Origin: a bacterium
GTDB taxonomy: Bacteria > Patescibacteriota > Saccharimonadia > Saccharimonadales > SZUA-47
Length of the DNA: 63,038 nucleotides
Direction of reading: 5' to 3'
Assembly (NCBI GenBank): GCA_030427125.1
Contig: JAUHXF010000003.1
Coordinates: 1 to 63,038, forward strand
Shown here: in pieces, positions 1 to 63,038 of the stretch
How the letters are laid out: every line of letters begins with the position of its first letter
Numbering within the stretch: the stretch's first letter is position 1
Notes under the pieces: generated by a model
Database searches by the model: none
The model's input: only the letters and a program-made list of their open reading frames with translations
What the model was told of the DNA's origin: nothing
Position numbers and translations under genes: made by a program

Positions 1-615
1 TGTCGCGCGTAATTGTTGCTTCAACCCGCTCACCATCTCGAACAAGCGTCAATACTACCTGCGTTCCTTTTTCACCACGAATCGTATTCACTGCTTCAGA
101 AATAGTGATGTCAGTTGCATCCTCACCATCAATCTCAGTAATTATGTCACCGGCTTGCACCCCTGCCGCTTCAGCTGGAGAGCCTTTTAAAGGAGCGACG
201 ATAACGACAAAGCTACCTTCCTTGCCAAGCTCGGCCCCAATACCTTCAAACGTGCCATCGAGAGAGTCGTTGAATTCTTTCGTTTCATCAGGTGATAAAT
301 ACTCAGTAAAGCTATCGCCTACTGATGCTACGCCGCCACGTTTCAATCCTTCTGCAAACGCATCTGGATCTACTTCACCATCATAGTTGCGTACAAGTTG
401 ATCATATATCTCGTCAATGCCGTCAATCGTTGTGTTTCGTAACTCCTGATTGCTGACTGGATCCGTTAACGAGACTCGGTCATTTCCAACGAGCCAGCCA
501 ATCCCAAACATAAATGCAAGCGACATAATTATTGCCGCTATTGCACCAGCTTTTTTCTTTTTTGAATTGTCTTGCGGTTCAGTTGGCAGCTGGGGCAACT
601 GTGTATCGTATTCCA
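1..615 (-). CDS. S41 family C-terminal processing peptidase (Ctp-like), 5' part only; the gene runs off the left edge
   Basis: Absent from the ORF track because it is truncated by the edge. My minus-strand translation starts at TTG 615..613, with AAGAGGTGG just upstream. It gives LEYDTQLPQLPTEPQDNSKKKKAGAIAAIIMSLAFMFGIGWLVGN (membrane anchor), then ...FEGIGAELGKEGSFVVIVAPLKGSPAEAAGVQAGDIITEIDGEDATDITISEAVNTIRGEKGTQVVLTLVRDGERVEATITRD. That is the tail-specific protease N-domain plus PDZ pattern. Confidence 0.8.
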
Positions 616-639
616 ATTTCCACCTCTTTTTTCTTACTC

Positions 640-648
640 AAATCTACC
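640..648 (-). promoter_or_regulatory. Candidate extended -10 promoter (TGGTAGATT) for the ctp-like gene
   Basis: The minus strand reads TGGTAGATT, which fits TGnTAnnnT. It lies 24 nt upstream of the TTG start, and the AAGAGGTGG Shine-Dalgarno lies in between. Confidence 0.3.
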
Positions 649-777
649 AATAAGTTTAGCACGGCGCGTCGTTCTTCATAAGAATTATTTCGTCTGTCCG
701 GTTCATCCGGCAGCAAGAAATACTATATGGGTGGAGAGCAGACCGAGTAATCTGCTTTAGCAGTTACGCGGCTCGAT

Positions 778-800
778 GAGAGGAGGAATCACCTCTTCTC
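778..800 (-). terminator. Hairpin 11 nt after the M23 peptidase stop, with no U-tract
   Basis: GAGAAGAGG-TGATT-CCTCCTCTC on the minus strand, with 8 of 9 stem positions paired. It is followed by ATCGAGCC rather than a T-run. Confidence 0.3.
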
Positions 801-811
801 ATAAGCTTGCA

Positions 812-1978
812 CTAACAATACCCATAGACTTGGCCCGATGGTGTCACCATGTGTGGATACCACGTCTGCCAGCCACCGCCGTGATCAATAATAACGACGT
901 ACCCTAAGCCACCCTGACAGCCTCTGAAGATGATCTCACCATCTGCAACAGCTACAACGGGCGTAAACGCACTCGCTGCTATATCTAGTCCTGTATGGAA
1001 GCTGCTTCTCCCGCCGTTGCACGAAGTTATGTAATACCAAGCAGGAGCGACACAACCGTAGCTTTGACTTACCCAACCAGCGCCACCAGCTAATGGCCAA
1101 TCATAGCCATTGATAATACCCGAACCGTTGTAAGGATTCACCGTCGAACCACCTGAATATACCTGGAAGTGAATGTGTGGGCCAGTTGAGTACCCAGTAC
1201 TACCAAGCTCCCCTATTACTTGACCGCGTGCAACAGGTCCATAGCTCGTTGCGGCTCCTGCAGCTAGCTGTGCGGCAATAGCTGCAGCAAGCTTCTCTTC
1301 AGCCTCTTCGAGCGCCCGTACTTGGTCATTCACTATGTCACGATAACGCGCCTCTTCTCCCTCGGTTTGGTCAAGCAAATTCTGCTGTTCTTGACGCTTA
1401 CCAGCAAGCAGATTTTTCTGCTTTTGCTGACGATTAAGTAGTCGCTCTTGTTCTTCCTGCTCTTCTTTAATCTGCGCCCTAAGCTCGATGACTTTATCGG
1501 CAGACTCCTTTACCGCGTTCTGTAATCGCTCTAGATATTCTTGTTCATTAATAAAATCTGAAAAACTATCACTCGCAATAAGCAGCTCCACTGTTGATGC
1601 ATCACGCCGTTCATACAACGCCCGCAAGGCAGCCTTCAGTAAACCCTTCTGTCGCTCCAGCTCTGCTTCTGCTTCTTTGAGTCGTTCAGCTAATTCATCC
1701 AACTTAACTTCTGTTAGCCGTATCTCATCACTTGCAAGCGCTATTTCTGTATCTAATTCCGCTACTTTATTCTCGAGCGAGTCAATTTCTTGCGTCAGAT
1801 TCTTAAGACGTCCCTCATTTTCTGCAATTTGCTCCTCAAGGTCTGCAGTCTCGGCTTGTAGTTCTTGTATCGTATCGGCTCCAACTTGCCTAACACTAAG
1901 CGTTAACGCAAAAATGCTCGCGATAAAGACGAGCAAGAAACGCTTGATCAGACTCTTGTTTATTTTTGCAAAAACCAT
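812..1978 (-). CDS. Membrane-anchored coiled-coil M23 (LytM-type) peptidoglycan metalloendopeptidase, EnvC/PcsB-like partner of FtsEX
   Basis: N-terminal hydrophobic anchor (LLVFIASIFALTLSV), then about 200 aa of E/K/L/Q-rich heptad-like sequence. M23 motifs are GSTGYSTGPHIHFQVY and FHTGLDIAA...GYVVIIDHGGGWQTWYPHM. It lies directly downstream of ftsE-ftsX. Confidence 0.85.
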   Translation of the reverse strand: MVFAKINKSLIKRFLLVFIASIFALTLSVRQVGADTIQELQAETADLEEQIAENEGRLKNLTQEIDSLENKVAELDTEIALASDEIRLTEVKLDELAERLKEAEAELERQKGLLKAALRALYERRDASTVELLIASDSFSDFINEQEYLERLQNAVKESADKVIELRAQIKEEQEEQERLLNRQQKQKNLLAGKRQEQQNLLDQTEGEEARYRDIVNDQVRALEEAEEKLAAAIAAQLAAGAATSYGPVARGQVIGELGSTGYSTGPHIHFQVYSGGSTVNPYNGSGIINGYDWPLAGGAGWVSQSYGCVAPAWYYITSCNGGRSSFHTGLDIAASAFTPVVAVADGEIIFRGCQGGLGYVVIIDHGGGWQTWYPHMVTPSGQVYGYC

Positions 1979-2013
1979 AACCCTATTATATCACTTTGGG
2001 GTAAAGATTAAGA

Positions 2014-2961
2014 TTACCAATACTTTAGTTTCAAATGCTTTTCCATAGCGAGCATTGATGATACTGCACCAATCAAAATTCCAAGCATAATTGAGCCGAG
2101 CAACATCGTTGCCATTGTCCGTGGCTCAGTGAAAAAGGTATATGTTTCAGCAAACTCTTTCTGGTTCGCCACTTCACTGCCCAGTACAGTAATCAACGAA
2201 TAGACGATTATATTCGCAATAACACCTGCAAACACTCCGTACAATGACGCCTCAACCAAGAAGGGTCCGCGAATATAACCAGGTGTCGCGCCGATAAGCT
2301 TCATGATGCGAATCTCTTCTCGGCGAGTGTAAATAGCCATACGAATCGTGTTGAAAATTATCATTATCGATACTGCCGTAAGGACAATGGCAGAAATAAT
2401 ACTACTAGTATTAATGAATGTCTGTGCCGTTGCGGCCTTGTCTATCGTTGCCTGTGCGTCGGTCTGACCGAGCGAAACACTATCGATAAAAACAACATAC
2501 TTTTCCTGCTCAGCAAACGTCTTTATTTCTGGCATACGCTCCAGGTCGCTCACCGTAATTCGCAAACTTGCTGGAAGCACATCGTTACCTGCAAGCGCTA
2601 ACGCTTGAAGAATATCATCATCATTATTAAAGTCACCTGCAAGGTCGGTACGCGCTTGATCTTGCGTAACGTATTCCACTCGCTCTACAAAATCCAGTGC
2701 AGCGACATCAGCTTCTAGTAGTTTTCGCTGAGATTCAGACACCCCGTCCACTAGATATATCGACGCTTTTAAATCACGTGCGAGCTCATTAATCGCGTTA
2801 TTGGCCGTCACGTTAAGTACAATCGCAATAGAGATGATGGTTAACGCAACCACCATAACTGCCGTTGCGGCTATCGTCAGCCAAGCGTTACGGAATAGGT
2901 TCACGAAGCCAATCTTGAAGATGCGAACACTAATATTGATTTGTCTTGATGTACTACTCAT
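2014..2961 (-). CDS. ftsX: Cell division ABC transporter permease-like protein FtsX
   Basis: 315 aa. One N-terminal TM helix, a large extracytoplasmic loop and three C-terminal TM helices (FtsX fold). It starts 3 nt after ftsE ends. Confidence 0.85.
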   Translation of the reverse strand: MSSTSRQINISVRIFKIGFVNLFRNAWLTIAATAVMVVALTIISIAIVLNVTANNAINELARDLKASIYLVDGVSESQRKLLEADVAALDFVERVEYVTQDQARTDLAGDFNNDDDILQALALAGNDVLPASLRITVSDLERMPEIKTFAEQEKYVVFIDSVSLGQTDAQATIDKAATAQTFINTSSIISAIVLTAVSIMIIFNTIRMAIYTRREEIRIMKLIGATPGYIRGPFLVEASLYGVFAGVIANIIVYSLITVLGSEVANQKEFAETYTFFTEPRTMATMLLGSIMLGILIGAVSSMLAMEKHLKLKYW

Positions 2962-2964
2962 AAC

Positions 2965-3648
2965 CTAAGCCTTGTACACCGATCGAGCTTTATCGCCGCT
3001 TACTTTACCGTCTTTGATTGTCACGACACGACGACGTAATTTATTAACGATTTCTTGATTGTGCGTCGTGAGGATTACGGTCGTACCGTATTTGTTAATC
3101 TTCTCTAGTACACGAATAACATCCCATGCATGTTTTGGATCTAGGTTTCCTGTCGGCTCGTCGGCAATAAGAATCTTCGGCTGGCGAACTATCGCTCGTG
3201 CGATTGCAACACGCTGGCGCTCGCCACCTGATAATTCTGCAGGATAACTTTCTTCCTTACCCTTCAGTCCAACAATATCTAACACCTTTGGCACTGTGTG
3301 ACGAATTTCTTTATTTCCCATGCCAACTATTTCAAGGGCAAAAGCAACATTTTCAAATACCGTTCTATTCGGAAGTAGTTTAAAATCTTGGAACACCACA
3401 CCAATCTTTCTGCGTAGATACGGAATATCTTTGTCCTTGAGTCGTTCGTAGTCTATGCCACCGACAACAATCTTGCCACTTGTTGGCTTCTCTTCTCTGG
3501 TAAGGAGCTTTAATAACGTAGATTTCCCAGCGCCACTCGCACCAACTATCACCACGAATTCCTTCGCTTCTACATGCAAATTAATACGCTCAATCGCTGG
3601 GCCACTCTTCCGGCCATACTTTTTGGAAACCCTATCGAGTAATATCAT
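2965..3648 (-). CDS. ftsE: Cell division ATP-binding protein FtsE
   Basis: Walker A GASGAGKST, signature LSGGERQR, Walker B ILIADEPT. I moved the start from the ORF-track 3681 to ATG 3648 (MILLDRVSKKYG, the usual FtsE N-terminus), because TGGTATACT sits 8 nt upstream of that ATG. Confidence 0.9.
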   Translation of the reverse strand: MILLDRVSKKYGRKSGPAIERINLHVEAKEFVVIVGASGAGKSTLLKLLTREEKPTSGKIVVGGIDYERLKDKDIPYLRRKIGVVFQDFKLLPNRTVFENVAFALEIVGMGNKEIRHTVPKVLDIVGLKGKEESYPAELSGGERQRVAIARAIVRQPKILIADEPTGNLDPKHAWDVIRVLEKINKYGTTVILTTHNQEIVNKLRRRVVTIKDGKVSGDKARSVYKA

Positions 3649-3656
3649 TTGCACAT

Positions 3657-3665
3657 AGTATACCA
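3657..3665 (-). promoter_or_regulatory. Candidate extended -10 promoter (TGGTATACT) for ftsEX, leaderless geometry
   Basis: The minus strand reads TGGTATACT, then 8 nt (ATGTGCAA), then ATG 3648. There is no Shine-Dalgarno in between. Confidence 0.4.
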
Positions 3666-3722
3666 AAAAGCACATGCACAATGCTTGCCTCGCATCTGTA
3701 ATCCGGTTATGCTTACATCTAG

Positions 3723-5906
3723 ATGAATCAAAAATTGTATAGTGAGATTGAAGCTGCTGCTACCCGTGGTGTCGCACCCCATCTAATAACAGATGAGATG
3801 ATCAAAGCAGGCTGGCCTCAGAAGCTCGTGCATGAAACCGTCGATGTTTGGCTGCAAGCTCATAGTCAAACAAAAGGCACGGCTTTCAAAGAATGGATTC
3901 AAAAGTACTATCGAAAGGCACTACCTGCTGTCGGAGTAGTTGTCGTACTGAATGTCATTAGTGTCGGCATCTCACTATTAAAACCGTGGCCAACAAAGAT
4001 TCTAGCTGACTCTGCATTCGGGACCATCCCTGCCCCAGGCATACTCGAACCATATACAAATACGACGACGCTCATTCTGATAACGTCTGCGATGACTATG
4101 GCGTTATTTATATTCGGCACAATATTCGGTGTATTTCGTGATTACCTGCTACTGAAAATAGGCTATTGGCTCAATCGCTCAATTAAGCAGGAGTCGATGC
4201 GTCACATTATGCACCTGCCACTGTTTCACCAGGAACGGCTGTCCAAGGGAGACTACGTCTACCGGCAAAATGTTGTCACGAATAGCCTCTCCGACCTCGT
4301 ACTTGGCACCACATCATCAATCACTGAATCAATTATTGTTATATTTGGCGTACTTGGCATCATGCTTTTCTTCAACGTAGGCCTCACAATCATTACGGTC
4401 ATCCTCATTCCGTTCCTCTTTCTCACCATGCGCTTAATCGGACCGAAGATGGGTCAAACAGCTCGCAAGCTAACAGAGGTTGCATCTGAAACATCATCAC
4501 GTATTAACGAGTCTGTCGATAATGCTGAAACCGTTCAGGCCTTTACGCTTGAGGACAAATTACTTAATAAGATCACAAGATTATGGGATAAGGGCTACGA
4601 GCTCTCAAAGCGCAATCTTCTCTGGGGTGAACTCCTTACTGGAACCAATGGATTCCTCATTGTTCTCGCAACCTCGCTCGTCATGTACATTGGCGGCTCG
4701 GCTGCACTTCGAGGTGAGATGACGCTTGGTGAACTCCTCATATTTATGACCTACATGGGCTACCTACTCGGTCCGGTAGAGAGCCTGGTTGAGCAAGTGA
4801 CAAGTCGCAATCAAAAACTCATAGACGTTAATCGTATCTATGAAGTACTGGCTGATCATGAAGGTATTGAATTCTTGCGCCAGGGCCAACACATGCCACC
4901 ACAAATTCAAGGGCAAATTGAATTTCAAAACGTTTCATACGCATACAAAGACCAGCAGATATTCAAGAACCTCAATCTCACCATCCCGCCAGGACAAAAG
5001 GTGGCAATCATTGGCCCATCAGGTGGCGGTAAAAGTACAATCATGAAACTGCTGCCATTATTCTTAGAACCTGAAAATGGCAAAATCCTCATCGATAACA
5101 TCGACATCGAATCAGTGTCGCTCAAAGAACTTCGTCAACACATTTCGTGGGTTGCTCAAACACCGCAGTTATTTGAAGGGACAATTATCGATAACCTCAT
5201 GGATGGTGATGCCTACCGTGAAGTCTCTAACGAAGAAATACTCGATGCTATCGAAACCGCAAACGTCTCGGAATTCGCTTCTAAATTACCGCTTGGACTT
5301 GCCTCTCCTGCTGGAGAAAATGGTGGTTCACTCAGTGGTGGTCAACGCCAACGCGTGTCTATTGCGCGGGCACTGATCAAGAACGCTCCAATCGTCTGTC
5401 TTGATGAGCCAACGGCTGCGCTTGATGCGAAGAGTGAGAATTATATTCGTGACTCATTACTGCAGATGATCAAAGGAAAGACGGTCGTCATGGTAACACA
5501 CCGTAAGTCACTGCTTGCACTCATGGACGTTGTGTATGTACTTGATAATGGTACCTTGACCGACGTTAACCATCTCGGCGGCCTAGACCACTACCTCGCA
5601 CAGCTTGAAGGCATCGAAGAACAAAAAGCTGCTGCGGAGGTAAAACAATCTGAAGCATCCGAAAAAGTTGAGACTAAAAAGCTTGTTGATGATTATGCAC
5701 AATTTGTCGATTCGCAAGAACCGGAAATGCTTCATACACAACCAGTTATTCAGCAACAGCAAGCTCAACAAAAAGCCACTGTACAACTGGACCCTCAGGA
5801 AGTAAAACCATGGTCACCAGAACAGGCGCAAGCGACAAACCGGCAACCAGAAACAACCCCTGAGCCAGAAAAGTCTGACGACGATATTACGATTCAACTA
5901 CATTGA
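3723..5906 (+). CDS. Fused permease/ATPase ABC exporter (type I exporter, MsbA-like fold) with extra N- and C-terminal regions
   Basis: 727 aa. About 6 TM helices, then Walker A GPSGGGKST, signature LSGGQRQR and Walker B IVCLDEPT. The C-terminal 110 aa or so is a Q/E/P-rich low-complexity tail. Confidence 0.85.
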   Translation: MNQKLYSEIEAAATRGVAPHLITDEMIKAGWPQKLVHETVDVWLQAHSQTKGTAFKEWIQKYYRKALPAVGVVVVLNVISVGISLLKPWPTKILADSAFGTIPAPGILEPYTNTTTLILITSAMTMALFIFGTIFGVFRDYLLLKIGYWLNRSIKQESMRHIMHLPLFHQERLSKGDYVYRQNVVTNSLSDLVLGTTSSITESIIVIFGVLGIMLFFNVGLTIITVILIPFLFLTMRLIGPKMGQTARKLTEVASETSSRINESVDNAETVQAFTLEDKLLNKITRLWDKGYELSKRNLLWGELLTGTNGFLIVLATSLVMYIGGSAALRGEMTLGELLIFMTYMGYLLGPVESLVEQVTSRNQKLIDVNRIYEVLADHEGIEFLRQGQHMPPQIQGQIEFQNVSYAYKDQQIFKNLNLTIPPGQKVAIIGPSGGGKSTIMKLLPLFLEPENGKILIDNIDIESVSLKELRQHISWVAQTPQLFEGTIIDNLMDGDAYREVSNEEILDAIETANVSEFASKLPLGLASPAGENGGSLSGGQRQRVSIARALIKNAPIVCLDEPTAALDAKSENYIRDSLLQMIKGKTVVMVTHRKSLLALMDVVYVLDNGTLTDVNHLGGLDHYLAQLEGIEEQKAAAEVKQSEASEKVETKKLVDDYAQFVDSQEPEMLHTQPVIQQQQAQQKATVQLDPQEVKPWSPEQAQATNRQPETTPEPEKSDDDITIQLH

Positions 5907-6965
5907 TGCGTCTAGATACGCTTCAATAAAGCTATCAATACCGCCATCCAAGACTGCTTGAACATCAGTCGTCTCTGCCCTCGTCCTTGTGTCTTTCACC
6001 ATGGTATATGGATGCATGACGTAGTTTCGGATTTGATTTCCCCAGGCTGCTTCTTCATTCGGACCGCGTAGTTCAGATACTTTTTCTTTATGCTGCTCAA
6101 GTTGGAGCTGGGCAAGTTTCGAACGCAAGATAGTCATCGCCGTTTCCTTGTTTTGTAGCTGTGATCGTTCATTCTGAATAGCAACGACAATATTTGTTGG
6201 AATGTGCGTCACGCGGACTGCAGAATCAGTCGTATTAACTGACTGACCACCTTTGCCGCCGCTCCTATATACGTCTATCTTTAAGTCTGCTTCGTCTATT
6301 TCAACAGACTCCGGTGATGATATTTTCGGCATAATTTCCACGCGCGCAAAACTAGTTTGACGTAGATTATCAGAATTAAAAGGACTTAGACGGACAAGCC
6401 GATGTACACCATGCTCACTTTTCAATGTTCCGTACAAAAATGATGAACCACTTAGTGCAAGCGTGACGCTTTTAATGCCTGCTTCTTCCCCGGCAGACTG
6501 ATCAATAGTTTTAACCGAAACCTCATGAGCCTCCGCCCACCTGCTATACATCCGAAGCAGCATCTCTGCCCAATCCTGAGCATCTGTACCACCGGCCCCG
6601 GCAAATATACTTAAAATAACATCGTTGCCGTCATATGGTCCCGAGAACTGTAACTCACGTTTTGCTGTTTGGAATCTACCTTCTAGCTGCGCGTGCTGAT
6701 CAGCTATATCTGCGGCCAGTGTCTCATCGCCTAGAGCTTCAAGTTCTAGCAGGTCATTAGTTTCCTTTTGTAGCCTCGTCCAAAATTCAACACGTTTTTG
6801 CAATGCAGCAGCTGTACGAGAAATCTCTTGAGCTTTATCTGAATCATCCCAAAATGTCGGCTGTTGCATCTGGCTCTGTACGTCTTGCAACCGTGCTTCA
6901 AGCCCAGCAATATCAAGTTGATCGACTGCTTGATTAACGTTGTCACGAAGCTCTTGCACTAGCAT
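5898..6965 (-). CDS. prfB: Peptide chain release factor 2
   Basis: GGQ motif ([23 protein letters not shown]) and the RF2-specific SPF motif (RLSPFNSDN). It is one uninterrupted 355-aa frame. Confidence 0.9.
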   Translation of the reverse strand: MLVQELRDNVNQAVDQLDIAGLEARLQDVQSQMQQPTFWDDSDKAQEISRTAAALQKRVEFWTRLQKETNDLLELEALGDETLAADIADQHAQLEGRFQTAKRELQFSGPYDGNDVILSIFAGAGGTDAQDWAEMLLRMYSRWAEAHEVSVKTIDQSAGEEAGIKSVTLALSGSSFLYGTLKSEHGVHRLVRLSPFNSDNLRQTSFARVEIMPKISSPESVEIDEADLKIDVYRSGGKGGQSVNTTDSAVRVTHIPTNIVVAIQNERSQLQNKETAMTILRSKLAQLQLEQHKEKVSELRGPNEEAAWGNQIRNYVMHPYTMVKDTRTRAETTDVQAVLDGGIDSFIEAYLDASM

Positions 6966-6979
6966 ACATCTAGTATACG

Positions 6980-8272
6980 TTAGTTTTGGTCGAAGATCTC
7001 ACTCGTATAGTCGTACAGCTTGCGAGCAGGAACGAGTGATGTAGAACCCAATACACCGAGCCCCCATCTTGCATCCGCACAAAGCGTCTGGAATACTTCG
7101 ATGCATTCCTTTGGAGTGATTTTATTTATCAAAGCCGGAATCTTATTCATGTCTTCAATCTCGTCTGCAATATAATACTTACCGTACCGACTCACGATAT
7201 TACCAGCTGTCTGGCCGGATCGCATCGTGTTACCAAGCAGATGTTTCTTTGCAGCCTCAAAATCTTGTTCGTCCAAAACACCAGCTTTTAACCTTAAACA
7301 CTCGTCACGAATGAGCCGCAATAGAGGTTGGCTATTCGTTTTGCTCACTTGCGCACCCATCCACCAGCCAGTTGATGAGCCGACTGAAGCAGCCCCTGAG
7401 AACATGTGATATACCCAGCCTTTTTCACGCGCCGCGCCAAAAACACGCGAGTACATGGTGTCTGTCATGATTGTCGAAACAAGTTGGAGTGCTGCTGATT
7501 CTCTTTGGGAGAATAGTTTATCGGCATACAAGTCAATGAAGAGATAGTTATTCGGAACACTTGGCTTGCGGTATACCAGTGGTTCGGCGAGCTTCTCTGG
7601 TAGTTCCTTCGGCATTGGAATTCTTTTACCTTGCTTTGATAGTTTTAGTCGAGTTTCAATAAGCTCAACAGCCTCATCATACTGGCCTTTGAAGTTCCCT
7701 GCGATGATAAAGCGCGCATTTGGCAGTGTATGCGTTTTTTTATAGTGCTCAACTAAATCATCTCGTGTCACCCCATCGAGTCTCTCGACGCGCTCCAAAT
7801 CTGTTAAAGCTCGCATACCCATTGCCTGGCGCATACCGAGATTCAGATGACGAAAATGATTGTTGGAGCGACTGATTAGCTCTTCACGAACATTTGATAA
7901 CTCACTCTCAAACTCTTCCTGCAAAAATAATGGTGTCGATATTGCATCGAATAACAACCCCAGCACTCGCTTCCACTCAAAATCTGCGCACTCTACTTCA
8001 TACGTCACGTCATAGACACTCGTTGATGCGTTTGAATATGCACCGTTCTGCTCTATCGCTGCCTGAAAATCGCGGGCTGTTTTGTGCGTTTTGTTTGCCC
8101 CAAGCAATACGTGCTCGAGCATATGAGCTGTCTCCCACTTGTCGTATGGCAGTAGAAATTCACCGGCACGAAAACTCACTTCAGCGACAACGACACCCGT
8201 TTTCGGCGTGTCTATAATCAGGCCTTTCATACCTGAAGCGAGTTCTACTTCATGAACTTTATGCTTTAACAT
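6980..8272 (-). CDS. M16 family (pitrilysin/insulinase-like) zinc peptidase
   Basis: Inverted zincin motif HxxEH in ETAHMLEHVLLG, with a downstream acidic NVREEL segment. The length (430 aa) is typical for the family. Confidence 0.8.
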   Translation of the reverse strand: MLKHKVHEVELASGMKGLIIDTPKTGVVVAEVSFRAGEFLLPYDKWETAHMLEHVLLGANKTHKTARDFQAAIEQNGAYSNASTSVYDVTYEVECADFEWKRVLGLLFDAISTPLFLQEEFESELSNVREELISRSNNHFRHLNLGMRQAMGMRALTDLERVERLDGVTRDDLVEHYKKTHTLPNARFIIAGNFKGQYDEAVELIETRLKLSKQGKRIPMPKELPEKLAEPLVYRKPSVPNNYLFIDLYADKLFSQRESAALQLVSTIMTDTMYSRVFGAAREKGWVYHMFSGAASVGSSTGWWMGAQVSKTNSQPLLRLIRDECLRLKAGVLDEQDFEAAKKHLLGNTMRSGQTAGNIVSRYGKYYIADEIEDMNKIPALINKITPKECIEVFQTLCADARWGLGVLGSTSLVPARKLYDYTSEIFDQN

Positions 8273-8277
8273 CTACG

Positions 8278-10884
8278 TTACTTGCGTCTGTTTTTCTTTC
8301 GATTTTGACGCTGTGTCTTCTTCTTTTTCTTTGCTTCCGTTTTTCGCTTTGCTGAGCCAACCTGTACTGTCTTTACAACCTTAAAATCGTCTTCGCCAAG
8401 GTCTTCTGTCTCAACAATCTTGTCAGCATTATCTACTGATGAGCGCGCTGCACGCGTTAATTCAGTTTCTACATGATCGTGCGAATGATCATGTGGCACT
8501 GGGCGCGCATGGAATAACCCTCGTACAACATCGTGTCGTAATGTATGCTGCATTTCTTCAAAAATGTCTTTACTAAGCCGACGGTATTCAACCAGTGGAT
8601 TTCGCTGACCTACGGAGCTCCAATGAATACCTTGTCGCAAGTGGTCCATGTTCTCCAAGTGCTGCATCCAAAGATTGTCCATAATCTGAAGGTAAATATC
8701 ACGCTCAACCTTCTCCATAATGTCTTCACCAAAGCTTTTAGTCTGCTCTTTATACTTTGCCTCAACTTCTTTAATAAGCTCTTTCTCAAACTTGTCGGCT
8801 TCTACATCAAATAGTCGATCGAGCTGACTGTCTTCAAGTGAGAACGTCTCCTTAAGCTGCGCCTCAAACTCTTCTGTGTATGAGTCTGGTGATGCAACCA
8901 TTGCTGCAACTTGTTCTCGGATGAAATCTTTTACCTTGCCTGAGATGTTTGTGTTGTTCAATACTTCTCGGCGAATCTTATAGATTGCGACACGATGACG
9001 ATTCATCACGTCGTCATATTCAACGACATTCTTTCGCTGATCGAAGTTAAATCCTTCGACTCGTTTCTGTGCTGCTTCTAGGCTTCGAGATATAACACGG
9101 TTTTGTATTGGCGTCTCGTCATCAATATTTAGCCGCTGCATGATTGTTTTTATCCGATCACCGCCGAATACGCGCATCAAATCGTCTTCAGTGCTCACGT
9201 AAAATTGTGTTTCACCTGGATCGCCCTGACGACCTGAGCGTCCACGAAGCTGATTATCTATTCGCCGTGATTCATGTCGCTCTGAACCGATGACATACAA
9301 TCCGCCAAGTTCCTTCACGCCTTCTCCGAGCACAATGTCCGTACCGCGTCCTGCGATGTTTGTTGCAATGGTCACTGCACCTTTTTGACCTGCCTTTTCA
9401 ACGATACTTGCTTCACGCTCGTTGTTCTTTGCATTGAGCACTTGGTGCTTAACACCAGCCTTCTTCATGAGTCGGCTCAACTCTTCGTTATGCTGTACTG
9501 CTGATGTACCGATAAGAACTGGCTGTCCTTTTTCTTGCAGCTCTTTCGTCTGCGTAACAATTGCATTGTACTTGCCTACTTTTGTTCGGTAGATCTTATC
9601 TGATTTGTCATCACGAATAACAGGCTTATTCGTTGGAATAGAGACTACTTCGAGTGAGTATATTTGGTGGAACTCTTCCGCCTCAGTCTTTGCCGTACCA
9701 GTCATGCCTGACAGCTTGTCATAAAGTCGGAAGTAATTCTGGAAACTGATAGTAGCGAGCGTCATGGACTCTTCTTGAATCTCTACGTGTTCTTTTGCCT
9801 CAATAGCTTGGTGTAGTCCTTCGTTATAGCGTCGGCCCTTCAACATACGACCGGTGAACTGGTCGACAATAACGACTTCACCATCCTTTGATACAACATA
9901 ATCTTTATCTCGCTTGAATAACGCCTCGGCCTTCAGAGCCTGATCAAGGTGATATATCGTTCGAATATGTTGCGTCGCATACAGGTTATCGATGCCGAGC
10001 GCCTTTTCGACATAATTCACACCTTCATCTGTAAGCACGACACTTTTACGTTTTTCATCGACTTCATAGTGCTTGTCCCTTTTAAGCTGACGAGCTAGCT
10101 TCGAGAATTGCTCATAGCTTGCTCCACTGGTCGCTGAAGGTGCAGAAATAATAAGTGGCGTTCTCGCTTCATCAATCAAGATAGAGTCAACCTCGTCAAC
10201 AATGGCGAAGTTTAGTTCTCGTTGGCGTAACTGGTCGACTTCGCGCACCATGTTGTCGCGCAAATAGTCAAAACCGAACTCATTGTTCGTTCCGTACGTG
10301 ATGTCAGCAGCATATGCTTCTTGGCGTGTACATGGTCGAAGATGTTCGAACCGCGGATCGTCATGGTTCTCATCAGAATACTCAGGATCGAAGATAAACG
10401 ATTTGTCGGGGATAATGACTGCGCAACTCAATCCAAGGTAGTGATACACCGGACCCATCCAACCTGCACCGATGCGAGCAAGGTAATCGTTAACTGTCAC
10501 GAGGTGAGCACCCTTGCCTTCAATCGCATTAAGATATAGCGGCAAAGTGGCTACCAAGGTCTTACCTTCACCAGTTTTCATCTCAGCCACAGAACCTTCG
10601 TGCAAAACCATACCACCGATAAGCTGTACTTCGTAGTGTCGTTGCCCAAGCACACGATCGGCAACCTCGCGAACAGTCGCAAATGCATCAGGCATGATGG
10701 TGTCGAGCGTCTGCCCCTTTTTCTTTAATGTCTTTCGAAATTCGTCGGTCTTTTCCTTCAGCTGTTTTTCGGAATAGTTTTTATACTGATCCTCGAGTTC
10801 ATTAATATCTTTAACCCGTTTTTTTAGGCGTTTTAGTGTCTTAGCTTCTGGATCTCCCAGAACTTTTTTCGCGATTTTCTTCAC
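8278..10884 (-). CDS. secA: Preprotein translocase ATPase SecA
   Basis: DEAD-like motor motifs (MKTGEGKTLVATLP, IVDEVDSILIDEARTPLIIS, TNMAGRGTDI-like NIAGRGTDIVLG). The ORF-track start at 10941 is a TTG. GTG 10884 gives VKKIAKKVLGDPEAKTLKRL, which matches the usual SecA N-terminal length, so the start is uncertain by 19 codons. Confidence 0.9.
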   Translation of the reverse strand: MKKIAKKVLGDPEAKTLKRLKKRVKDINELEDQYKNYSEKQLKEKTDEFRKTLKKKGQTLDTIMPDAFATVREVADRVLGQRHYEVQLIGGMVLHEGSVAEMKTGEGKTLVATLPLYLNAIEGKGAHLVTVNDYLARIGAGWMGPVYHYLGLSCAVIIPDKSFIFDPEYSDENHDDPRFEHLRPCTRQEAYAADITYGTNNEFGFDYLRDNMVREVDQLRQRELNFAIVDEVDSILIDEARTPLIISAPSATSGASYEQFSKLARQLKRDKHYEVDEKRKSVVLTDEGVNYVEKALGIDNLYATQHIRTIYHLDQALKAEALFKRDKDYVVSKDGEVVIVDQFTGRMLKGRRYNEGLHQAIEAKEHVEIQEESMTLATISFQNYFRLYDKLSGMTGTAKTEAEEFHQIYSLEVVSIPTNKPVIRDDKSDKIYRTKVGKYNAIVTQTKELQEKGQPVLIGTSAVQHNEELSRLMKKAGVKHQVLNAKNNEREASIVEKAGQKGAVTIATNIAGRGTDIVLGEGVKELGGLYVIGSERHESRRIDNQLRGRSGRQGDPGETQFYVSTEDDLMRVFGGDRIKTIMQRLNIDDETPIQNRVISRSLEAAQKRVEGFNFDQRKNVVEYDDVMNRHRVAIYKIRREVLNNTNISGKVKDFIREQVAAMVASPDSYTEEFEAQLKETFSLEDSQLDRLFDVEADKFEKELIKEVEAKYKEQTKSFGEDIMEKVERDIYLQIMDNLWMQHLENMDHLRQGIHWSSVGQRNPLVEYRRLSKDIFEEMQHTLRHDVVRGLFHARPVPHDHSHDHVETELTRAARSSVDNADKIVETEDLGEDDFKVVKTVQVGSAKRKTEAKKKKKTQRQNRKKNRRK

Positions 10885-11021
10885 GTGATTACCCTTCTTT
10901 GATTCAGATGATACATGAAAGGGCTCAGCCTTTTGCAGCAATTCCCACCAATGCCTGTATCATACGTTGCTGACAGTATAGCGTATAACCCCTGTTCAAA
11001 ACCAGGGCAAATCAATGTTTC

Positions 11022-11405
11022 TTAACGCCTCTTAAACAACTTGCCAAATGCACGACGTGCACCGTTGTTTTTGCGCTTATCACTAGAGACTGAGTTCTTT
11101 TCTTTTCGACGTTTAATTTGCTTCTGAAGCTTCGCCTCAACAATATCAACTGCGGCGTGCATATTCACTGTAGATTCAGTGGCAGTAAGTTTGTAGTCTG
11201 GTGTGTGCAACACAACCTCGACGCTACACTTCTTACCACCCTTACCGGTGCTTTCTTTCAGCGTTACATCAGCACGAGCACCCTCTCGGTTTTTGCGCTG
11301 CATGTGGCGATCAAGCTTACCTACTTTTTTATAGATATATTTCTCCAGATCTTCAGTCGGTGCGTATGTCTTCTGTGGAGCAGAAATCTTTATATTTGTA
11401 ATCAT
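11022..11405 (-). CDS. hpf: Ribosome hibernation promoting factor (short HPF/RaiA family) with a basic C-terminal tail
   Basis: S30AE pattern: ITNIKISAPQKTYAPTEDLEKYIYKKVGKLDRH...VEVVLHTPDYKLTATESTVNMHAAVDIVEAKLQKQI. The hpf-secA neighbourhood is classic. Confidence 0.85.
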   Translation of the reverse strand: MITNIKISAPQKTYAPTEDLEKYIYKKVGKLDRHMQRKNREGARADVTLKESTGKGGKKCSVEVVLHTPDYKLTATESTVNMHAAVDIVEAKLQKQIKRRKEKNSVSSDKRKNNGARRAFGKLFKRR

Positions 11406-12697
11406 AGTACGTTCCTTCCTCCCATGTAGGGTTGTAACACTTTTGGTACACGAATCGACATGTCTTCGTTCTGATAGTTCTCTATTATGGCAGCGATAAT
11501 TCTCCCAAGAGCGAATGCAGTTGCGTCGTTGGTGTGCACCAGTTCTGTACCATTATTAGTCTTCGTTCTAATTTTAAGATCTCGTGCCTGATAGTCAGTC
11601 ATGTAGTCTGCGGTGTGGGTTTCGATGTATCGTTCTTGTCCTGGGAACCAGCAGTCAATATCTATGCCTGCCGCATTTGGCCTGCCTATATCTGCGGTAG
11701 ACTTACGAATAAATCTATAGTGCAGACCGAGTTGCTGCACTAAATATTCCTGAATTGCTATCAAAAGTTTATGTTCTTCAAGACCAGTTTCGGCATCTGA
11801 AAAAACTTCCATCTCTAGTTTGTCGAACTGATGCAGCCGGATAATACCTTCAGTATCTTTACCGTACGTGCCTGCTTCGCGTCGAAAACTAGGGCTGTAG
11901 GCGATATAACGAATCGGCAAATCATCAGCTTGAAGAACCTCATTCCAATACATAGTACACATTGTGTGCTCTGCACTAGCGTTTAGCCACAAATCATCTT
12001 GCTCAATTTTGTACGTCACGTTTTCTGCGTCAAGTCGTGCACTAGCCACATAAGGTTCTGTCCTTAGAAGTGCCGGCGGTAGAACTGGCATGAAAGCTTT
12101 CGGGGAAATGTTTAAGTCATTCTTATCTACAAGCTCTTGTAGCACATCCTCGTTAGTAAGCGTGTCCATAACAAACTGCATAATCGCGAACTGGAGCTGA
12201 ACTAATCCACCCTTCAAATAGACAAATCTACTGCCAGAAATTTTTGCTGCACGTTCTTTATCAAATAAATCTCTTACTTTGGCAATCTCCCAGTGAGTCT
12301 TTGGCTCAAAGCTAAACTCAGGCTTTACACCTTCTTCACGTTCTACAACATTATCTTCTTCCGTCTCACCTATTGGAACAAAATCCAAGGCTAAATTCGG
12401 GATTTTGCGCAGAAGTTCATAAAATTCTGTTTCAGAATCACGCAGCAAATTTTCGCGTTCGTTAAGCTCAACTTTAATTGTTTTACCTGCATCAATCAAC
12501 GACTGGTCAGGCTTGCCACCTTTCATCTGGTCTGATATTTCATTTCGTTTTTGACGTAAAGCTTCAACTTGTTGCAAAATTTCACGCAATTCTTTATCGC
12601 GTCTCAATAAATCTTCTACGTCAATTTGGACTTGTTTTTGCAATGCTTTTTGCGCGACCATCTCTGGGTTATCACGCAGTATTTGTATATCAATCAT
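11402..12697 (-). CDS. serS: Seryl-tRNA synthetase
   Basis: N-terminal coiled-coil arm (MIDIQILRDNPE...) and a class II core ending ...NDATAFALGRIIAAIIENYQNED. It overlaps the hpf start by 4 nt. Confidence 0.9.
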   Translation of the reverse strand: MIDIQILRDNPEMVAQKALQKQVQIDVEDLLRRDKELREILQQVEALRQKRNEISDQMKGGKPDQSLIDAGKTIKVELNERENLLRDSETEFYELLRKIPNLALDFVPIGETEEDNVVEREEGVKPEFSFEPKTHWEIAKVRDLFDKERAAKISGSRFVYLKGGLVQLQFAIMQFVMDTLTNEDVLQELVDKNDLNISPKAFMPVLPPALLRTEPYVASARLDAENVTYKIEQDDLWLNASAEHTMCTMYWNEVLQADDLPIRYIAYSPSFRREAGTYGKDTEGIIRLHQFDKLEMEVFSDAETGLEEHKLLIAIQEYLVQQLGLHYRFIRKSTADIGRPNAAGIDIDCWFPGQERYIETHTADYMTDYQARDLKIRTKTNNGTELVHTNDATAFALGRIIAAIIENYQNEDMSIRVPKVLQPYMGGRNVL

Positions 12698-12714
12698 CTA
12701 CTTTTAGTATACGC

Positions 12715-13509
12715 CTACTTTTGGCGGTTTTGAAGGGCTTCCAGTGTTAATTGTGTCCGAGCTTTTGCATACTCACAGTGTTCACACGGGCCACCCATTG
12801 CTGCTCGTCCAACTGGTGGCATGGTGTCACTATCCATGACTTTTTTCATTTCAAGCAAGGCCTTTTCGACCCATTCACTTGAGCCAGTGTGTGGGAAGAC
12901 GTACGTGTCGAACTCAACGACATTATTGAATCCATCCCTATCCTGCGTACCAGTTGCATAGACAAAATACCCCGTATCGCTCACATCAAATCCATTTTGC
13001 TTGAGCAACCATTGGTATATCTCCATTTGCCGCCTATACATGTCCTGCCAACCACCCTCAGGACCGAGCTTACGCACCGGCTTATCCTTAGCAGTTGCCT
13101 TATAATCGACAACGATAAGGTTGCCATTTTTATCAACCCAAACATCATCAACTGCACCGAATACATGTAGATTTGTAGGCTCATGCACGTGTGTGACTCC
13201 AGTAAAATTCTCCCGCCAAGTATCAAGTTCTTTATGTTTAAACGGTAGAATACCATCGAGATTGTTATCCTTCATGAGTGGGTGCTGTACGCCCTTTTCA
13301 CGGTAGACGTCAAACTCTTTTTTGAATAGTTCGTCAATCGCTTTATTGATATTGAACGGCGGACTACTCGGTCGCTTTATCTTTAATCGTACGTCGAGCC
13401 AGAAACAACGTGGACACTGCATGAATAACTCGATTTTTGATCGAGATACTTTAAACGGTTCACTCTGCCCTGGTTGATACGGCTTACTCCGCTCTTGCCA
13501 ATAATTCAT
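12715..13509 (-). CDS. PD-(D/E)XK nuclease superfamily protein, Cas4/RecB-nuclease-like with terminal Cys pairs
   Basis: CPRCFW near the N-terminus, GAVDDVWVDKNGNLIVVDYKA (D...D/E-x-K), QMEIYQWLL (QxxxY), and CEHCEY near the C-terminus. Confidence 0.6.
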   Translation of the reverse strand: MNYWQERSKPYQPGQSEPFKVSRSKIELFMQCPRCFWLDVRLKIKRPSSPPFNINKAIDELFKKEFDVYREKGVQHPLMKDNNLDGILPFKHKELDTWRENFTGVTHVHEPTNLHVFGAVDDVWVDKNGNLIVVDYKATAKDKPVRKLGPEGGWQDMYRRQMEIYQWLLKQNGFDVSDTGYFVYATGTQDRDGFNNVVEFDTYVFPHTGSSEWVEKALLEMKKVMDSDTMPPVGRAAMGGPCEHCEYAKARTQLTLEALQNRQK

Positions 13510-13514
13510 CCATC

Positions 13515-14195
13515 TTATTGTAGCAGTGCAGCGGCGGTAATCGCTGCCGTTTCAGCACGTAACGTAAATTCGCTCAGACTAATATGCTGGACCTTTCTCT
13601 CGACAAAATACTGTTTCTCATCATCAGTCCAGCCACCTTCAGGACCAACAAGCACGGCTACTTTTTCTGAGTATTGGCTCCTCGTTTCGCCTCCTTGCTC
13701 TGCGACAAAAACCACCACATCATCGGTCTGCATCTCATCAATAATCGCCTGTGGGCTTAATGGTTCTCTGACGCGAGGAATGTCGGCGCGGCCGCATTGT
13801 TCAGCTGCTTCAGTTACAATTTTCAAGGCTCGCTCACCGTCAAAACCAGTTTTCTCCGTCCTGTCGCACAGCATTGGCACAAAATGACTTACTCCTAACT
13901 CAGTACCCTTTTGCAATACCCAATCATTCTTATCTTTCTTGAGTAATGAAAAACACAAATACAGGTCCTTCGATGGGGTTTTAGGCGCCATCTCAGTAAC
14001 AAGCTCCAGGTGAAGCGCGTTATTGCCGATTTTAACAATCTTGTACAAACGCTCCTCTTTCACAGCATTGAATAATACAAGCTCTCTGCCTTCTTGAAAG
14101 CGAAGCACTCGTGTCATCTGATGAAAAAGACCTTCATCATCCATCCAGAAGTCTTTTGGCAATTCTCTATCCAGGTAAAATCTATGCAGTTTCAT
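13515..14195 (-). CDS. rsmE: 16S rRNA (uracil1498-N3)-methyltransferase RsmE
   Basis: MKLHRFYLD N-terminus, ...LQKGTELGVSHFVPM...EAAEQCGRADIPRV...VLVGPEGGWTDDE...LRAETAAITA. This is the SPOUT/RsmE pattern. Confidence 0.8.
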   Translation of the reverse strand: MKLHRFYLDRELPKDFWMDDEGLFHQMTRVLRFQEGRELVLFNAVKEERLYKIVKIGNNALHLELVTEMAPKTPSKDLYLCFSLLKKDKNDWVLQKGTELGVSHFVPMLCDRTEKTGFDGERALKIVTEAAEQCGRADIPRVREPLSPQAIIDEMQTDDVVVFVAEQGGETRSQYSEKVAVLVGPEGGWTDDEKQYFVERKVQHISLSEFTLRAETAAITAAALLQ

Positions 14196-15467
14196 TCACT
14201 TCAACTCTAGCACGATTAGTGATTCTATATGTGGTGTACGTGGGAAGAAGTTATACCCTCTCGCCTCTGTTACGCTATAGCATGATGACAACATATTGAC
14301 ATCTCTTGCCTGCGTAACTGGATTACAGCTGAGGTATATAACCTGCAGAGGTCGGACCTCTGCAATCTGCTTAATGACATCTTTGTGCAGTCCTGCTCGG
14401 GGCGGATCAAGTATCAAGATGGTATCTGAAGTTATGTGCTCGAGTGCTGTTTCGCTTGTAGCATGCACTACTTTTATATTTGCTCCGACCGTGTTCTGCT
14501 CCGCCATTGTTATGTTTGCGTCATCAGACTCTACAAGTGTCTTTGCGCCGACTGGTATACCAATTGTGCCGACTCCGGAATACATATCTACCGCTTCCCG
14601 TGCAGCAACTAGTTCTTTGATACGCCCTGCTACTTCTTCGAACACCGGTAGGTTGACCTGGAAAAATGATAATACATCATACATGATATTTTTGCCCAGC
14701 ACCGTATCCATAAGCTTTATATCACCCAGTGAATAAAGCTTCTTCGTAGGTACACTGGCTGGACTTTTTGGCTCAGAATAGTATATATCTAAGCCCTTTA
14801 GCTCCTTAGGTAAGTTAAAGTCAGCCATATCTAGCTCTTTTTTTATGAAAAGAGCTCCAACTACCTCGGAATCTGAATTTGACGGCTGATTTGCACGCAA
14901 AAGGATTGTCTTGAGGTCACCGCCCCACACACCCAAGCGGTTTAGCTCATCACGCACAGCCCTTGCTGCATCGTTAATGCAATCCATGGCGAGCGCACTT
15001 CCCTCAACCTTTTGCTTGCCGTGCGTACCTCGAACGTAGTGAGCGAGGTGTAACCCCTCGTCATCACCCCAAAAACCAAGTTCCATTTTATTTCGGTAGC
15101 CATACTCCTTTAAGCCAGAGTAGAGATCATCCCATTGAATCCCCTGGACACCTTCATGCTCAAAAGTTTCTTCTAATATCGCTTGTTTGTGCTGGTTCTC
15201 AGCCTCGAATGTCATTATCTGCCAAGGACTTGTAGATAAGTAACTTAAGGGTTCTTTCGGCTCTATTCTCTCCTTAGAAGGTTTATGTACTAATTCCGCG
15301 ACTCCCTCGAGATATGAGCTACGCTTTTTTGTCACGCGTACATCCACTAACTCCCCTGGCAAACCACCCCACACAAACACGGGCTTCCCTTCATGATGTG
15401 CTAGACACTGTCCACCATGAACAAGCTTCTCGAGCCGTAGATTCTCTAAAATAACTCTTTTGCGCAT
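14196..15467 (-). CDS. 23S rRNA (uracil-5)-methyltransferase, RumA/RlmD/TrmA family
   Basis: TRAM-like N-terminus (GGQCLAHHEGKPVFVWGGLPGELVDVRV), SAM-binding DMYSGVGTIG, and LDPPRAGL plus YLSCNP catalytic motifs. Confidence 0.8.
   Translation of the reverse strand: MRKRVILENLRLEKLVHGGQCLAHHEGKPVFVWGGLPGELVDVRVTKKRSSYLEGVAELVHKPSKERIEPKEPLSYLSTSPWQIMTFEAENQHKQAILEETFEHEGVQGIQWDDLYSGLKEYGYRNKMELGFWGDDEGLHLAHYVRGTHGKQKVEGSALAMDCINDAARAVRDELNRLGVWGGDLKTILLRANQPSNSDSEVVGALFIKKELDMADFNLPKELKGLDIYYSEPKSPASVPTKKLYSLGDIKLMDTVLGKNIMYDVLSFFQVNLPVFEEVAGRIKELVAAREAVDMYSGVGTIGIPVGAKTLVESDDANITMAEQNTVGANIKVVHATSETALEHITSDTILILDPPRAGLHKDVIKQIAEVRPLQVIYLSCNPVTQARDVNMLSSCYSVTEARGYNFFPRTPHIESLIVLELK
14344..14364. 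repeat. Copy 1 of a 21-nt perfect palindrome, tgcagaggtc-g-gacctctgca, inside the rRNA methyltransferase gene
   Basis: Exact 21-mer shared with 50472..50494 and 51532..51556. In this copy it encodes AEVRPLQ. Confidence 0.9.
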
Positions 15468-15483
15468 ATGCCACTCAATTCTA

Positions 15484-15513
15484 TCAAAAAGACCTCCCTG
15501 GTAGGAGGTCTTT
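15484..15513 (-). terminator. Rho-independent terminator after the heliorhodopsin gene
   Basis: The minus strand reads AAAGACCTCC-TACCAG-GGAGGTCTTT followed by TTGATAG. That is a 10-bp perfect stem running into a 5-U tract, 20 nt after the stop at 15533. Confidence 0.6.
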
Positions 15514-15532
15514 GGTTTATTCTACATTTTAC

Positions 15533-16495
15533 TTATGGTCGAAGTGTACCGGCGAAGATTTGCCATGCAAGTGCTGATTTCGCGACGAGCGAAAGAATCA
15601 TATACGCACGCTCACCGTAGAGGTAGTCGCTCCACTTACCTTTCCCTCGATATTGGAGCCACATATTGACTGCAAAGCTCATGAAGAACAGGAAGATGCT
15701 AACGTAAATCCAATATACGAATGTAGGGATATCGCCTGATCCGTACTGGTTTGCACCCCAGAAATACAAACCGACAACTGCCCATGGGCCAAGCCCTGCA
15801 ATCGTACCGACAACATAGCTGAGCCAGTTTGTCTTCTTTGTCGTCTGGTTGTGCACTTCCATAACGAGGCCACAAAGGTTCATTACAGCTGTTGCGCCAA
15901 AGATCATGAGGAGTGTAGATGCATCACTCACACCTGCCAGCATAGCTATCGCAATCATCATAACCGATGCACTTGCACTGTACTCGTACCAGCGGGCTTT
16001 ATTCATGCCGTCTTTGAGCTGTGCATTGTACTTCTTGCGACCGATAGTGGCGATGTATAGATGTGCAAGTGACGAGAGGAAGAAGAACGCAGCAACTAAA
16101 TACGCTAAGTTCACATCAAATAGCGAGCGCTGCGATTGTACGAGCACCGGAGCTCCCTCGCTAGAAGCTAATTGATCTTGCGTAATAAAATTAGTCGTTA
16201 CAGGAAAAAGACTATCTGATCGACTAAGGATAAGTACTGCTACACCCTGTGCAAAGTGCAATCCTGCCATAACCCAATTCCAAATATTGAGTTTAGCGAA
16301 TATGTCTTTCTTGACTGGTGATTTACTCGCAGCTTTCGCACTTACCTTTTTAGTAGTTGTCTTCTTTACTGGAGCCTTCTTCGTTGCAGACTTTGACTTT
16401 ACTGAAGCTGCCTTTGTCGTTGTTTTCTTTTTAGTTGTTGTCTTTTTGCGTGTCGATGTAGCGGTAGACTTCCGCTTTGTTGTAGTTGTTGCCAT
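15533..16495 (-). CDS. Heliorhodopsin with a lysine/threonine-rich N-terminal extension
   Basis: Seven hydrophobic helices. The C-terminus LQYRGKGKWSDYLYGERAYMILSLVAKSALAWQIFAGTLRP is close to the heliorhodopsin 48C12 C-terminus as I recall it, including the Schiff-base Lys in SLVAKSALAW. RWYEYS matches the counterion-Glu segment RWVEYS. Confidence 0.8.
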   Translation of the reverse strand: MATTTTKRKSTATSTRKKTTTKKKTTTKAASVKSKSATKKAPVKKTTTKKVSAKAASKSPVKKDIFAKLNIWNWVMAGLHFAQGVAVLILSRSDSLFPVTTNFITQDQLASSEGAPVLVQSQRSLFDVNLAYLVAAFFFLSSLAHLYIATIGRKKYNAQLKDGMNKARWYEYSASASVMMIAIAMLAGVSDASTLLMIFGATAVMNLCGLVMEVHNQTTKKTNWLSYVVGTIAGLGPWAVVGLYFWGANQYGSGDIPTFVYWIYVSIFLFFMSFAVNMWLQYRGKGKWSDYLYGERAYMILSLVAKSALAWQIFAGTLRP

Positions 16496-16502
16496 GCATA
16501 AA

Positions 16503-16511
16503 ATAATAGCA
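16503..16511 (-). promoter_or_regulatory. Candidate extended -10 promoter (TGCTATTAT) for the heliorhodopsin gene, leaderless geometry
   Basis: The minus strand reads TGCTATTAT, then 7 nt (TTTATGC), then ATG 16495, all inside the 36-nt gap after the VWA gene. Confidence 0.4.
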
Positions 16512-16531
16512 CACTTCTAAGGTGTTACCTG

Positions 16532-17749
16532 TTAGAAATTAATTTCTTCCTCGATAACTTCACCAAGTACTTCAATAATTTCATCTGGTCCAGCGGCAAG
16601 CGTCGTGCTGATAAAGCGACGTGGTAACAAGCCGTCGCCTTCAGGATCGTCTGCATTACCGTCGATACTCCCTGTCCACGATCCGCCTGGTGATGCTATT
16701 GCCGCCGAAATCGCCCGAGTAGCGTTGTTTGAATTAATACTCAGCACAGTGAATTGAGAACTGAGCCCAGGATAACCATCACCGTCAAATACCGTACCAT
16801 CTTTAAGCTGATTGTACTCTCCATACCCGTCCAGTACAGAGAAGCCACCCCCATTGCCATTTGTCCAGAACGATGGCTGTGAAGATGTCTTTTTCAGGAC
16901 TGAACAACAACTGTTTTGATTTGGAGACGAAAAGCCCGTCCCCCATGCATCCGTAAATAGCACAAACTGTACATCAGTGGCACCTTCTAGGTCTAGTTCA
17001 TCTCCCGGCCCATAGACAGATCCCAAGCGCATGCGAGCTAATGATCCAGGTAAGTGATCTTGGTAATCCGACGTAGAGGAGCTTCCCGGCCCAAATCGCC
17101 TATCCCACGTTGTTGCAGTAACTGAGTCATCTGTAAATGGCACGGTGACATCGTATTTATGTTCCTGGCTATAGTGATTCGTCCCATACTGCACGACTGC
17201 CACCTCTGAGGTTGGAGCTTCAGTGAGCACATACTCAATCGCGGCATCAACCGTCGATTTACTGTCCAGCCACTCAGACACACTCATCGAGCCTGAATTG
17301 TCTACGATGAATATAAAACGAACGCTCGAAGTACCTGATGTCGTATTCGTAATCTTTCCTTGAATCTCTCGAGTAAATAATGCGTTCGATTCGTCGGTTT
17401 TTTTATAAACACGCCCAATACCCTGTATATCTTGCTGCGTATTAGTCGGGTTTGAGTAGCCTTTTGTTGTCACTTCAAACTTCACAATATGCGTATCAGT
17501 CTCATAAAGAGTCGTCTCCGGTGTGCCAGCATAGGCAATATCGAGCTCATACTGCTCTTTTGCATAGTCCATGGCTGACGTAGCAGCAAGCTGCGCTTGA
17601 CGAACTAACTCTTGCCGAACAGTTGTCTGATATGATTGCAGCGGCAATGAAATAGCTAGTACCGCCAAAATAGTTATCAGCGGTATAAATGCAATAAGGG
17701 TAGCAAGTAAAAAGCCTTTCTCTTCTTTGTTTTTTATGAACTTTTGCAT
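16532..17749 (-). CDS. Pilin-like (lacking Glu5) membrane-anchored von Willebrand factor A domain protein, a candidate pilus-tip component
   Basis: N-terminus KGFLLATLIAFIPLITILAVLAI resembles a prepilin leader plus hydrophobic helix but has Thr at position +5. MIDAS motif DxSxS in FIFIVDNSGSMS. Its start overlaps the stop of the upstream pilin gene by 1 nt. Confidence 0.7.
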   Translation of the reverse strand: MQKFIKNKEEKGFLLATLIAFIPLITILAVLAISLPLQSYQTTVRQELVRQAQLAATSAMDYAKEQYELDIAYAGTPETTLYETDTHIVKFEVTTKGYSNPTNTQQDIQGIGRVYKKTDESNALFTREIQGKITNTTSGTSSVRFIFIVDNSGSMSVSEWLDSKSTVDAAIEYVLTEAPTSEVAVVQYGTNHYSQEHKYDVTVPFTDDSVTATTWDRRFGPGSSSTSDYQDHLPGSLARMRLGSVYGPGDELDLEGATDVQFVLFTDAWGTGFSSPNQNSCCSVLKKTSSQPSFWTNGNGGGFSVLDGYGEYNQLKDGTVFDGDGYPGLSSQFTVLSINSNNATRAISAAIASPGGSWTGSIDGNADDPEGDGLLPRRFISTTLAAGPDEIIEVLGEVIEEEINF

Positions 17750-18558
17750 CAGTTAATCTTCCTTATGGTGTGTTTTACTTCGGCCTCAACTTCTTGGCCA
17801 AATACTTTATCACCCAATGTGAGTGTGATTTCTACTTTGTCAGCCGAGGACGGAAATGTCGTTTCGATATTGTCCTCTGCGAAATAGCGTACCTGCATAT
17901 CAACGACATTTTCCGATAATAAGGAATCTTCGGTTCGACAATTACCCGAGCCGACATTCCCCGCTGGGCACGAAGTGAGTTTTGCATTATCCAGACATGT
18001 AGACGTCGTTGGTGTGCAAGGATTATCAGTAGCAACGTCTATGCTACAAGTCGAAAATGTCGGGACAAGCGTGCGTTTGCGCAAATTACTATAGTTAGAG
18101 TCAGGATTTTCCTCAACGAAGTAAATAACATTATTAATCGCAACTGGATTGTCAGTAATATCAGATGTTTCACATGGATTCAATGCACGCCGAACGATGT
18201 GTCGATCCTCATCTCGCCTTGTTGAGTCGAGAGCTACCTCATTAATGATAAGCGTTTGTGGATCTGAATTATGCGTCCATCCACCGCTCGGCGCGAAAGG
18301 GTCGCTAAGATTTGCATCGGTTTGCTCTCCATACGCAATCGTGAACAGCAACTCATCTTGCAGATTAATGAGTAGGCGCTGTCCTGTTGTACGCAAGTCA
18401 GAGCGCGCAGATTCAGCAAGCACCTCAGTGTATTGCAAGAAGAGTGAGCCGACAAGTGTCACGAGAATAATTGACGTCAGTGGGATCACTACAGCTATCT
18501 CGGTCATTGTGAAGCCGTCCTGCTTCTCATTACGCTTGTGCCGCCGCCAAAACATCAT
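17749..18558 (-). CDS. Type IV prepilin-like minor pilin / pseudopilin, Cys-rich
   Basis: Class III signal peptide: basic leader, then G|FTMTEIAVVIPLTSIILVTLVGSLFL with Glu5. The mature part has eight Cys. It overlaps its neighbours by 1 nt at each end. Confidence 0.7.
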   Translation of the reverse strand: MMFWRRHKRNEKQDGFTMTEIAVVIPLTSIILVTLVGSLFLQYTEVLAESARSDLRTTGQRLLINLQDELLFTIAYGEQTDANLSDPFAPSGGWTHNSDPQTLIINEVALDSTRRDEDRHIVRRALNPCETSDITDNPVAINNVIYFVEENPDSNYSNLRKRTLVPTFSTCSIDVATDNPCTPTTSTCLDNAKLTSCPAGNVGSGNCRTEDSLLSENVVDMQVRYFAEDNIETTFPSSADKVEITLTLGDKVFGQEVEAEVKHTIRKIN

Positions 18559-20105
18559 CAGTCACTCACTCCAAATTCTCGAATAAATGTCGCGTATTCG
18601 ACGCGTTGGCGAATTCCTTGCGCATCGTATTCAATTACCGCTGTTGCTTTCAGGAGTGTCGGGTTATCAGCATCACCATCTGCATCGGTGTCTTCATATG
18701 GACCCGTGTCTGTCATAGTAGACGTCTCAGACCAATTAATCACTAATCTAGGCGCTGGATTACGCTCAGCGACACGTTCACCTGATCCTGAAATATATTG
18801 AATTGCAAATGCCATATCGTTATCAACTTGCCAACCAACTCGATTAATAATCTCTTGCACAATTGACGTCACATCGACTCGTGTATCTTCGCCTACTTCA
18901 CCAGCAGACCATGGATCTGGTGACCATGTTGTTGTTGCCAACGTACCAACACTCCCGTCCGAAGAGTCACTATCAACAGCATTATCCACCGCGAAGGATC
19001 CAGTCCAAGGCTGAGCATTATCCCTGTCAACACCGGTCACAAGGAGATTAACTGCAGTGGAGTCTGTTTCGTCAGCAGTAAACTCAATATACGCACTATC
19101 GATTGTGGCACCCTGCGTCGTATCAATATCATCGAAGATAATACCAATAGATTGATTACCGCGTGACCCGTCTTCTGCCATTTCTAGATCAGAACTGCTA
19201 AAGAATAGATCTCCAGGCGAGTCGCTTGCGTCAGCTCCTTGCTGTTCTACGATGTCTCCCGGGACACCAGCTGAGTACGCCTCAAGCTCCGAAAACACAT
19301 TAAAGTTATTATCTTCTGCGTCCTCGATGTAGAGTCGCCAATATCTATAAGGTGTCGAATTTGAGCTCACATCTATATCCTGCGGATTACTACCCGTACT
19401 GCATGGTATGCCATTATCAGACAACCCGTCGACAATAGTAGTCCAACCACTATTACTATTCGGGGAATTATTTTTTGCTTCAACGCGGAAATCATCAGCT
19501 CCATATCCACAGTAGTACCAATCTACTCGAATCGTATCAACCACCCTAGCAGACCCTAAATCAATAGATGGCGACGCCATATTATTCGGATTATATGAGT
19601 ATGCACTATAGGTATAGTTCGAGTAACTATCATCACGTATTTGCCATTCTCGCCAGTAGTCACCTGTCGCATCATGATAGTTAATACTGTTTATCTCAGA
19701 ACCACTAACAAAAGCTGCATCGGCAGTAATAGTTTGTGTGAAGTCGGTTGTCTCGGTAACTGTCGTCGAGATTACTTCGCTCTCAGGTTCAATATACACC
19801 TTTGCTTCTGCGTTATTTAAGCTGGCTACTTCTGCTTCGGCCGAAAAGTCCTCAACCTCATACGAAAAGGCATTATCGCCAATTGGTATATTGTCATAGC
19901 CCAGATTAATGTAGTCTTGAATCTTCTTGAACGCAAGCGAGCCAGCTTCGGCTCGTAATGCTGTCTGCGCATTTAAGCTCGTACTGTTAATTACGATGAC
20001 GTAGATAATGCTAATGAGCATGGAAACAAGTGCAAGCGAAACGAGCACTTCCACCATACTGAATCCATGTTGTTTGTGTTGTTTATGAACCTTGGGCATA
20101 CCCAC
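18558..20105 (-). CDS. Large type IV prepilin-like protein carrying an F5/8 type C (discoidin)-like carbohydrate-binding domain
   Basis: G|FSMVEVLVSLALVSMLISIIYVIV with Glu5. Residues 135-278 or so read IDLGSARVVDTIRVDWYY...FRVEAKNNSP...WTTIV...RYWRLYIEDAEDNNFNVFSELEAY, a discoidin-like signature. The ORF-track start is a GTG, and ATG two codons later is an alternative. Confidence 0.7.
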   Translation of the reverse strand: MGMPKVHKQHKQHGFSMVEVLVSLALVSMLISIIYVIVINSTSLNAQTALRAEAGSLAFKKIQDYINLGYDNIPIGDNAFSYEVEDFSAEAEVASLNNAEAKVYIEPESEVISTTVTETTDFTQTITADAAFVSGSEINSINYHDATGDYWREWQIRDDSYSNYTYSAYSYNPNNMASPSIDLGSARVVDTIRVDWYYCGYGADDFRVEAKNNSPNSNSGWTTIVDGLSDNGIPCSTGSNPQDIDVSSNSTPYRYWRLYIEDAEDNNFNVFSELEAYSAGVPGDIVEQQGADASDSPGDLFFSSSDLEMAEDGSRGNQSIGIIFDDIDTTQGATIDSAYIEFTADETDSTAVNLLVTGVDRDNAQPWTGSFAVDNAVDSDSSDGSVGTLATTTWSPDPWSAGEVGEDTRVDVTSIVQEIINRVGWQVDNDMAFAIQYISGSGERVAERNPAPRLVINWSETSTMTDTGPYEDTDADGDADNPTLLKATAVIEYDAQGIRQRVEYATFIREFGVSD

Positions 20106-20142
20106 GCCAATTGCAACCTGTGCTTATGCTTATAGACTCATT

Positions 20143-20151
20143 GATTATCTC
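20143..20151 (-). promoter_or_regulatory. Possible internal extended -10 promoter (TGAGATAAT) ahead of the pilin genes
   Basis: The minus strand reads TGAGATAAT within the 72-nt gap between the ABC permease stop and the pilin start. Confidence 0.3.
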
Positions 20152-20177
20152 AGATGTAGTCCCTCGTAGCAACCAGG

Positions 20178-21563
20178 CTATTCGGTACGCAGTGCTTCAA
20201 CCGGATCAAGCTTAGCTGCCTTACGTGCAGGCAGCAACCCAGCAAGCACGCCAATCAACATGAGCGCAAACAACAACCCCAGCAATTGCAGAAAGTCAAA
20301 GACAATTAGATTGTCCTCAATATTAAGCGCATCATTTATGAATGGGTTGAGTATGGTGCCGATAATGAATGCGCCGATTATGCCGAGCAATCCACCAATA
20401 AAACCAATCCAAGCTGCTTCGTAAATGAATAGCAAGCTTATATTTTTCTTGCTCATACCAAGTGCTTTCATTAAGCCAATCTCTCTCGTACGCTCAAGAA
20501 CACTAATATATTGCGTGTTTACAATCCCGAACACTGAAGCGATCAACGTCACAGCACCAAGAGCGAACACCATACCAGTGAGAATATCGACAAATTGATT
20601 CAACGTCTCTTGAATATCATCTGTCGTTAATACGTAAAAACCATCTGCTTCAAGCTGTTCACTCACAGATTGCAACACAGCATCATCTTCTCCATTCTCT
20701 ACCTTTACTGTTGCATAAATGTACTTTTCAAAATTACTGCTTCCTTCGTTTGCGAATACATACAATTCACGCGCATCTTCACTACTTATCTCAAGTGGCA
20801 ACACTCCGAAGACGAAGCTTGTTGCCGGACGAACTGAAACGCCCGAGACTTTGAATGTGAATCGTTTCTCCTGCGGCGCAACCGTATCAACTGATAAATC
20901 TGTAAAATCTTCTGAATCTATCCCGCCGCTCAGCAAGTCTTCGATAGCATCAAACGAGAATTCTTTAGAAATTGATATATCAATTTCTTTGCCAATCGCT
21001 TCGTCTGCATTAATAAAGCCGAGGAGCTCTAAGTATGCCTCTGGCAAAATAATACTACCTGCTTCTAAATCATTATCTACAGGAAGCTCGCCTGCTACCA
21101 GCTCAGGTTTTTGCCCTGGACTGTATGGCTGCAAAGAGCCTGTGTATTCTTTCTGGCCTTCTCTGGTGACATATTGCATTGGTATTGTGAAGAACGGTCG
21201 CACTTGTTCTATCTGTTCATATTGCTCCAAAATTTCGATGTCTGCTTGAGTTACTTGTTTGATTTGTACACTACCCCCATCGCCAAACTGGACATCACCA
21301 ATTGCAGGATCATATTCTTGCGGCGCCCCCGAAGGTCCGCCACCCGTACTTGTTATCTCTGGATCACGAGCAGCAGTCAGTTCTGCAGGGTCAAAGTTAT
21401 TCTCGACCAACTCATCCGTATAGTTTCGCACGCCATTACTTGCGGCTAATGTCAGTGCAAGCGTAAAACCACCGACCGATATGGCGAGAGCTGTGAGGAG
21501 TGTGCGTAATTTTGCTGATTTCAAGCCGCGACCAGCACGCTTGATAAGGTCTGACGTACTCAT
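20178..21563 (-). CDS. ABC transporter permease, FtsX/MacB family with a large extracytoplasmic domain
   Basis: 461 aa. One N-terminal TM, a periplasmic-type domain of about 280 aa, and a C-terminal FtsX-type 3-TM bundle ending ...LPARKAAKLDPVEALRTE. Confidence 0.8.
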   Translation of the reverse strand: MSTSDLIKRAGRGLKSAKLRTLLTALAISVGGFTLALTLAASNGVRNYTDELVENNFDPAELTAARDPEITSTGGGPSGAPQEYDPAIGDVQFGDGGSVQIKQVTQADIEILEQYEQIEQVRPFFTIPMQYVTREGQKEYTGSLQPYSPGQKPELVAGELPVDNDLEAGSIILPEAYLELLGFINADEAIGKEIDISISKEFSFDAIEDLLSGGIDSEDFTDLSVDTVAPQEKRFTFKVSGVSVRPATSFVFGVLPLEISSEDARELYVFANEGSSNFEKYIYATVKVENGEDDAVLQSVSEQLEADGFYVLTTDDIQETLNQFVDILTGMVFALGAVTLIASVFGIVNTQYISVLERTREIGLMKALGMSKKNISLLFIYEAAWIGFIGGLLGIIGAFIIGTILNPFINDALNIEDNLIVFDFLQLLGLLFALMLIGVLAGLLPARKAAKLDPVEALRTE

Positions 21564-22264
21564 TTCTTACCTCCCTTCTTTGTGGATTTTGGCTCTTCTA
21601 TACTACGAATCTTCCCGTCTTTTATATGAATTCGCATATCGCATTTTTTTGCCAACTCTTCATCATGTGTCACTACTATCAATGTCGACGATAGTTTCTT
21701 ATTGAGCTCAAAAAGCATGCTTACAATCCTGTCACCAGTCACAGAATCAAGGTTACCCGTCGGCTCATCTGCAAATAGCAGTTTTGGCTCGTTGACAATG
21801 GCACGGGCCACAGCCAGTCGTTGCTTCTGTCCGCCTGATAAATTTCTCGCCTTGGTGTCTCTCTTTTCGAGCAACTCAACTGCTTCAAGTGCCTTTTCTG
21901 CTTTTTGCTGCCTCCTTGAACGAGTTGTCTTCGCAATCTCCATAGGCAACATAACATTGTCCATGCATGTTCGATTGGCCTCAATGAAAAACGCCTGAAA
22001 TATAAAACTCATTTCACTCGCGCGAAATGCATCTGCTTCTTTCGGTTTCATGTCTGTTATAACTTTACCGTCAAATGTCACTGAACCGCTGGTTGGATGA
22101 TCTAGTCCACTCATGACATGCATGAGTGTACTCTTGCCTGAACCACTTTTGCCGACAATCGCAACAGTTGATCCATCCGGCACTGAAAAAGAAACATCCT
22201 GCAATGCCGTAAATGCGGTGTCTTTCTTGCCATACACCTTAGAGAGCTGTTTCACCTCTATCAT
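21560..22264 (-). CDS. ABC transporter ATP-binding protein (MacB/LolD-like)
   Basis: Walker A GKSGSGKST, signature LSGGQKQR, Walker B LLFADEPTGNLD. GGAG Shine-Dalgarno 7 nt upstream. It overlaps the permease gene by 4 nt. Confidence 0.9.
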   Translation of the reverse strand: MIEVKQLSKVYGKKDTAFTALQDVSFSVPDGSTVAIVGKSGSGKSTLMHVMSGLDHPTSGSVTFDGKVITDMKPKEADAFRASEMSFIFQAFFIEANRTCMDNVMLPMEIAKTTRSRRQQKAEKALEAVELLEKRDTKARNLSGGQKQRLAVARAIVNEPKLLFADEPTGNLDSVTGDRIVSMLFELNKKLSSTLIVVTHDEELAKKCDMRIHIKDGKIRSIEEPKSTKKGGKK

Positions 22265-22288
22265 TTTTTCTCCTTTGCTTTGCCACTT

Positions 22289-22297
22289 ATTGTATCA
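22289..22297 (-). promoter_or_regulatory. Candidate extended -10 promoter (TGATACAAT) for the ABC / pilin unit
   Basis: The minus strand reads TGATACAAT about 24 nt upstream of ATG 22264, with AAAGGAGAAAAA in between. The same 9-mer recurs at 36661..36669 ahead of prmC. Confidence 0.45.
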
Positions 22298-22326
22298 GAA
22301 TGACGCTTACGGTAAGCTGTATTCAT

Positions 22327-22875
22327 ATGTCAAAAAAACCAACATCAAAATCACTCATCCTGGCTCGAATAACCCGGACACTTTACTTCTTTATCGGGTT
22401 TTTTGCCCTTAGTATCATTATTTTTGACAGCGGTAATCTCATTACAAGAGAAGCAGTCATAGATCGCTGGACGCTGGTGACCGTGCTACTAATACTTAAC
22501 ACTATTGTCTGGTATGCCGCTTCACAATCCGTCCTCAAGAAAAACGACATCTTAACTGCAGCTTTGACTCTTGCGTTGTTAGCGGTCGCCGGCTTCATGA
22601 CCTACTGGGAACGGGGCATGGCAAGCACAAGTACTATCCTATACGCGCTACCATTATTGACGGTTGCCACAATAAAAAACCGACACGCGCTACTCGCAAC
22701 ACTAGCTCTTGCAATCGGTACGTATGCATTTGCAGCTGTGAAGTATTTTAATGATTTCTTTAACGAAGGCTATCGGGTGCAGTTATGGGGCACGATTCTA
22801 CTCATATCTGGAGCGTTATGCACTATCACATGGTTCCTCATGATTGTTGCTGGCCTACGCCACGATTCAGAGTAA
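22327..22875 (+). CDS. Hypothetical polytopic membrane protein
   Basis: Five or six hydrophobic helices and no motif I recognise. I prefer ATG 22327 (MSKKPTSKSL, a basic N-terminus) over the ORF-track start at 22300. Confidence 0.5.
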   Translation: MSKKPTSKSLILARITRTLYFFIGFFALSIIIFDSGNLITREAVIDRWTLVTVLLILNTIVWYAASQSVLKKNDILTAALTLALLAVAGFMTYWERGMASTSTILYALPLLTVATIKNRHALLATLALAIGTYAFAAVKYFNDFFNEGYRVQLWGTILLISGALCTITWFLMIVAGLRHDSE

Positions 22876-22877
22876 GC

Positions 22878-24413
22878 TTAACTTTCGAAACGTAATCTAC
22901 GTATTAACCACTGTTTATCAAGCGTGCTCAAAAACCAGCCAGCTCGAGGGCCTGAGTCTTTTCCGATGAGTAGCTTATAGAGTGATGTAAATAATTCTTT
23001 TGGTTGCATACCGACCTCATCGCGAAGGCTATAGACTGCCTTATGGAACCACTCACCATCGGCGTCTTCTGGTGCGCTGGAAATCTTATTAGCAAGTAAT
23101 ACAAATAGCTGTTTCTGTGAATCGCTGAAGTCAGCGTCATCAACTGAATCAATGATTGAGAATCTTGTATCCTCGTCTGCCCATGTATCCAACCAATGAT
23201 CGATAAAGGCAAGCTCTCGTCTAACAATTTCTTCATCTTCGCGAGCTTCTTTGGCATACTCTGTACGTTCAATCACATCGATTGTCTTTTGTGGATCACG
23301 CAACGAAGCTTGATAACTAACATACAGATGCGTAAACGGCACACGGCTCACTGTCGGCTGTTCAACACCCTGAAGACAGAGCTCTAGCAGCTGGTTTTCT
23401 TGCTCGGTCTTGTCGGGCTTTGCAAGTAATTCACTAAACTCATCGAAGAGCTTAATGAGTGTGTCGCCAGTATCGAAGAACAGTAGCTTGTCCGGACTAT
23501 AACGCAGTATAAAGAACCATATCAACTCAGGAGGAAGAATTTTCAGCAAGTCAGCTGCTGTGATGGTATCACCTGCACTTTTACTCATCTTCTTTGTATC
23601 ACCGGTTCGGTTGATGAAATCATATGGTATCGGTAGTGGAGCATCCGCCGAAAACACATCTTGCACAATAACTGCACCAGTGTCGTACGAGCCACCTTTT
23701 GTGGCGTGATCACGTCCGAACGGCTCAGCATCCACACCAAGTTTCCACCATCGCGCAGGCCAATCTATACGCCAGTTTAACTTCACCATACCATCCGTAT
23801 AGCTGATGCTTTGCTCGTTGTTATCGGCGTCAAGGTATGTAACCGTTTTATCTTCTTTCGAAAAACCTACATATGCTCTATTTTTTAGTCTACCGTTCTC
23901 AACAATCTGTACTGGTGACCATTGTGGATCCAGCTTCCGGCCTGATACTTCCTCGAGTGCTGCGCGTACTGCAGGCAGATTTTCTAACGTCTTCTCGATT
24001 GCATCGACAAAAAACCCATCGCGATATTTTTCGTGTGCATGCATGACTTCCATATCAAGATGAAGCCCCTCTGCCGCCACAAGAAGGTCGGCGATGAAAT
24101 AATCAGCATATGAACTAGCTTTGGCTGAATCAGGAGACGGCACATCACACAGTGGCATCCCAAGGTACTGCGAAAAACTCTCATCAACATCGACAGGCAC
24201 TTTTCGGAACACATCCAGGTCATCAGACACGTGAATGTGCTTCGCATCGCGACCTCGCCGCTTCAGCTCCCTGTAGACTGCTTCCGCGGTCAGAACCTCA
24301 CGCAATGTTCCTAAGTGATAGGTACCTGACGGAGACACGCCTGAAGACACAACAATCTCTCTATCAGGATGTTGTGAAATTAAAGAATCAACGATGTTGT
24401 TCAACCAATTCAT
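22878..24413 (-). CDS. lysK: Lysyl-tRNA synthetase, class I (archaeal-type)
   Basis: SGVSPSGTYHLGTLREV (HIGH-type motif in the class I LysRS context) and KKMSKSAGD (KMSKS). The 511-aa length fits. Confidence 0.85.
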   Translation of the reverse strand: MNWLNNIVDSLISQHPDREIVVSSGVSPSGTYHLGTLREVLTAEAVYRELKRRGRDAKHIHVSDDLDVFRKVPVDVDESFSQYLGMPLCDVPSPDSAKASSYADYFIADLLVAAEGLHLDMEVMHAHEKYRDGFFVDAIEKTLENLPAVRAALEEVSGRKLDPQWSPVQIVENGRLKNRAYVGFSKEDKTVTYLDADNNEQSISYTDGMVKLNWRIDWPARWWKLGVDAEPFGRDHATKGGSYDTGAVIVQDVFSADAPLPIPYDFINRTGDTKKMSKSAGDTITAADLLKILPPELIWFFILRYSPDKLLFFDTGDTLIKLFDEFSELLAKPDKTEQENQLLELCLQGVEQPTVSRVPFTHLYVSYQASLRDPQKTIDVIERTEYAKEAREDEEIVRRELAFIDHWLDTWADEDTRFSIIDSVDDADFSDSQKQLFVLLANKISSAPEDADGEWFHKAVYSLRDEVGMQPKELFTSLYKLLIGKDSGPRAGWFLSTLDKQWLIRRLRFES

Positions 24414-24458
24414 TACCGATAAGTGTATCGTATATGGACGAAAAATAACAGAGGTAGT

Positions 24459-24917
24459 TTATGCCACTGAAACGATTTTGTACTTATTAGTGGCTGCAGG
24501 TGTCTTGATTTCAACTTCCTCACCTACTTTTTTACCCATCAACACTTGGCCAATCGGTGATTCATTTGAAATCTTACCTTCAAGTGGGTTGGCTTCAACT
24601 GAGCCGACAACCGTAAATTTTTTATTTCCATCTTTGTTCTTTAGCTCCACTGTATTTCCAAGTTCTACAACATCCTTTTTCTTTGGTGATGCGATAGTCT
24701 CAGCATTCTTTAGCACATGCTCTATCTCTGCAATCCGAGACTCAGTCTTTTCCTGCTCTTGACGCGCAGCGCTATACTCAGCGTTTTCCGACAGATCTCC
24801 AAACTCACGTGCAGTCTTGATACGCTCCGCAATATCTCCTCGACTACCAACAAGCGTCTTCATCTCGTTCTCAAGTTCTTTAATACCGTCAGCAGTTAGT
24901 TGAAACTGTTTTTTCAT
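24459..24917 (-). CDS. greA: Transcription elongation factor GreA
   Basis: Coiled-coil N-domain with FGDLSENAEYSAARQEQ, and a C-terminal FKBP-like domain ending ...ISNESPIGQVLMGKKVGEEVEI. Confidence 0.9.
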   Translation of the reverse strand: MKKQFQLTADGIKELENEMKTLVGSRGDIAERIKTAREFGDLSENAEYSAARQEQEKTESRIAEIEHVLKNAETIASPKKKDVVELGNTVELKNKDGNKKFTVVGSVEANPLEGKISNESPIGQVLMGKKVGEEVEIKTPAATNKYKIVSVA

Positions 24918-25026
24918 AGTTCTTTACCTCTATTACACATTAAAATTAAACGGTCAGTGACAGACTTTTTTTCTCGCATATGTTTGTTTCTTGGAGCCGA
25001 CTATACCAAACCCCAACTACCGTTGA

Positions 25027-26280
25027 CTAGTCTTTTTTCAATATTTCTACTAATTTGTGATTAATATCACTCGTTTTAACCATTTCAGCTTCAGATTGGG
25101 TCCGTAGTTTGAATTCAACCGAATCTTTATCAAGTGTTTTTGGGCTCAGCACTATCCGTAACGGAATACCCATGAGGTCGGCGTCAGCAAACTTGTCGCC
25201 TGGTCGTACATCGCGGTCGTCGTAGAGCACACTCACCCCGGCCTGCTGCAAAGATTCGTAGAGATTTTGCGCTTGTTCATCAACATCTCCTATAGTGGCC
25301 AGATATACCTGGAATGGCGCTATACTTGGCGTCCACACAAGACCCTTGTCATCACTCATCATCTCAGCTATAACGCCCATAACACGCGTTATACCAATAC
25401 CATATGAAGCGAGATACAGTGGCTTCCTGCTCCCGTCTTTATCGGTATACATAAAATCCATCTTTTCTGATTTTTCAGTGCCAAACTTGAATATATTTCC
25501 TACTTCAGCGCTCGTGACGGGCTTTAGCTCCGTTTTATCAATACCCAGCTCTTTAGTAGCATCGTCAAGCACTTCCTCATTCACCGCGACAGTCTGGTCG
25601 GCATTCACATACAGTGTATCTTCACCGGCATCACATATCGTCTGGAACTCGTGTGAAAATTTCGTAAACGCCCCACCACTTGCGAATGTCACGAACGTCT
25701 TATCGCCGATGCCTAACCGATCAAATACACGCTTGTAGGCTTCGATTGCTGCATCATAATAGGTGTCGCAGTCATCAGAGGTTGTATGTACAGAATACAT
25801 GTCCTTCATGACAAATTCTCGGCCCCGCATAATGCCGCTTTTAGATCGAAGTTCGTTGCGGAATTTCGTCTGGAACTGATAAACGCTCTGTGGCAAATCT
25901 TTGTAGCTTGAGACGTGCTGCTTCATCATTTCAACAATTGCCTCCTCGTGTGACCACGCAAGCCCCAGGGGTGACTCATCTTTTAGCTTCGTCTTGAACC
26001 ACACGTCTACAGCTTCATCATCCCAGCGTCCAGTTTCCTGCCACGTATCAGGACGCTGCAACGCAGTCATGATGAGCTCACCGGAATTAATAGCGTTCAT
26101 TTCTTCCCGAACGATTTGTTTGATATTTTCAACTACGCGTATGCCAAGTGGTGTATACGCGTAGACACCGGCCATTACTTTGTATACAAATCCAGCTCGA
26201 ATTAATAGCTGAGCATTTTTGGCCACCTCATCAGCTGGTGCGTCTTTTTGTGTTTTTATGAATAATTGCGATCGTTTCAT
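25027..26280 (-). CDS. proS: Prolyl-tRNA synthetase, short form without the INS editing domain
   Basis: MKRSQLFIKTQKDAPADEVAKNAQLLIRAGFVYKVMAGVYAYTPLGIRVVENIKQIVREEM is a ProRS N-terminus. At 417 aa there is no room for the roughly 180-aa bacterial insertion domain. Confidence 0.85.
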   Translation of the reverse strand: MKRSQLFIKTQKDAPADEVAKNAQLLIRAGFVYKVMAGVYAYTPLGIRVVENIKQIVREEMNAINSGELIMTALQRPDTWQETGRWDDEAVDVWFKTKLKDESPLGLAWSHEEAIVEMMKQHVSSYKDLPQSVYQFQTKFRNELRSKSGIMRGREFVMKDMYSVHTTSDDCDTYYDAAIEAYKRVFDRLGIGDKTFVTFASGGAFTKFSHEFQTICDAGEDTLYVNADQTVAVNEEVLDDATKELGIDKTELKPVTSAEVGNIFKFGTEKSEKMDFMYTDKDGSRKPLYLASYGIGITRVMGVIAEMMSDDKGLVWTPSIAPFQVYLATIGDVDEQAQNLYESLQQAGVSVLYDDRDVRPGDKFADADLMGIPLRIVLSPKTLDKDSVEFKLRTQSEAEMVKTSDINHKLVEILKKD

Positions 26281-26441
26281 TAGTATTCCCCTTTCACTTT
26301 TGTTGGGATTCTAGGTTTATAGACATGCTGAAAAAGAGATTTGAATCCCCGTCCGGGGCATATGTTGCATACATGCTTGCCTCATCATTGCTCATATTGT
26401 AGCTAAATTATCCGTTCTGTACCAATTCTGGCATGATGCCC

Positions 26442-27233
26442 TTAAAGGATGAACAATATAACAAACGCGATGCTATTTTTTATCGCATGTAAAAGTATCG
26501 CACTATACAACGAAGCGTGTTTCTGCGAGATATAAATCAAGAAGCCAGAGAACAACAATGTGTCGATAGCAGCAATCCAGTTCAGATTCCCGAACTCAAG
26601 ATGCGCAGCGCCAAAAATAATACTCGTCAACACATACGCTGCAATAATACCGCCAAATTTTCTCACATAGTTATATAGAAACCCTCTGAACAAAATCTCT
26701 TCAAGTATGGGCGGAATGACGGCAAGCATAATAAAAACTGCGAGTAACCCATTTCCGGATGTCTCTGCGACACCCAACTCCTGAGATTGATTCACATCTA
26801 CCGCCGGGATGAGTAAACTGACCAACACAGAGGCGCCTATGAGCGTCATAAAGTAGACGCCGTACGTTAGTATAACTTCACCAAGCTGCGAGAGACTTGG
26901 AAATTTGTGCAACATCAAGAATCGTACTGGATTGTGTCCCCGCCACCGCAAGAACATCCAGACAAGAAATACAGACCAGCTAGCAATCAACAACGTAACA
27001 GCAAGCTGAACAAGAATGTTATCACTTAATAGTGCTGTAATCTGATCACCTGATTGACCGCCAATACCCAGCAGAGTCGCAACAATAATAACAGGTATAA
27101 TTTGGCCGATAAAGAACATCCCTATAATTGCTATAACGGACCCACCAACCTTTAGCCAATTGCCTTGGCCAGTATCTGTTAGGAGGCTTTTCGATGCAGC
27201 CTTAGCTTCCGGTGATTCTTTGGACATCGACAA
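26442..27233 (-). CDS. CPBP family intramembrane glutamic endopeptidase (CAAX protease-like)
   Basis: Motifs EEILFRGFLY, FGAAHL and LLHAIKNS in a polytopic membrane protein. It overlaps the rseP 3' end by 32 nt. Confidence 0.8.
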   Translation of the reverse strand: MSMSKESPEAKAASKSLLTDTGQGNWLKVGGSVIAIIGMFFIGQIIPVIIVATLLGIGGQSGDQITALLSDNILVQLAVTLLIASWSVFLVWMFLRWRGHNPVRFLMLHKFPSLSQLGEVILTYGVYFMTLIGASVLVSLLIPAVDVNQSQELGVAETSGNGLLAVFIMLAVIPPILEEILFRGFLYNYVRKFGGIIAAYVLTSIIFGAAHLEFGNLNWIAAIDTLLFSGFLIYISQKHASLYSAILLHAIKNSIAFVILFIL

Positions 27234-28365
27234 TAGTTATTAATACAAACAGCAACATGAGTAGTGCAAAACCAGTGCCATGTATCTTCTCTTCCATGTT
27301 TTGTGTAAGTGGTTTGTGCATAGCTCTAAATAGTAATGTTACGAATAATCGACCGCCATCGAGTGCAGGTATTGGCAGAATATTCATGATTGCCAAAGAT
27401 AAGGAAATAAGAGCAATCAAGAGCAGTACTGATTTTAATCCTTGCTCGCTTAATTGACCAAGTGCATCTCCAATGCCAACAATACCCGTGACGTTTTCTT
27501 GCGCCGTTGTTGTATCACCCCTGAATAAATCAGCTATTATCTCGCCAAAAACGTTAAACGTTTCAACGGTTACCTGCCCTGTAAAGACCACACCCACGAT
27601 TGGTGCTGACCACGTTGCTCGCTGCTCAACATATTCAACCGGGACCACTCCAAGATAGCCTTTCGGCTCATCTGTCTGCAAACTTGCTTCAACCTCTTCA
27701 GCAGTACGCAAAGTCGTAGAACTCGTCACATCAACATCCTCAGATCTATCATGATAATTCACCAGGACTCCTTTGCCTTCTAGCGCTGAAGTGGCTTCTC
27801 GTAAATCTTCATCCGTTTTTATCTCAATTTTATTCCCTTCACAGGGCTGCGTAATACAAGCAGCGATATCTTCCATTGAGTAAATAACGTCACCTTGCTC
27901 TAACCCAGCTTGTGAAGCAGGCGAATCGCTACTGACATCAGCTGCAACAACTTCTTGTGTAGAAATAGTGTTATCACCCTCAACTACAAACTGATCATCA
28001 AAGACTTTCGGCAAACCAAATAGCGAAATAACTGAGAATATTACGATAGCTGTCACTGCATTGATGGCTACACCTGCCACCATTATCTTCACTTTATCTA
28101 TTAATTTTGCTGCGCCAAATGATCCTGGTTCTGTATCAGAATCATGCTCACCCTTCAACTTCACAAAGCCTCCAAGCGGCAACCAGTTCAGCGTATATTC
28201 TGTTCCATTTTTCTTTGTAAGCGCCTTCGCGCGTGGTGGAAAACCAATGCCAAACTCCTCAACGTCCACACCTGCACGCCGTGCCGCGAAGAAATGTCCC
28301 ATTTCGTGCAAAATAACAATACCGATTATGAGCAGTGCACCAAGAATTATCAGAGCTATCGTCAT
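27202..28365 (-). CDS. rseP: RIP metalloprotease RseP (M50 site-2 protease) with a PDZ domain
   Basis: HEMGHFFAARRAG (HExxH in TM1), a PDZ-like SDSPASQAGLEQGDVIYSME segment, and the C-terminal NILPIPALDGG motif. Confidence 0.85.
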   Translation of the reverse strand: MTIALIILGALLIIGIVILHEMGHFFAARRAGVDVEEFGIGFPPRAKALTKKNGTEYTLNWLPLGGFVKLKGEHDSDTEPGSFGAAKLIDKVKIMVAGVAINAVTAIVIFSVISLFGLPKVFDDQFVVEGDNTISTQEVVAADVSSDSPASQAGLEQGDVIYSMEDIAACITQPCEGNKIEIKTDEDLREATSALEGKGVLVNYHDRSEDVDVTSSTTLRTAEEVEASLQTDEPKGYLGVVPVEYVEQRATWSAPIVGVVFTGQVTVETFNVFGEIIADLFRGDTTTAQENVTGIVGIGDALGQLSEQGLKSVLLLIALISLSLAIMNILPIPALDGGRLFVTLLFRAMHKPLTQNMEEKIHGTGFALLMLLFVLITIVDVQRITGS

Positions 28366-28394
28366 TAGCGTCTAGTATACGCTATTCGAATCGA

Positions 28395-29087
28395 TTATTT
28401 ACCGAAGCGACGTTTACGCGCGCTATACTCTGCCAATGCTTCGTCAATTAACGATGTTGTCATGTCTGGCCAATAGGTATCGATGAAGTACATCTCTGCA
28501 TAATCAAGTCGCCACATCATAAAACCACTTGTACGTCGTTCTCCAGACGTTCGAATCATCAAGTCTACTGGTGGCACGTCAGCGCCGTACACGTGCTGAC
28601 TTACTGATTCTTCTGTCAGATGTTGCGGGTCTACACCGTCTTCGATAGCGCGCTTACATGCATCAACAATCTCTTGTTTCCCGCCGTAGTTGAAGCACAA
28701 CGACAATGTGCCGCCTGTATTACCGGCAGTTTTCTGCTCAGTTCGTTCGATAGCCTTGAGAACAGGCTTTGTTAACCCGTCCCGACTACCAAGCACTAGC
28801 ACTTTAATGTTCTTCTTATGAAATTCATCAAGATGCTTTTCGACTGCTTTTACAACCAGCTTCATGAGGTACGAAACTTCTTCTTCAGTCCGCTGCCAGT
28901 TCTCTTTCGAGAAAACATAGGCAGTCACATACGGAATATGGCATGTCTCGAATAGATACAAAGACAGCTCACGAAATACTTCTGCACCTTTTCGGTGACC
29001 ATCAAGGGTCTTTAGATTACGCGATTTCGCCCAACGACGATTACCGTCGAGAATTATCGCAACATGACGTAGTTCAGCGTGAGACAC
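28395..29087 (-). CDS. uppS: Undecaprenyl diphosphate synthase (cis-isoprenyl transferase)
   Basis: HVAIILDGNRRWAK, IRTSGERRTSGFMMW, and YAEMYFIDTYWPD. Confidence 0.9.
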   Translation of the reverse strand: MSHAELRHVAIILDGNRRWAKSRNLKTLDGHRKGAEVFRELSLYLFETCHIPYVTAYVFSKENWQRTEEEVSYLMKLVVKAVEKHLDEFHKKNIKVLVLGSRDGLTKPVLKAIERTEQKTAGNTGGTLSLCFNYGGKQEIVDACKRAIEDGVDPQHLTEESVSQHVYGADVPPVDLMIRTSGERRTSGFMMWRLDYAEMYFIDTYWPDMTTSLIDEALAEYSARKRRFGK

Positions 29088-29095
29088 AAATAGAC

Positions 29096-29656
29096 CTAAA
29101 CCTTCAGAATGTCTGATTCTTTTTCTTTAGACTGTGCTTCTATTGTCGACTTTGCAGCATTAACTGCATCGTCAACTTCTTTTTGCATACGCTTTGCGTC
29201 ATCTTCACCGATTTCTTTGTCTTTCTTGGCTTTATCAATCACGCCCATAGCATCATGACGTGCCTTGCGGATGCCAATCATTGCTTCTTCTTGTTTCTCG
29301 CCTAATTGCTTTACGATGAGCTTCCGTCGCTCTTCTGTCAATGCTGGCACTTGTATACGAACTACGTTGCCGTCGTCGCTTGGGTTAAATCCTAAGGACT
29401 GATTATTTCGGATCCCTGATGCTATCGCTCCAACAGTACCCGGATCGAACGCAGCAATTTGAATAAGCTGTGGTTCAGGTGTCGTCACGGTAGCGAGCTG
29501 CTTCAGGGGCATTTGCGTACCGTAAGCTTCAATCATCACTTCTTCAACCATGCTTGGATGAGCACGACCAGTACGAAGTTTCTTAAGTTCTTCCTGAAAG
29601 TGAGCTTCAACTTTCGACAGATTATCAGCAAGCTCTTTCATTACATCTTGATCCAT
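29096..29656 (-). CDS. frr: Ribosome recycling factor
   Basis: 186 aa. ...LRTGRAHPSMVEEVMIEAYGTQMPLKQLATVT...VPALTEERRKLIVKQ..., the typical RRF pattern. Confidence 0.9.
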   Translation of the reverse strand: MDQDVMKELADNLSKVEAHFQEELKKLRTGRAHPSMVEEVMIEAYGTQMPLKQLATVTTPEPQLIQIAAFDPGTVGAIASGIRNNQSLGFNPSDDGNVVRIQVPALTEERRKLIVKQLGEKQEEAMIGIRKARHDAMGVIDKAKKDKEIGEDDAKRMQKEVDDAVNAAKSTIEAQSKEKESDILKV

Positions 29657-29717
29657 AACAATATCCTTTTCTACCTCTTAATTGTACCAGTCGATTATAC
29701 TCATTGAGGTTTTTTTA

Positions 29718-30122
29718 TTATCTCATGTACCTGTTTTGATCAACTGCGGTTGGCAAGCCTACACTTCTCGCATAAAACCAAGTGTCTATAGTCGTTCTAT
29801 AAACCTGTGATTTACTTGTTGAGAAATCAGCGGCACACTCTGCAACTTCTCCGTGGATAGCCGCCGGAATAGATACAGCATACAGGACTCGTTCTCCATT
29901 AAAATAGACGTTATCACTGAGCCTAGCAACAAAAGGGCTTTGATGTAAAATAAATTCTTGATTCTCATCGTTAAAACCCCATACTAAAGCTGCATTAACA
30001 ACAAAACTAGATGTACGTCCTATAATTCTTGAACATACTTCAAGTCTACTTCTCTCAACGGGACTTATTGCAAATGACACTTTTTCAGTCTCACACCCGT
30101 CAGGGAGTCTGCGTAGAAGCAT
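29718..30122 (-). CDS. Hypothetical protein with an internal duplication, possibly a tandem ribbon-helix-helix
   Basis: 134 aa. The two halves align: EKVSFAIS-PVERSRLEVCSRIIGRTSSFVVNAALVWGF against ERVLYAVSIPAAIHGEVAECAADFSTSKSQVYRTTIDTWFY. It occupies the slot where pyrH normally sits between tsf and frr. Confidence 0.5.
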   Translation of the reverse strand: MLLRRLPDGCETEKVSFAISPVERSRLEVCSRIIGRTSSFVVNAALVWGFNDENQEFILHQSPFVARLSDNVYFNGERVLYAVSIPAAIHGEVAECAADFSTSKSQVYRTTIDTWFYARSVGLPTAVDQNRYMR

Positions 30123-30130
30123 CTTCTCTT

Positions 30131-30727
30131 TTAGCTTATTTCGCCTAATTGGATACGAGAGAATCTACGTACGACGATGTTTTCGCCAAGCTGTGCGTTA
30201 GCTTCTTTAACCAAGTCGCCAACTGTGATGTCCGGGTTCTTGATGAATGGCTGTTCTAGTAGACATTGTTCAGCGAAATATTTCTTCACTTGTCCACCAA
30301 CAATCTTCTCCACCATGTCAGCAGGCTTGCCATCAGCTTTTGCCTTCTCACTAAACTCAGTGGTTTTTGCTTCTACAGTGTCAGCCGGGATATCATCTTG
30401 GCTCACATAGAGAGGCGCAGATGCAGCTACATGCATAGCTACATCTTTTACGAGGTCTTCGAACTTTTCGTTTTTCGCGACGAAATCAGTTTCACAGTTA
30501 AGCTCAACAAGGACACCAATACGGTTATCGTGTACATATGAACCAACACGACCTTCTCGTGCTTCACGCTCACCACGCTTTTCAGCCTTTGTCATTCCCT
30601 TTTTACGCATAGCAGCAAGCGCTTTATCAAAGTCGCCTTCGGCTTCGTTTAACGCAGCTTTAGCATCGGTCAAACCAACACCTGTTAGATCTTTTAGTCG
30701 CTTAATATCTTCGATTGAGACTCCCAC
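30131..30727 (-). CDS. tsf: Elongation factor Ts (short form)
   Basis: UBA-like N-terminus IKRLKDLTGVGLTDAKAALNEAEGDFDKALAAMRKKG, then the dimerisation core. It abuts rpsB. Confidence 0.9.
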   Translation of the reverse strand: MGVSIEDIKRLKDLTGVGLTDAKAALNEAEGDFDKALAAMRKKGMTKAEKRGEREAREGRVGSYVHDNRIGVLVELNCETDFVAKNEKFEDLVKDVAMHVAASAPLYVSQDDIPADTVEAKTTEFSEKAKADGKPADMVEKIVGGQVKKYFAEQCLLEQPFIKNPDITVGDLVKEANAQLGENIVVRRFSRIQLGEIS

Positions 30728-31456
30728 TTATTTCTCCTTCTTGTCTTCAGTTTTTGGTGCTTTTTTCTGTGACACACCTAGTTCGATTGCTTGCTGTACA
30801 TAATCTAGTACTAGATTAATTGTCTTCACTGCATCGTCGTTACATGGCACCGGGTACTTCACCGTTCGCGGATCACCGTTTGTGTCAACGAGGGCGACTA
30901 CAGGAATGTTTAGCTTGTTAGCTTCGGCAACAGCGTTCTTGTCGTGCAAGATATCAAGAGCGAAAACCATAGCTGGTCGTCCTGGCATATCTTTGATTCC
31001 GCCGTATAGTACGTTCATTTCATCGATTTCTTCTTGGAATCGTTGTACTTCAAGTTTTGAGTACTTTGCTTCAAGCTCACCAGAAGCCATACGCTCTTCA
31101 AGCTTTTTCAAATGCTTGATGCGAGCCTGCATCGTATTTTGGTTAGTAAGCATACCGCCAAGCCATCGGTTCGTGACATATGGCATGTTAGTTGCATCAG
31201 CAACTTCCTGAATCTTTTCGCGTGCTTGACGCTTCGTAGACATGAGCAGCACAACGCCACCTTCAGATACTACTTTTGTCATTGCATTCAGTGCTTCTTC
31301 TAAATGCGTAGCAGTCTGCGTTAGATCAATAATGTGTGTATCACCCCGCTTTGAGTGAATAAATGGTCGCATAGCTGGGTGCCAGCGACTTGTTTTGTGG
31401 CCGAAATGAGCTCCGGCTTCTAGTAATTTTTTAGCATCAACGGTGACTCCCGCCAT
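30728..31456 (-). CDS. rpsB: 30S ribosomal protein S2
   Basis: LLEAGAHFGHKTSRWHPAMRPFI...NRWLGGMLTN...IPVVALVDTNGDP. Confidence 0.95.
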   Translation of the reverse strand: MAGVTVDAKKLLEAGAHFGHKTSRWHPAMRPFIHSKRGDTHIIDLTQTATHLEEALNAMTKVVSEGGVVLLMSTKRQAREKIQEVADATNMPYVTNRWLGGMLTNQNTMQARIKHLKKLEERMASGELEAKYSKLEVQRFQEEIDEMNVLYGGIKDMPGRPAMVFALDILHDKNAVAEANKLNIPVVALVDTNGDPRTVKYPVPCNDDAVKTINLVLDYVQQAIELGVSQKKAPKTEDKKEK

Positions 31457-31567
31457 AGTGCTAATCCTTTCATCTTCACCGCGAGCTCGCCTTCTGGCAC
31501 AATGCCGTCCGGAGGATTAACTACTCACGATTGTTTAATTTATTGTCCGTATATCTTAACAGATGGG

Positions 31568-31596
31568 TTGAAATAACACAACAGATAGCGTATAGT
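31568..31596 (+). promoter_or_regulatory. Candidate sigma70-type promoter for rpmE: TTGAAA-17-TATAGT
   Basis: TTGAAA at 31568..31573, a 17-nt spacer, and TATAGT at 31591..31596. Only 10 nt separate the -10 box from ATG 31607, so the leader is near zero. Confidence 0.5.
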
Positions 31597-31606
31597 AAGG
31601 CTTCAT

Positions 31607-31939
31607 ATGAAGAAAAATATCCACGCATCAAACTACCGATTAGTCGTGTTCGAAGACCTCAATGACGGGTCTAAGATTTTGACTCGATCAACAATCAAAT
31701 CAGAAGAAACTACCAAATGGGAAGACGGCAACGAATACCCGCTCGTGAAAGTTCACATCTCTAGCAGCTCACACCCGTTCTACACTGGACAAGAGAAGCT
31801 TGTCGACATTGAAGGACGTGTAGATAAGTTCAAGGCACGACGCGAAGCAGCTGAAAAAGCACGCCAAGCTAAGTCAGCAAAGAAGCCTGCAAAAGCTGAA
31901 AAGAAAGAAGAAAAAGCCGAAGCACAAAAGATCGGTTAG
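31607..31939 (+). CDS. rpmE: 50S ribosomal protein L31, type B (no zinc ribbon), with a K/A-rich C-terminal extension
   Basis: [29 protein letters not shown]...[29 protein letters not shown]. There is no CxxC pair. The tail is [21 protein letters not shown]. Confidence 0.85.
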
Positions 31940-31952
31940 CTATCTTGGAATC

Positions 31953-31988
31953 AAAGCTCTGAACCTGTTGGTTTAGAGCTTTTTTATT
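31953..31988 (+). terminator. Rho-independent terminator after rpmE
   Basis: AAAGCTCTGAACC-TGTT-GGTTTAGAGCTTT, a 13-bp stem with one G-U pair, followed by TTTTATTT. Confidence 0.6.
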
Positions 31989-32016
31989 TGTACACTAATA
32001 GAATTGAAGGGTGAAT

Positions 32017-33066
32017 ATGAATCTTGAAGAGTATCAGTCAGAGCTAGACAGCCTAAAGCAAAAGCTTGAAGACCCAAGCTACTTCAGTTCAAAAGAATAC
32101 CCAAAAACTGCAAAACGAATCGCTGAACTGGAAGAGCTAATTGAGACAAACAAAAATCTGCAAAGCGCACAGAAAGCACTAGGTGAAGCTCAAGAATTAG
32201 CAAAAGGCAATGATGAACTAGCAGAACTTGCTCGTGCAGAAGTCGAAGAAACTGAAGCCAAAATTCAAGAAATTGAAACAAAGCTGCAAGAATTACTGAT
32301 TCCAAAAGATCCAAACGCAGACAAAGATTGCATTTTCGAAATCCGTGCTGGTGCTGGTGGTGATGAGTCTTCCCTGTTTGCCGGAGAGCTGTATCGCATG
32401 TACGTGAAGCAAGCCGAAATCGCTGGCTACAAAACTGAGCTGCTTGGTGAGAGCCCGTCAGAAGTTGGTGGCTATAAAGAAATTTCATTTGCAGTACGGG
32501 GTGCTGGCTCATATGGCCACTTCAAACTCGAGGCAGGTGTACACCGTGTCCAGCGAGTACCAGCGACCGAGTCACAAGGTCGAGTTCATACATCAACAGT
32601 GACAGTTGCCGTCTTGCCGGAAGCCGAGGAAACAGATATAGAGATTGACCAAAACGACTTGCAGATTGATACGTATCGCTCGAGTGGAAATGGTGGTCAG
32701 TCAGTCAACACAACCGACTCAGCTGTGCGTATCACCCACAAACCAAGCGGAATAGTCGTCACCATGCAAGACGAGAAATCACAGATAAAGAATCGTGAGA
32801 AAGCTATGGGTGTACTCCGATCGCGATTGCTTCAAGCCAAACTTGATGAAGAACAGGCTAAAGCTTCAGCCGCTCGTAAAAAACTTATCGGTTCTGGTGA
32901 CCGTTCAGAGAAAATCCGTACGTATAACTTCCCGCAGGACCGCATTACCGACCACCGAATCGGTTATTCACGCAGCAACATCCCGTCTGCCCTGTCAGGT
33001 GACATCCAAGATATCCTCGATGAGCTTAAAAAAGCCGAACACGAACTACTAAAGTCAGAAAACTAG
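32017..33066 (+). CDS. prfA: Peptide chain release factor 1
   Basis: PAT tripeptide ([16 protein letters not shown]) and GGQ ([24 protein letters not shown]). I prefer ATG 32017, with GAAGGG 5 nt upstream, over the GTG at 32011. Confidence 0.9.
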
Positions 33067-33070
33067 CCAA

Positions 33071-36000
33071 CTAGATCGTTAAGGTTAGTGTTCCTCTGTT
33101 GAGACCGTAAGCACCGTCACTATAAGCAACAGGCATCTTTAGACTTTGGACTGTAACTTCCTCTGCGTTGCTTGAATCCCCTCGATTAGTGCCAAGTGCG
33201 CCGCCATAACGCACCCCGCCCATTCTCTCGGACATAACTTCTAAATGCTCTCTCATCATGCCGCTTAAACTGCTTGAGGGTATAGATATATAGGTCGGCT
33301 CGGCATACAATACGGGGTCCCCGTTCTGATCCTGCATTAGGCGAACAATTGACCGACCTACTATATTGCCTGACTCGTTGAAAGCAGCAATAATCTTAAC
33401 GTCGGGACCAAAGTAGCCAACCAGCCCCTCACTAAAACCACCTGACGCATAATGCTGGCAGCTTCTTAGAGGCTTCTCTCCAATTTCAACTGTAGTTTTT
33501 GGACTATCGGTGTCCATTACTTCTAGCTTTGTTCTTCCAGCGTGCATTTGCTTATAGCCCTCTATTAGCCTCTGGACTGTATCAGGGATAAATGCCACCT
33601 CTTCAGGTAATTCTGATTTTATCTCGCTCAAAACACTACTCAATTCCTTTTGACGCTTACCCTCCTCTGTCAGCAGGCTGTCTTCTAGTATTTCTTGCGG
33701 CCTAAGACTGGCGATTCGAATTAAGTTGTTTAGTGTGTCTGCTTTTGCTAAAAACTTCTCGACTATTTCGATTTTAACATCAATTCCAGCACCTGCCTCA
33801 GTTATCCCGTGCTTCACGAAATCTATAAAAGGATGCTGACCGCCTTCAATTTTCTTACTAATTTCATCTATTAGCTGCTCTTCTGTGTAACCATCTTTCA
33901 TGCCTCTAAATCTATGGAGCACACCTATAGTTTGGCCCAACGCAGACCGGGCTCCTTGCAGCATACCAGCGTATTCTTCTGTCAGCTCGAACCCTGGAGC
34001 AATCATGCTCAGGTCAGCAGATGCTAGTTGAACGGCTCGATGGATCTCGGCAGAAACGTCTTCGGCTGATGTCTGTAATTCAGATTCAATGCTGGTTACA
34101 GACCCAGCCATCCAGGCTCTATATTGATCAATGCTAATGTTCACTGGTATATGGCCGGCCGCTTTCATCTGTTCAAAGCCACCCTCTTCAATCAAGCCGT
34201 ACTTCCATTCGGTGAAGCTTCCAGCAACTATCGATTCCAGCATACCCTTGAAAACCGTGCTGTATTCTTCATCCCTACAAAATCTCTGAACATATGTAGA
34301 TATCGGTTCTATGTCACCGCCAAAAGCCTCTTTTATGGCGTTTAGTTGATCTAGAGTAATATTACCTTCTACCCCTACGCTTTTGAGCGTGCGTTCAAAT
34401 ATAAATACTTCGATCTCGTCTGCTGAATTAAAGTCTGGTATATGCTCACCGTCATCAATAACTGATGCTAGATTACTGAACAGTCTCAGCGACCGCTGCT
34501 CCTCTTTCGCGCTCAACCCAGTTTTACTAATAAAACCCAAGTAAGATTGCCTCGCCGATTCTTTGAAGTCAAAAGCCCTCATCGTCATAAACAAATCAGC
34601 TATGTTGCGGCTGTAGTGCGCAACTTCCTCGCTGGTTGAGGCGTTTTTGATTCTTTTATAATATTCACCCAGAGTCTTCTCAATGCCACTAAACAGGTCC
34701 GTCATATGTCCTGTGTTGCTGACAATAAAAGCGCTGAGGTTATCATAATCACTCAACATCTCGTCAAAGACACCACTTTCTCTATAAGATTGAATAATAC
34801 TAAGTGCTTCTTTGTTTACGAGCAAATCTCCAAGCAAGTTTTCTAGCCGACTCTTTCGATGAACATGCTCTACGTCGCCGCTACCGTCTTTTTGGCTCAT
34901 AGCCTCTAATCTCTTGATTATCCCGCCAACCACAGGATCACTAAGAGCCTCATTTATATGATCTCTGTTCTTCAGGAACGCAAACTGACCGTCTTCTATC
35001 CTCCCACTCACCACTGAAAAGCTGCCAAATATTCCTTCGACCGCTTGACCTCTGTGGCCTGCAAGCCTGCGAGCGCTTAGATAGTCGCTGAGCAGAGGAT
35101 CATTGAACATATCGTGAATGTCCTCTAGGGTAGCTCCTGGATCGCTGCTTATTGATATGTATTCGACCACACCTCGCTGCAATCCTTCTCTGAATTCTAG
35201 GTCCATCAAGCGGTCATATGAACCTTTCTGGCCATCTTTTTCAGGTGCGACTTCCACAATTTGTTTCTCAAACAAGTCTTTTGCTAGCGGGCTTTTGAAA
35301 GACTCCATAAGCCGTCGAATACCTTGTTCTTTAACGCCACTGTAAGCAAATAAACTGTGTACGGATGAGGCAGATGAAGTTGGCTTAGGAGTAAATACGT
35401 TCAGTGCAACTGTCGCGGCTTCTTCTGATAGCCCGAAGCCCTCCCCGGCAACCTGCATAAACATCTGATTATAAGCGTTTTTGAAGATTTCAAAATCTTG
35501 CTTGGTAGCAGGAGAGCAAGTAGCCGGCTCCTCTAACTCTGTGCCGTTAATTCTGGCGTCCATCGCACTAATTACATCTATAGCGTGGTGCAGAATCTCG
35601 ATGTCCCTTGTGGCTGAATCTGGCGTAAAACCAATTTTTTCTGGCAGAGCTGCTAGAATCAGGGCTTGTTGCTCCCAGACATCACTAGTCGTATATTTGC
35701 TGTTTCTGCTCTCCGACTTTAGACCGAACTTAACCTGATCCATTATGGCTCCTGAGGTGTCCGGGCTAGATACAGACAGAGTCTCCGAGAGTAATACTGA
35801 GGTCGGGATTCTGGCTGGAGGAGGTGCTAGCGCACGCATTCCGCCTTGATCACTCTCTCGCATGTTAATTGATGCGTTTAACAACCCATAGGCCAATTTA
35901 ACGTTTTCGTTTTCTATTGTTTCGGTATCTACTTCTCTGACCAGCCGTATCAACTCTTTATCAATATCTTGCTCAGGATCAAGAAATTCCTGAGGTACGC

Positions 36001-36202
36001 TTCCGTTTAAATAATGAGCCCTTGTGAATCTAGCGGCAATAAGTGCGTCCAAAACACGCCTGTCAGAGCCAGCAGCACTCAGTAAATCTCTGAAGGTGTC
36101 TGCGTTGTCTTGTTCTGAGAACAATGTCATTACGCTCTGGTCTAACTGTGGATTGTGCTGCTGATCGAGAGCTATGCCCGCATTTTGCTCATTTTGAATC
36201 AT
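33071..36202 (-). CDS. Large orphan protein (1043 aa), predicted cytoplasmic, function unknown
   Basis: A single long frame with no signal peptide or TM segment. It is acidic and looks mostly helical. The C-terminal 110 aa or so look beta-rich (EKPLRSCQHYASGGFSEGLVGYFGPDVKIIAAFNESGNIVGRSIVRLMQDQNGDPVLYAEPTYI). I found no catalytic motif I recognise. It has its own consensus promoter. Confidence 0.7.
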   Translation of the reverse strand: MIQNEQNAGIALDQQHNPQLDQSVMTLFSEQDNADTFRDLLSAAGSDRRVLDALIAARFTRAHYLNGSVPQEFLDPEQDIDKELIRLVREVDTETIENENVKLAYGLLNASINMRESDQGGMRALAPPPARIPTSVLLSETLSVSSPDTSGAIMDQVKFGLKSESRNSKYTTSDVWEQQALILAALPEKIGFTPDSATRDIEILHHAIDVISAMDARINGTELEEPATCSPATKQDFEIFKNAYNQMFMQVAGEGFGLSEEAATVALNVFTPKPTSSASSVHSLFAYSGVKEQGIRRLMESFKSPLAKDLFEKQIVEVAPEKDGQKGSYDRLMDLEFREGLQRGVVEYISISSDPGATLEDIHDMFNDPLLSDYLSARRLAGHRGQAVEGIFGSFSVVSGRIEDGQFAFLKNRDHINEALSDPVVGGIIKRLEAMSQKDGSGDVEHVHRKSRLENLLGDLLVNKEALSIIQSYRESGVFDEMLSDYDNLSAFIVSNTGHMTDLFSGIEKTLGEYYKRIKNASTSEEVAHYSRNIADLFMTMRAFDFKESARQSYLGFISKTGLSAKEEQRSLRLFSNLASVIDDGEHIPDFNSADEIEVFIFERTLKSVGVEGNITLDQLNAIKEAFGGDIEPISTYVQRFCRDEEYSTVFKGMLESIVAGSFTEWKYGLIEEGGFEQMKAAGHIPVNISIDQYRAWMAGSVTSIESELQTSAEDVSAEIHRAVQLASADLSMIAPGFELTEEYAGMLQGARSALGQTIGVLHRFRGMKDGYTEEQLIDEISKKIEGGQHPFIDFVKHGITEAGAGIDVKIEIVEKFLAKADTLNNLIRIASLRPQEILEDSLLTEEGKRQKELSSVLSEIKSELPEEVAFIPDTVQRLIEGYKQMHAGRTKLEVMDTDSPKTTVEIGEKPLRSCQHYASGGFSEGLVGYFGPDVKIIAAFNESGNIVGRSIVRLMQDQNGDPVLYAEPTYISIPSSSLSGMMREHLEVMSERMGGVRYGGALGTNRGDSSNAEEVTVQSLKMPVAYSDGAYGLNRGTLTLTI

Positions 36203-36228
36203 TTTTTGTTTTCAATTTTACAGAGGTT

Positions 36229-36257
36229 ATTATAGCAAAAAATCGTGTTATTGTCAA
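36229..36257 (-). promoter_or_regulatory. Perfect consensus sigma70 promoter TTGACA-17-TATAAT driving the 1043-aa gene
   Basis: The minus strand reads TTGACA (36257..36252), a 17-nt spacer ATAACACGATTTTTTGC, and TATAAT (36234..36229). An A-rich 26-nt leader without a Shine-Dalgarno runs to ATG 36202. Confidence 0.6.
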
Positions 36258-36280
36258 TTCTTGCGCCGATAGCCTGAGTT

Positions 36281-36637
36281 TCAGCTTGCAGGCCCGTGCT
36301 GCTCAAGACGACAGCACTCTTCAATTAAAACTGCGCCACCGGCTTCAACTGCTTTTTGGGCAGAATCCATTGCTTCACCATACGCTTGCTCAATTGTCCG
36401 TTCGTCTAAACCCCGAGAGGTTTCTTCCTGTCTCCTAAATAAATCCACTAGCACTCTGGCACCGTAAGCCGCACGTGCACGAAATGGATCTACGACAGTA
36501 TCTTCTTCCCTCACACCGGGTGGGAATGGCTCGTATACAATCCGAGCACTTGCTTCCCCGCTTAATATGCGTTGTGCTTCTGTAGATTGCACGACCTGAA
36601 TAAATCTGCCCATAATTTGTGTTACACCCCAACGCAT
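36281..36637 (-). CDS. Small orphan protein (118 aa, or 110 aa from the second Met)
   Basis: An open frame with no recognisable motif and no TM segment. It sits immediately upstream of the 1043-aa gene, on the same strand, and is divergent from prmC with a 43-nt gap. Confidence 0.45.
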   Translation of the reverse strand: MRWGVTQIMGRFIQVVQSTEAQRILSGEASARIVYEPFPPGVREEDTVVDPFRARAAYGARVLVDLFRRQEETSRGLDERTIEQAYGEAMDSAQKAVEAGGAVLIEECCRLEQHGPAS

Positions 36638-36660
36638 AGCGAATGAGCCGTCAAGTCTAG

Positions 36661-36669
36661 TGATACAAT
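36661..36669 (+). promoter_or_regulatory. Candidate extended -10 promoter (TGATACAAT) for prmC, near-leaderless
   Basis: TGATACAAT ends 11 nt before ATG 36681, and there is no Shine-Dalgarno. Confidence 0.4.
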
Positions 36670-36680
36670 AAAGCTCAATT

Positions 36681-37490
36681 ATGAAAACCCGAGTTTGGCT
36701 TAAGCAAGCCGTGTTACAACTTCAAAACTCCGATATATCCACTGCTCAACTCGATGCAGAATTGCTTCTTGCGGACCGGCTCAAGAAGGACCGCTCTTGG
36801 CTGCACGCTCATCCAGATTTTGAACTGCAGAGATCGGACCTCCGCATATTGAATGAACAGATTACACGCCGCTCAAACCATGAGCCGATTGCGTATATTC
36901 GAGGAAAACAAGAATTCTTTGGACGTGAGTTTATAGTTTCACCTGCCACGCTCACGCCCCGCCCTGAGACAGAGACTATGGTTGAAATGGCTTTAAATTT
37001 ACTTAAAAAACACGCTATAAAATCAGTAGCTGACGTTGGTTCAGGTTCTGGCTGTATTAGCATTTCTTTGCAACTTGAATCGCAGACTTCAGCCAGTATT
37101 ACTGGTTATGAAATCTCACGGGAGGCCCTGGAGATTGCTCTAAAAAATGCAAAAAAACTAGGAAGCACAGTAGCGTTTCGTAAATCTGACATCACCGCTA
37201 CCAAAGAGGGGTGGTCTGAGTCAGAATTAATCCTTGCCAACCTTCCCTACGTGCCAACAGATTTCAAGATTAATAACGCAGCAACACATGAGCCGGACTT
37301 TGCTATATTTGGCGGCAAAGACGGTCTAGACTACTACAGAAAACTTTTTGAAAATCTCTCCAATCAAGTGCAATTTGTTCTTGCCGAGAGCCTCCCACCA
37401 CAACACAGCGGTCTGCAAAAAATTGCAGAGTCAAATGGCTTCAAACCCGTTGAAACCAACGACCTAATTCAGCTATTCGCGAAGAAATAA
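36681..37490 (+). CDS. prmC: Release factor glutamine N5-methyltransferase PrmC (HemK)
   Basis: SAM motif DVGSGSGCISISL and the catalytic NPPY-type motif ANLPYVP. The N-terminal helical domain begins AELLLADRL. Confidence 0.85.
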   Translation: MKTRVWLKQAVLQLQNSDISTAQLDAELLLADRLKKDRSWLHAHPDFELQRSDLRILNEQITRRSNHEPIAYIRGKQEFFGREFIVSPATLTPRPETETMVEMALNLLKKHAIKSVADVGSGSGCISISLQLESQTSASITGYEISREALEIALKNAKKLGSTVAFRKSDITATKEGWSESELILANLPYVPTDFKINNAATHEPDFAIFGGKDGLDYYRKLFENLSNQVQFVLAESLPPQHSGLQKIAESNGFKPVETNDLIQLFAKK

Positions 37491-37491
37491 T

Positions 37492-38667
37492 TTATTGTTC
37501 CGGTGCCGGTTCGAGCGTCACCTGAAGCGTTAATTCTTCATCCCCACGAACCACTTTGATATCAACGGTATCATCAACTTGCTGACGACCCAGTACGCTT
37601 ACGAGACTGTTATCTTCATTTAATTTTTGACCGTTTATCTCGATAATAACGTCTTCTTCTTGCAGGCCTGCTTGATCTGCTGGACTACCTTCTAGTATCG
37701 ACGGACGATTTACTGTACCTTCAGGAATATATGCACCCTCGTTAACGCTAAGCTCTAATTCATCCGCTATTTCTTCATCGAGCGGTATATATCTAACCCC
37801 TAAATAAGGCCGCTCAAGTTTACCGCGCTCAAGCACAACATCTATAAGCCCTTTTACGTCATTTATTGGAATAGCAAAACTAATGTTTTCTGCTGAAGCG
37901 GTCGCGACATTGATACCGATAACCTCACTTGCGGAGTTCACAAGTGGACCGCCTGAATTTCCGGAATTAATTGCAGCATCGGTTTGGAACAAATTCTGCA
38001 GTGTCTCGACGCCGCCGCCATCAAATGCCTCTATATCGCGACCGAAACCAGATATAATGCCGCTTGTCACTGTGTTCTGAAACTGACCGAGTGCATTTCC
38101 GATTGCCACTGCCCTATCGCCTATTTGCACTGCATCAGAATCGCCAAGGTTTGCCGGCTTTAAGTCAACACCAGAGATGTCTGTTATCTTTAAGAACCCT
38201 ATGTCCAACGGATCACTATCGTTTGTTCTGCCAACAACCTCGGCAGCTAGCTCCTCACCGTTAGCAAGCGTTACTGTAACTTCAGATGTCTCACTTGGTA
38301 TAACATGACGGTTCGTAATGATTAATCCATCCGAGGAAATAATAACGCCAGTACCTGCGGACTGCGACTCGAACTCACGCCCAAAACCAAAGAAATCTTG
38401 AGTGACACCACTGCTTGTGACGTTAACCGAGACAACGCTTGGGCTCACGTCCTCAGCAATAGTGTTTATGAGGTTGCCCTCACTTTCCACAATTTCGCGG
38501 GTGACTTTCGTTTCGTTCACATTCACTTGACTCTGAGAACCGAACCACCCGCCGAAAAATCCAGCAACTATTGCTACGAGCACGAGCAATACTGTTTTGG
38601 AGTTCTGAGTGCTGTCCTGTTTCTTTTGTGAAGTAGATTTATTTGGCTTCTTTGTTGACTCTGGCAT
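37492..38667 (-). CDS. htrA: HtrA/DegP family serine protease (S1C) with one PDZ domain, membrane-anchored
   Basis: Catalytic-triad context: ITNRHV, the Asp segment DIGFLKI, and GNSGGPLV. The C-terminal PDZ has GSPADQAGLQEEDVIIEING. Confidence 0.85.
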   Translation of the reverse strand: MPESTKKPNKSTSQKKQDSTQNSKTVLLVLVAIVAGFFGGWFGSQSQVNVNETKVTREIVESEGNLINTIAEDVSPSVVSVNVTSSGVTQDFFGFGREFESQSAGTGVIISSDGLIITNRHVIPSETSEVTVTLANGEELAAEVVGRTNDSDPLDIGFLKITDISGVDLKPANLGDSDAVQIGDRAVAIGNALGQFQNTVTSGIISGFGRDIEAFDGGGVETLQNLFQTDAAINSGNSGGPLVNSASEVIGINVATASAENISFAIPINDVKGLIDVVLERGKLERPYLGVRYIPLDEEIADELELSVNEGAYIPEGTVNRPSILEGSPADQAGLQEEDVIIEINGQKLNEDNSLVSVLGRQQVDDTVDIKVVRGDEELTLQVTLEPAPEQ

Positions 38668-38676
38668 GATACCCTC

Positions 38677-39438
38677 CTAGATAATCTCACCACTCCAGTC
38701 CGAGAAAATGAGAATGAACAATACTATTGTGACAGCAAGCCCTACAAACTGCGTAATATAGGACCGCTTTAGCCGATCCTTATGCTCAAGATAATAGATA
38801 GCTGCTAGACAATAGCCTATCACGGTGATTATGAGAGCCGGCTGAGAAATCGGACCATAATACAGTAACCATTTTGAGCTGACCCAAGTAAGAGATGCGC
38901 AGAAGAACGCCCATACATATGCCGTCGAACGTGCCATAGCTTCATCAAATGCGGCAAGAAAATGCCTTGCTGATAAATAGGTAATTGCAGCCGAGCCAAC
39001 AACTAGCAGCGTCTCATCAGCTTCGTTGCCGATCATGAACATAGCAACGAGTGCGATTGTTTGAGCCACCATAGCCTGAATACCAATCCACAAAACGGAA
39101 TTGCGTGGTTTTATAAATAACAACCACAGTGAATATGACGCCGCCCAAGCTATTTGAATAAGCTGACTGCTATCTGCAAGCGACATGAATGCAACCACCG
39201 AAAAACCAACCATAAGATCCACCGCATTTGCCCGTATGCTTGCTGGCCAGTGTCGCATACGCAGTGCAAACATTCGCCATTTACTGAGTAATACAACAAG
39301 GAAAGCAACCGCGACAAACTCTAAACGAACAAGAGCGAAAAGAAGTAATGGCAAAACGGCAACAAAAAGAATATGTAATGCCGCACCATAGCCTTTAGTA
39401 GGTTTAATTTGTGGTCGCTTTAACAGCTTCATCTTCAC
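38677..39438 (-). CDS. Hypothetical polytopic membrane protein
   Basis: About 7 hydrophobic helices and no motif I recognise. It overlaps the 3' end of the LCP gene by 35 nt. Confidence 0.5.
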   Translation of the reverse strand: MKMKLLKRPQIKPTKGYGAALHILFVAVLPLLLFALVRLEFVAVAFLVVLLSKWRMFALRMRHWPASIRANAVDLMVGFSVVAFMSLADSSQLIQIAWAASYSLWLLFIKPRNSVLWIGIQAMVAQTIALVAMFMIGNEADETLLVVGSAAITYLSARHFLAAFDEAMARSTAYVWAFFCASLTWVSSKWLLYYGPISQPALIITVIGYCLAAIYYLEHKDRLKRSYITQFVGLAVTIVLFILIFSDWSGEII

Positions 39439-41086
39439 CGAGTATTATAACAAAGTCTGCCGTCTCAGCCGTAGGAAGGCCGTCGATATTGTTATTGTTA
39501 ACCTGCAGATTTATCCTTCGCTCTAGATAACTCTGCGTGAACGGCTTATCTTCAGTGCCGACTCGGTACAACGACGACGTCTCATAAGTTCCTGCAGGCG
39601 CATCTCCGATTGAGACAATATTATAGCCATATGACTTCAACTCTTCCTCTTTTAAGCTTGCGAGTCCTGGTGTGCTGGTACCATTTAGAATGATTATCCG
39701 TGCGTTCTCTTGTTTTAGATACGGATCGCGCAATGTATTTCGAATATAATCTTGAATAGCGTCATACTGATATTGACCTTCGAGGGGCAGTACGACTGAT
39801 TGATTCCCGATATAGTCTGTTCCCACTAGAACATTCGGTGGATCAGCCAAACCAACTGAGACTATCTTGTCTTGGCTTATTTCCTGACCTATGTCGTAGA
39901 GTCGTTTTACTTCACCGAGGCCGTTTAAATCGGTTCGCACATTACTGCCGAATGTCTCGAGGAGCTCTATGACTTTGAGCGGATTAGAGAATGTACCTAG
40001 ACTCAGCACTTTTTGCTGCAAAGCAACAATTATTTCACGCTGTCGCTCAGTACGGTCAAAATCACCTCGAGCGCTCCCCTTCCTGGATCGTGCATAGAGC
40101 AGTGCCCGCTCACCATCAAACGTCTGTAGTCCTTCGTCTGCTACAAGCGGATTACCACCGAGTAGCCATGCAACGGACTGATCATACAACGGCTCTTGCA
40201 CATCCACCGTGATACCGTCTACGGTATCTATCGCCTGTTCAAATGCGTCGAAATTAACCATCACATAATAGTGCACCGGAATGCCAATAACATCACTGAC
40301 TGTCTTCTTTATCGCTCGCAATCCAGCATTTTCAATCTGATCGTCGTCTGTCGTGCCGCTGTATTGAGCAAACTGTTTTGCATTTGAATATACAGCGTTA
40401 ATCTTCGTTCCATTTCCATTTTGATCCTGCACATACAAGTCACGTGGGATACTTAATAGTGCAGCTTCATTCTGTACAGGATCGATACTAGCAAGCAGAA
40501 TTGTATCCGTTAAATCAGGAGCCTCATGCCCCGGCCCACCCTTGCCGAGCAACAGAATATTTACCCGCCCGTCACCTTCTCCATTGAGCTGTGCGGGGTC
40601 AATGTTGTCTTGAAGCGCTATAGCGCCCTCACCATTACCATTGAAGATATTGTTTGCTTTCAGAAATCCATATACAAACAATGACCCAACGCCAAACAAT
40701 AGCGCAGCCATCATAATACCGAAGCTACGAGCAATGCGCTTTTTCTTGCTCAACGGCTTCCGATTTCGCTTGAATAGGTTTTTTAAAGATCGCTTTTTCT
40801 TGGGCTCGTCAACGACATCTTCAAACGAACCAACCGTAGACATGTCAATTTCTTCAATATTTTGTGCAGTCGCCTGAACAAATCCTTCTTCGTTGTCTTT
40901 CACTTTGTCTATTCGTGGCGTCGTGAATCGCTTTTCTATTGCGGGACTATAGTTTTTACGAAATTGCTTACGTACATCTTTCTTCAGTGTGTCTTCTGCT
41001 GGTGTTGAGAACGTAATAAAGCCATCACCATTATCAATAGGTTTTTTCTTGAGCGACTTCTTATTTGGCTTCTTAAAATTGTCCAT
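39404..41086 (-). CDS. LytR-CpsA-Psr (LCP) family cell-wall glycopolymer ligase with a LytR_C-like C-terminal domain
   Basis: NILLLGKGGPGHEAPDLTDTILLASIDPVQNEAALLSIPRDLYV, plus a later arginine-containing segment (YARSRKGSARGDFDRTERQ). C-terminal RIIILNGTSTPGLA. I moved the start to ATG 41086 (MDNFKKPNKK). Confidence 0.8.
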   Translation of the reverse strand: MDNFKKPNKKSLKKKPIDNGDGFITFSTPAEDTLKKDVRKQFRKNYSPAIEKRFTTPRIDKVKDNEEGFVQATAQNIEEIDMSTVGSFEDVVDEPKKKRSLKNLFKRNRKPLSKKKRIARSFGIMMAALLFGVGSLFVYGFLKANNIFNGNGEGAIALQDNIDPAQLNGEGDGRVNILLLGKGGPGHEAPDLTDTILLASIDPVQNEAALLSIPRDLYVQDQNGNGTKINAVYSNAKQFAQYSGTTDDDQIENAGLRAIKKTVSDVIGIPVHYYVMVNFDAFEQAIDTVDGITVDVQEPLYDQSVAWLLGGNPLVADEGLQTFDGERALLYARSRKGSARGDFDRTERQREIIVALQQKVLSLGTFSNPLKVIELLETFGSNVRTDLNGLGEVKRLYDIGQEISQDKIVSVGLADPPNVLVGTDYIGNQSVVLPLEGQYQYDAIQDYIRNTLRDPYLKQENARIIILNGTSTPGLASLKEEELKSYGYNIVSIGDAPAGTYETSSLYRVGTEDKPFTQSYLERRINLQVNNNNIDGLPTAETADFVIILGEDEAVKATTN

Positions 41087-41161
41087 ACGTAAGAATCCAT
41101 TATAGCCCCTGCCTCCTGATAAAGTAAACAAAAACGTAAGCAAAAACCTCTTAGCATGCTG

Positions 41162-41167
41162 TATAGT
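41162..41167 (+). promoter_or_regulatory. Candidate -10 box (TATAGT) placed 7 nt before the lepB GTG start (leaderless geometry)
   Basis: The sequence reads TATAGT-C-TATAGT-GTG. The first hexamer ends 7 nt upstream of GTG 41175. Confidence 0.35.
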
Positions 41168-41174
41168 CTATAGT

Positions 41175-41789
41175 GTGAAATTTTTAAAACGAGATACAAC
41201 TGCCCAGACTGATACGCAAAAAGGCTGGAAGAGCATATCAAGCACCGCGCTATTGATAATTTCAGCTCCGATCCTTGCGTTATTCCTTACTGCTCACGTC
41301 TTCCAATCATACGAAGTTGATGGGCTTAGCATGGAAACTACGCTGCAAAACGGAGATAGGCTCATTGTCAACAAGCTACCGAAAACTATCTCTAATATTT
41401 CTGGTAGCGAATATATGCCGAATAGATGGGATATTGTTGTATTCGACAGACCAACATCTTCAGCAATCAGTGGTCGTGTAGGACACCTCATTAAGCGCGT
41501 AATTGCGCTACCCGGCGAACGAGTAACCGTTCGAGATGGCATTGTCACTATATATAACCAAGAAAATCCTGAAGGCTTCAACCCAGATGCAAATCAAGAA
41601 TATAGTGAGTCGTTTAATGTAACCGAAGGTCAAGTGGACATTACGGTTGGGAGCGGCGAGATATTTGTCCTTGGAGACAATCGTTCAAACTCAACGGACT
41701 CGAGACGATTTGGCTCCATTAACACCAACATAGTCGTTGGTACAGCCGAGCTCCGATTTACTCCTATTAATAATATGCGTACGTTTTAG
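41175..41789 (+). CDS. lepB: Signal peptidase I
   Basis: VDGLSMETTLQNGDRLIV (Ser box), LIKRVIALPGERV (Lys box), and VLGDNRSNSTDSRRFG. Confidence 0.85.
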   Translation: MKFLKRDTTAQTDTQKGWKSISSTALLIISAPILALFLTAHVFQSYEVDGLSMETTLQNGDRLIVNKLPKTISNISGSEYMPNRWDIVVFDRPTSSAISGRVGHLIKRVIALPGERVTVRDGIVTIYNQENPEGFNPDANQEYSESFNVTEGQVDITVGSGEIFVLGDNRSNSTDSRRFGSINTNIVVGTAELRFTPINNMRTF

Positions 41790-41797
41790 AGTATTCC

Positions 41798-42646
41798 CTA
41801 ACCCTTTGCAAGTAACTCTAGAAGTTTATCTAACTGAGCCGTATCTTTATAGCTCAATGTCAACACACCGCCTTTTTTCTTCTGCTTGATTGAAGCTTTA
41901 ACCTGCTGTGCAGCTTCAACCTTCGCAATAGCATTGTCGTGCTTTTTATCATTATTGTTTGAGGTAGTTTTTTTCTTAAATTGCTTTACAAAATCTTCCG
42001 CTTCACGAACTGATAATTTTTGAGCAATTATTTTATTCATTAATTCTTTTTGAGCGACTTCATCTGTTTTTAGCGCCAAAATTGCACGTGCATGTCCTTC
42101 AGATATTGAACCATTTTGTAGTGCGGCTACAGCTTCTTTTGGTAAATGTAACAATCGAGTAATGTTGCTAATGGTCGTTTCGGCCTTGCCTAACTTTTGA
42201 GATATTTGCTTTGGTGTCAGGCTAAATTGATCTCGAAGCTTCACGATTGAAACCGCTGTTTCTAGTGGCGACAGATCCACACGCTGTACATTTTCAACTA
42301 GGGCAACTTCCAGCTCCTCAAGCTCTTTATGGTTTCGTATAATACATGGGACAATCTTCAGTCCAGCAATCTTTGAAGCGCGAAAACGACGCTCACCCGC
42401 AACAATTCTATAGTTTTCACCAGACGGCGTCACAACTAGCGGCTGAATGATGCCGTGCTGCTTGATTGACTGTGCTAGCTCTTGGAGTGCATCTTCATCA
42501 AATGATTTCCTTGGCTGTTCAGGATTAGGCTGAAGCAACTCTATACGTATCTGTTTAACATTTTCACCCGGCTCAGCAACAGTGTTCACATCAAATCCAG
42601 TTGGTATCAACCCGTCAAAACCCTTACCTAATGCTTGTTTACTCAT
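41798..42646 (-). CDS. parB: Chromosome partitioning protein ParB
   Basis: QPNPEQPRKSFDEDALQELAQSIKQHGIIQPLVV and VAGERRFRAS, plus an HTH segment LTPKQISQKLGKAETTISN. Confidence 0.9.
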   Translation of the reverse strand: MSKQALGKGFDGLIPTGFDVNTVAEPGENVKQIRIELLQPNPEQPRKSFDEDALQELAQSIKQHGIIQPLVVTPSGENYRIVAGERRFRASKIAGLKIVPCIIRNHKELEELEVALVENVQRVDLSPLETAVSIVKLRDQFSLTPKQISQKLGKAETTISNITRLLHLPKEAVAALQNGSISEGHARAILALKTDEVAQKELMNKIIAQKLSVREAEDFVKQFKKKTTSNNNDKKHDNAIAKVEAAQQVKASIKQKKKGGVLTLSYKDTAQLDKLLELLAKG

Positions 42647-43395
42647 CTAGATTCTATCTCTTTCACCACCTGCTTATATGCTTTAGCGCCTTTTGACCAT
42701 TTATCGTGTTCAAATATGGTCTTTCCGAAACTCGGAGACTCAGCGAGTCGAACATTTCTGGGGATATACGTCTTAAACACATAGTCGCCAAAATGTTTTT
42801 TCACTTCATCAATTACCTGACCCGATAGCACGTTTCGAGTGTCTACCATGGTCATCAATACGCCTTCGAGTTTTAAGCTTGGATTCAAGCCAGCTTGTAC
42901 TCGTTGCACCGTTTGCATTAATAACCCAAGCCCTTCTAGCGCAAAGAACTCAGTTTGTACGGGTATTAACACGCTGTCCGCTGCCACTAACGCATTAATA
43001 CTCAAAAGCCCCAATGATGGTGGACAATCAATAAGTATATAGTCGTATGGCACAGAGGTAATTGTTTGTTTTAAAACAGATTCTCTGTTTGCAACTGCTA
43101 CAAGCTCTTGTTCGGCTGCGGCTAGTTCGGTTGTTGCTGGTGCAACATGTATATTATCTATATTTGTTGCTACAAGAATTTGCGATAATTGCACAGATCC
43201 AGACAAGACTGAATAGATTGATGACTGTAACGCATTTTTATCAATACCGAAGCCGCTTGTCGCGTTTGCCTGCGGATCAAGATCCACCACTAAAACTGAT
43301 CGTCCTTTTTTAGCAAGTCCAGCTGCAATATTAATAGTGCTAGTAGTCTTACCTACACCGCCCTTCTGGTTTAATACCGCAATTACTTTCCCCAT
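42643..43395 (-). CDS. parA: Chromosome partitioning ATPase ParA/Soj
   Basis: Deviant Walker A NQKGGVGKTT and Walker B ILIDCPPSLG. It overlaps parB by 4 nt. Confidence 0.9.
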   Translation of the reverse strand: MGKVIAVLNQKGGVGKTTSTINIAAGLAKKGRSVLVVDLDPQANATSGFGIDKNALQSSIYSVLSGSVQLSQILVATNIDNIHVAPATTELAAAEQELVAVANRESVLKQTITSVPYDYILIDCPPSLGLLSINALVAADSVLIPVQTEFFALEGLGLLMQTVQRVQAGLNPSLKLEGVLMTMVDTRNVLSGQVIDEVKKHFGDYVFKTYIPRNVRLAESPSFGKTIFEHDKWSKGAKAYKQVVKEIESR

Positions 43396-43426
43396 TAGAT
43401 TTATTGTAGCACCGTTTTACGCTAGA

Positions 43427-43930
43427 CTACTCTTCTTCTGGGGCTGGTTCTGATTCTTCTGCTGACCCACCCGCTGCTTCTGATTGAGCCCCTGCACTGA
43501 TTGGTCCGACTTTTACGAGCTGCTTTGTACTTGGTCGATAGAGCACAGCTTGCGAACTATCATTCAGCACTACGAGTATGTCGCCGTTTTCTGCGCCTTC
43601 AAAGAATGGTTGATCTGTAAGCTTTGTAACATCTTCAACAGTCGCAATTGTCGGTGTTTCTCCCTCTGGAATTGCATACACCTGTCGAATCTCATCCAGT
43701 ATGGTTGCGTTCTGTTCCTGCTGCAACCGAGAAACCGCATCATTTGGGTTGCTCACGATATCCCGTTTCAAAGCATCAAGTTCTGCATTCTTTTCATCGA
43801 GTGATGTTTGTAGTGATGATATCTCATTTCGTTGATCGATAATTGTCCAGACACCAAACCCAACTGCACCAACAGCAAGAACTGCCACTGATACAAATAT
43901 AATAGCTTTACGTTTTTGTTTGCTTTTCAT
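43427..43930 (-). CDS. Hypothetical membrane-anchored protein with a short coiled coil and an acidic tail
   Basis: N-terminal TM (AIIFVSVAVLAVGAVGFGVW). GGAGGG Shine-Dalgarno 5 nt upstream of the ATG. No motif I recognise. Confidence 0.5.
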   Translation of the reverse strand: MKSKQKRKAIIFVSVAVLAVGAVGFGVWTIIDQRNEISSLQTSLDEKNAELDALKRDIVSNPNDAVSRLQQEQNATILDEIRQVYAIPEGETPTIATVEDVTKLTDQPFFEGAENGDILVVLNDSSQAVLYRPSTKQLVKVGPISAGAQSEAAGGSAEESEPAPEEE

Positions 43931-43990
43931 GTCGCCCTCCAGTTGAAGTTATACCTTATGCTTACCTAAGAGTATATCATTTAATGCACG

Positions 43991-46900
43991 CTATCTCACC
44001 TGTAGGCGCAACGTTGATATACCGAGCTCGGTTTCCCCATCACCTCCAGAGCACACAATACGCAATTGGACTTCTTCCGCTTCAGTTATATCTGAGCTTA
44101 CGTCGTTCCAATCAGTCTTTATGCTCGTCGCATTGTCAGCATCTACGCTGCCATCCATTGTTACCCAATCTTCAGATCCAGAGAGTTGGTATTGCATAGA
44201 ACACTGTGTTCCCGTTGAGCCAGCCGTACTAATAGATGCAATTATTCTGTACTCAGATACAGAGCGCAGATCGAGCCAGGTTCGAGGCTGACCTGGCATT
44301 TCACTCTCATCAGATTCTACCGCCCACTGCGTAATGTTATTTGCAATGATGTATTCACTTACTACAGATGTGACACAGTCAACCCATTCGTTGTCCTGGT
44401 AGCAGCGGAACTTCTGCATGTATTCGTTATAGTATTGTGCACCATTGACACCTATAGGATCATCTGGTGAGTTTGAGCGAGACAGGATGAATAATACTGC
44501 TGATGGATCAGATGAACCGCCGCCAATCTGTACCACACCGCCCTCAGTATTCACACTGAAGAGATCTATACCATTTTCATCTGCGATGTTGAACGCCTTC
44601 TCTGAAGTCACACGAAGACCAAGCGAACCATCGCCGCTCAAGGTAAATGTATCATTGCCTGCGTACGTTACTTGCAGAACTGCATCATTCGCTGCTTCAG
44701 CCTCGAGTGCAACCTGCTTCGCTTCAACGGTGTATGCGCCGAGTACGTTACCGACCGATCGAATACCACTGAAGTTGTTATCGATACCACCTGCGAGTAG
44801 TGTAATTCCATTAATGTTTACCAACTCTCCTTCTCGTGTGAGTCGTATTATTCCGTCTGTAGCGACACTGTTTACATCTATATCAGTGAACTGTTGCGGG
44901 AACTCAAGCCCATCAGCTGGGATGCTATAGTTTGTTTCTGAAACATAATATGTAAGGCCGACAAATACATCGATCAAGCCGTCTTCGCTGGCATCTTCCA
45001 TCGCGACACCTAGCGCTGTACCGGTCTGCGTCGCCTTAACCGCTCGGCCGTCTGGACCACTCGTCAGGTAATCCCCCTTCTCGATCAAGCCATTCGCTAC
45101 ACTCACTTTTGTTGGCAAACGACCCTTCAAGCCTACTGGCACACCATCGACACCGGCGTCGAGAATAATCGCTGCATCGGAAGAGACTACACCAGCAAGA
45201 CCCTTTTGGTATTGCTGACTTGATTTAGCGACTGTGCGATTATCTACAAAGTAAACTACATCACCAGGCTCTGCACCATCACTGTTCTTGTAGTTCTCGG
45301 CGATATCTGCACCATTAGAGATGTTATTGGTGCCGTCTGAAAATACATCTCCATCACTATCTACTCTAAAGACAACATTGCCGACAGAGCCAACATCACT
45401 TCTTAGGGCCAGTAGGTCGACATTTGATGTCGAGCTTGCATTATAGCCTTCAATGACATTGTCACTATATGTAAATGGACCTAGTTCAGTAATGGTAATA
45501 GTATCGATTCCAAAGTCATTATGCCAATTAGTACCTGCGGCCGGTAATGTCACAACAAATCGTACTTGCGTAGAAGGATCGCTCACCACACCACCACCTA
45601 GGTCTAAACTTTCAAAATTCCAGACATCTGTTGGACCTGTAGGCTGATCACCACCACCATACGTTCCTCGGGTCACCCAACCTGCCCCAGCTTCATTTGT
45701 TTGTACTGTTAGTATCGCAGTGTTATCATCACCTCTTTGATTCCAGTAAAAATCAATTGATAGACCATTTGTAGCATCGAACGTAGAGTTATTTGTCATA
45801 GTAAATACATCGCCGAAAGCACCAGGAGTAGAGGCTTCCGTGTATACATATCCGTCCGGGTTGCCACCCTGTCCTGAGACAGGACCGACATCTGTAGATG
45901 GAGTCTGATCGGTGTCATGAACCCAGAAACCATTGCTACCACCCGCTGCTTGTAGGCCTGGTCCTTGCGGCGACACGAACGTCCAAGCTGCTTCATCGGC
46001 ATCATTATCTGCATTAAATGTATATGGTCCGGTTGAAGTACCTGGCAGTTGTGCTGCACCAGTCGTGATCGCACCTTCGAAATAAGCAGTCGAGGACACG
46101 ATGCCGTTAGTACCAGCAACATTGAGCACTGTACCTACATCTAGGCTATTTGCAGTCGTCACTGCGCCGTTGAGGTTAACAGCACCCGTTCCTGTACTAA
46201 ACGTACCTGTTCCACTTATTGAGAAGTTTCCGGCAGTTTGCGTATATCCTGTTACGCCACTCAATGCCCCACTATTTATAATGAGTCCGTTGATTGTGTT
46301 CACGCTAGTCGGAGCTGTAATAGCATTGTTCGCAGTTAAGAAATCTACAATAACTGTAGTCGCATCAACGGTTCCTGTTGTGGAGAGACCGCCTACTGTC
46401 GCAGTGCCAGATGCATCTATCGTCGTGACTCCAGCGACTGCACCTGCATTTATAATGCCGTTATTTCCAATGTCTAGCGAACCTGCTGACAGCGCGATAC
46501 CGTTATTTGCAGTAAACAGTCCGTCAACATCGAGTGCTCCTGTAAATACTGAGTCACCCGCTACATCAATATCAAGTACGGTGTTTCCATTGGTAAAGAG
46601 CCGCAAGCCATTTGCATCAGTTGTACCGAGCTGCGCTGTGCCGCCAAATGCATTTCCACCATTTAGGAATTCCAGACCTGATGAGCCACCACCACCACCG
46701 CCACCTACAACCGCATCACTATCTACTACAAAGAAATTCCACGATCGATCAACGCGAACACCAGCAGTGCCGCCATTGTCACCTTCGTGCACATCAACAT
46801 CGAAACCAGCTGTTGAAATGTTATCTGCTGTTATGATGACGTCGTCAAGCGTTGCGACTGGCTCATCAACAGTGAGCTGGATAGTGTAGTTTGCAGTAGA

Positions 46901-49900
46901 TGCCGCTGAATCGAATGTTACCCGATAATCACCTGTTGCATTCTTAGTAACAGTTGCACCTTCTTCATTGAGAGCAGAACCAGCAACACCATCATACTTA
47001 CCAAAGGCTAGTACACCTTCAAGTAGTGGTGCGCTTGTAGGAGTGGTTAGTGAGACCCACTGTGAACCGTCATAACCCTCGAAGTCAGCACCAGTCCAGC
47101 GTATCGTACCAGCAACCGCACTCACCGTATTTCCTACGCGCAACCCGTCGTTAAACGACTGCAGTGAACTAAATCCTTGTGCAGTATCAAGTCTTGCAAT
47201 ATTGGCAGAAAGCCTTGCATCACCAATTGTTCCAGTCGTGATCTGCGTACCATTAAGGGCAGTCAATCCGCTTCCATCACCCGTGAATGATGAGGCCACA
47301 ACATTGCCGCTGCTCGTGATATCACCTCCAGATATGTCGCCTTCTACCAAAAGGCCCGCGACTTGAGATAGATCACTGTTCACAATTGAGAAGGTTGTCG
47401 TGCCCGATGCATCAAACAGGTCAAGTGTCGTTGTACCTGTACCTATGCGTTGCAAGGTATCAGCATCAAGGATAATATCGCCACTTGCGCTAGACAGTGT
47501 GAGATCTGCAAACGTACCGCTTGAAATTGTTAAGCCATTTGCAGCGGTAATATCACCGTCTATTGTCAATCCACCGTCAACAGTTAGATCATTTTCAAAC
47601 GTCGCAAGACCAGCAGATGTAAAGGTTAATGCGTTGCTTCCGTTGGTTATGATGTTGAGCCCAAATGTATCAGTCGTTCCAAGGATAGCACCTGCACCAA
47701 AACCATTTCCTCCTTGTTCAAACGCAGTTCCGCCGCCTCCGCCGCCTCCGCCACTTGCAGCAGAAACAGGGACAATCGTTGCAGATGTACCGCCATGGGT
47801 CGTGATGTTTCCAGTGCTGCCATCAACGAAGAACTCAACATAATCTCCTGCGGTTAAGTCAAGAATAACGCTTACACTTCTCTCGACAGGATCAACTGCG
47901 GTGTGCACAAACGTATCATGATTGTATACACTCGCGCCGTTCACCTGGACCAACAAGTTCGTCAACGCATTAGCGCTGGTCTCTAGCATGTAGTTTGCAT
48001 CGACTTTATAAACTCCGTCAGTTGCAATTGTGAAGCGACCGTCTGCAGGAGTGTACACAATACCGTTCGATGCATTTGTTGTGCTTGAATACGCTGCATA
48101 ACTACCTGATTGGAACACATCGTATAAAGCTGTGCTAGCATTTGAGTTCGCTGTCGTCGTAACACTGATGTAGTCGCCGGCTGGATCTACACTGCCACCA
48201 CTTGTCAAGCTCACCCAGTCAGTTCCGTTATAGACCTCGAGATCAGCACCAGTCCATCGAATATTTCCAGCATTCGTAAGTGCACTATTGCCAACGGTTA
48301 AGCCACCGCTAAACGTTGTGTTGTTATCGAAAGTGTTTGTACCGCTGAAGTTCTGCACACCATCAAGTCGAGCGATATTCGACGACAGCACAGAGTCTGA
48401 GATTGTACCGCTTGAAATGGCTGAACCGTTTAGGTCAGTTAACACTGAGCCATCACCAGAGAAGCTAAGCCCAGTAATTGAGCCTTCAACAGTTAGATTG
48501 GCTACTTCTCCTGGATCACTGTTTGTAACCACCAGCCCAGTTGCCCCGCTGTTGTCGTTGAGGTCAATTGTCGTACTACCAGCACCATTTCGACGAATAG
48601 TGTTGTCAGCCAAAACAAGCGTATCGCTGGCTGAGTCTAACGTGAGGTTACCAGCACCACCACTAGAAATCGTCAAAGCATCAGCAGCCGATATATTGCC
48701 AATATTTACCAAATCTTCACTATTAAGGTCTAGTGAATCGCCGCTCACCGTGAGGCCGTTGTTGAATGTTGCAGCACCTAATGCGTCGATTGAAAGGGCA
48801 ACATTTCCGTCCGTCACGATGTCGAGGCCATTTGTATCAGTCGTACCGATAACACCAGTAGCATCGAAAGCATTTCCACCTTGCTGGAATGCAGTCGTTC
48901 CGCCGCCACCCCCATCGTTACCGAGTCTCGTTACCGTCATACTTGTGGCATTTGAGATAGTTGTGAACGATTGTGAGGTACCAGCACCCACAAGTCGAAG
49001 CGTATCACCAGCATCAAGCTGCAGTGTCACAGTTGCAGCAGAAGTACCTTGTGTCTCTGTAGTGATTCTTCCATAGTGATAGGACTGTCCACCAGATACA
49101 TCGCTGTATCCACCACCAGTGTCAAGCTGCAGCTTCGCGTTAAATCCAGATCGAGTACCGCTTGCTAATCGACTCGTTACTTGGTAGGAAATCTCATAAT
49201 AGCCATCTTCTGTTACCGTCACTTCATCTGCTGCCAGACTCAATACCGTCGGATTTGAGTTACTAAGCGTTCCGTCGAGGTTGATAGTCGTGAATGACCC
49301 TGACGGAATTGTTGCCCCGCCAGTTGCATCAAAGAATGTTGCCGTTGCTGATGAAACTGCACCAGCACCTCCAGCTGTCAGCGAAACCCAATCAGCTCCG
49401 TTATAGACCTCGAGATCAGTGCCTTGCCAGCGGATAGTTCCAGCAGTTGTCGAGGTTGAATCGCCAAGTGTCACTCCACCTGCGAGCACTGCGTTTCCAT
49501 TCTTATCGACTGTAAGCGCATTTGAACCGTCACCCTGCAATTGGAGCAATGCCCCACTACCAGTCTGGTTGAGTCGCAATGCAGCTACTGCTGAATTGAG
49601 TGCCTGAACGCTTGATGGTGATAGTTGCGCGAGGTCATCACCGGTCAATGCGTTACCCGCTCCATCTAAAACAGCCCCGGCACGAAAGGCGTACGGGACT
49701 GCAGTGAGTTTGAAGCGTGGCGTCATCTCGCCATCCGATTCAACATTCATGCCGAGCCAAAGTTCTTGATCCCACGGTATCGTATTCGGGAATGCTGTCA
49801 CATCGCCGAGGTAGACGCTAAAGTAACCGTTGCGAATCGTGACTTGATTGCCACCTGTTCGGGATTCAGTCCAGAGTGTTGAACCACCTGTATCAACAGA

Positions 49901-50173
49901 GTAGAGATTGAACTCGATATCATAGTCACCATCATCGACAAGTGATCCGCCGTTTGTCAGCAATCGCCCCTGGAAGTTGAGGGTGTCAGACGTAGCAGCT
50001 TCAGCTGGTGTGAAGATAGCGAGAGAAGTAATAACAGATACGAACAAAATAAAAATTGGCAAAAGAAAACTAATGGTAGTTCCCTTTTGCCATTTGGCAT
50101 GCCTTTGCTTATTAGGAAGCACGTGTCGCAAAATATTGCCCGCTTTTGTTTTTGTTTTTTTGATTTCTACCAA
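43991..50173 (-). CDS. Giant modular cell-surface fibre protein (2060 aa) built from tail-fibre-like modules
   Basis: N-terminal basic segment plus TM/signal (ISFLLPIFILFVSVITSLAIFTPAEA). Three super-modules each open with a poly-Gly run followed by TAF(Q/E)QGGN(A/G)F, and contain S(F)SGDGS.LT.LNG and IRW.G.D(L/F)E.Y(N/D)G..WVSLT motifs. A MAM-like domain ends NWHNDFGIDTITI. The TTG start at 50173 is uncertain. Confidence 0.8.
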   Translation of the reverse strand: MVEIKKTKTKAGNILRHVLPNKQRHAKWQKGTTISFLLPIFILFVSVITSLAIFTPAEAATSDTLNFQGRLLTNGGSLVDDGDYDIEFNLYSVDTGGSTLWTESRTGGNQVTIRNGYFSVYLGDVTAFPNTIPWDQELWLGMNVESDGEMTPRFKLTAVPYAFRAGAVLDGAGNALTGDDLAQLSPSSVQALNSAVAALRLNQTGSGALLQLQGDGSNALTVDKNGNAVLAGGVTLGDSTSTTAGTIRWQGTDLEVYNGADWVSLTAGGAGAVSSATATFFDATGGATIPSGSFTTINLDGTLSNSNPTVLSLAADEVTVTEDGYYEISYQVTSRLASGTRSGFNAKLQLDTGGGYSDVSGGQSYHYGRITTETQGTSAATVTLQLDAGDTLRLVGAGTSQSFTTISNATSMTVTRLGNDGGGGGTTAFQQGGNAFDATGVIGTTDTNGLDIVTDGNVALSIDALGAATFNNGLTVSGDSLDLNSEDLVNIGNISAADALTISSGGAGNLTLDSASDTLVLADNTIRRNGAGSTTIDLNDNSGATGLVVTNSDPGEVANLTVEGSITGLSFSGDGSVLTDLNGSAISSGTISDSVLSSNIARLDGVQNFSGTNTFDNNTTFSGGLTVGNSALTNAGNIRWTGADLEVYNGTDWVSLTSGGSVDPAGDYISVTTTANSNASTALYDVFQSGSYAAYSSTTNASNGIVYTPADGRFTIATDGVYKVDANYMLETSANALTNLLVQVNGASVYNHDTFVHTAVDPVERSVSVILDLTAGDYVEFFVDGSTGNITTHGGTSATIVPVSAASGGGGGGGGTAFEQGGNGFGAGAILGTTDTFGLNIITNGSNALTFTSAGLATFENDLTVDGGLTIDGDITAANGLTISSGTFADLTLSSASGDIILDADTLQRIGTGTTTLDLFDASGTTTFSIVNSDLSQVAGLLVEGDISGGDITSSGNVVASSFTGDGSGLTALNGTQITTGTIGDARLSANIARLDTAQGFSSLQSFNDGLRVGNTVSAVAGTIRWTGADFEGYDGSQWVSLTTPTSAPLLEGVLAFGKYDGVAGSALNEEGATVTKNATGDYRVTFDSAASTANYTIQLTVDEPVATLDDVIITADNISTAGFDVDVHEGDNGGTAGVRVDRSWNFFVVDSDAVVGGGGGGGSSGLEFLNGGNAFGGTAQLGTTDANGLRLFTNGNTVLDIDVAGDSVFTGALDVDGLFTANNGIALSAGSLDIGNNGIINAGAVAGVTTIDASGTATVGGLSTTGTVDATTVIVDFLTANNAITAPTSVNTINGLIINSGALSGVTGYTQTAGNFSISGTGTFSTGTGAVNLNGAVTTANSLDVGTVLNVAGTNGIVSSTAYFEGAITTGAAQLPGTSTGPYTFNADNDADEAAWTFVSPQGPGLQAAGGSNGFWVHDTDQTPSTDVGPVSGQGGNPDGYVYTEASTPGAFGDVFTMTNNSTFDATNGLSIDFYWNQRGDDNTAILTVQTNEAGAGWVTRGTYGGGDQPTGPTDVWNFESLDLGGGVVSDPSTQVRFVVTLPAAGTNWHNDFGIDTITITELGPFTYSDNVIEGYNASSTSNVDLLALRSDVGSVGNVVFRVDSDGDVFSDGTNNISNGADIAENYKNSDGAEPGDVVYFVDNRTVAKSSQQYQKGLAGVVSSDAAIILDAGVDGVPVGLKGRLPTKVSVANGLIEKGDYLTSGPDGRAVKATQTGTALGVAMEDASEDGLIDVFVGLTYYVSETNYSIPADGLEFPQQFTDIDVNSVATDGIIRLTREGELVNINGITLLAGGIDNNFSGIRSVGNVLGAYTVEAKQVALEAEAANDAVLQVTYAGNDTFTLSGDGSLGLRVTSEKAFNIADENGIDLFSVNTEGGVVQIGGGSSDPSAVLFILSRSNSPDDPIGVNGAQYYNEYMQKFRCYQDNEWVDCVTSVVSEYIIANNITQWAVESDESEMPGQPRTWLDLRSVSEYRIIASISTAGSTGTQCSMQYQLSGSEDWVTMDGSVDADNATSIKTDWNDVSSDITEAEEVQLRIVCSGGDGETELGISTLRLQVR

Positions 50174-50257
50174 ATAGAGGAGGTACGTATACCTACGCTG
50201 TTATTTGGCTTTGATCTGTTTTTTGTTGTTTTTGTTTTGTCAGTCAGATCAACTACT

Positions 50258-50286
50258 ACTGTACCGTCTCTGTTGCTCCGGGTCAA
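50258..50286 (-). promoter_or_regulatory. Candidate sigma70 promoter TTGACC-17-TACAGT for the 2060-aa gene
   Basis: The minus strand reads TTGACC (50286..50281), a 17-nt spacer, and TACAGT (50263..50258). This would give a CA/A-rich leader of about 80 nt. Confidence 0.4.
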
Positions 50287-50471
50287 GGATTCATAAGAAG
50301 TTTCACCCCAGTTATCCACATAGCTGTAACGTTCATCACTCCAAATGGGATGTCCTAGGAATAACGCGTTCTACTTCAGCTTGAATGCATAGCCTTACGT
50401 AACTAGCAAGATAATACCATTACTTCTGTACACACTAGCTCCACCCCCGTTATCGGGACCATTTCTAGCGA

Positions 50472-50494
50472 ATGCAGAGGTCGGACCTCTGCAT
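50472..50494. repeat. Copy 2 of the perfect palindrome, here 23 nt (atgcagaggtc-g-gacctctgcat), 15 nt after the hydrolase stop
   Basis: An 11-bp perfect stem with a single central base and no flanking U-tract. It is identical to 51533..51555. Confidence 0.9.
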
Positions 50495-50509
50495 GTATGC
50501 TTCCACGCT

Positions 50510-51445
50510 CTACTGTATGTTCGTGATGCTGTCTACGTAGTTATAAGTGAGAAGAGATATGCGAGCCATTTCCTGACTTGCAACGGGGTCAGTGCCTCTA
50601 ATTACGATACAAAGGCTATAATTAGCCGCCCCATCTTGTGCATATACAATTCCACAATCAGTTCTATAGATACTAGAGAAACTCCCAAACTTATGAGACA
50701 CACGAACATCCTCTGGTAAGAGCTTTGTTATACGATCTGTTGAGTTCGTTCTCGACAAAATCTCAAGGATTTCATTAGAATCCGTCTTATTGTTGTAGCA
50801 TGCAAGATAGAGGCACTTAAAGAGTCGTGAATATTGCTGAGAGGTTATGGTAAGCCGATTATCCACATCTACTGTTCGCTGTTCGTCTAGCGTGTTAAAC
50901 ACATTTAAAACACTCTCGGCTTGAAATGGTAGTAGTGATATGAGTGTTTCCGATGCGGTGTTATCTGACTCAATAAGCATGATATTAACTAATTCTTCAA
51001 TTGAATATGATTTACCGAGTGCTGTTTTATAGAGGTCACCGTATTCATCGTTCAAAAGATCCTCTGTAATTGTTACTTGCTGGTCGAACGATAAATTGCC
51101 ACGTTCTACGAGCTTATAGATTTCCATTGCGACAGCAGTCTTCATGAGAGATGCAGCAACGACTTCTAGCTCAGGGTTAATGGTGAAGGAAACCCCACTC
51201 GAGAGATATTCAAAATAAACTCCTATGTTTTCATTATCTGGGCCTATGTCGTTCAATAACGCGTTCTTTAACCCCGTGAAATCAAACCGTATATCATTAG
51301 GGTTCTCAATAAAAAGCTGTTTCGCTAGATACGGAAACTCTTGGGCTTGCTGCGTTTCATGTCGAATCTCGTACTGATACCCTATAAAGAGCCCTAGCAC
51401 AAACACGACGAGCAATACAGCTGCTTGTTTGATTCCAGTGTTCAT
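50510..51445 (-). CDS. Membrane-anchored class A beta-lactamase-fold serine hydrolase
   Basis: SxxK (AASLMKT), SDN (IESDNTASETL) and a KTG-like KFG (SHKFGS), in the canonical order and spacing. N-terminal TM (AAVLLVVFVLGLFIG). I moved the start to ATG 51445, because the ORF-track start at 51499 is a TTG lying inside promoter-like sequence. Confidence 0.65.
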   Translation of the reverse strand: MNTGIKQAAVLLVVFVLGLFIGYQYEIRHETQQAQEFPYLAKQLFIENPNDIRFDFTGLKNALLNDIGPDNENIGVYFEYLSSGVSFTINPELEVVAASLMKTAVAMEIYKLVERGNLSFDQQVTITEDLLNDEYGDLYKTALGKSYSIEELVNIMLIESDNTASETLISLLPFQAESVLNVFNTLDEQRTVDVDNRLTITSQQYSRLFKCLYLACYNNKTDSNEILEILSRTNSTDRITKLLPEDVRVSHKFGSFSSIYRTDCGIVYAQDGAANYSLCIVIRGTDPVASQEMARISLLTYNYVDSITNIQ

Positions 51446-51475
51446 CCTCGTTTTTTTGTCTACCTTTTCATAAGC

Positions 51476-51481
51476 ATTATA
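51476..51481 (-). promoter_or_regulatory. Candidate -10 box (TATAAT) for the hydrolase gene
   Basis: The minus strand reads GGGGTATAATGC 30 nt upstream of ATG 51445. I found no convincing -35 element. Confidence 0.3.
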
Positions 51482-51531
51482 CCCCTGCCATATATACAAT
51501 TCCTATATAATTCTGTGTATTTTTAAGTCTT

Positions 51532-51556
51532 TATGCAGAGGTCGGACCTCTGCATA
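51532..51556. repeat. Copy 3 of the perfect palindrome, here 25 nt (tatgcagaggtc-g-gacctctgcata), 32 nt after the stop of the >3816-aa gene
   Basis: A 12-bp perfect stem. It has the same central base orientation as the other two copies, and no U-tract. Confidence 0.9.
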
Positions 51557-51588
51557 GACTTATTCACGTATTATTTTTTCAACTATTC

Positions 51589-54500
51589 TTACTGGAGGAT
51601 CTGGTAGTCGAAGCTGTAAGTCTCGTTCTCTGCCGGAATGTCGACAAAGTGAAGAGTGAAGCCATTTTCGTCACGGGTTACAAAGTAATCTATCGTTGCT
51701 GAAGATGCGTCGAGCGGTGTTAGTGTCACGCGCGGTGCTTGATCATACGCTTCATCGAATATGATTTCTATCTGCTCTCCAGCTGCGATTGGATTCGCTA
51801 CTGTATCTGTACCCGTTTCGAATTCGATTGTTCCAGCAGTGTCATTTCCTTCGATAGTGTAGCTACTTCCCTGTCCTGTGGTGGTTGCACCTAGCACCGC
51901 AGTAGGTACATTACCGGCGGTGATAATCTTACCGTTGACTTTGAGGTCGGCTACTTCTGTGGTGCCTGTTACTTTGAGATTAGCTATGGTCGCTGTTCCT
52001 GTGACGGTTAGCTTAACGGTGGTTGCCTGGTTAGTTACGGTGATATTTTTCTTAGTGAGAGAGTTAGTTGTGGACTCGAGGACTGAGAGACGTGATTCAG
52101 CTGATGAGATGCGGGAAGTGTTTGACTGGACTTGAAGATCGAGCTCTTGGATAGAAGATGCAAGAAGAGATGTAAGGTGACGGTACTTTACTCCTGTAAG
52201 CTCACCTTCAGTGTCAAACTCTGCAAAGATCGGATTTACTGCCGCAACCTCTTCTGCAATGAAGCCAGTGTCCCAAATCTTATCATTTATGTTCCACTTA
52301 TATTTAACAGGTCGAAGTTGGCGAAGCGTTTCGAGGCCCCAAGGTAGTGTCGTAGTGTGGTCTTTGAAGCGCTGAAGCGATGTACAACGTGTGAGTGCGT
52401 AAGCTGTTACGCCAAGCTGTGTGTCGCCTGCGTTACGACAAACGGTGTTGCCTGTAAAAGCTGTGTTTGTAAAGCGAAGGTCACCAATATTCATCCCCGT
52501 AGCTCTATGATTCCCTGTTTCAAAATAGTAGTTCAATCCATCAAAGCCTAAACCTATAGTAGTCGAAGAGACATTACTAAATGTGAGATCACCACCAAGT
52601 GTTAAATTATCAGGTGAATATATTTCATTTGCGTTGTAATCAAATCTTAGATACGAAGCACCTGGCTGTGCGTTAGATACAGCTCCTGAGCCAATGAAGC
52701 CATAGCCATCCCCTCTGTATGTCATGTGCATAGAAGCTGCACCAGCCAATCCAGATTCACCTATTGATATGATGGCACCCTGACTGGTCCAGTTATCACC
52801 AGTATTTGGCGAAGCCAGTACAAGAGCAGGCTGAGCTAAGCCCGGTGCGACATACAGATCGCCGTTCGGATCAATTCTTAGCTGTCCGGCACTTGATGAA
52901 CAGCCCGAGGCTGTACAGTTTGTTCCAAACCTTAAGTCTGTGCCACTTGCAGACCAAATCATTGATCTGCCCGTACCTTCACTAAATACTAATCCTCCAC
53001 CCCAGTTCCCTTCTACCCGAATTGCGGCATCATCGTTTGATGTCGGGCTGAATCCAGCCCTCAATACAGTAAGGGCATTATCTGGAGCAGTGTTTCCTAT
53101 GCCGACATTTCCATTAGCTCTTGCTGTCAATATAGCTGTGTCATATGTAAAGTCTCCTGTATAGTTACCGCCGCCGCTGATAATACTAAAAGCGTCTGCT
53201 CCATCATTTTCATATAGTCCGACAACCAGATGTCCTGAATTGGCTCCCTGTATTAAACCGCCGAAGGTAGATCCAGGTACTAGACTTGTGATATCGGTAT
53301 CTCCAGAGCCATAAGATAATAGCTGAATAGAATTACTATTGACACCTATCTTTCCAGTAAAATCAAAATCACCTGACGTATTTACAGTGAGTCGCACAGT
53401 ACCGGCAGTCGAAAGGTTTGGTTCATGGAATAATCTGAGCGTACTAGAAGAGTTGTCTAGATTCCAAACAACATTTGCAGCAGGGTTTGTTGCGTTTCCT
53501 AGTGTGAGCCTAGATTGTCCAGAGCCAGCAACGAGCAAGTTTCCTCCCCACACGGTTGTTTTTACATCTGTGTCATGCTGTGTAGATGTGCCGATACCCA
53601 CAAAATCTCCGGAATTTACCAAAGTAGTAGACCCACCTGACGATGTCCATGCGCCACTTCCTCCACTACAGTTACCAAGGTTGACTAGACATACCTCATC
53701 GGTACCCACAAATGCTGGTATATCTAATACGGTATCGCCTCCAAGGTTATCAACTTGCAATGTTACTGTTTGACCAGTGCCATCAGATATTCGTAGTTGC
53801 CCTTGAGAAGTTGGTTCTCCAACTAGAACAGTGTCCCTGAGGAAAGTTGTGCCTCCAGCAGACTGGATGACATAGTTGTTCCCCAAAGAAGCTTGGCCGC
53901 CGTAGACTGTGTTGGTTCCTTGATCAAGTATTGTGCTGGATCCAGAACCGTAAAATGTGTTACCTTCAAGAATTGTCCCATCCGCTGACGATTGAATATG
54001 GATTGCGTAACCTGTACCTGAAGTATTAGTAATAAAGTTGTTTGAAATCTTTATATTATCACCTATAACATTTATACCGTCCAATCCCGAAGAATCTAGG
54101 CCGAAGTTTTCTATTCTGTTATTACTCACTATTGTATCCACGGATCCAGAATTTATATAAATTCCATCGTACCCCGTATCCTTGATATTATTGCCATCTA
54201 TTACAGTATTTTCTGATTGTGAAAATATACCATAGTCACTGCTAATATTGGATATTATATTGTTAGTCACAATTGTGTTGTTGGATTCAGTCTCTAAAGC
54301 TATGCCAGGATCACTTATTGATCCTGAGATAGTATTATTTGAGATAATATTCTCAAGAGAATTTTGTATTCGTATACCATAGCCACCAGCTGATATTGTG
54401 TTGCCTTCTATTAAGGTTCCTGATCTCAAACCTGCACTACCGTTAGCAACGTATATCGTATCTGCTGTTGCAATATTTGAGGTGAAAGAGTTGCCGGATA

Positions 54501-57500
54501 TTACATTGTTTTGAGCTATTCCTGTAGGAGAATATATGTATATAGCATGGTTAAAGGCAGGACCATTATAATCTGTTAATGTACTATTGATAACTTTGTT
54601 ATTTGAACTATCTTGAAAATGTATATTTGATCCATATGCAAAGTTAATGATGTTTACATTTTCTATAATTCCTCCAACCCTTCTTGTAGTTGGTTCTCCG
54701 ACATCGTCAAAATATATAGCTCGTTGAGTGCCACCAGTACCCAGGGAGCCGTCAAGTGTCAGATTACGGATAGTTTGACCGGTTCTATTTGTACCTGTAG
54801 CTTGAATCAAGTTGTCTGTTCCGGCACCTACTGAAAGCCTAATAATTGTGCCAATTCCTGCTCCTTCAAGAGTGGTGTTATTAGGTATGAGGATTGTACC
54901 GTCTGCAGTATACGTGCCTTCTGCAAGGTAGACTTTACCACCTGCCGCCGCAGAAAGCGCTGAGTTAATCTCTGTTTCGTCGCTTGTACCGTCAGTGTAG
55001 TAATCAGCTGTGATGCCTGAGCCTGATGGAGCGACGATGAAAGTAGCTGTCTTCGGACCGGCACATGCTCCCCAGACAGGCAGCGTGCCGTTTGATACAA
55101 GACATTGGCCATTGGTACCTATACTTCTTTTAGCTATAGTTGTGCTGTTTGATGCATAGAGAATATCGCCGGTTGTATATGAAGTGATGCCAGTACCGCC
55201 GCGAGCAGTTGTTAATGTCCCACCTGTAAAGAATGTACCAGCATCTGCATTCGTTACATTGCTCAAAACACCTGTGCTGTTTATTCTAGTTGTGCCAGCT
55301 GTACGTATTTCAGAACCAGCATCAACAGTCTGATCGACATATAATCTGCCATCATTTGTGAGCGACATAGCTCCTTGTGACTGTGAGTGACCATCTTGGC
55401 CCCACCACCAACCACGGTTAGCCGTGTTGTTCATTTGGAATGTCATGGCATAACCATTTAGGTATCCGTATGTAAAGGAGTTTTGCATACCTATTGTGTA
55501 AAGGTTGCTGTTCCAAACCCGAATCTTGTCTCTTGTGCTAGTTGAGTTTGCAGTGTAGACACCAGAATTAGTAATATTCCCGAAAGTTACGCTGTCTGTA
55601 GTCTGAACATTTTGATTCATATCATATAGTTCATTCGCACCTTGACCGGTGTCTAAGGTAGTAGCTGTCAAAGCACCTGAGAATGATCCTGAGCCAGCAT
55701 TTACGATGTTCCTGCTGCCATCGATGATTGCTGTGGTGCCTATTTTAAGATCCCTAACTCGCAGTGTTTCATAGCCGGTACCAGGATTATCTAACACGGC
55801 AAGATCACCGGATGTGTCACCCTCTAGGAAACCAAACTGCGACGCTACTGCACCACCGAGATGGAAGCCAATGCGTGGAGACCTACCGGATGCGCTTGTT
55901 TCGTACACTTCGATACCAGCCTGTGAATATGCAGCTCCACTGCTTCCTGTGAATCTTTGTTCAGCAGTGAAAAGCTGGTTAGATCGATCAAGTAGTGCAA
56001 CGTTTGAAGTCAATCGAGCATCAGCTAGAGTGCCTGAACTGATGTTAGAAGCGTTGAGGCTAGTCAGCGAAGCTCCAGAACCAGAGAATAGATTACCATT
56101 GATAGTACCCGGCACCGTAAGAGAACCATCTGCTCCGAAAGTAGAAGCATAACTTGCTGCATAGCTGCTCTGTCTATTTGTTATTACTTGAACTGCACCG
56201 TCTGCAGTCAGGTATAACTCTTCGCTGGTTGTACCTGCAGCAATTCCAAGATCACTAACCAATGCGACACCGTTGTCTCCCGCATGTAGAATAGTTGAAC
56301 TATCTGAATACTGAACATAGCCGCCTTGGTTTGTAATTTGCTGCATTGCACCACCAGTCCAGGCTAATCTGTTGTTGCCTGTCGAAGCGCCTAAAGTAAC
56401 TGAGTTAAATGTAGGATTGTCGGATGTTCTGAGGTTTTGGTTACCAAGATATCCAGCGATAGTATTCACTTCTTGTGCGCCGTTGCCTGTGTTGATGGTT
56501 GCGAAGGTTGGTGCAGATGTTGTTGCGATATCCTGAGGCAAGCTTAGAGTAATGTTCGATCCAGATGGAGTAACCGTTATTTGGTTAGCTGTACCTACGA
56601 CGTTAAGGTTACCTGTTAGTGAATTTAAGCTCAGTACTCCGGAACCCGCGGATGCGTAATTACAATTATTGCTAGCGTCACAAATCTCATTTCCAAATAC
56701 ATATGCATCATTTGTATCTGCCTCAAGCTGAAGAGGGTGTGGACCTTCCCATGCATCGTCTTCGTTGCGATCCGCCAATACATAGAAGTTGTTCGAATTC
56801 ACATGAATCCAAAAATTGTCGTTTGCATCGCTATCGTTAAAGTAAAGCTGAGGTGAAGCTTCAGTCAATGTTAGTTCTGCTCCAAATGAAGGACTGTCGG
56901 TCGTACGCAAGTTTTGGTTACCTAGGTACTCAGCAATTGTGTTTACTTCAAGCGCACCATTCCCAGTATCTATGGTAGAGATATTCTGAAGGGCGCCGGC
57001 ATTAGTCAGTCTAGTTGTTCCTGCTGTTTGTATCGCTCCAGTTACAAAATTAGTGTTTCCTGTGCCCTGATCGATTATCAATCTATCGGCGCTTCCATCT
57101 GTCACTACAAGGTCATCACTGGCTGCACCGTCATTCCAGATACTCCATCTTTCAACACTCTGGTTATAGAACGCTATTCCTATATCTCTATCAAAGTTAG
57201 AGTTAAGTTGAAGTGCAGTTCTATTACCTTGGTTTGCAGTGTTATTAATACGTGCAATTGCAGTTCCTTGACTCTGTCCGTCGTTTACAGTGAAGCCTCC
57301 CCCTACTGTAATATCGCCACCACTCTCTGTAATCACTGAATCGCCTAGCGTTCCAGTTCCAGTAAATACTGGTACTGTTCCGCTTGTTCCAGAGCCAGTT
57401 ATCGCTCCTGAGCCAGCAGTACAGGTAACGAGTTGGTTTGAGCCGTTGAGACAGATTGCTGAGCCTGTGCCTGCTCCTAAGCCTGTGTAAGTGATTGTGC

Positions 57501-60500
57501 CAGAACTTGTTATGCCAGTCAGGCCAGTAATGCTATTGGTAGCAGTAATTGCTCCTGTATCCTGTACCTTAAACACAAATCCGGTGTCGTTATTTGCCGG
57601 CGCTACCGCGCTGTGAATTGTAAATTCATCAGAGCTATTATTGTTTGTGTCTAAGAATATTCGAGTGTTATTGATTGAGTCAATAAGTATGCCGCTACCA
57701 GACTCTTGGATGCCTGCAACAGTACCGTTGAAAGTAATTTCTTTGCTCGCACCACTTAGTGCTAAATTTCCTGTTAAAGTAGCGCCGCCAAAGGTAGGCG
57801 AATCAGTAGTTCTAAGATTTTGGTTACCAAGATACTCAGCAATAGTATTCACTTCTAGCGCACCATTGCCCGTATCAATGGTTGTGATGTTCTGAAGAGC
57901 ACCGGCATTTGTAAGTCGAGTTGTACCGTTAGTCTGCAGGCCTCCTGTTGTAATATTAAAGTTTCCTGCTGAAGATAGATTTGCCGCCTCATACTCCGTA
58001 GAATTTGATACACGAAGTGATAGTGATGTATTGCCTGTACCTTGATATCCTGCTGTTATAGCTGCTTCGTTCGCACCTGATATACCAAATGCTAGGTATT
58101 CAGTTGATGTATTTGCACCATCAATACGCAGCGTAAGTGCATCATCTGAGCCATTTGCAATTTGTAGTTTTGTAGATGGATTGTTCAAACCTACACCCAA
58201 GTTCCCATTTTCAAAATATGAATTACCATCAGTAACCGTAAAGAAGTCGCTTGTATCTGCAAAGTTACTCACCTTTAGCAATGTTGCATCGCTTCCTGAG
58301 TTTCCAGCTAAGATTTGTACACCTTTAGCAGTACCGCCGCCATTAGAAATTGATACATTGTAATTCGTATTACTGCTGTTGGTTAGACCTAGCGTCTGCC
58401 CGTTGTAGGTGAAGCCTGCTCCTGAAGCTATAGAACCACTACCGTTAAAGTAAGCTACTTGGTTAGCTGTGCCACTTCCAGTAATACCGCCTCCACTTGA
58501 ACATGCTCCCCATGAGGCAGTGGTGCCATTAGATACGAGACAGGTGTTGTTGCCTCCGATGCCTAGTTTGCTCCAGGTGTTTGAGCCTGCTCCGAGGAGT
58601 AGATCTCCTACAGACGTAGTGGACTGACCTGTACCACCACGGGTGGCTGCAAGCGTACCAGTGGTACCAGTTCCTAGTGGGAGACTGGTTGCGTCAGTAA
58701 GGTTAAAGGCTGGTGTAGCATCACTAGAACCAAGGGATACAGATACTCCACCATAGCTGACTGAACTATTTGCTAAGTAAGTATTAGCTATAGCATTACC
58801 TTGGTAGGTAACATTCTGTAATACCCCCGCGTTAGTAAGCCGGGTAGTGCCCCCTGTTTGGATAGCACCACCTGTTGAATTGATGTTACTGCTAAATGTG
58901 CCCGTTCCATTGATGAATAACGCTGGGTTATTCACATCAATCCAACCAGTCACGACATCTGAATCAGTTTCAATAAACTGTATTTGAGCATCAGCTTCCA
59001 ATGAAATACCTAAGTCATAAGGAGCTGAACCTCCGCCAGTTAGAGCATTTATCCCGCTCCTAAGCGGAATAACTGCATAGTCAGCACCAGCTCCAGCGGA
59101 TCCGGTAGCTCCAGAGCCTGTAGCAAAGCTCGCATCCCCATTCACCGTCAGCCCATTGAATGTCGGCGCTGAAGTAGTGGTGAGGTTCTGCCCTGTATCA
59201 TACTCAAGCTGTGTGTTTCCAATCGAGTTATTTGCTATAGAAAGGTTTATGTTTGAGCCTGATGGGGTGACAGTAAGTTGGGTGTTGCCTTGGATGCTGA
59301 GTGCACCGGTGAGGGAGTTAAGTGAAGTGACGCCTGCTGTGCCAGCAACACTGGCTTGAGACACCCAGGTGAAGCCACCAGTAGTGTGGTCATAAGTAGC
59401 AACGTAGTTATCTTGGCCTGCTCCTGGAGCAGTGGTGTTGTCTAGGTCTTGTGCAAGAATCGTGTCATTGGCTATTTCTTGGGTACGAACAGAACCATCA
59501 ACTATCTCGGCTGAGTTAACACTGTTTGTTGCCAGTGAGGTAGCATCAATGCTGTTGTCGGCTATTTGGGCATCGTCTATACAGTTGGCGGTAATGGATA
59601 CGTCATTGGCATTGGCAGTGATACAGGTGCCTGCTCCGACGTTGAGGGTTGTGCTTCCGCCAAGAGAGACAGAGCCACCGTTAGCTAGGCCATTACCAGC
59701 GGTGACGGTAATAGAAGAGTTTTGTAGTTCTCCATTAGAGATTTGTCCATCGTCTATGATGGATAGGTCTGTTTCAGATATGTTGGTTGAACCTATGATG
59801 AGGTTAGCACCGGTAATGGTTAAGTCTCCAAGTAAGCTTGCATTGCCTGTCTCTGCGACTTGGAAGAGGATGTTGGTTGGGGTGAGGTCACCAAGGCCTT
59901 CGTTCTTCACCACTGAGAAGGTTTGGGTATCTGCATCATTGTTGTTGTAGTCAATGGCGATGATGGCTGAGTCTTCTGCTCGAACGGCTAGGTTACCGCC
60001 ACTGTCATAGATATCTCCACCAAGGGCAGCGATGTCTCCATCGGATTGAAGGAAGTCTGTTTGGACGGTACCGTCAAAGTAGGCATTAGCAAACTGTTCG
60101 GTAGCAGTACCTAAGTCATAGGCATTGGTTGTGCTTGGGATGATGTTACCACCAACCGTGATCTGTCCGGCTGGGTTGAGGAGGATGTCGCCTGATGTGG
60201 TTGTTTGTAGGGTGAGGTTGCTACTTGTTCTATTGATGGTGGTGACAAAGTCTAGTTGGGACTCCAGGTTAATGGTTGTTCCTGTGATGTCTATGTCATT
60301 ACCTGCACTATACGTTGTGTCTGTACCGACACCACTTTGAGCTACCCAATTGAAGCCACCTGTTGAATGATCATAGATAGCTACATAGGTATCTTCAGAA
60401 GCTCCTGGAGCTGCGCCGTTGTTTTCGAGGTCGACGGCGAGGATTGTGTCATTAGCTATTTCTTGGGTGCGGACTGAGCCATCAACTATCTCTGCAGAGT

Positions 60501-63038
60501 TAACACTGTTTGTTGCAAGAGAAGTCGCATCAATACTGTTGTCGGCAATCTGTGCATCATCAATACAGTCAGCGGTAACTGCGACATCATTAGCATTGGC
60601 AGTAATACAGGTGCCACCACCCACGTTGAGGGTGACTGAGCTACCAAGGGCAACACTACCACCATTGGCGAGACCGGTGCCTGCGGTGATGGTGAGGGCA
60701 CCGGAGCCAGTTAGATAGGTGTTAGCTATGGTGTTGCCTTGGTAGGTCACGTTCTGAAGAATACCTGCGTTGGTGAGACGGGTGGTGCCGTTAGTTTGGA
60801 GGTCGCCAGAAATAATGTTTGCATTAGCTGAATCAGTGAGTCTGAATACTTCAGATAACACTGCTGCGTTTGTAGTGTAGAATCGAAGGTCTCCATCTTG
60901 AACACTTCCTGCGTTGAACGACTCAATCTTAGCTGAGTCATACACTCCACCATCATTGTTCTCCCAAATAAGGCTGAATATAGGATTACTATTGCCTGTA
61001 TTACCGCCAACAAATGTTGCTTCACCTACAGGCTCTACAACACGAAGCACTTCTCCTGTTCCACCAGTAATAGTTAGCTCTTGAAACGCAGGGCTATCCG
61101 TAGTCCTCAAGTTCTGATTACCGAGATATGCTGCGATGGTATTTACTTCTAGGTCGCCATTGCCTGTGTTGATCGTGGCGAACTGTGGCGCGGAAGTAAT
61201 CGTCAAATCCTGCCCCGTATTGTATTCCAGTTGGGCATCACCTATTGAGTCGGCTGCTATGGCGAGGTTTATGTTACTGCCTGATGGGGTAACGGTGAGT
61301 TGAGTGTTGCCTTGAATGCTGAGTGCTCCAGTGAGGGAGTTGAGTGAGGTGACGCCAGTACCACCACCAAGGCCATCACCATCTACCCACGTGAAGTTAC
61401 CAGTTGCATTGTTGTAGCTTAAGACATAGCCATCTACCCCTGCTCCACCATTGGTGATGTTGAGGTCTTCTTCAAGAATCGTATCATTGGTTATCTCTCC
61501 GGTGTCTACATCACCTGAGACATTGTCTGGTGAGGTGTCATAGGAACCAGTGGTTTCACTGCCGAGGGTAATGGTGCCGTCTTCTAGGAGGGCAAGATCT
61601 GACTCAGTAAGGTTAGTGGTACCTATGGTGAAGTCACCACCTGAGACGGTGAGGTCACCCGTCGTCGTGATGTTGCCGCCTGCTGTCACAACAAGTTCTC
61701 CTGCATTGACGTTGAAGCTGCCGGCGGTGTTTACCAGGATGTTGCCTGATGTTGTGGTGGAGAGCGTTAAGTTGCTACTAGCTCTCGTGATGGTTTGGAC
61801 AAAGTTTAGTTCACTCTCTATGTCTATCTGAGTACCTGTCACATCAATGTCGTTCCCAGCTGTTGAACCAGTACCACCTGCGCCAGCGACTGAGGAGATA
61901 ACTCGCCATCTACTGGAAGCGCTGTCATAGACAAGGGTATTAGATGCACCAGCTGGGATAGAGATAGCACCACCAGTACCGGTGATGATCCTATTGGCTG
62001 CAGTGGAGGCAGCATCCTGGTTGTTGAGGGTGGCTGCGTTGCTTCCAGCGTTAATAATAGTGATGAGTTCTCCGTCTCTCCCGCCGGCTATACCGGTTAG
62101 TGTCTGAGCAGATGCACCAGTCAAGCGGATGAGTGAAGCATTGGCGAACGAGGCGTTGTTGGTGGTGCCGGTGGTTGCGAAGTCGGTACCCCGCCTGAAA
62201 GCAACACTCTGGGTGACGTCGAGCGTACCAGCCAGTGAGACTGAGTCAGTGAGGTTAACGGTCAGGTTGCCATTGGCACCGGCATCGCTAAAGGAGATGT
62301 TAGTACCTGCAGTTAGGACGCGTTCATTAGTAAGCGTACCGTCTAGGCCAAGGGTGAGATAGCTAGCTGTTTCTGGAGCACCACTGCCGCCACCGCCACT
62401 GCCACAGGTGTCACTGAAGCTTAAGCCCCCTGCTCCATCACCAATGACACAGTCGCCGCTGTCACCATAGGCTGCAGGCAGCGTGAAGGTGAGGTTAGCA
62501 CCGATGCTCGCTGACTGTATCTGGGTGTAGGTAGCGCCTGATCCGTCATACAGTCGTAGTGAGCCTGCTTGGGAGGTTGTCCCTATGGAGAGATTAGCTC
62601 CTTGGACAAGGGCGGTGCCAGCAATCGTGGTTTGGATACTACTGTTGCCAAGCGTTAATGCACTGGCATTGGCCGTACCAAGACTAATGGCTCCAGTGGT
62701 ACCAGTGGCTGTACCGACATCAATGGTGATGTCACCTGAGTCAGAAGTAGCACCAAGGGCATCACCTGTTTGAATCGTAACATCATCAGAGTCAGCAGAG
62801 CCTGCATTGGTGTCATCCGAGGAGACATTACGTGAGGTGAAAGCATACGGGACGCTAGTGAGCCTAAAGCGAGGGCTCATCTCACCATCCCAGCTTGGTG
62901 CACCAGTGCCACCAATGTTCATGGTGAGCCAGAGTGGTTGGCTCCAGTCAATGTTTGGGAGAGCAGTCACATCACCAAGATAGACAGAATAGTAGCCATC
63001 ACGAATGGATACTTGGTTACCACCAGTTCTGGTTTCTA
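51589..63038 (-). CDS. Giant cell-surface fibre protein, more than 3816 aa; the 5' end lies beyond the right window edge
   Basis: The frame stays open to the window edge. The residues upstream of the ORF-track start (a GTG at 62970) read ETRTGGNQVSIRDGYYSVYLGD, continuing a domain paralogous to the N-terminal domain of the 2060-aa protein. It holds many repeated modules, a parallel beta-helix region and a peptidase S74-like intramolecular chaperone domain. Confidence 0.85.
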   Translation of the reverse strand, partial: ETRTGGNQVSIRDGYYSVYLGDVTALPNIDWSQPLWLTMNIGGTGAPSWDGEMSPRFRLTSVPYAFTSRNVSSDDTNAGSADSDDVTIQTGDALGATSDSGDITIDVGTATGTTGAISLGTANASALTLGNSSIQTTIAGTALVQGANLSIGTTSQAGSLRLYDGSGATYTQIQSASIGANLTFTLPAAYGDSGDCVIGDGAGGLSFSDTCGSGGGGSGAPETASYLTLGLDGTLTNERVLTAGTNISFSDAGANGNLTVNLTDSVSLAGTLDVTQSVAFRRGTDFATTGTTNNASFANASLIRLTGASAQTLTGIAGGRDGELITIINAGSNAATLNNQDAASTAANRIITGTGGAISIPAGASNTLVYDSASSRWRVISSVAGAGGTGSTAGNDIDVTGTQIDIESELNFVQTITRASSNLTLSTTTSGNILVNTAGSFNVNAGELVVTAGGNITTTGDLTVSGGDFTIGTTNLTESDLALLEDGTITLGSETTGSYDTSPDNVSGDVDTGEITNDTILEEDLNITNGGAGVDGYVLSYNNATGNFTWVDGDGLGGGTGVTSLNSLTGALSIQGNTQLTVTPSGSNINLAIAADSIGDAQLEYNTGQDLTITSAPQFATINTGNGDLEVNTIAAYLGNQNLRTTDSPAFQELTITGGTGEVLRVVEPVGEATFVGGNTGNSNPIFSLIWENNDGGVYDSAKIESFNAGSVQDGDLRFYTTNAAVLSEVFRLTDSANANIISGDLQTNGTTRLTNAGILQNVTYQGNTIANTYLTGSGALTITAGTGLANGGSVALGSSVTLNVGGGTCITANANDVAVTADCIDDAQIADNSIDATSLATNSVNSAEIVDGSVRTQEIANDTILAVDLENNGAAPGASEDTYVAIYDHSTGGFNWVAQSGVGTDTTYSAGNDIDITGTTINLESQLDFVTTINRTSSNLTLQTTTSGDILLNPAGQITVGGNIIPSTTNAYDLGTATEQFANAYFDGTVQTDFLQSDGDIAALGGDIYDSGGNLAVRAEDSAIIAIDYNNNDADTQTFSVVKNEGLGDLTPTNILFQVAETGNASLLGDLTITGANLIIGSTNISETDLSIIDDGQISNGELQNSSITVTAGNGLANGGSVSLGGSTTLNVGAGTCITANANDVSITANCIDDAQIADNSIDATSLATNSVNSAEIVDGSVRTQEIANDTILAQDLDNTTAPGAGQDNYVATYDHTTGGFTWVSQASVAGTAGVTSLNSLTGALSIQGNTQLTVTPSGSNINLSIANNSIGNTQLEYDTGQNLTTTSAPTFNGLTVNGDASFATGSGATGSAGAGADYAVIPLRSGINALTGGGSAPYDLGISLEADAQIQFIETDSDVVTGWIDVNNPALFINGTGTFSSNINSTGGAIQTGGTTRLTNAGVLQNVTYQGNAIANTYLANSSVSYGGVSVSLGSSDATPAFNLTDATSLPLGTGTTGTLAATRGGTGQSTTSVGDLLLGAGSNTWSKLGIGGNNTCLVSNGTTASWGACSSGGGITGSGTANQVAYFNGSGSIASGAGFTYNGQTLGLTNSSNTNYNVSISNGGGTAKGVQILAGNSGSDATLLKVSNFADTSDFFTVTDGNSYFENGNLGVGLNNPSTKLQIANGSDDALTLRIDGANTSTEYLAFGISGANEAAITAGYQGTGNTSLSLRVSNSTEYEAANLSSAGNFNITTGGLQTNGTTRLTNAGALQNITTIDTGNGALEVNTIAEYLGNQNLRTTDSPTFGGATLTGNLALSGASKEITFNGTVAGIQESGSGILIDSINNTRIFLDTNNNSSDEFTIHSAVAPANNDTGFVFKVQDTGAITATNSITGLTGITSSGTITYTGLGAGTGSAICLNGSNQLVTCTAGSGAITGSGTSGTVPVFTGTGTLGDSVITESGGDITVGGGFTVNDGQSQGTAIARINNTANQGNRTALQLNSNFDRDIGIAFYNQSVERWSIWNDGAASDDLVVTDGSADRLIIDQGTGNTNFVTGAIQTAGTTRLTNAGALQNISTIDTGNGALEVNTIAEYLGNQNLRTTDSPSFGAELTLTEASPQLYFNDSDANDNFWIHVNSNNFYVLADRNEDDAWEGPHPLQLEADTNDAYVFGNEICDASNNCNYASAGSGVLSLNSLTGNLNVVGTANQITVTPSGSNITLSLPQDIATTSAPTFATINTGNGAQEVNTIAGYLGNQNLRTSDNPTFNSVTLGASTGNNRLAWTGGAMQQITNQGGYVQYSDSSTILHAGDNGVALVSDLGIAAGTTSEELYLTADGAVQVITNRQSSYAASYASTFGADGSLTVPGTINGNLFSGSGASLTSLNASNISSGTLADARLTSNVALLDRSNQLFTAEQRFTGSSGAAYSQAGIEVYETSASGRSPRIGFHLGGAVASQFGFLEGDTSGDLAVLDNPGTGYETLRVRDLKIGTTAIIDGSRNIVNAGSGSFSGALTATTLDTGQGANELYDMNQNVQTTDSVTFGNITNSGVYTANSTSTRDKIRVWNSNLYTIGMQNSFTYGYLNGYAMTFQMNNTANRGWWWGQDGHSQSQGAMSLTNDGRLYVDQTVDAGSEIRTAGTTRINSTGVLSNVTNADAGTFFTGGTLTTARGGTGITSYTTGDILYASNSTTIAKRSIGTNGQCLVSNGTLPVWGACAGPKTATFIVAPSGSGITADYYTDGTSDETEINSALSAAAGGKVYLAEGTYTADGTILIPNNTTLEGAGIGTIIRLSVGAGTDNLIQATGTNRTGQTIRNLTLDGSLGTGGTQRAIYFDDVGEPTTRRVGGIIENVNIINFAYGSNIHFQDSSNNKVINSTLTDYNGPAFNHAIYIYSPTGIAQNNVISGNSFTSNIATADTIYVANGSAGLRSGTLIEGNTISAGGYGIRIQNSLENIISNNTISGSISDPGIALETESNNTIVTNNIISNISSDYGIFSQSENTVIDGNNIKDTGYDGIYINSGSVDTIVSNNRIENFGLDSSGLDGINVIGDNIKISNNFITNTSGTGYAIHIQSSADGTILEGNTFYGSGSSTILDQGTNTVYGGQASLGNNYVIQSAGGTTFLRDTVLVGEPTSQGQLRISDGTGQTVTLQVDNLGGDTVLDIPAFVGTDEVCLVNLGNCSGGSGAWTSSGGSTTLVNSGDFVGIGTSTQHDTDVKTTVWGGNLLVAGSGQSRLTLGNATNPAANVVWNLDNSSSTLRLFHEPNLSTAGTVRLTVNTSGDFDFTGKIGVNSNSIQLLSYGSGDTDITSLVPGSTFGGLIQGANSGHLVVGLYENDGADAFSIISGGGNYTGDFTYDTAILTARANGNVGIGNTAPDNALTVLRAGFSPTSNDDAAIRVEGNWGGGLVFSEGTGRSMIWSASGTDLRFGTNCTASGCSSSAGQLRIDPNGDLYVAPGLAQPALVLASPNTGDNWTSQGAIISIGESGLAGAASMHMTYRGDGYGFIGSGAVSNAQPGASYLRFDYNANEIYSPDNLTLGGDLTFSNVSSTTIGLGFDGLNYYFETGNHRATGMNIGDLRFTNTAFTGNTVCRNAGDTQLGVTAYALTRCTSLQRFKDHTTTLPWGLETLRQLRPVKYKWNINDKIWDTGFIAEEVAAVNPIFAEFDTEGELTGVKYRHLTSLLASSIQELDLQVQSNTSRISSAESRLSVLESTTNSLTKKNITVTNQATTVKLTVTGTATIANLKVTGTTEVADLKVNGKIITAGNVPTAVLGATTTGQGSSYTIEGNDTAGTIEFETGTDTVANPIAAGEQIEIIFDEAYDQAPRVTLTPLDASSATIDYFVTRDENGFTLHFVDIPAENETYSFDYQILQ
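59452..59583 (-). repeat. Coding repeat, copy B of a 44-aa invariant block (CIDDAQIADNSIDATSLATNSVNSAEIVDGSVRTQEIANDTILA)
   Basis: It lies 984 nt (328 codons) from copy A. The peptide is identical. The DNA differs at 21 of 132 positions, all of them third codon positions. Confidence 0.9.
60436..60567 (-). repeat. Coding repeat, copy A of the same 44-aa invariant block
   Basis: See copy B. The flanking 100 aa or so on each side are also similar between the two copies, but not identical. Confidence 0.9.

Follow-up and report, generated by a model that had tools for sequence, protein, structure and literature searches.

A heliorhodopsin with a lysine-rich N-terminal tail in a fixed chromosomal slot of Saccharimonadales

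The stretch of DNA analysed here (63,038 nt, hereafter "the window") contains an open reading frame that a sequence-only reading had assigned to the heliorhodopsins (HeRs), in a genome thought to depend on retinal made by others. The locus raises the question of whether the protein is a genuine member of the family and, if so, what sets it apart from the members already described and what it could do in such a cell. The features of the gene are as follows:

15533..16495, minus strand: HeR coding sequence, an ATG-to-stop open reading frame of 320 codons plus stop (TAA, 15533..15535)
16304..16495, minus strand: disordered polycationic tail, codons 1-64, outside the HeR domain (from composition and model)
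15536..16303, minus strand: seven-helix HeR domain, residues 65-320 (from Pfam, AlphaFold2 model and Foldseek)
16256..16258, minus strand: codon of H80 in helix A, aligned to H23 of 48C12
16061..16063, minus strand: codon of H145 in helix B, the partner of H80, aligned to H80/H82 (H80 in 48C12)
15983..15985, minus strand: codon of E171, the counter-ion Glu in helix C, aligned to E107 of 48C12 and E108 of TaHeR
15590..15592, minus strand: codon of S302, which completes the SxxxK motif with K306
15578..15580, minus strand: codon of K306, the Schiff-base lysine, aligned to K241 of 48C12 and K238 of TaHeR

Family assignment, retinal pocket and host

The gene is a genuine, intact and canonical heliorhodopsin. 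In the Pfam search the Heliorhodopsin family PF18761 matched residues 69-318 over model positions 1-242 (E=3.7e-91, 305.2 bits; curated cut-off 26.7 bits), and in the profile search the NCBIfam equivalog NF038020 (HeR) scored 305.6 bits (cut-off 100). With two full-length matches above the cut-offs, both the family identity and the significant profile hit anticipated by the sequence-only reading are borne out. The best solved relative found in the PDB is TaHeR (6is6, E=1.8e-69), followed by 48C12 (6su3/9ljj, E about 8e-50); the protein is 49% identical to TaHeR over 255 columns and 42% identical to 48C12. Its C-terminus had been described as almost that of 48C12, and 34 of the last 41 residues are indeed identical when a 48C12-type chain is taken as reference. 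The AlphaFold2 model contains the seven expected transmembrane helices (about 65-90, 130-149, 166-186, 192-218, 224-251, 258-283 and 291-318) in the HeR fold, with a beta-hairpin in the A-B loop (96-129; strands 96-107 and 117-129), and it superimposes on TaHeR with a TM-score of 0.88 normalised to the target (Foldseek E=4.4e-19). Lysines and arginines on the loops of the model number 8 inside and 22 in the N-terminal tail, versus 3 outside, and this positive-inside count fits a cytoplasmic N-terminus and the inverted topology of HeRs. The coordinates of the gene had been given correctly in forward-strand numbering, with the strand, which is minus, left out.

No gap interrupts the alignment of S302-L-V-A-K306 in helix G with S237...K241 of 48C12 and with K238 of TaHeR. 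The positions proposed earlier for Lys, Glu and His are all correct in the alignment to both proteins, and the short motifs quoted for them are in place (LVAKSAL with K306, RWYEYS with E171, AGLHFAQ with H80 and SLAHLYI with H145); in addition, S141 is aligned to S76 of 48C12. We found no variation at K306, S302, E171, H80, H145, S141 and many further pocket positions among 51 relatives from the protein's own clade, down to 60% identity, which argues for selection for chromophore binding in this clade.

TaHeR, from the Thermoplasmatales archaeon SG8-52-1 (PDB 6IS6), shares with the present protein the Lys, the Glu, the His pair, the SxxxK motif and the A-B beta-hairpin; its host likewise lacks retinal synthesis, and TaHeR captures external retinal. 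It is archaeal, however, and its HeR domain begins near the N-terminus, without a long tail. 48C12, the founding member of the family, comes from a freshwater actinobacterial fosmid (PDB 6SU3, 6UH3) and is matched at E107, H23, H80, S237 and K241, but it has no cationic tail, and its Q213 corresponds to Met in this protein, as in TaHeR. These likenesses bear on the idea of a light-driven or light-gated proton transporter of the kind represented by viral V2HeR3, for which proton transport is reported in literature cited by PMC11109279. With this degree of identity to TaHeR and 48C12, with core residues in common, and with 48C12 itself reported neither to pump nor to act as a channel, its tunnel being blocked by hydrophobic residues (PMC6951262, where the role of E107 is also treated), we regard transport by the present protein as extremely improbable.

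Relatives occur in 530 species genomes; the 80 best of these carry, with few exceptions, the label Saccharibacteria or Saccharimonadales. Gene order is common to the window and its relatives over about 20 kb, SecA is 76-82% identical, and the complete chromosomes of relatives measure 669-778 kb. The host is, as had been suspected, a CPR bacterium with a reduced genome. None of the 42 large ORFs in the window matched a family of carotenoid or retinal biosynthesis (crt, blh), as had also been noticed before. A host auxotrophic for retinal would agree with published Saccharibacteria genomics, in which rhodopsin-bearing members have no blh in bins 79-98% complete and external retinal is taken up quickly by HeR (PMC9296517). 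The SacR type-1 rhodopsins of the same study occur in the same group of hosts and likewise rely on retinal made by others, but they belong to another rhodopsin family, are oriented the other way round in the membrane and pump protons outward. HeRs have been reported from Saccharimonadia by Chiriac et al. 2022 (PMC9166423; 80 occurrences, with the SLVAK motif) and Bulzu et al. 2021 (PMC8612252), and the present gene, from the same organism group and family and with the same SLVAK motif, belongs there. Since HeRs in Saccharimonadia and the scavenging of retinal are both published, the core claim of the sequence-only reading is correct but not new, and the presence of a HeR in a retinal-less Saccharibacterium does not in itself go beyond what was known.

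The N-terminal tail

The unusual feature of the protein is its N-terminal tail of 64 residues, which had been overlooked. The tail (K20 T17 A9 S8 V4 R2 P2 D1) carries 22 K/R versus a single acidic residue and a net charge of +21; in the AlphaFold2 model it has a pLDDT of about 40 and no secondary structure, and by analogy with HeR topology it would lie on the cytoplasmic side. No in-frame ATG, GTG or TTG occurs between codon 1 and codon 76, which is already inside helix A, so translation of the tail is unavoidable. We therefore ruled out a mis-called start with an untranslated tail, the more so because the promoter spacing described below fits the annotated ATG.

No second segment of this kind exists in the window in any of its six frames. 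Across the related loci, 1.43 Mb in all, similar segments occur essentially only in HeR-type proteins, the other coding match, in two loci, being the basic C-terminus of SecA; we therefore rejected the idea that these genomes grow basic low-complexity tails as a general habit. Tails of the same composition are present in more than 100 relatives. Their sequence drifts while the composition is kept, both among relatives 55-92% identical and in a lineage with as little as 25-29% identity, and every lineage has 0-4 acidic residues per 55-80 residues. Queries with the tail alone gave 181 candidates, none with E<=1, in an index of 5.8 billion proteins, no match with E<=10 in the PDB and none with E<=1 in Pfam, low complexity being what defeats such searches.

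Such a segment could be a neutral low-complexity expansion without function of its own, a short basic N-terminus having been lengthened by slippage in A-rich AAR/ACN codons. Tails of intermediate length (20-50 residues) exist among the relatives, the tail DNA is 46% A with a weak 15-nt tandem repeat, and MATTT is the sole motif conserved in the tails of the window's clade, all of which would be compatible with slippage. We nevertheless consider a neutral origin unlikely, because acidic residues are almost excluded in every lineage, because no other protein in the 1.43 Mb has grown such a segment, the SecA C-terminus aside, and because the tail persists, with KAKTKT kept, in the divergent lineage where even the seven-helix domains have drifted that far.

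Lysine-rich tails resembling histone H1, which bind polyanions, are known from mycobacterial HupB/MDP1, from the PAKKA repeats of Ku and from Pseudomonas AlgP. The tail of the present protein has the same type of composition (K 20/64, R 2/64, D+E 1/64): like them it is long, disordered in the model, about one-third lysine and nearly devoid of acidic residues. The H1-like tails, however, are Ala/Pro-rich and attached to soluble DNA-binding proteins, whereas this one is Thr/Ser-rich and attached to a membrane photoreceptor, and no homology between them was found. Within the HeR family, MORN-HeR and Znf-HeR (PMC8612252) carry an extra module at the equivalent position, on the cytoplasmic N-terminus, for which recruitment of partners has been proposed; those modules are folded and recognisable by profiles, in contrast to this disordered, low-complexity tail with no match in Pfam or the PDB. 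Bulzu et al. (PMC8612252) also tabulate ten unnamed N-terminal extension variants. The accessible parts of the two surveys (PMC9166423 and PMC8612252), which kept SxxxK proteins only, describe neither the Lys/Thr tail nor the fixed slot, the leaderless promoter and the Lys-less orthologues discussed below, and focused literature searches turned up no paper that deals with cationic tails, or with HeRs lacking the Lys, in CPR bacteria.

Transcription signals and the chromosomal slot

The surroundings of the gene include the following features:

16503..16511, minus strand: extended -10 element TGCTATTAT, 7 nt 5' of the HeR ATG
15486..15513, minus strand: terminator-like hairpin AAAGACCTCC-TACCAG-GGAGGTCTTT with a five-T run at its end, 19 nt 3' of the stop codon
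16532..17749, minus strand: pilin-like gene, 405 aa, with a pilin-like N-terminus and the vWA MIDAS motif DNSGSMS
17749..18558, minus strand: pilin-like gene, 269 aa, with DGFTMTE
18558..20105, minus strand: pilin-like gene, 515 aa, with the prepilin motif HGFSMVE and a galactose-binding-like domain

The predicted promoter and terminator make the HeR gene a transcription unit of its own. In 62 of 81 related loci the motif TGnTAnnnT precedes the HeR start by 5-10 nt (mostly 6-7), versus 1.2% of all ATGs. With only 7 nt between the extended -10 element and the ATG, the mRNA is predicted to be leaderless or nearly so, and the conservation of this promoter shows reliably which start codon to use when expressing the protein. 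Hairpins with other stem sequences are found at the equivalent place in L006, L007, L009, L032 and L048. Scanning the entire window for Rfam families and tRNAs returned no matches, which indicates that no riboswitch or RNA element lies near the HeR gene. The promoter and the terminator, like the fixed slot and the Lys-less orthologues, lay outside the sequence-only reading.

Across Saccharimonadales the gene occupies one fixed housekeeping slot within a long co-oriented housekeeping array, which permits clean comparisons of orthologues across the order. Its neighbours in the window are the pilin-like genes and a TRAM/U5 RNA methyltransferase, and further upstream, at a distance of 3.7 kb, a MacB-type ABC system forms a separate unit. 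In most other loci the upstream gene encodes MsrA, a DUF427-like protein, LysRS or a membrane protein on the opposite strand, and the pilin-like trio is confined to the loci nearest the window.

Whether the trio (16532..20105) is functionally linked to HeR is uncertain. The HeR might regulate its neighbours, exerting light control over adhesion or motility by type IV pili or acting on the MacB-type ABC system. The trio is co-oriented and ends 36 nt before the HeR start, a long-tailed canonical HeR and a pilin-like upstream gene occur together in L001-L009, L014, L015, L032, L048 and L086, Saccharibacteria are known to use type IV pili for twitching and for attachment to the host (PMC11623550), and an actinobacterial HeR regulates an ABC exporter (PMC11109279). 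We nonetheless judge such regulation to be very unlikely, given that HeR has its own conserved promoter and terminator in a region where co-orientation is the rule, that the trio is missing in most loci, its co-occurrence with HeR being explicable by shared ancestry, and that the ABC system is of the MacB rather than the OmrDE type. An operon with the trio was likewise rejected as the default, in view of the conserved promoter before the HeR ATG and the terminator, although some read-through could occur. A partnership with the MacB-type system, after the example of OcHeR-OmrDE, was set aside because of its different ABC class, its distance and its separate unit. None of the ten HeR-partner classes of PMC11109279 was found in the transcription unit of HeR here.

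Lys-less orthologues and the proposed function

Analysis of the orthologues in the same slot reveals that many have lost the retinal-binding Lys while retaining the protein, the promoter and often the tail. For the 145 full-length representatives of 50% clusters nearest to this protein, a gap-free alignment of helix G shows the Schiff-base Lys to be missing in 67. Long cationic tails are carried by 31 of these 67, versus 14 of the 78 Lys-bearing representatives (Fisher p=3e-4, uncorrected for phylogeny). The residues that replace the Lys in Saccharimonadales include Arg, Gly, Ala, Ser and Leu. In a rough neighbour-joining tree the Arg-type lineage forms one clade, and long tails are scattered among canonical HeRs. 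The retention of protein, promoter and often tail implies that at least part of the function in this lineage needs no retinal. The Lys-less forms amount to a natural experiment, in which the rhodopsin scaffold persists without a chromophore in organisms reliant on retinal made by others.

One could go further and suppose that the main job is light-independent, i.e. that the seven-helix body anchors the cationic tail, for instance as a tether of the membrane to the nucleoid or to ribosomes or as a polyphosphate binder, with retinal photochemistry an optional extra. The number of Lys-less representatives, the greater frequency of the long tail among them, and the fact that they share the syntenic slot and the leaderless promoter with the canonical forms all speak for it. 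We are inclined to doubt it, however, since K306, S302, E171, H80 and H145 are invariant in the 51 sequences of the window's own clade and since many canonical Saccharimonadales HeRs have N-termini of only 3-25 residues.

We consider it rather probable that the protein is a light sensor with a slow photocycle, working on scavenged retinal and provided with an added polyanion-binding tail. The Lys-less orthologues, the lack of any of the ten partner classes in the same transcription unit and the failure of searches to find a homologue or domain for the tail speak against this reading. HeRs are abundant, but their function is settled for few members, and each settled case is that of a partner regulated by binding; the partners include glutamine synthetase, photolyase and an ABC exporter (PMC11109279). 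By analogy with 48C12, TaHeR and the partner-regulating HeRs, K306 would bind all-trans retinal, supplied, to judge from published Saccharibacteria genomics, by the host or the surrounding community and not made by the cell. As in the characterised HeRs, the protein would not transport ions; green light would instead produce a long-lived signalling state, in which the cytoplasmic face modulates a partner's activity. The tail may serve as an added effector or tether in electrostatic contact with a cytoplasmic polyanion, and its charge suggests as candidate ligands nucleoid DNA, RNA or ribosomes, polyphosphate and acidic lipid head groups. Through such binding the sensor could be brought close to its target, or the target could be coupled to light. 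The tail is a built-in candidate output module, open to direct tests of DNA, RNA, polyphosphate or lipid binding.

More tentatively, the slot as a whole may encode a membrane-anchored polycationic tether, in which the tail, bound to nucleic acid or another cytoplasmic polyanion, is the conserved business end and photochemistry a modulator that has been repeatedly lost. The copy in the window would then be a light-switchable tether, able to pass a light signal directly from the membrane to the nucleoid or the ribosome with no transducer protein. Repeated loss of the Lys would, on this tether reading, have taken place in a lineage unable to make its own chromophore.

The heliorhodopsin, its chromophore pocket and its host

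The gene that the sequence-only reading proposed to encode a heliorhodopsin (HeR) is a single open reading frame:

15533-16495, minus strand, HeR, 320 codons from ATG to TAA

A profile search matched the whole length of the Pfam Heliorhodopsin model to residues 69-318 (E=3.7e-91), the score against the NCBIfam HeR equivalog is three times the cut-off, and a PDB sequence search returned as the closest solved structures the characterized HeRs TaHeR (6is6, E=1.8e-69) and 48C12 (6su3/9ljj, ~8e-50), to which the protein is 49% and 42% identical overall. The AlphaFold2 model, calculated from an alignment of 51 relatives (mean pLDDT 79), shows, in addition to seven helices, the long A-B beta-hairpin that is typical of HeRs, and superimposes on TaHeR with a TM-score of 0.88. 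Profiles, solved relatives and modeled fold all agree with the proposed assignment of this seven-transmembrane protein. In the alignments, K306, in the motif S302-L-V-A-K306, pairs with K238 (TaHeR) and K241 (48C12), E171 with E108 and E107, respectively, H80 with H23, H145 with H82/H80, and S141 with S76, so the Lys, Glu and His residues named from the sequence fall where they had been placed. K306, S302, E171, H80, H145 and S141 are invariant across the 51 relatives, at identities down to 60%. As stated in the sequence-only reading, the C-terminus is almost that of 48C12: 34 of the last 41 residues are identical to the 48C12-type chain. The presence of a real, correctly identified HeR in a Saccharimonadales genome is confirmed.

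When a single genome of each species was scanned, 530 genomes contained a relative (top match 82% identical); among the best 80 of the 530, almost all are labeled Candidatus Saccharibacteria, Saccharimonadales or Saccharimonadia. These loci and the window have a common gene order over ~20 kb, which is kept in roughly 60 of the best 80 (SecA is up to 82% identical):

Upstream side: UppS - RseP - Rce1-like - aaRS - GreA - (LysRS) - (MacB-type ABC) - [variable 1-3.5 kb] - HeR
After HeR: (TRAM/U5 RNA methyltransferase) - RsmE - PD-(D/E)XK nuclease - SerRS - HPF
Continuing after HPF: SecA - M16 peptidase - RF2 - FtsEX

The shared order and the lineage labels therefore identify the window as a fragment of a Saccharimonadales chromosome, in line with the suggested CPR host; complete chromosomes of the relatives measure 669-778 kb. 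Pfam annotation of the 42 large open reading frames of the window revealed housekeeping genes, ParAB and two giant proteins, and neither phytoene synthase/desaturase, lycopene cyclase or blh/brp nor a second rhodopsin, so that the absence of carotenoid and retinal biosynthesis genes holds over the 63 kb.

This interpretation is correct but had already been published. Chiriac et al. 2022 (PMC9166423) describe 80 Saccharimonadia HeRs that bear the SLVAK motif; Jaffe et al. 2022 (PMC9296517) showed that blh is missing from rhodopsin-bearing Saccharibacteria, proposed actinobacterial hosts as their source of retinal, and noted that the HeR of other retinal-less organisms takes up retinal rapidly via an opening in the apoprotein. 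Bulzu et al. 2021 (PMC8612252) list Patescibacteria among HeR-bearing phyla and catalog ten types of N-terminal extension, of which only the MORN and zinc-ribbon fusions are interpreted. As far as our literature searches show, the cationic tail, the fixed chromosomal slot, the leaderless unit and the fact that orthologues have repeatedly lost the Schiff-base Lys are undescribed.

The cationic tail and the transcription unit

Residues 1-64 of the window HeR (MATTTTKRKSTATSTRKKTTTKKKTTTKAASVKSKSATKKAPVKKTTTKKVSAKAASKSPVKKD) form a tail that the sequence-only reading does not mention. It contains 20 Lys, 2 Arg, 17 Thr, 9 Ala, 8 Ser and 1 acidic residue, and is modeled without secondary structure (pLDDT ~40). 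The N-terminus of HeRs is cytoplasmic, a topology that the loop charges outside the tail (8 K/R inside versus 3 outside) make likely for the modeled protein. No in-frame ATG, GTG or TTG occurs between codon 1 and codon 76, which falls within helix A, and translation of the tail is therefore obligatory. More than 100 database relatives (60-92% identity, 300-345 residues) start with MATTTKK, and their tails keep the composition with a different sequence. Among the best 80 of the 530 species loci, the tail measures 55-80 residues in ~20 (net charge +18 to +26) and 20-50 residues in a few, and the remainder have basic N-termini of 3-25 residues. A composition filter applied to all six frames of the window recovered only the HeR tail; in 1.43 Mb of related loci, the coding matches were HeR-type proteins and the basic C-terminus of SecA (two loci), and further matches lay in non-coding frames of one high-GC locus. 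Over the window and the related loci, such a tail is peculiar to HeR-type proteins, and queries with the tail alone gave no match in Pfam, PDB or the protein index.

Sequence inspection revealed a promoter element abutting the gene:

Directly upstream of 16495, minus strand, extended -10 element TGCTATTAT, then 7 nt to the HeR ATG

In 62 of 81 loci, TGnTAnnnT is found 5-10 nt (mostly 6-7) upstream of an in-frame HeR start, compared with 1.2% of ATGs overall in this DNA, and no Shine-Dalgarno sequence precedes the window HeR ATG. From the spacing, the transcript is predicted to start at or beside the A of the ATG, making the mRNA leaderless. About six other window genes share the arrangement, most others having GGAG-type ribosome sites. 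Starts with this arrangement, that of HeR included, are:

Starts at 1978, 13509, 14195, 16495, 39438 and 43395, all minus strand, TGnTAnnnT 5-8 nt before the start codon

The genes so preceded include those for an M23 peptidase, the PD-(D/E)XK nuclease, rsmE, HeR, an unknown 253-aa gene and parA, which suggests that leaderless mRNAs make up a sizeable share of the transcripts of this organism. A 10-bp hairpin located 19 nt past the HeR stop codon runs into five T, and hairpins with different stems occupy the equivalent position in five related loci. With its own promoter and terminator-like hairpin the HeR gene is therefore most likely monocistronic, which weakens guilt-by-association with its neighbors; none of the partner classes of Shim et al. 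2024 (PMC11109279) is found within its transcription unit.

Loss of the Schiff-base lysine and proposed mode of action

Searching 1.84 billion cluster representatives exhaustively yielded 3,125 HeR-like clusters. In a gap-free alignment of helix G, the Schiff-base Lys is absent from 67 of the 145 full-length 50%-cluster representatives closest to the window HeR, with Gly, Ala, Ser, Leu, Val, Tyr, Arg, Asn, Gln, Thr or another residue in its place. Long cationic tails are commoner among Lys-less (31/67) than among Lys-bearing proteins (14/78; Fisher p=3e-4, a value that ignores shared ancestry). Two Lys-less proteins were located, one having Gly in place of the Lys, the other having Leu in place of the Lys and Gly in place of the Glu. 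Each keeps the HeR slot and the leaderless promoter, which marks them as expressed orthologues and not pseudogenes.

A further divergent form was found in L040, a related HeR-bearing locus:

L040 10864-11784, plus strand, HeR-like open reading frame, 306 aa, adjoining the L040 HeR (10001-10804)

It has the MATTTKK tail as in HeR, a divergent HeR-like body, and SLVIR in place of SLVAK. Its family (P0121-P0209, 89 clusters matching the Pfam HeR model at 88-116 bits) is characterized by a tail of 45-80 residues with a KAKTKT motif in nearly all members, F/Y at the position of H80, Pro at H145 and mostly Asp at E171. The Schiff-base position is occupied by Lys in 60 members and by Arg in 30, the Arg forms making up one clade, and family members are located exactly in the HeR slot. 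Lys-less forms such as that of L040 and those in loci L083, L085, L086 and L088 make up a large Saccharimonadales set of proteins of HeR fold, often devoid of the Glu and both His as well, with the canonical slot, the same leaderless promoter and frequently a Lys/Thr tail.

The existence of Lys-less orthologues suggests that part of the function is light-independent; a strictly conserved pocket in the window clade (51 relatives) suggests that the window copy still uses retinal. By analogy with characterized HeRs, retinal would be bound at K306 and no ions would be transported; 48C12 shows neither pumping nor conductance, and its E107 holds the proton (PMC6951262). On the same analogy, a long-lived photoproduct may act on a cytoplasmic partner. 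The retinal would be scavenged, judging from published genomics (PMC9296517). We propose that the tail may bind a polyanion, serving as tether or output; a HeR dimer would project two tails, each by our estimate up to ~20 nm if extended.

Neighboring genes and other features of the window

Directly upstream of HeR lie three consecutive type IV pilin-like genes:

16532-20105, minus strand, three type IV pilin-like genes
First product: 515 aa, prepilin motif HG/FSMVE, Pfam N_methyl, galactose-binding-like domain
Second product: 269 aa, prepilin motif DG/FTMTE
Third product: 405 aa, pilin-like N-terminus, vWA MIDAS motif DNSGSMS

The motifs of the 515-aa and 269-aa products are of the classical G/F(S/T)M(V/T)E type, and no pilus machinery gene adjoins the trio in the window. 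These proteins are probably adhesive minor pilins, and are similar to minor pilins of the lectin type reported from Saccharibacteria (PMC11623550). In ~13 loci the trio occurs together with a canonical HeR that has a long tail; in other loci the upstream gene encodes MsrA, a DUF427-like protein, LysRS or, on the opposite strand, a membrane protein. MsrA (PF01625, GCFWG motif) directly precedes an HeR or HeR-like gene in seven loci (L017, L025, L029, L047, L050, L057 and L062) plus L083 and L085, and is not at that position in the window. This proximity fits a published idea that connects HeRs with oxidative stress.

After greA, the window and its close relatives encode a class I lysyl-tRNA synthetase (PF01921; 22878-24413, minus strand), and other Saccharimonadales encode at the same position a class II enzyme (PF00152 and PF01336, LysS-like N-terminus). 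Across the loci compared (L028, L039, L076, L083, L086 and L088) this looks like in-place displacement of one class by the other.

Two giant open reading frames may encode surface fibers:

43991-50173, minus strand, 2060 aa, BclA_C/C1q-like module at residues 677-800
51589-62970, minus strand, 3793 aa, endosialidase-chaperone (Peptidase_S74) module near the C-terminus

Beyond these modules both have almost no recognizable domains, and the GC skew changes sign inside the longer one, at ~56-58 kb. Genes are very densely packed, 37 of the 42 large open reading frames being on the minus strand; no tRNA gene or Rfam family reached threshold across the 63 kb. The window also contains two class I release-factor genes (PCRF and RF-1 domains), presumably RF2 and RF1:

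5898-6965, minus strand, release factor
32011-33066, plus strand, release factor

Their presence suggests that all three stop codons are read as stops, unlike in some other CPR lineages.

Follow-up and report, generated by a model that had tools for sequence, protein, structure and literature searches.

What is encoded in the 3.6 kb that separate prfA from prmC in this member of the Saccharibacteria, and do the two genes found there belong together? Throughout, the window is the whole stretch of DNA analyzed, 63,038 nucleotides in length. The initial annotation described an insert of two opposite-strand open reading frames (ORFs), coding for 1043 and 118 amino acids and fitted between the flanking genes with very tight junctions, and both the ORF coordinates and the sequence bear this description out. 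The locus contains the following features:

32011-33066, plus strand: prfA, peptide chain release factor 1, the left flank, with PCRF and RF-1 domains (NCBIfam PRK00591, E = 2.9e-139)
33067-33070, no strand: spacer of 4 nt between the convergent stops of prfA and the large ORF, read from the sequence
33071-36202, minus strand: large ORF, 1043 aa, supported by the ORF list, homologues, codon score and structural model
36229-36257, minus strand: predicted sigma-70 promoter, TTGACA-17-TATAAT, TG-extended, matching the consensus at 12/12 positions
36281-36637, minus strand: small ORF, 118 aa, supported by the ORF list and codon score
36638-36680, no strand: spacer of 43 nt between the divergent ATG codons of the small ORF and prmC, read from the sequence
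36681-37490, plus strand: prmC, release-factor glutamine methyltransferase, the right flank, with PrmC_N and MTS domains (TIGR03534, E = 5.8e-60)

The large ORF has a codon score of 0.171 in its own frame, and no other frame exceeds -0.45; the small ORF scores 0.119, against -0.31 to -0.75 out of frame, the off-frame maximum elsewhere being -0.19. Both proteins are acidic (pI 4.8 and 4.9), and neither contains a hydrophobic segment (maximum Kyte-Doolittle 19-mer values of 0.92 and 0.56), in agreement with the earlier statement that they have no transmembrane segment or signal peptide. The 4-nt spacer at 33067-33070 holds no terminator-like site.

Comparison of the prfA-prmC junction among related genomes indicates when the pair was split. 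In all five of the more distant Saccharibacteria compared (L003-L007), prmC lies directly 3' of prfA and the insert is absent. Because the two genes are adjacent in these genomes, the insertion is derived, and it does split an otherwise adjacent pair, as had been proposed. The closest relative (L001) carries an unrelated pair of ORFs, of 170 and 1060 aa, at the same junction, with a promoter preceding the small ORF of the pair; DNA synteny between the window and this genome stops at about position 33050 and resumes at about 36849. In a further relative (L002) the junction is occupied by a secreted Ig-like ORF. The junction is a variable site, and no two of the three closest genomes hold the same cargo there. 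The insertion lacks universal synteny, and the splitting of prfA from prmC represents local gene-order variation. The compositional deviation that the initial annotation had suggested looking for is not seen: the GC content of the insert is 0.454 (about 0.43-0.47 across the window), and its codon distance of 0.279 lies inside the spread shown by other genes. Signs of an integrated mobile element are lacking as well, with no tRNA in the window, no flanking repeats and no phage match.

The large protein was at first taken to be an orphan, a view that does not hold. An exhaustive HMMER search recovered at least 312 homologues, counted as clusters at 50% identity, at E ≤ 1e-3, including 189 at E ≤ 1e-10 and 50 at E ≤ 1e-30. 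The family is defined by this search and its alignment, a protein being counted as a member if its significant homology takes in the C-terminal half. The closest homologues reach a phmmer E-value of 1e-94 with 33-35% identity over aa 503-1042, and values from 1e-94 to 1e-68 were obtained against P0002-P0012 over approximately the same region. The named members are unannotated proteins of 850-1700 aa from metagenome-assembled genomes (MAGs) of Patescibacteria. The other half of the original claim, that the protein lies outside described families, is upheld: neither the large nor the small protein has a match in Pfam, NCBIfam, PADLOC or PHROGs, PADLOC-DB 2.0 contains no defense model matching either at E ≤ 1, a phage search gave no match to the large protein, and the latter does not belong to any known housekeeping family. 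The window protein carries all residues that are invariant in the family, namely Y637, P686 and W697 in its helical part and G908, P911, C915, Q916, L927, R950, R954, Y971, Y1027 and D1029 in its C-terminal domain; its one departure concerns a near-invariant position, residue 990.

The AlphaFold model of the large protein (pLDDT 75 for the whole chain, about 90 over aa 500-1043) is helical throughout to about residue 885, after which an alpha/beta domain follows, confirming that the C-terminal module with beta strands described previously is real. The best HMMER stretches begin at about aa 500. On this basis we distinguish the following parts of the gene:

34706-36202, minus strand: variable helical N-terminal half, aa 1-499 (low confidence, pLDDT mostly 30-80)
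33527-34705, minus strand: conserved all-helical scaffold, aa about 500-892 (pLDDT about 90; almost only helices according to DSSP)
33074-33526, minus strand: C-terminal GNAT-fold domain, aa 893-1043 (Foldseek with the domain model; conserved columns)
33449-33463, minus strand: S-C-Q-H-Y motif, aa 914-918, in the alpha1-alpha2 loop (alignment of 66 sequences)

The extreme N-terminus looks like that of other members of its subfamily when compared by eye with the alignment of P0151 and P0003. Identity between these two proteins is 42%, compared with 75% for the flanking FtsK and 80% for RNase J; judged by such sequence comparisons, the family is fast-evolving.

The C-terminal domain is the most conserved part of the family. 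When its model alone was compared with the PDB using Foldseek, 51 matches were obtained at E ≤ 1e-3, and every one of the best 50 has a GNAT fold (E = 7e-5 to 9e-4, probability 1.00, TM-score 0.35-0.52). The TM-scores are modest overall (0.35-0.55, with rmsd of 5-8 Å), and the domain modeled on its own reaches moderate confidence only (pLDDT 72.7); the full-length model also retrieves GNATs, at a probability of 0.95-1.0. The secondary structure elements are arranged as beta1-alpha1-alpha2-beta2-beta3-beta4-alpha3-beta5-beta6, which is the order of the GNAT core as assigned by DSSP, except that alpha4 is missing and its position is taken by a variable loop modeled with low confidence (aa 1002-1014). 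According to the models, the domain adopts a divergent GNAT fold, and the large protein is a member of a widespread, unannotated family with such a domain as its tail.

The fold is common to the GNAT superfamily, with representatives such as Hpa2 (1qsm), SSAT (2b4b), AAC(6')-Ih (4e8o), a RimI-type enzyme (7n1l) and NatD/NAA40 (7kd7). As in these proteins, an invariant acidic residue ends beta4, and invariant tyrosines are found where GNATs often have a general base or acid. The differences are considerable. Inspection of the alignment reveals no motif A pyrophosphate loop (Q/R-x-x-G-x-G/A) between beta4 and alpha3; at this site the family has E-x-I-Y-S-S-x-x-S-x-x-V and the window protein E-P-T-Y-I-S-I-P-S-S-S. 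Sequence-profile similarity to GNATs is likewise lacking: the window protein matches no acetyltransferase model of Pfam or NCBIfam at E ≤ 1, 25 C-terminal domains of the family match no curated acetyltransferase at E ≤ 10, seven other homologues match none at E ≤ 0.01, and a PDB sequence-profile search came back empty. The domain has in addition an invariant Cys-Gln in the alpha1-alpha2 loop, and some 880 aa of helical scaffold are fused to it. The Cys-His pair pointed out in the initial annotation does not survive alignment as such, since C915 is present in 66/66 sequences but residue 917 is variable (H40/N16/S8/D2); the invariant neighbor of the cysteine is Q916 (66/66), and Y918 is found in 60/66.

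Two hypothetical proteins of Bacillota, WP_014600065.1 from Paenibacillus polymyxa pPPM1a and WJV31901.1 from a Rossellomorea megaplasmid, are megaplasmid-borne outliers of the family. They are also large helical proteins and share the C-terminal domain (family HMM E = 4e-27 and 8e-32), in which C, R..R, ERxY and YxD are kept. They differ from the window protein in being shorter (823-837 aa), in the replacement of Gln916 and in an insertion of ~40 aa between beta3 and beta4. Their genes are located 3' of a gene for a conserved hypothetical protein of ~645 aa, with integrase, DUF262 and GIY-YIG genes nearby.

We favor, at a probability of roughly 0.5, the reading that the large gene acts as a single gene for a soluble scaffold protein that evolves fast and probably transfers acyl groups, with the small ORF as a lineage-specific neighbor. 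Going by the modeled fold, the C-terminal domain would transfer an acyl group, most simply acetyl from acyl-CoA. The chemistry would be carried out by invariant polar residues, with C915 and Q916 in the alpha1-alpha2 substrate loop, R950 and R954 on beta3, E968 (counted among the invariant or near-invariant polar residues) and Y971 at the end of beta4, and Y1027 and D1029 on the C-terminal strands. The long helical part would select a macromolecular substrate or partner, and the gene itself would have landed, or been exchanged, at the prfA-prmC junction in a recent ancestor.

The missing CoA loop, the missing alpha4, the lack of a sequence-profile match, the modest TM-scores and the methionine at position 990, where 64/66 members have lysine, speak against this reading. 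With the exception of the TM-scores, the same features would fit a GNAT-like module that no longer binds acyl-CoA and instead binds a ligand or a protein or has a structural role in the scaffold. We nevertheless consider such a non-catalytic role unlikely, as 66 sequences with a mean column identity of 15% retain ten invariant and some twelve near-invariant positions, most of which are polar or aromatic, a pattern to be expected of an active site or ligand site more than of a domain with a purely structural role, and as the Bacillota homologues keep the same residues.

A GNAT fold lacking the CoA loop and alpha4 could also belong to a transferase that uses another donor, such as aminoacyl-tRNA or acyl-ACP, and that may have its target in the translation machinery. 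GNAT-type folds are known from FemX, L/F-transferase and ATE1. Genes of the family do occur beside translation genes, namely prfA and prmC in the window, and rpsF-ssb-rpsR-efp and rpsA-infB elsewhere. Such neighborhoods are, however, expected by chance because the small genomes of the candidate phyla radiation (CPR) are rich in translation genes, other family members have unrelated neighbors, and no aminoacyl-transferase is found among the best 50 Foldseek matches, all of which makes this alternative very unlikely.

The NatA-type complexes of eukaryotes and archaea, in which a large helical Naa15 scaffold is combined with the GNAT protein Naa10, follow the same logic as the large protein, that of a big all-helical scaffold with a small GNAT module. 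NatD and RimI-type enzymes occur among the Foldseek matches. The likeness is an analogy only: the window protein is one polypeptide, whereas NatA is assembled from separate parts, and Foldseek with the full-length model matched neither Naa15 nor TPR scaffolds.

The arrangement of a small gene directly 5' of a gene encoding a GNAT-fold domain recalls the GNAT/RHH type II toxin-antitoxin systems (TacAT, AtaRT, KacAT), in which a stand-alone GNAT toxin of ~170 aa is paired with an RHH/DUF1778 antitoxin and the pair is conserved and co-transcribed. The initial annotation had proposed that the two genes form a unit of toxin/immunity, effector/chaperone or defense type. In favor of a two-gene cassette, the sister genome has a small and a large gene at the same site with a promoter before the small one, and the Bacillota homologues lie near an integrase, DUF262 and GIY-YIG genes and are preceded by a conserved partner, but one of ~645 aa. 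The small protein has no relatives in the PDB or among phages and plasmids, in addition to the databases named above, and searches of Pfam and NCBIfam found no RHH, DUF1778 or other domain in it. With tblastn it has no match in any examined locus carrying a member of the large-protein family. Family members elsewhere are found in varied chromosomal contexts, including ftsK|X|rpsF and ROK|X|rpsA-infB (X being the family gene), and a conserved small partner is absent from them. The GNAT domain of the window protein is the tail of 1043 aa rather than a toxin of ~170 aa, and the one consensus promoter detected by pattern scan lies between the ORFs, not upstream of the small one. Together with the absence of matches to PADLOC, PHROGs, phages or any toxin-antitoxin model, these results render a cassette highly improbable; since the small ORF does not co-occur with family members, the cassette is largely refuted. 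Of the undescribed two-gene system, the undescribed protein family remains and the two-gene system does not. The small ORF is in all probability a real gene restricted to its lineage and not a conserved partner of the large one.

The promoter is situated 26 nt 5' of the ATG of the large ORF, inside the 78-nt gap between the two ORFs. The perfect match that had been reported for it is confirmed, and it is the sole one in the 63 kb window, compared with 0.02 expected by chance in a pattern scan. Judging from its sequence, the large gene is driven by a very strong predicted promoter of its own and, given the position of that promoter between the ORFs, would therefore be transcribed by itself.

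Saccharibacteria are epibionts, and the large protein could be a host-directed effector, exported by a non-classical route to acylate a protein of the basibiont, with the prfA-prmC junction serving to swap alternative effectors. Consistent with such a role, the protein's rate of divergence is about double that of flanking housekeeping genes, the chromosomal position of family genes varies, a different protein of ~1060 aa with a similar layout occupies the same site in the sister genome, the predicted promoter is strong, and one homologue adjoins type IV pilus genes. The protein has no signal peptide or transmembrane segment, though, no secretion-system gene is consistently adjacent, and many homologues are co-oriented within strings of housekeeping genes; from these sequence features we judge an effector role to be rather unlikely. 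A more elaborate version, which we regard as doubtful, would make the junction a dedicated exchange site in this sub-clade, where unrelated, fast-evolving, opposite-strand proteins of ~1050 aa, each after a small ORF, are swapped: the copy in the window would bear a GNAT-like acyltransferase head of a new kind, that in the sister genome another C-terminal module, and the third genome would hold a secreted Ig-like protein. The site would then be polymorphic, a locus for effectors or host interaction in an epibiont, built around an undescribed enzymatic domain family.

The negative outcome matters in its own right: the locus is not a new defense or toxin-antitoxin system. The genomes of Patescibacteria (CPR) are tiny, yet 3-4 kb are spent on the large gene. 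Given its fast divergence, roving location and strong predicted promoter, it is a reasonable, if unproven, candidate for involvement in life as an epibiont. The family comprises hundreds of clusters without coverage in Pfam, NCBIfam or the PDB, and combines sharply conserved polar residues with a GNAT scaffold in which the customary acetyl-CoA loop is missing. Its definition would give the acyltransferase superfamily a new branch and supply an annotation for a "hypothetical protein" that recurs in microbial dark matter.

Between prfA and prmC the window carries 3.6 kb on the opposite strand, encoding a large and a small protein.

Features of the prfA|prmC locus in the window
32011–33066, forward strand: prfA (NCBIfam PRK00591, 2.9e-139)
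33071–36202, reverse strand: large ORF of 1043 aa, from the ORF listing
36257–36229, reverse strand: TG-extended TTGACA-17-TATAAT promoter, 26 nt before the ATG of the large ORF
36281–36637, reverse strand: small ORF of 118 aa, from the ORF listing
36681–37490, forward strand: prmC (TIGR03534, 5.8e-60)

When the sequence is read, 4 nt separate the convergent stop codons of prfA and the large ORF, and 43 nt lie between the ATG of prmC and that of the small ORF. Chance would give 0.02 perfect consensus promoters in 63 kb, and the sole example in the window is the one upstream of the large ORF. Both proteins are acidic and neither contains a hydrophobic stretch. Since the two minus-strand ORFs, spacers, promoter and protein properties are all confirmed, the physical description of the insert in the initial annotation is correct. 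An Rfam scan of 31–38 kb gave no meaningful match.

The large protein had been regarded as an orphan. It has no match in Pfam, NCBIfam, PADLOC or PHROGs, and a word-indexed homologue search with the single protein or with a 66-sequence family alignment (A1) returned the query alone, while the C-terminal alignment gave six fragments. Searches of this kind are uninformative for a family of such low identity, which needs an exhaustive HMMER search. Scanning 1.84 billion cluster representatives in this way recovered 312 relatives at E≤1e-3 (189 at E≤1e-10 and 50 at E≤1e-30), so that the protein is no orphan. These relatives are typically 850–1700 aa long and match the window protein at about aa 500–1043, most strongly at 820–1043. 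The few members with a named source are all MAG entries annotated 'hypothetical protein'; the source is given as 'bacterium' or 'Patescibacteria group bacterium', and in one case as 'Candidatus Dadabacteria'.

Pfam searches with seven family representatives revealed no real domain, the one marginal match being to an unrelated eukaryotic model. With the domain alignment, a scan of viral contigs found nothing, a scan of metagenome contigs found two loci, and a sequence-profile search of the PDB was empty. The only PDB profile matches of the full alignment were designed helical repeats, which we rejected as relatives and attribute to helical composition. Sequence divergence within A1 was too high for pattern scanning. 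A resemblance of the region around the S-C-Q motif (aa 914–916) to PcfJ-like proteins was not supported: it has no Pfam match, and the only PcfJ-like matches in a Foldseek search of BFVD had low probabilities (0.07–0.14). A literature search for a PcfJ link gave no support, its results being dominated by pCFJ plasmids, and one on Saccharibacteria with GNAT returned nothing relevant.

An AlphaFold2 model built from alignment A1 has a pLDDT of about 90 for aa 500–1043. It is all-helical to about residue 885 and continues as an alpha/beta domain whose elements run beta1(893–898)-alpha1-[loop 906–923]-alpha2-beta2-beta3-beta4-alpha3(977–993)-beta5-[loop]-beta6, followed by short C-terminal strands. 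In Foldseek searches, a step suggested in the initial annotation, the full model matched GNAT acetyltransferases at probability 0.95–1.0, and the domain-only model gave 51 PDB matches at E≤1e-3, the best 50 of which are all GNAT-fold (TM 0.35–0.52) and include Hpa2, SSAT, AAC(6'), AAC(3), RimI-type enzymes, NatD, GNA1 and the GNAT-like domain of ICL2. The BFVD matches were acetyltransferases of phages along with some uncharacterised phage proteins, and no match reached E≤1e-3. The predicted structure thus places the C-terminal domain solidly in the GNAT fold, as a distant relationship with 8–16% identity and rmsd of 4–10 Å to GNAT structures. The fold is known; the libraries and literature searched contain no description of the family, of its sequence signature or of the fusion of this domain to a huge helical scaffold.

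Across the 66 sequences (mean column identity 15%) the invariant residues are Y637, P686, W697, G908, P911, C915, Q916, L927, R950, R954, Y971, Y1027 and D1029, and at least 90% conservation is found at D897, Y918, G921, Y930, K936, G961, E968, K990, P1024 and G1033. All of the invariant residues are present in the window protein, but its residue at the K990 position is Met. The 'Cys-His pair' reported earlier does not hold across the family, in which Cys-Gln is the invariant pair and position 917 is H, N, S or D. CoA-dependent GNATs possess a Q/R-x-x-G-x-G/A loop, whereas this family has E-x-I-Y-S-S-x-x-S at the same place, and instead of helix alpha4 it has a variable, low-confidence loop. 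Two rival readings concern this domain: that it is a non-catalytic GNAT-like binding module, or that it is a transferase using a donor other than CoA, such as aminoacyl-tRNA.

We compared the prfA-prmC locus, as had been proposed, with that of the closest prfA relatives among GTDB genomes, which are Saccharibacteria MAGs. In all five loci with prfA 62–71% identical (L003–L007), prmC directly follows prfA, with the same htrA-like gene downstream. The insert is missing there, so the 3.6 kb was gained as an insertion and is derived. At this junction the window differs from both of its closest relatives.

Cargo at the prfA|prmC junction in the closest relatives
L001 (prfA 76% identical), JAUIBQ010000010.1:11062–14927, reverse strand: pair of 170-aa and 1060-aa ORFs at exactly the junction used in the window
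L002 (prfA 74% identical), CAYNWE010000128.1:1040–2458, forward strand: third kind of cargo, an ORF directly after prfA that reaches the contig end

The L002 ORF combines a signal-peptide-like segment at its N-terminus with Ig-like repeat sequence. In L001 an 11/12 TG-extended promoter precedes the small ORF, neither protein matches Pfam, PADLOC, the PDB or plasmids, and DNA synteny with the window ends at the prfA 3' end and resumes inside prmC. Kinship between the two pairs was ruled out by BLASTP, phmmer, hmmsearch, hhalign (probability 0.4) and blastn/tblastx. The small ORFs have in common an 11-residue motif (FPPGVREEDTV at 36494–36526 in the window, FPPDLRESDTI at 14460–14492 in L001; pairwise E 0.001), which is probably due to chance.

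Two family homologues in the same ftsK|rpsF slot (P0151 and P0003) share 42% identity over their full length, against 75–80% for FtsK and RNase J, whose genes flank them; the family diverges at about double the rate of housekeeping genes, yet it is alignable end to end. At this rate an orthologue in L001, with prfA 76% identical, should be detectable; none was found, which indicates that the L001 1060-aa protein is a non-orthologous occupant. Since L001 and L002 carry other cargo, the junction is a variable site in this sub-clade. Codon usage and composition had been proposed as a check for deviation, and the insert is unremarkable in both GC and codon usage. Flanking repeats, tRNA genes and matches to phages were likewise absent, and we rejected an origin from a mobile element.

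By codon score the 118-aa ORF looks coding: it scores 0.119 in frame, while its other frames give −0.31 to −0.75. Elsewhere, off-frame windows score −0.19 or less, and the average for true genes is 0.267 ± 0.094. It has no relatives in Pfam, NCBIfam, PADLOC, PHROGs, the PDB, phages or plasmids, nor in the loci searched, those of family members included. Family members lie between ftsK and rpsF-ssb-rpsR, or between a ROK kinase gene and rpsA-infB, or adjoin rhodanese, pilus, NUDIX, parAB or CNNM genes; they are usually co-oriented with their neighbors, and no recurring small partner gene was found across the loci examined. Given these varied contexts, and a consensus promoter that separates the small from the large ORF, the toxin-antitoxin (or toxin/immunity), effector-chaperone or defence pair put forward in the initial annotation is not supported, and we consider a two-gene system the least likely explanation.

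A search of plasmids by tblastn found three Bacillota megaplasmid proteins. Two of them were examined, and the family HMM aligns with WP_014600065.1 and WJV31901.1 over the whole C-terminal domain (E 4e-27 and 8e-32).

Megaplasmid gene pairs
L097:2399–6849, P. polymyxa pPPM1a: hypothetical protein of ~645 aa, then a GNAT-like-tailed protein
L098:2443–6885, Rossellomorea: hypothetical protein of ~645 aa, then a GNAT-like-tailed protein

The second protein of this conserved pair is 823–837 aa long and has the C-terminal GNAT-like domain of the family, and integrase, SOS-response peptidase, DUF262 and GIY-YIG genes are nearby. On these megaplasmids the pair might be a genuine two-gene unit.

Elsewhere in the window, a 134-aa ORF adjoining tsf (29718–30122, reverse strand) has a codon score of −0.05, against 0.27 for typical genes, and may be either not a real gene or another lineage-specific one. 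The last third holds two giant minus-strand ORFs of 2060 aa (43991–50173) and 3793 aa (51589–62970), with a GC dip to 0.376 at 54–55 kb inside the latter. Cumulative GC skew has its minimum at about 55000–59000 and changes sign towards the window end, which could reflect a replication origin or terminus, or an effect of giant-ORF strand and composition.

As the best-supported reading, with a probability of about one half, we propose that the large gene alone would encode a highly expressed, soluble scaffold-plus-enzyme protein, whose helical region would recognize a macromolecular target and whose divergent GNAT domain would transfer an acyl group to it; the basis for these proposed steps is the predicted fold and the conservation pattern. 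A rival reading of the same features is that the protein is an effector, with acyl transfer directed at the host. For annotating CPR 'dark matter' the family offers a useful lead, and the insert exposes a variable gene-order site rather than the undescribed two-gene system that had been proposed.

Follow-up and report, generated by a model that had tools for sequence, protein, structure and literature searches.

The putative fibre locus and its gene neighbourhood

The window analysed here, a 63,038-nt stretch of contig from a Saccharibacteria (CPR) bacterium, carries two very large genes for putative surface fibres on its minus strand. The features are listed below, with residues of the giant protein numbered from the first codon inside the window.

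51589 to 63038, minus strand: giant open reading frame, 3,815 sense codons plus stop, 5′-truncated at the window edge
62839 to 63036, minus strand: C-terminal half of a conserved N-terminal β-sandwich (MAT_N-like, by homology), residues 1–66
55117 to 62838, minus strand: G/T/S/N/A-rich shaft of shuffled, diverged modules (by self-comparison), residues ~67–2640
60328–60696 and 59347–59712, minus strand: most similar pair of shaft modules, residues 781–903 and 1109–1230, 82% protein identity
53857 to 55059, minus strand: predicted right-handed parallel β-helix (CASH-type), residues ~2660–3060, Pfam core at 54112–54546
52393 to 53856, minus strand: distal region, residues 3061–3548, just before the predicted cleavage site
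52045 to 52392, minus strand: predicted Peptidase_S74 intramolecular-chaperone domain, residues 3549–3664, ending in a long helix
52378–52380 and 52363–52365, minus strand: predicted nucleophile Ser3553 and Lys3558, motif SLQRFK
51592 to 51999, minus strand: post-chaperone module, residues 3680–3815, short β-helix-like repeats followed by a domain of ~60 residues
51533 to 51555, minus strand: perfect 23-nt palindrome, 33 nt past the stop codon of the giant gene
50510 to 51499, minus strand: 329-residue membrane-anchored protein with a class A β-lactamase/PBP-like fold (PF13354, E 3e-37)
43991 to 50173, minus strand: neighbouring fibre gene without S74, 2,060 residues
50012–50074, minus strand: signal/transmembrane segment of the neighbour, residues 34–54, with an AEA site at residues 57–59
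49679–49996, minus strand: N-domain of the neighbour, residues ~60–165
47774–48145, minus strand: C1q/BclA_C-like knob of the neighbour, residues 677–800

The giant frame is a real gene. Its sense codons occupy 51592..63036 on the minus strand and its stop codon 51589–51591; at this base composition ∼5.9% of random codons would be stops, and the chance of such a run is about e^-230. The first-pass annotation had described a frame of more than 3,816 codons that continued past the window edge. The length was borne out, at 3,815 sense codons (the earlier figure counted the stop), and the frame does pass the edge, but its strand is minus, so that the 5′ end rather than the 3′ end is lost, and the missing part is only ∼100–125 codons as estimated from relatives, giving a full-length protein of about 3,920–3,940 residues. 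The computed composition (T 13.3, G 13.3, S 9.7, A 9.3 and N 9.1%) agreed with the richness in G, T, S, N and A reported before, as did the share of the window, over a quarter, assigned to two fibre genes (17.6 kb, 28%). The GC content of the giant gene resembles that of the rest of the window, and the protein ends in ...FDYQILQ. A Logan contig from one public run extends 824 nt past the window end, so that the start of the giant gene is present in public data; an exact 48-mer from the window end was absent from GTDB representative genomes and JGI metagenome contigs. Short metatranscriptome contigs, which may include DNA, match stretches of the giant gene at 93–98% and the neighbour at up to 100%.

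The first-pass annotation had asked for a check that the repeats are neither collapsed nor expanded. Contigs of four public runs from two studies, compared with 50400–63038, showed no substitutions and no indels. Logan contigs break at four sites in the giant gene, three of which are bridged by a contig from another run, while at the fourth, a branch at 62912–62941, no single contig bridges; in two of the runs a unitig of double depth holds the window's final 127 nt. No 21-mer recurs inside the giant gene, in which DNA repeats reach at most 214 nt (82% identity), and repeat collapse or expansion is therefore very unlikely.

The genes around the fibres point to a cellular context. They encode ParA, ParB, signal peptidase I, LytR, HtrA, RF1, S2, EF-Ts and SecA, and these housekeeping neighbours are 59–72% identical to their counterparts in Saccharibacteria MAGs, in support of the genome economy that had been proposed for this organism. 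Rfam and tRNA scans of the window returned nothing, nor did PADLOC. The 329-residue protein encoded between the two fibre genes scored 79 bits against NCBIfam bla_class_A, far under the cutoff of 200, and its relatives adjoin fibre genes in four MAG loci. The palindrome that follows the giant gene is found again after the next gene (50472–50494) and is probably a terminator-like hairpin.

Comparison with other genomes showed that synteny is conserved and that variation is mosaic, the ends being conserved and the middle a mosaic. At least 14 MAG loci repeat the order giant S74 gene, N-domain giant, parAB, signal peptidase, LytR and HtrA, and the ortholog of the neighbour adjoins parA in at least 14 as well. 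A total of 195 N-domain loci were found, nearly all labelled Saccharibacteria, the complete members ranging from 900 to 3,501 aa. A positional ortholog of 3,735 aa is 62% identical to the giant protein at the C-terminal end and 39% at the N-terminal end, with little alignable sequence between; consecutive genes of 3,067, 2,595 and 3,735 aa occur on the related contig JAUIBQ010000004.1, and sediment relatives have patches in common whose modules are joined differently.

Domains of the giant protein and its neighbour

The first 66 residues of the giant protein are 67% identical to residues 103–163 of the neighbouring ORF (E 4e-24), and gave a 74% alignment with a close relative that has an N-terminal membrane or signal segment. 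The neighbour and close relatives begin with a basic n-region, a hydrophobic segment of 20 residues and an AxA site, directly followed by the β-sandwich, and the AlphaFold2 (AF2) model of the neighbour has a helix at residues 34–51 and a β-sandwich at residues 65–160 with pLDDT 89–98. A signal peptide in the giant protein, whose own N-terminus lies outside the window, is thus predicted by homology, and the extracellular location proposed in the first-pass annotation is supported to the extent that the protein opens with the tail of the domain that follows the signal segment in its relatives. In profile searches, 22 of the 24 members of the N-domain alignment matched NCBIfam NF053851 (Bdello_MAT_N; best E 2.6e-11) and no other family. 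The neighbour itself matched at E 1.5e-6 and 28 bits, below the curated cutoff of 60, and the matched part lies mostly in the half of the domain that the giant gene lacks. The model of the N-domain shows an Ig-like sandwich of a generic kind, for which neither PDB nor BFVD gave a significant match.

The shaft matched no Pfam family. The recurring modules noted previously are present, but they are dispersed and diverged (2–5 copies, 40–86% amino acid identity) rather than arranged in tandem, and are not of the kind prone to misassembly. Examples are TTRLTNAG (five copies), EVNTIAxYLGNQNLRT (four), LNSLTG (three) and RGGTG...WGAC (two); the longest DNA repeat given above belongs to the most similar pair of modules. 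TRF found no tandem repeat in the giant gene. A giant tandem-repeat adhesin of the RTX, Bap or Ebh kind was considered and rejected for this reason, and because of the dispersed modules and the lack of any such Pfam match.

Beyond the shaft, the predicted β-helix matched PF13229 (E 6e-19, 68.7 bits, cutoff 25.9), the NosD family PF05048 (E 6e-11, 42.6 bits, cutoff 23.6) and TIGR03804 (30.5 bits, cutoff 19.45). Searched against PDB, the profile of its family matched the epimerases AlgE4 and AlgE6 (E 2e-21), NosD, an α-1,3-glucanase, a fructotransferase, an alginate lyase and the PfbA adhesin; a single-sequence search of PDB gave no match. AlgE-type mannuronan C5-epimerase A-modules and other CASH β-helices are alike in fold and profile to residues ∼2660–3060, the β-helix here being a single domain inside a fibre. 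In the distal region, blocks at residues ∼3210–3330 and 3400–3485 ('SGDNWTSQGA..MHMTYRGDGYGFIGSG..YLRFDYN') are conserved in proteins annotated as 'tail fiber domain-containing' from many phyla, and residues 3391–3540 are 32% identical to a Bacillus phage tail-collar protein.

The S74 domain and its Ser-Lys dyad were identified in the giant protein by several sequence and model comparisons. PF13884 matched residues 3555–3602 with 31.5 bits in the whole protein and 36.3 bits in the segment (cutoff 22). The Ser and Lys columns (S-x4-K) are invariant in an alignment of 13 S74 sequences, and every one of the 15 S74 domains from related Saccharibacteria loci retains the dyad. In an hmmsearch of PDB, the S74 profile matched 6f45 (3e-17), 8jov (1e-13), 7dc3 (3e-11), 8hqz (1e-4) and 3gud (8e-4), matches that include phage tail fibres, the T5 L-shaped tail fibre, phi29 gp12 and the MyRF ICA. 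In an AF2 model of residues 3380–3815, computed as a monomer, the S74 domain had pLDDT 83–97; the model was poor elsewhere, with low confidence in the distal region. Foldseek with the S74 model found 7dc3 (E 3e-4, probability 1.0) and 3gw6 (E 1e-2).

The S74 domain is not terminal. About 150 residues (3665–3815) follow its helix, and tails of 150–520 aa are present in all 15 related cases. The alignment of the C-terminal module drew on 11 Saccharibacteria relatives, and the same cassette recurs widely, in proteins as long as 3,964 aa, in a search that gave 947 relatives; no relative of it was found in IMG/VR. H_lectin (PF09458) was matched weakly by the giant protein (15 bits, E 0.027, cutoff 24) and by 7 of the 12 alignment members (best E 7e-4), all below the Pfam cutoff. 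The profile of the C-terminal domain had no match in PDB, and AF2 gave this domain no confident structure. A contact-dependent toxin of the CdiA/Rhs type was rejected, as the C-terminus is conserved rather than polymorphic, no toxin domain was found and the downstream gene encodes a β-lactamase fold. No LPXTG, lipobox or C-terminal anchor was found in the giant protein, and if the signal peptide were cleaved, nothing found would explain how the fibre is retained on the cell.

In the neighbour no S74 domain was detected, even with the HMMER filters off. Its BclA_C and C1q matches (E 5.5e-9 and 4.5e-4) fall just below the Pfam cutoffs. The two fibres had been called paralogues; the sequence that they share is essentially limited to the N-terminal domain plus a pair of short motifs.

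A putative MAT-type fibre and alternative explanations

Taken together, these features make it likely that the giant gene encodes a Sec-exported, homotrimeric surface fibre, a very large adhesin of the mosaic adhesive trimer (MAT) type, cell-encoded and resembling phage tail fibres, of a Saccharibacteria bacterium. The first-pass annotation's term, surface fibres, is supported by the S74 chaperone with its Ser-x4-Lys motif in one protein, a module that serves trimer formation and self-cleavage in phage tail fibres and Bdellovibrio MAT fibres, and by domains of the C1q/BclA type (TNF-like, trimeric) in the other. From domain content and homology we infer that the protein is exported, forms trimers, cleaves itself, sits at the cell surface, binds glycans and takes part in host attachment or host range. 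A signal peptide just beyond the window would take the chain across the membrane, and the conserved N-terminal β-sandwich would remain beside the envelope of the producer. The ∼2,600 residues of shuffled modules would form a long shaft, and the β-helix and distal region would bind a glycan of the host cell and might also modify or cut it. The S74 chaperone would register three chains and then cut itself at Ser3553 with Lys3558 as base, and the cut would free or loosen a C-terminal piece of 263 residues that includes the lectin-like domain. The neighbour would be a second fibre of the same family in which C1q/TNF-like knobs replace S74.

The closest known systems are the MAT fibres of Bdellovibrio bacteriovorus, surface structures that attach to glycans of the prey and cut themselves at the serine of S74 (Caulton et al. 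2024, PMC10769870). They are likewise cell-encoded. In MAT fibres a signal peptide directly precedes a conserved β-rich N-terminal domain of ∼130 aa, a layout that is predicted for the giant fibre from its neighbour and relatives; their shaft is trimeric, and that of the Saccharibacteria fibre, also long, is presumed to be so. At their C-terminal part, MAT fibres carry S74 with SDxxxK or else an adhesive domain, which can be TNF-like, a lectin or a β-sandwich. Both subtypes, with and without S74, occur in one genome, and in the window they lie side by side. MAT paralogues and orthologs are chimeric or mosaic, as here, and both carriers live on other bacteria. There are also differences. The Saccharibacteria fibres, at 2,060 and ∼3,930 residues, are 2–4 times longer than MAT fibres (∼1,000 residues; 417–1,915 in Table S3), and the match of their N-domain to Bdello_MAT_N is under the curated cutoff. 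S74 is internal, with ∼150 conserved residues after it (15 of 15 Saccharibacteria cases), whereas in MAT and phage fibres it is C-terminal. Unlike in MAT fibres, a CASH-type β-helix is embedded in the giant fibre, and the neighbour carries its C1q-like knobs internally rather than at the end. The producer, unlike Bdellovibrio, is a monoderm CPR epibiont. The text and the supplements examined of Caulton et al. 2024 (PMC10769870) contain no Saccharibacteria or Patescibacteria.

Internal placement of an S74-type domain has a parallel in the ICA of MYRF/MrfA (7DC3; PMC3828593), the best Foldseek match to the giant S74, where self-cleavage parts an N-terminal trimer from the C-terminal part (PMC3828593); MYRF/MrfA is a eukaryotic membrane-bound transcription factor with no other domain in common with the fibre. 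In the giant protein, cleavage at S74 would separate the lectin-like end from the rest of the fibre, and a model in which the tip binds the host does not sit easily with this.

It is unlikely that the giant protein, secreted or displayed at the surface, acts mainly on polysaccharides, with the β-helix as an epimerase, lyase or glycanase that opens up or feeds on host envelope or environmental polymers and the shaft as no more than a spacer. Although the best solved-structure matches of the β-helix profile are enzymes (AlgE4/AlgE6, the α-1,3-glucanase, the fructotransferase and the alginate lyase), the same profile matches non-enzymatic β-helices too (NosD and the PfbA adhesin), and the β-helix makes up only ∼400 of ∼3,900 residues. 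The catalytic motif of AlgE is YG(F/I)DPH(D/E); at the AlgE4 active-site position the family consensus, in an alignment inspected by eye, has no obvious catalytic motif. Phage tailspikes, which unite binding and cleavage, are a precedent for such a protein. So are essential envelope proteins of Saccharibacteria with glycan-binding or glycan-degrading domains (PMC10633639). An enzymatic β-helix is compatible with the fibre explanation and does not exclude it.

A structural coat or matrix protein (S-layer-like, or a biofilm or cohesion fibre) without specific host recognition is very unlikely. The fast mosaic turnover of the protein's middle fits recognition better than a scaffold, its domains are those of receptor-binding fibres (S74, β-helix, lectin-like and C1q-like), and its relatives of known function are prey-recognition fibres. 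On the other side stand the conserved chromosomal position of the gene and the precedent of Giant1–5 from the small-genome bacterium A. kunkeei, giant extracellular proteins with roles in aggregation and biofilm (PMC12863079). These and the giant ORFs of Omnitrophota (PMC10066038), from small-genome or host-dependent bacteria, resemble the present locus in layout: several genes in a row, each thousands of codons long, encode extracellular proteins and together occupy a sizeable part of a small genome.

Several features of the giant protein have a phage cast. The phage K1F endosialidase (3GW6), the T5 L-shaped fibre pb1 and the S16 long tail fibre (6F45) have the same S74 dyad, a similar profile and fold and modular evolution, tailspikes place a β-helix upstream of S74 as the giant fibre does, and S74 and several blocks are common to annotated phage tail-fibre and tail-collar proteins at 26–38% identity. 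Mosaic evolution is also typical of phage receptor-binding proteins. It is nevertheless highly improbable that the chromosome here merely harbours a tail-fibre gene of a phage or prophage, or one of a tailocin, whose product forms part of a virion. PHROGs gave no match for the giant protein and only weak ones for its two neighbours, every annotated neighbour is a housekeeping gene, and many MAGs have the gene at the same site beside parAB. Where phage fibres have a virion adaptor, the relatives of the giant protein carry a Sec-type signal and a MAT_N-like domain. The C-terminal cassette lacks a viral relative in IMG/VR, GC content is genome-like, and the protein, with its extra domains after the chaperone, is 3–10 times longer than known tail fibres.

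Scarcely credible is a long frame that is an assembly artefact (a paralogue chimera, or collapsed or expanded repeats) or a decaying pseudogene: the four contig breaks, the unitig of double depth at the window end, the unbridged branch and the many MAG contigs that terminate within such genes are outweighed by the identity to contigs of four runs, the bridging of the other three breaks, the lack of any repeated 21-mer and 3,815 open codons with domains in the order seen in complete relatives of 2,300–3,735 aa. For genome annotation, this shows that 10-kb frames of this type in CPR MAGs are genuine genes rather than products of misassembly, and it accounts for the tendency of contigs to break there.

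A possible role in host attachment

The only known components by which CPR/Patescibacteria epibionts find and hold their host cells are type IV pili together with a small number of envelope proteins that bind glycans (PMC10633639, PMC11623550), and host cell-wall glycans matter for binding by Saccharibacteria (PMC11623550). The host attachment and host range roles suggested in the first-pass annotation have an experimental precedent in MAT fibres, and conserved ends with a mosaic middle would fit them. As a MAT-type fibre, the giant protein would tie Saccharibacteria to the only family of cell-encoded fibres for which experiments support a part in prey recognition. For host attachment and host range it supplies specific candidates that can be tested, namely residues (Ser3553 and Lys3558), fragments and a locus comparable across genomes. 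The supplementary tables examined of a study of the cultivated S. epibionticum contain no S74 or tail-fibre protein, and the family may for this reason be absent from tractable oral strains.

A more speculative and unlikely extension is that S74 in Saccharibacteria has changed from a chaperone discarded at the terminus into an internal release joint, and that, together with this, shuffling of shaft modules makes the parAB-adjacent locus the main determinant of host range in environmental Saccharibacteria. Were this so, self-cleavage at Ser3553 would leave the producer with a shaft of ∼3,650 residues, while a trimeric head of chaperone and lectin-like domain would be free or loosely held. The released head might stay on host glycans, where it could mark, prime or block the host, or it might be handed over during attachment, and the fibre locus next to parAB would play the role that receptor-binding proteins have in phages.

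Architecture of the giant protein and of the neighbouring fibre

The longest open stretch in the window lies on the minus strand at 51592..63036 and comprises 3,815 sense codons followed by a stop at 51589-51591, bearing out the long open frame noticed in the first-pass annotation. Since the frame exits the window at its right edge on the minus strand, the missing end is the N-terminus. Stop codons would occur at random at a rate of ~5.9% at the base composition of the window, so the chance of an open run of 3,815 codons is ~e^-230. The product is richest in T and G (13.3% each), S (9.7%), A (9.3%) and N (9.1%), the five residues named in that annotation, and together with the neighbouring fibre gene (43991..50173, minus strand; 2,060 codons) the giant gene takes up 28% of the window, as the earlier figure of more than a quarter implied.

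Regions of the giant protein (minus strand; numbering starts at the first codon inside the window)
Residues 1-66: end of a conserved N-terminal domain (N-domain), 67% identity (E 4e-24) to residues 103-163 of the neighbour
Residues ~67-2640: shaft of dispersed modules, 2-5 copies each, 40-86% identity
Residues ~2660-3060: right-handed parallel beta-helix (PF13229, E 6e-19; NosD; TIGR03804)
Residues 3061-3548: two blocks conserved in proteins of Flavobacteriales, Patescibacteria, Woesearchaeota and others
Residues 3549-3664: Peptidase_S74 (S74) intramolecular chaperone, Pfam score above cutoff
Residues 3665-3815: short beta-helix-like repeats, then a ~60-residue domain, after the chaperone's long helix

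Residues 1-66 are also 74% identical to P0036, a related protein. The N-domain of the neighbour and relatives is preceded by a basic n-region, a hydrophobic segment of ~20 residues and an AxA site, and alignments to relatives indicate that ~100-125 residues are missing, giving a full giant protein of ~3,920-3,940 residues. AF2 modelling of the neighbour's N-terminal region gave a helix at its residues 34-51 and then a beta-sandwich (pLDDT 89-98), for which searches of PDB and BFVD returned no specific match. The shaft, which had no Pfam match, contains the recurring modules described in the first-pass annotation, including the pairs 781-903 and 1109-1230 (82% identity) and 1691-1770 and 1993-2067 (72%). 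TTRLTNAG recurs five times and EVNTIAxYLGNQNLRT four times, and several shaft motifs are common to 'tail fiber domain-containing' proteins of other phyla.

Against solved structures, the family profile of the beta-helix matched the mannuronan C5-epimerases AlgE4/AlgE6 (E 2e-21), as well as NosD, alpha-1,3-glucanase, fructotransferase, alginate lyases and the pneumococcal adhesin PfbA. This fold is typical of polysaccharide-binding or -processing proteins, and a function of that type is predicted here. Residues 3061-3548 share 32% identity with a tail-collar protein from a Bacillus phage. The S74 catalytic dyad is present: Ser3553 and Lys3558 (SLQRFK) are the two invariant columns in an alignment with 12 relatives. 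The S74 profile matched phage long tail fibres (6F45, 8JOV), the T5 L-shaped fibre (8HQZ), phi29 gp12 (3GUD) and the MyRF ICA domain (7DC3) in PDB; the AF2 model was confident over S74, with 7DC3 and the K1F endosialidase chaperone 3GW6 as top structural matches. It is unusual for a segment to come after the chaperone's long helix, as one does here, and the end domain of this segment showed weak but recurrent H-type-lectin similarity, in 7/12 relatives (best E 7e-4, all under cutoff). Just ahead of the S74 serine (52378-52450, residues ~3531-3553; ..VCRN...TRCTS), two cysteines ~20 residues apart, shared by most relatives (C...C[ST]S), might pair as a disulfide or make up a cysteine ring at the predicted cleavage site.

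The neighbour resembles beads on a string, with at least two C1q/BclA_C-like jelly-roll knobs (residues ~283-427 and 677-813) parted by poly-Gly linkers (GGGGGGGG; TRF unit TCCGCCGCC at 47729-47752). It has no S74 domain itself, and its C-terminal ~330 residues are homologous to the part following S74 in two related MAG loci (L053, L080). The sole NCBIfam match to its N-terminal 290 residues was NF053851 (Bdello_MAT_N, 'mosaic adhesive trimer family chimeric fiber protein'), with E 1.5e-6 and 28 bits against a cutoff of 60.

Relatives, mosaic variation and likeness to MAT fibres

The N-domain pattern was found at 195 loci among GTDB species representatives. Of the 80 loci listed, almost every one bears a Saccharibacteria, Saccharimonadia or Patescibacteria label, and a genome often has several; complete genes encode 900-3,501 aa, and three exceed the 10-kb flank at >3,380 aa. 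In the N-domain alignment, 22/24 members match NF053851, the best at E 2.6e-11, and none hits another family. At E < 1e-10, a search of 1.84 billion proteins yielded 947 cluster representatives for the cassette of S74 and end domain (residues 3530-3815); in many of them, which reach 3,964 aa, the match extends to the protein's own C-terminus. S-x4-K is kept in 15/15 S74 domains of related loci, and S74 is internal in 14/14 domains seen in full, with 150-520 residues following.

A positional ortholog of 3,735 aa on JAUIBQ010000004.1 is 62% identical over 285 aa at the C-terminus and 39% at the N-terminus, and little of its middle aligns to the giant protein. Next after it lies the neighbour's ortholog (58% identical), and two genes encoding 3,067 and 2,595 aa come before the positional ortholog. 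That contig carries >30 kb of successive giant fibre-type genes, those at 17885-60712 (loci L006/L041/L071) encoding 940, 953, 3,067, 2,595, 275, 3,735 and >803 aa on one strand. In marine-sediment runs, patches 80-98% alike cover the N-terminal part, some modules and the C-terminus; over 52832-57935 essentially nothing is alike and depth is at or near zero, and contigs connect modules in arrangements other than that of the window. The ortholog alignment and the sediment patches together support conserved ends with a mosaic middle, the kind of module-level variation for which the first-pass annotation had proposed a test.

Mosaic adhesive trimer (MAT) fibres, known as a kind since 2024, were defined in Bdellovibrio bacteriovorus by Caulton et al. 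2024 (PMC10769870) as having an intertwined trimeric shaft and a variable end, which is either S74 with SDxxxK or an adhesive domain (TNF-like, C-type lectin or new beta-sandwiches). The S74 type self-cleaves, as demonstrated for Bd3182 at S782; the fibres are located on the predator surface, one binds prey glycans, and relatives in other predators span 417-1,915 aa (PMC10769870). The two subtypes adjoin here, the giant gene with S74 and the neighbour with C1q/BclA_C (TNF-like) knobs. The pair here departs from those MAT fibres in being 2-4 times larger, in its sub-threshold N-domain match, in the internal S74 with a conserved lectin-like extension, in the embedded beta-helix and in coming from a CPR (Patescibacteria-type) bacterium. 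Neither the text of the MAT paper nor the supplements examined name Saccharibacteria or Patescibacteria among the relatives (PMC10769870), and our literature search found no description of these fibres in Saccharibacteria. S74-bearing 'tail fiber domain-containing proteins' are already present in automatic annotation, including P0114 from a Patescibacteria MAG, and one preprint briefly mentions a 'tail fibre-like protein' close to a CPR pilus operon. The giant gene is a very large addition to a known kind of fibre, its peculiarity being an internal S74 followed by a lectin-like domain.

The surface-fibre interpretation of the first-pass annotation is supported by S74, the C1q-like knobs and the N-domain match to Bdello_MAT_N. 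Judging from the named families, the protein would be exported by Sec and its signal cleaved, and the N-domain would remain at the producer's envelope. S74 would drive trimerisation and cut itself before Ser3553, yielding a 263-residue C-terminal fragment with the lectin-like domain, and the beta-helix and distal parts may bind or process glycan. We infer that the fibre serves host attachment; host cell-wall glycans matter in Saccharibacteria binding (PMC11623550), and Tn-seq in S. epibionticum identified essential glycan-binding envelope proteins (PMC10633639). A secreted polysaccharide enzyme is compatible with an attachment fibre and possibly part of it. A non-specific coat or matrix fibre would sit less well with the mosaic turnover and with domains of receptor-binding type.

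Chromosomal neighbourhood

Besides the fibres, the annotated genes are housekeeping genes: SecA, SerRS, class I LysRS, an FtsX-type permease, a pilin-like protein, RF1, PrmC, S2, EF-Ts, RRF, HtrA, LytR, signal peptidase I, ParB and ParA. Candidatus Saccharibacteria/Saccharimonadia MAG loci carry ParA, ParB, signal peptidase I, LytR and HtrA at 59-72% identity and in the same order, and the GC content of the giant fibre genes (0.465 and 0.479) lies close to that of the remaining window (0.447). The window is a chromosomal piece of a Saccharibacteria-type CPR bacterium, which agrees with the genome economy remarked on earlier. A scan of the window found no phage genes, tRNA genes or Rfam matches. 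A prophage fibre is contradicted, being opposed by this context, the signal peptide, the synteny and the lack of virion genes.

In at least 14 loci an N-domain giant gene lies directly upstream of parA-parB-(signal peptidase I)-LytR-p253-HtrA, and in L024, L026, L032, L035, L066 and L071 the preceding gene ends in the S74/end-domain cassette. The order at 36681-50173, fibre gene(s)-(p167)-parA-parB-signal peptidase I (opposite strand)-LytR-253-aa protein-HtrA-PrmC, is conserved in L026, L035, L043, L047, L053, L061, L066, L073, L075, L076, L077 and L080. This conservation across many Saccharibacteria MAGs means that the fibre locus has a fixed place next to the partition genes.

Between the two fibre genes, 50510-51499 (minus strand) encodes a membrane-anchored protein with a class A beta-lactamase/PBP-like fold (PF13354, E 3e-37; 79 bits versus the NCBI beta-lactamase cutoff of 200), which may act on peptidoglycan; relatives adjoin fibre genes in four MAG loci (L015, L031, L076, L077). 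A perfect 23-nt palindrome, ATGCAGAGGTCCGACCTCTGCAT, lies at 51533-51555, 33 nt past the stop of the giant gene, and again at 50472-50494, after the stop of the beta-lactamase-fold gene. Degenerate copies occur within two ORFs (14343-14365, 36825-36847); by chance no copy would be expected. Two copies lie 33 nt apart on a Logan contig from another locus. The palindrome could be a terminator-like hairpin lacking a T-run or a dispersed REP-like/uptake-like element. A 1,043-residue ORF lacking a Pfam match (33071-36202, minus strand) could be another envelope protein. A candidate pilus-tip or minor-pilin adhesin of 515 residues is encoded at 18558-20105 (minus strand), adjoining FtsX/MacB-type genes; it carries a pilin methylation motif (PF07963) at its N-terminus and shows a weak galactose-binding (F5/8 type C-like) domain.

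Assembly and transcripts

Over 50400-63038, Logan contigs of four public metagenome runs (biofloc and 'metagenome' samples, two studies) matched with 0 substitutions and 0 indels. A 29.1-kb contig (runs X3/X4) covers 50400-60475 and one of 6.2 kb (X1/X2) covers 56781-62941, so that overlapping contigs of different runs bridge each internal break except a branch at 62912-62941. No 21-mer occurs twice in the giant gene, its DNA repeats reach at most 214 nt, at 82% identity, and TRF found no tandem repeat in it, making collapse or expansion of repeats, against which the first-pass annotation had advised a check, very unlikely. The giant gene is intact, and an assembly artefact or pseudogene is contradicted by these findings.

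In X3 and X4, 62912-63038 lies on a 257-nt unitig at double depth (25.8 vs 12.7), and its identity to the N-domain DNA of the neighbour is only 72-80%, so a further near-identical N-domain copy must be present, either at another site of this genome or in a strain that co-occurs with it. Such a copy probably explains why the source contig ends here. A 951-nt X1 contig reaches 824 nt past the window end, so the 5′ end of the giant gene can be obtained from public data.

Short metatranscriptome contigs (X11, X12) map to parts of both fibre genes, matching the giant gene at 93-98% and the neighbour at up to 100%; they are consistent with transcription of both genes, without proving it. Low-depth contigs link module copies 1-4.7 kb apart in the window, at 59464-61484 and 56445-61130 (X9 and X13, marine sediment) and at 60388-61465 (X11, an RNA run from a biofloc metatranscriptome), and represent either relatives with another module order or paralogous modules.
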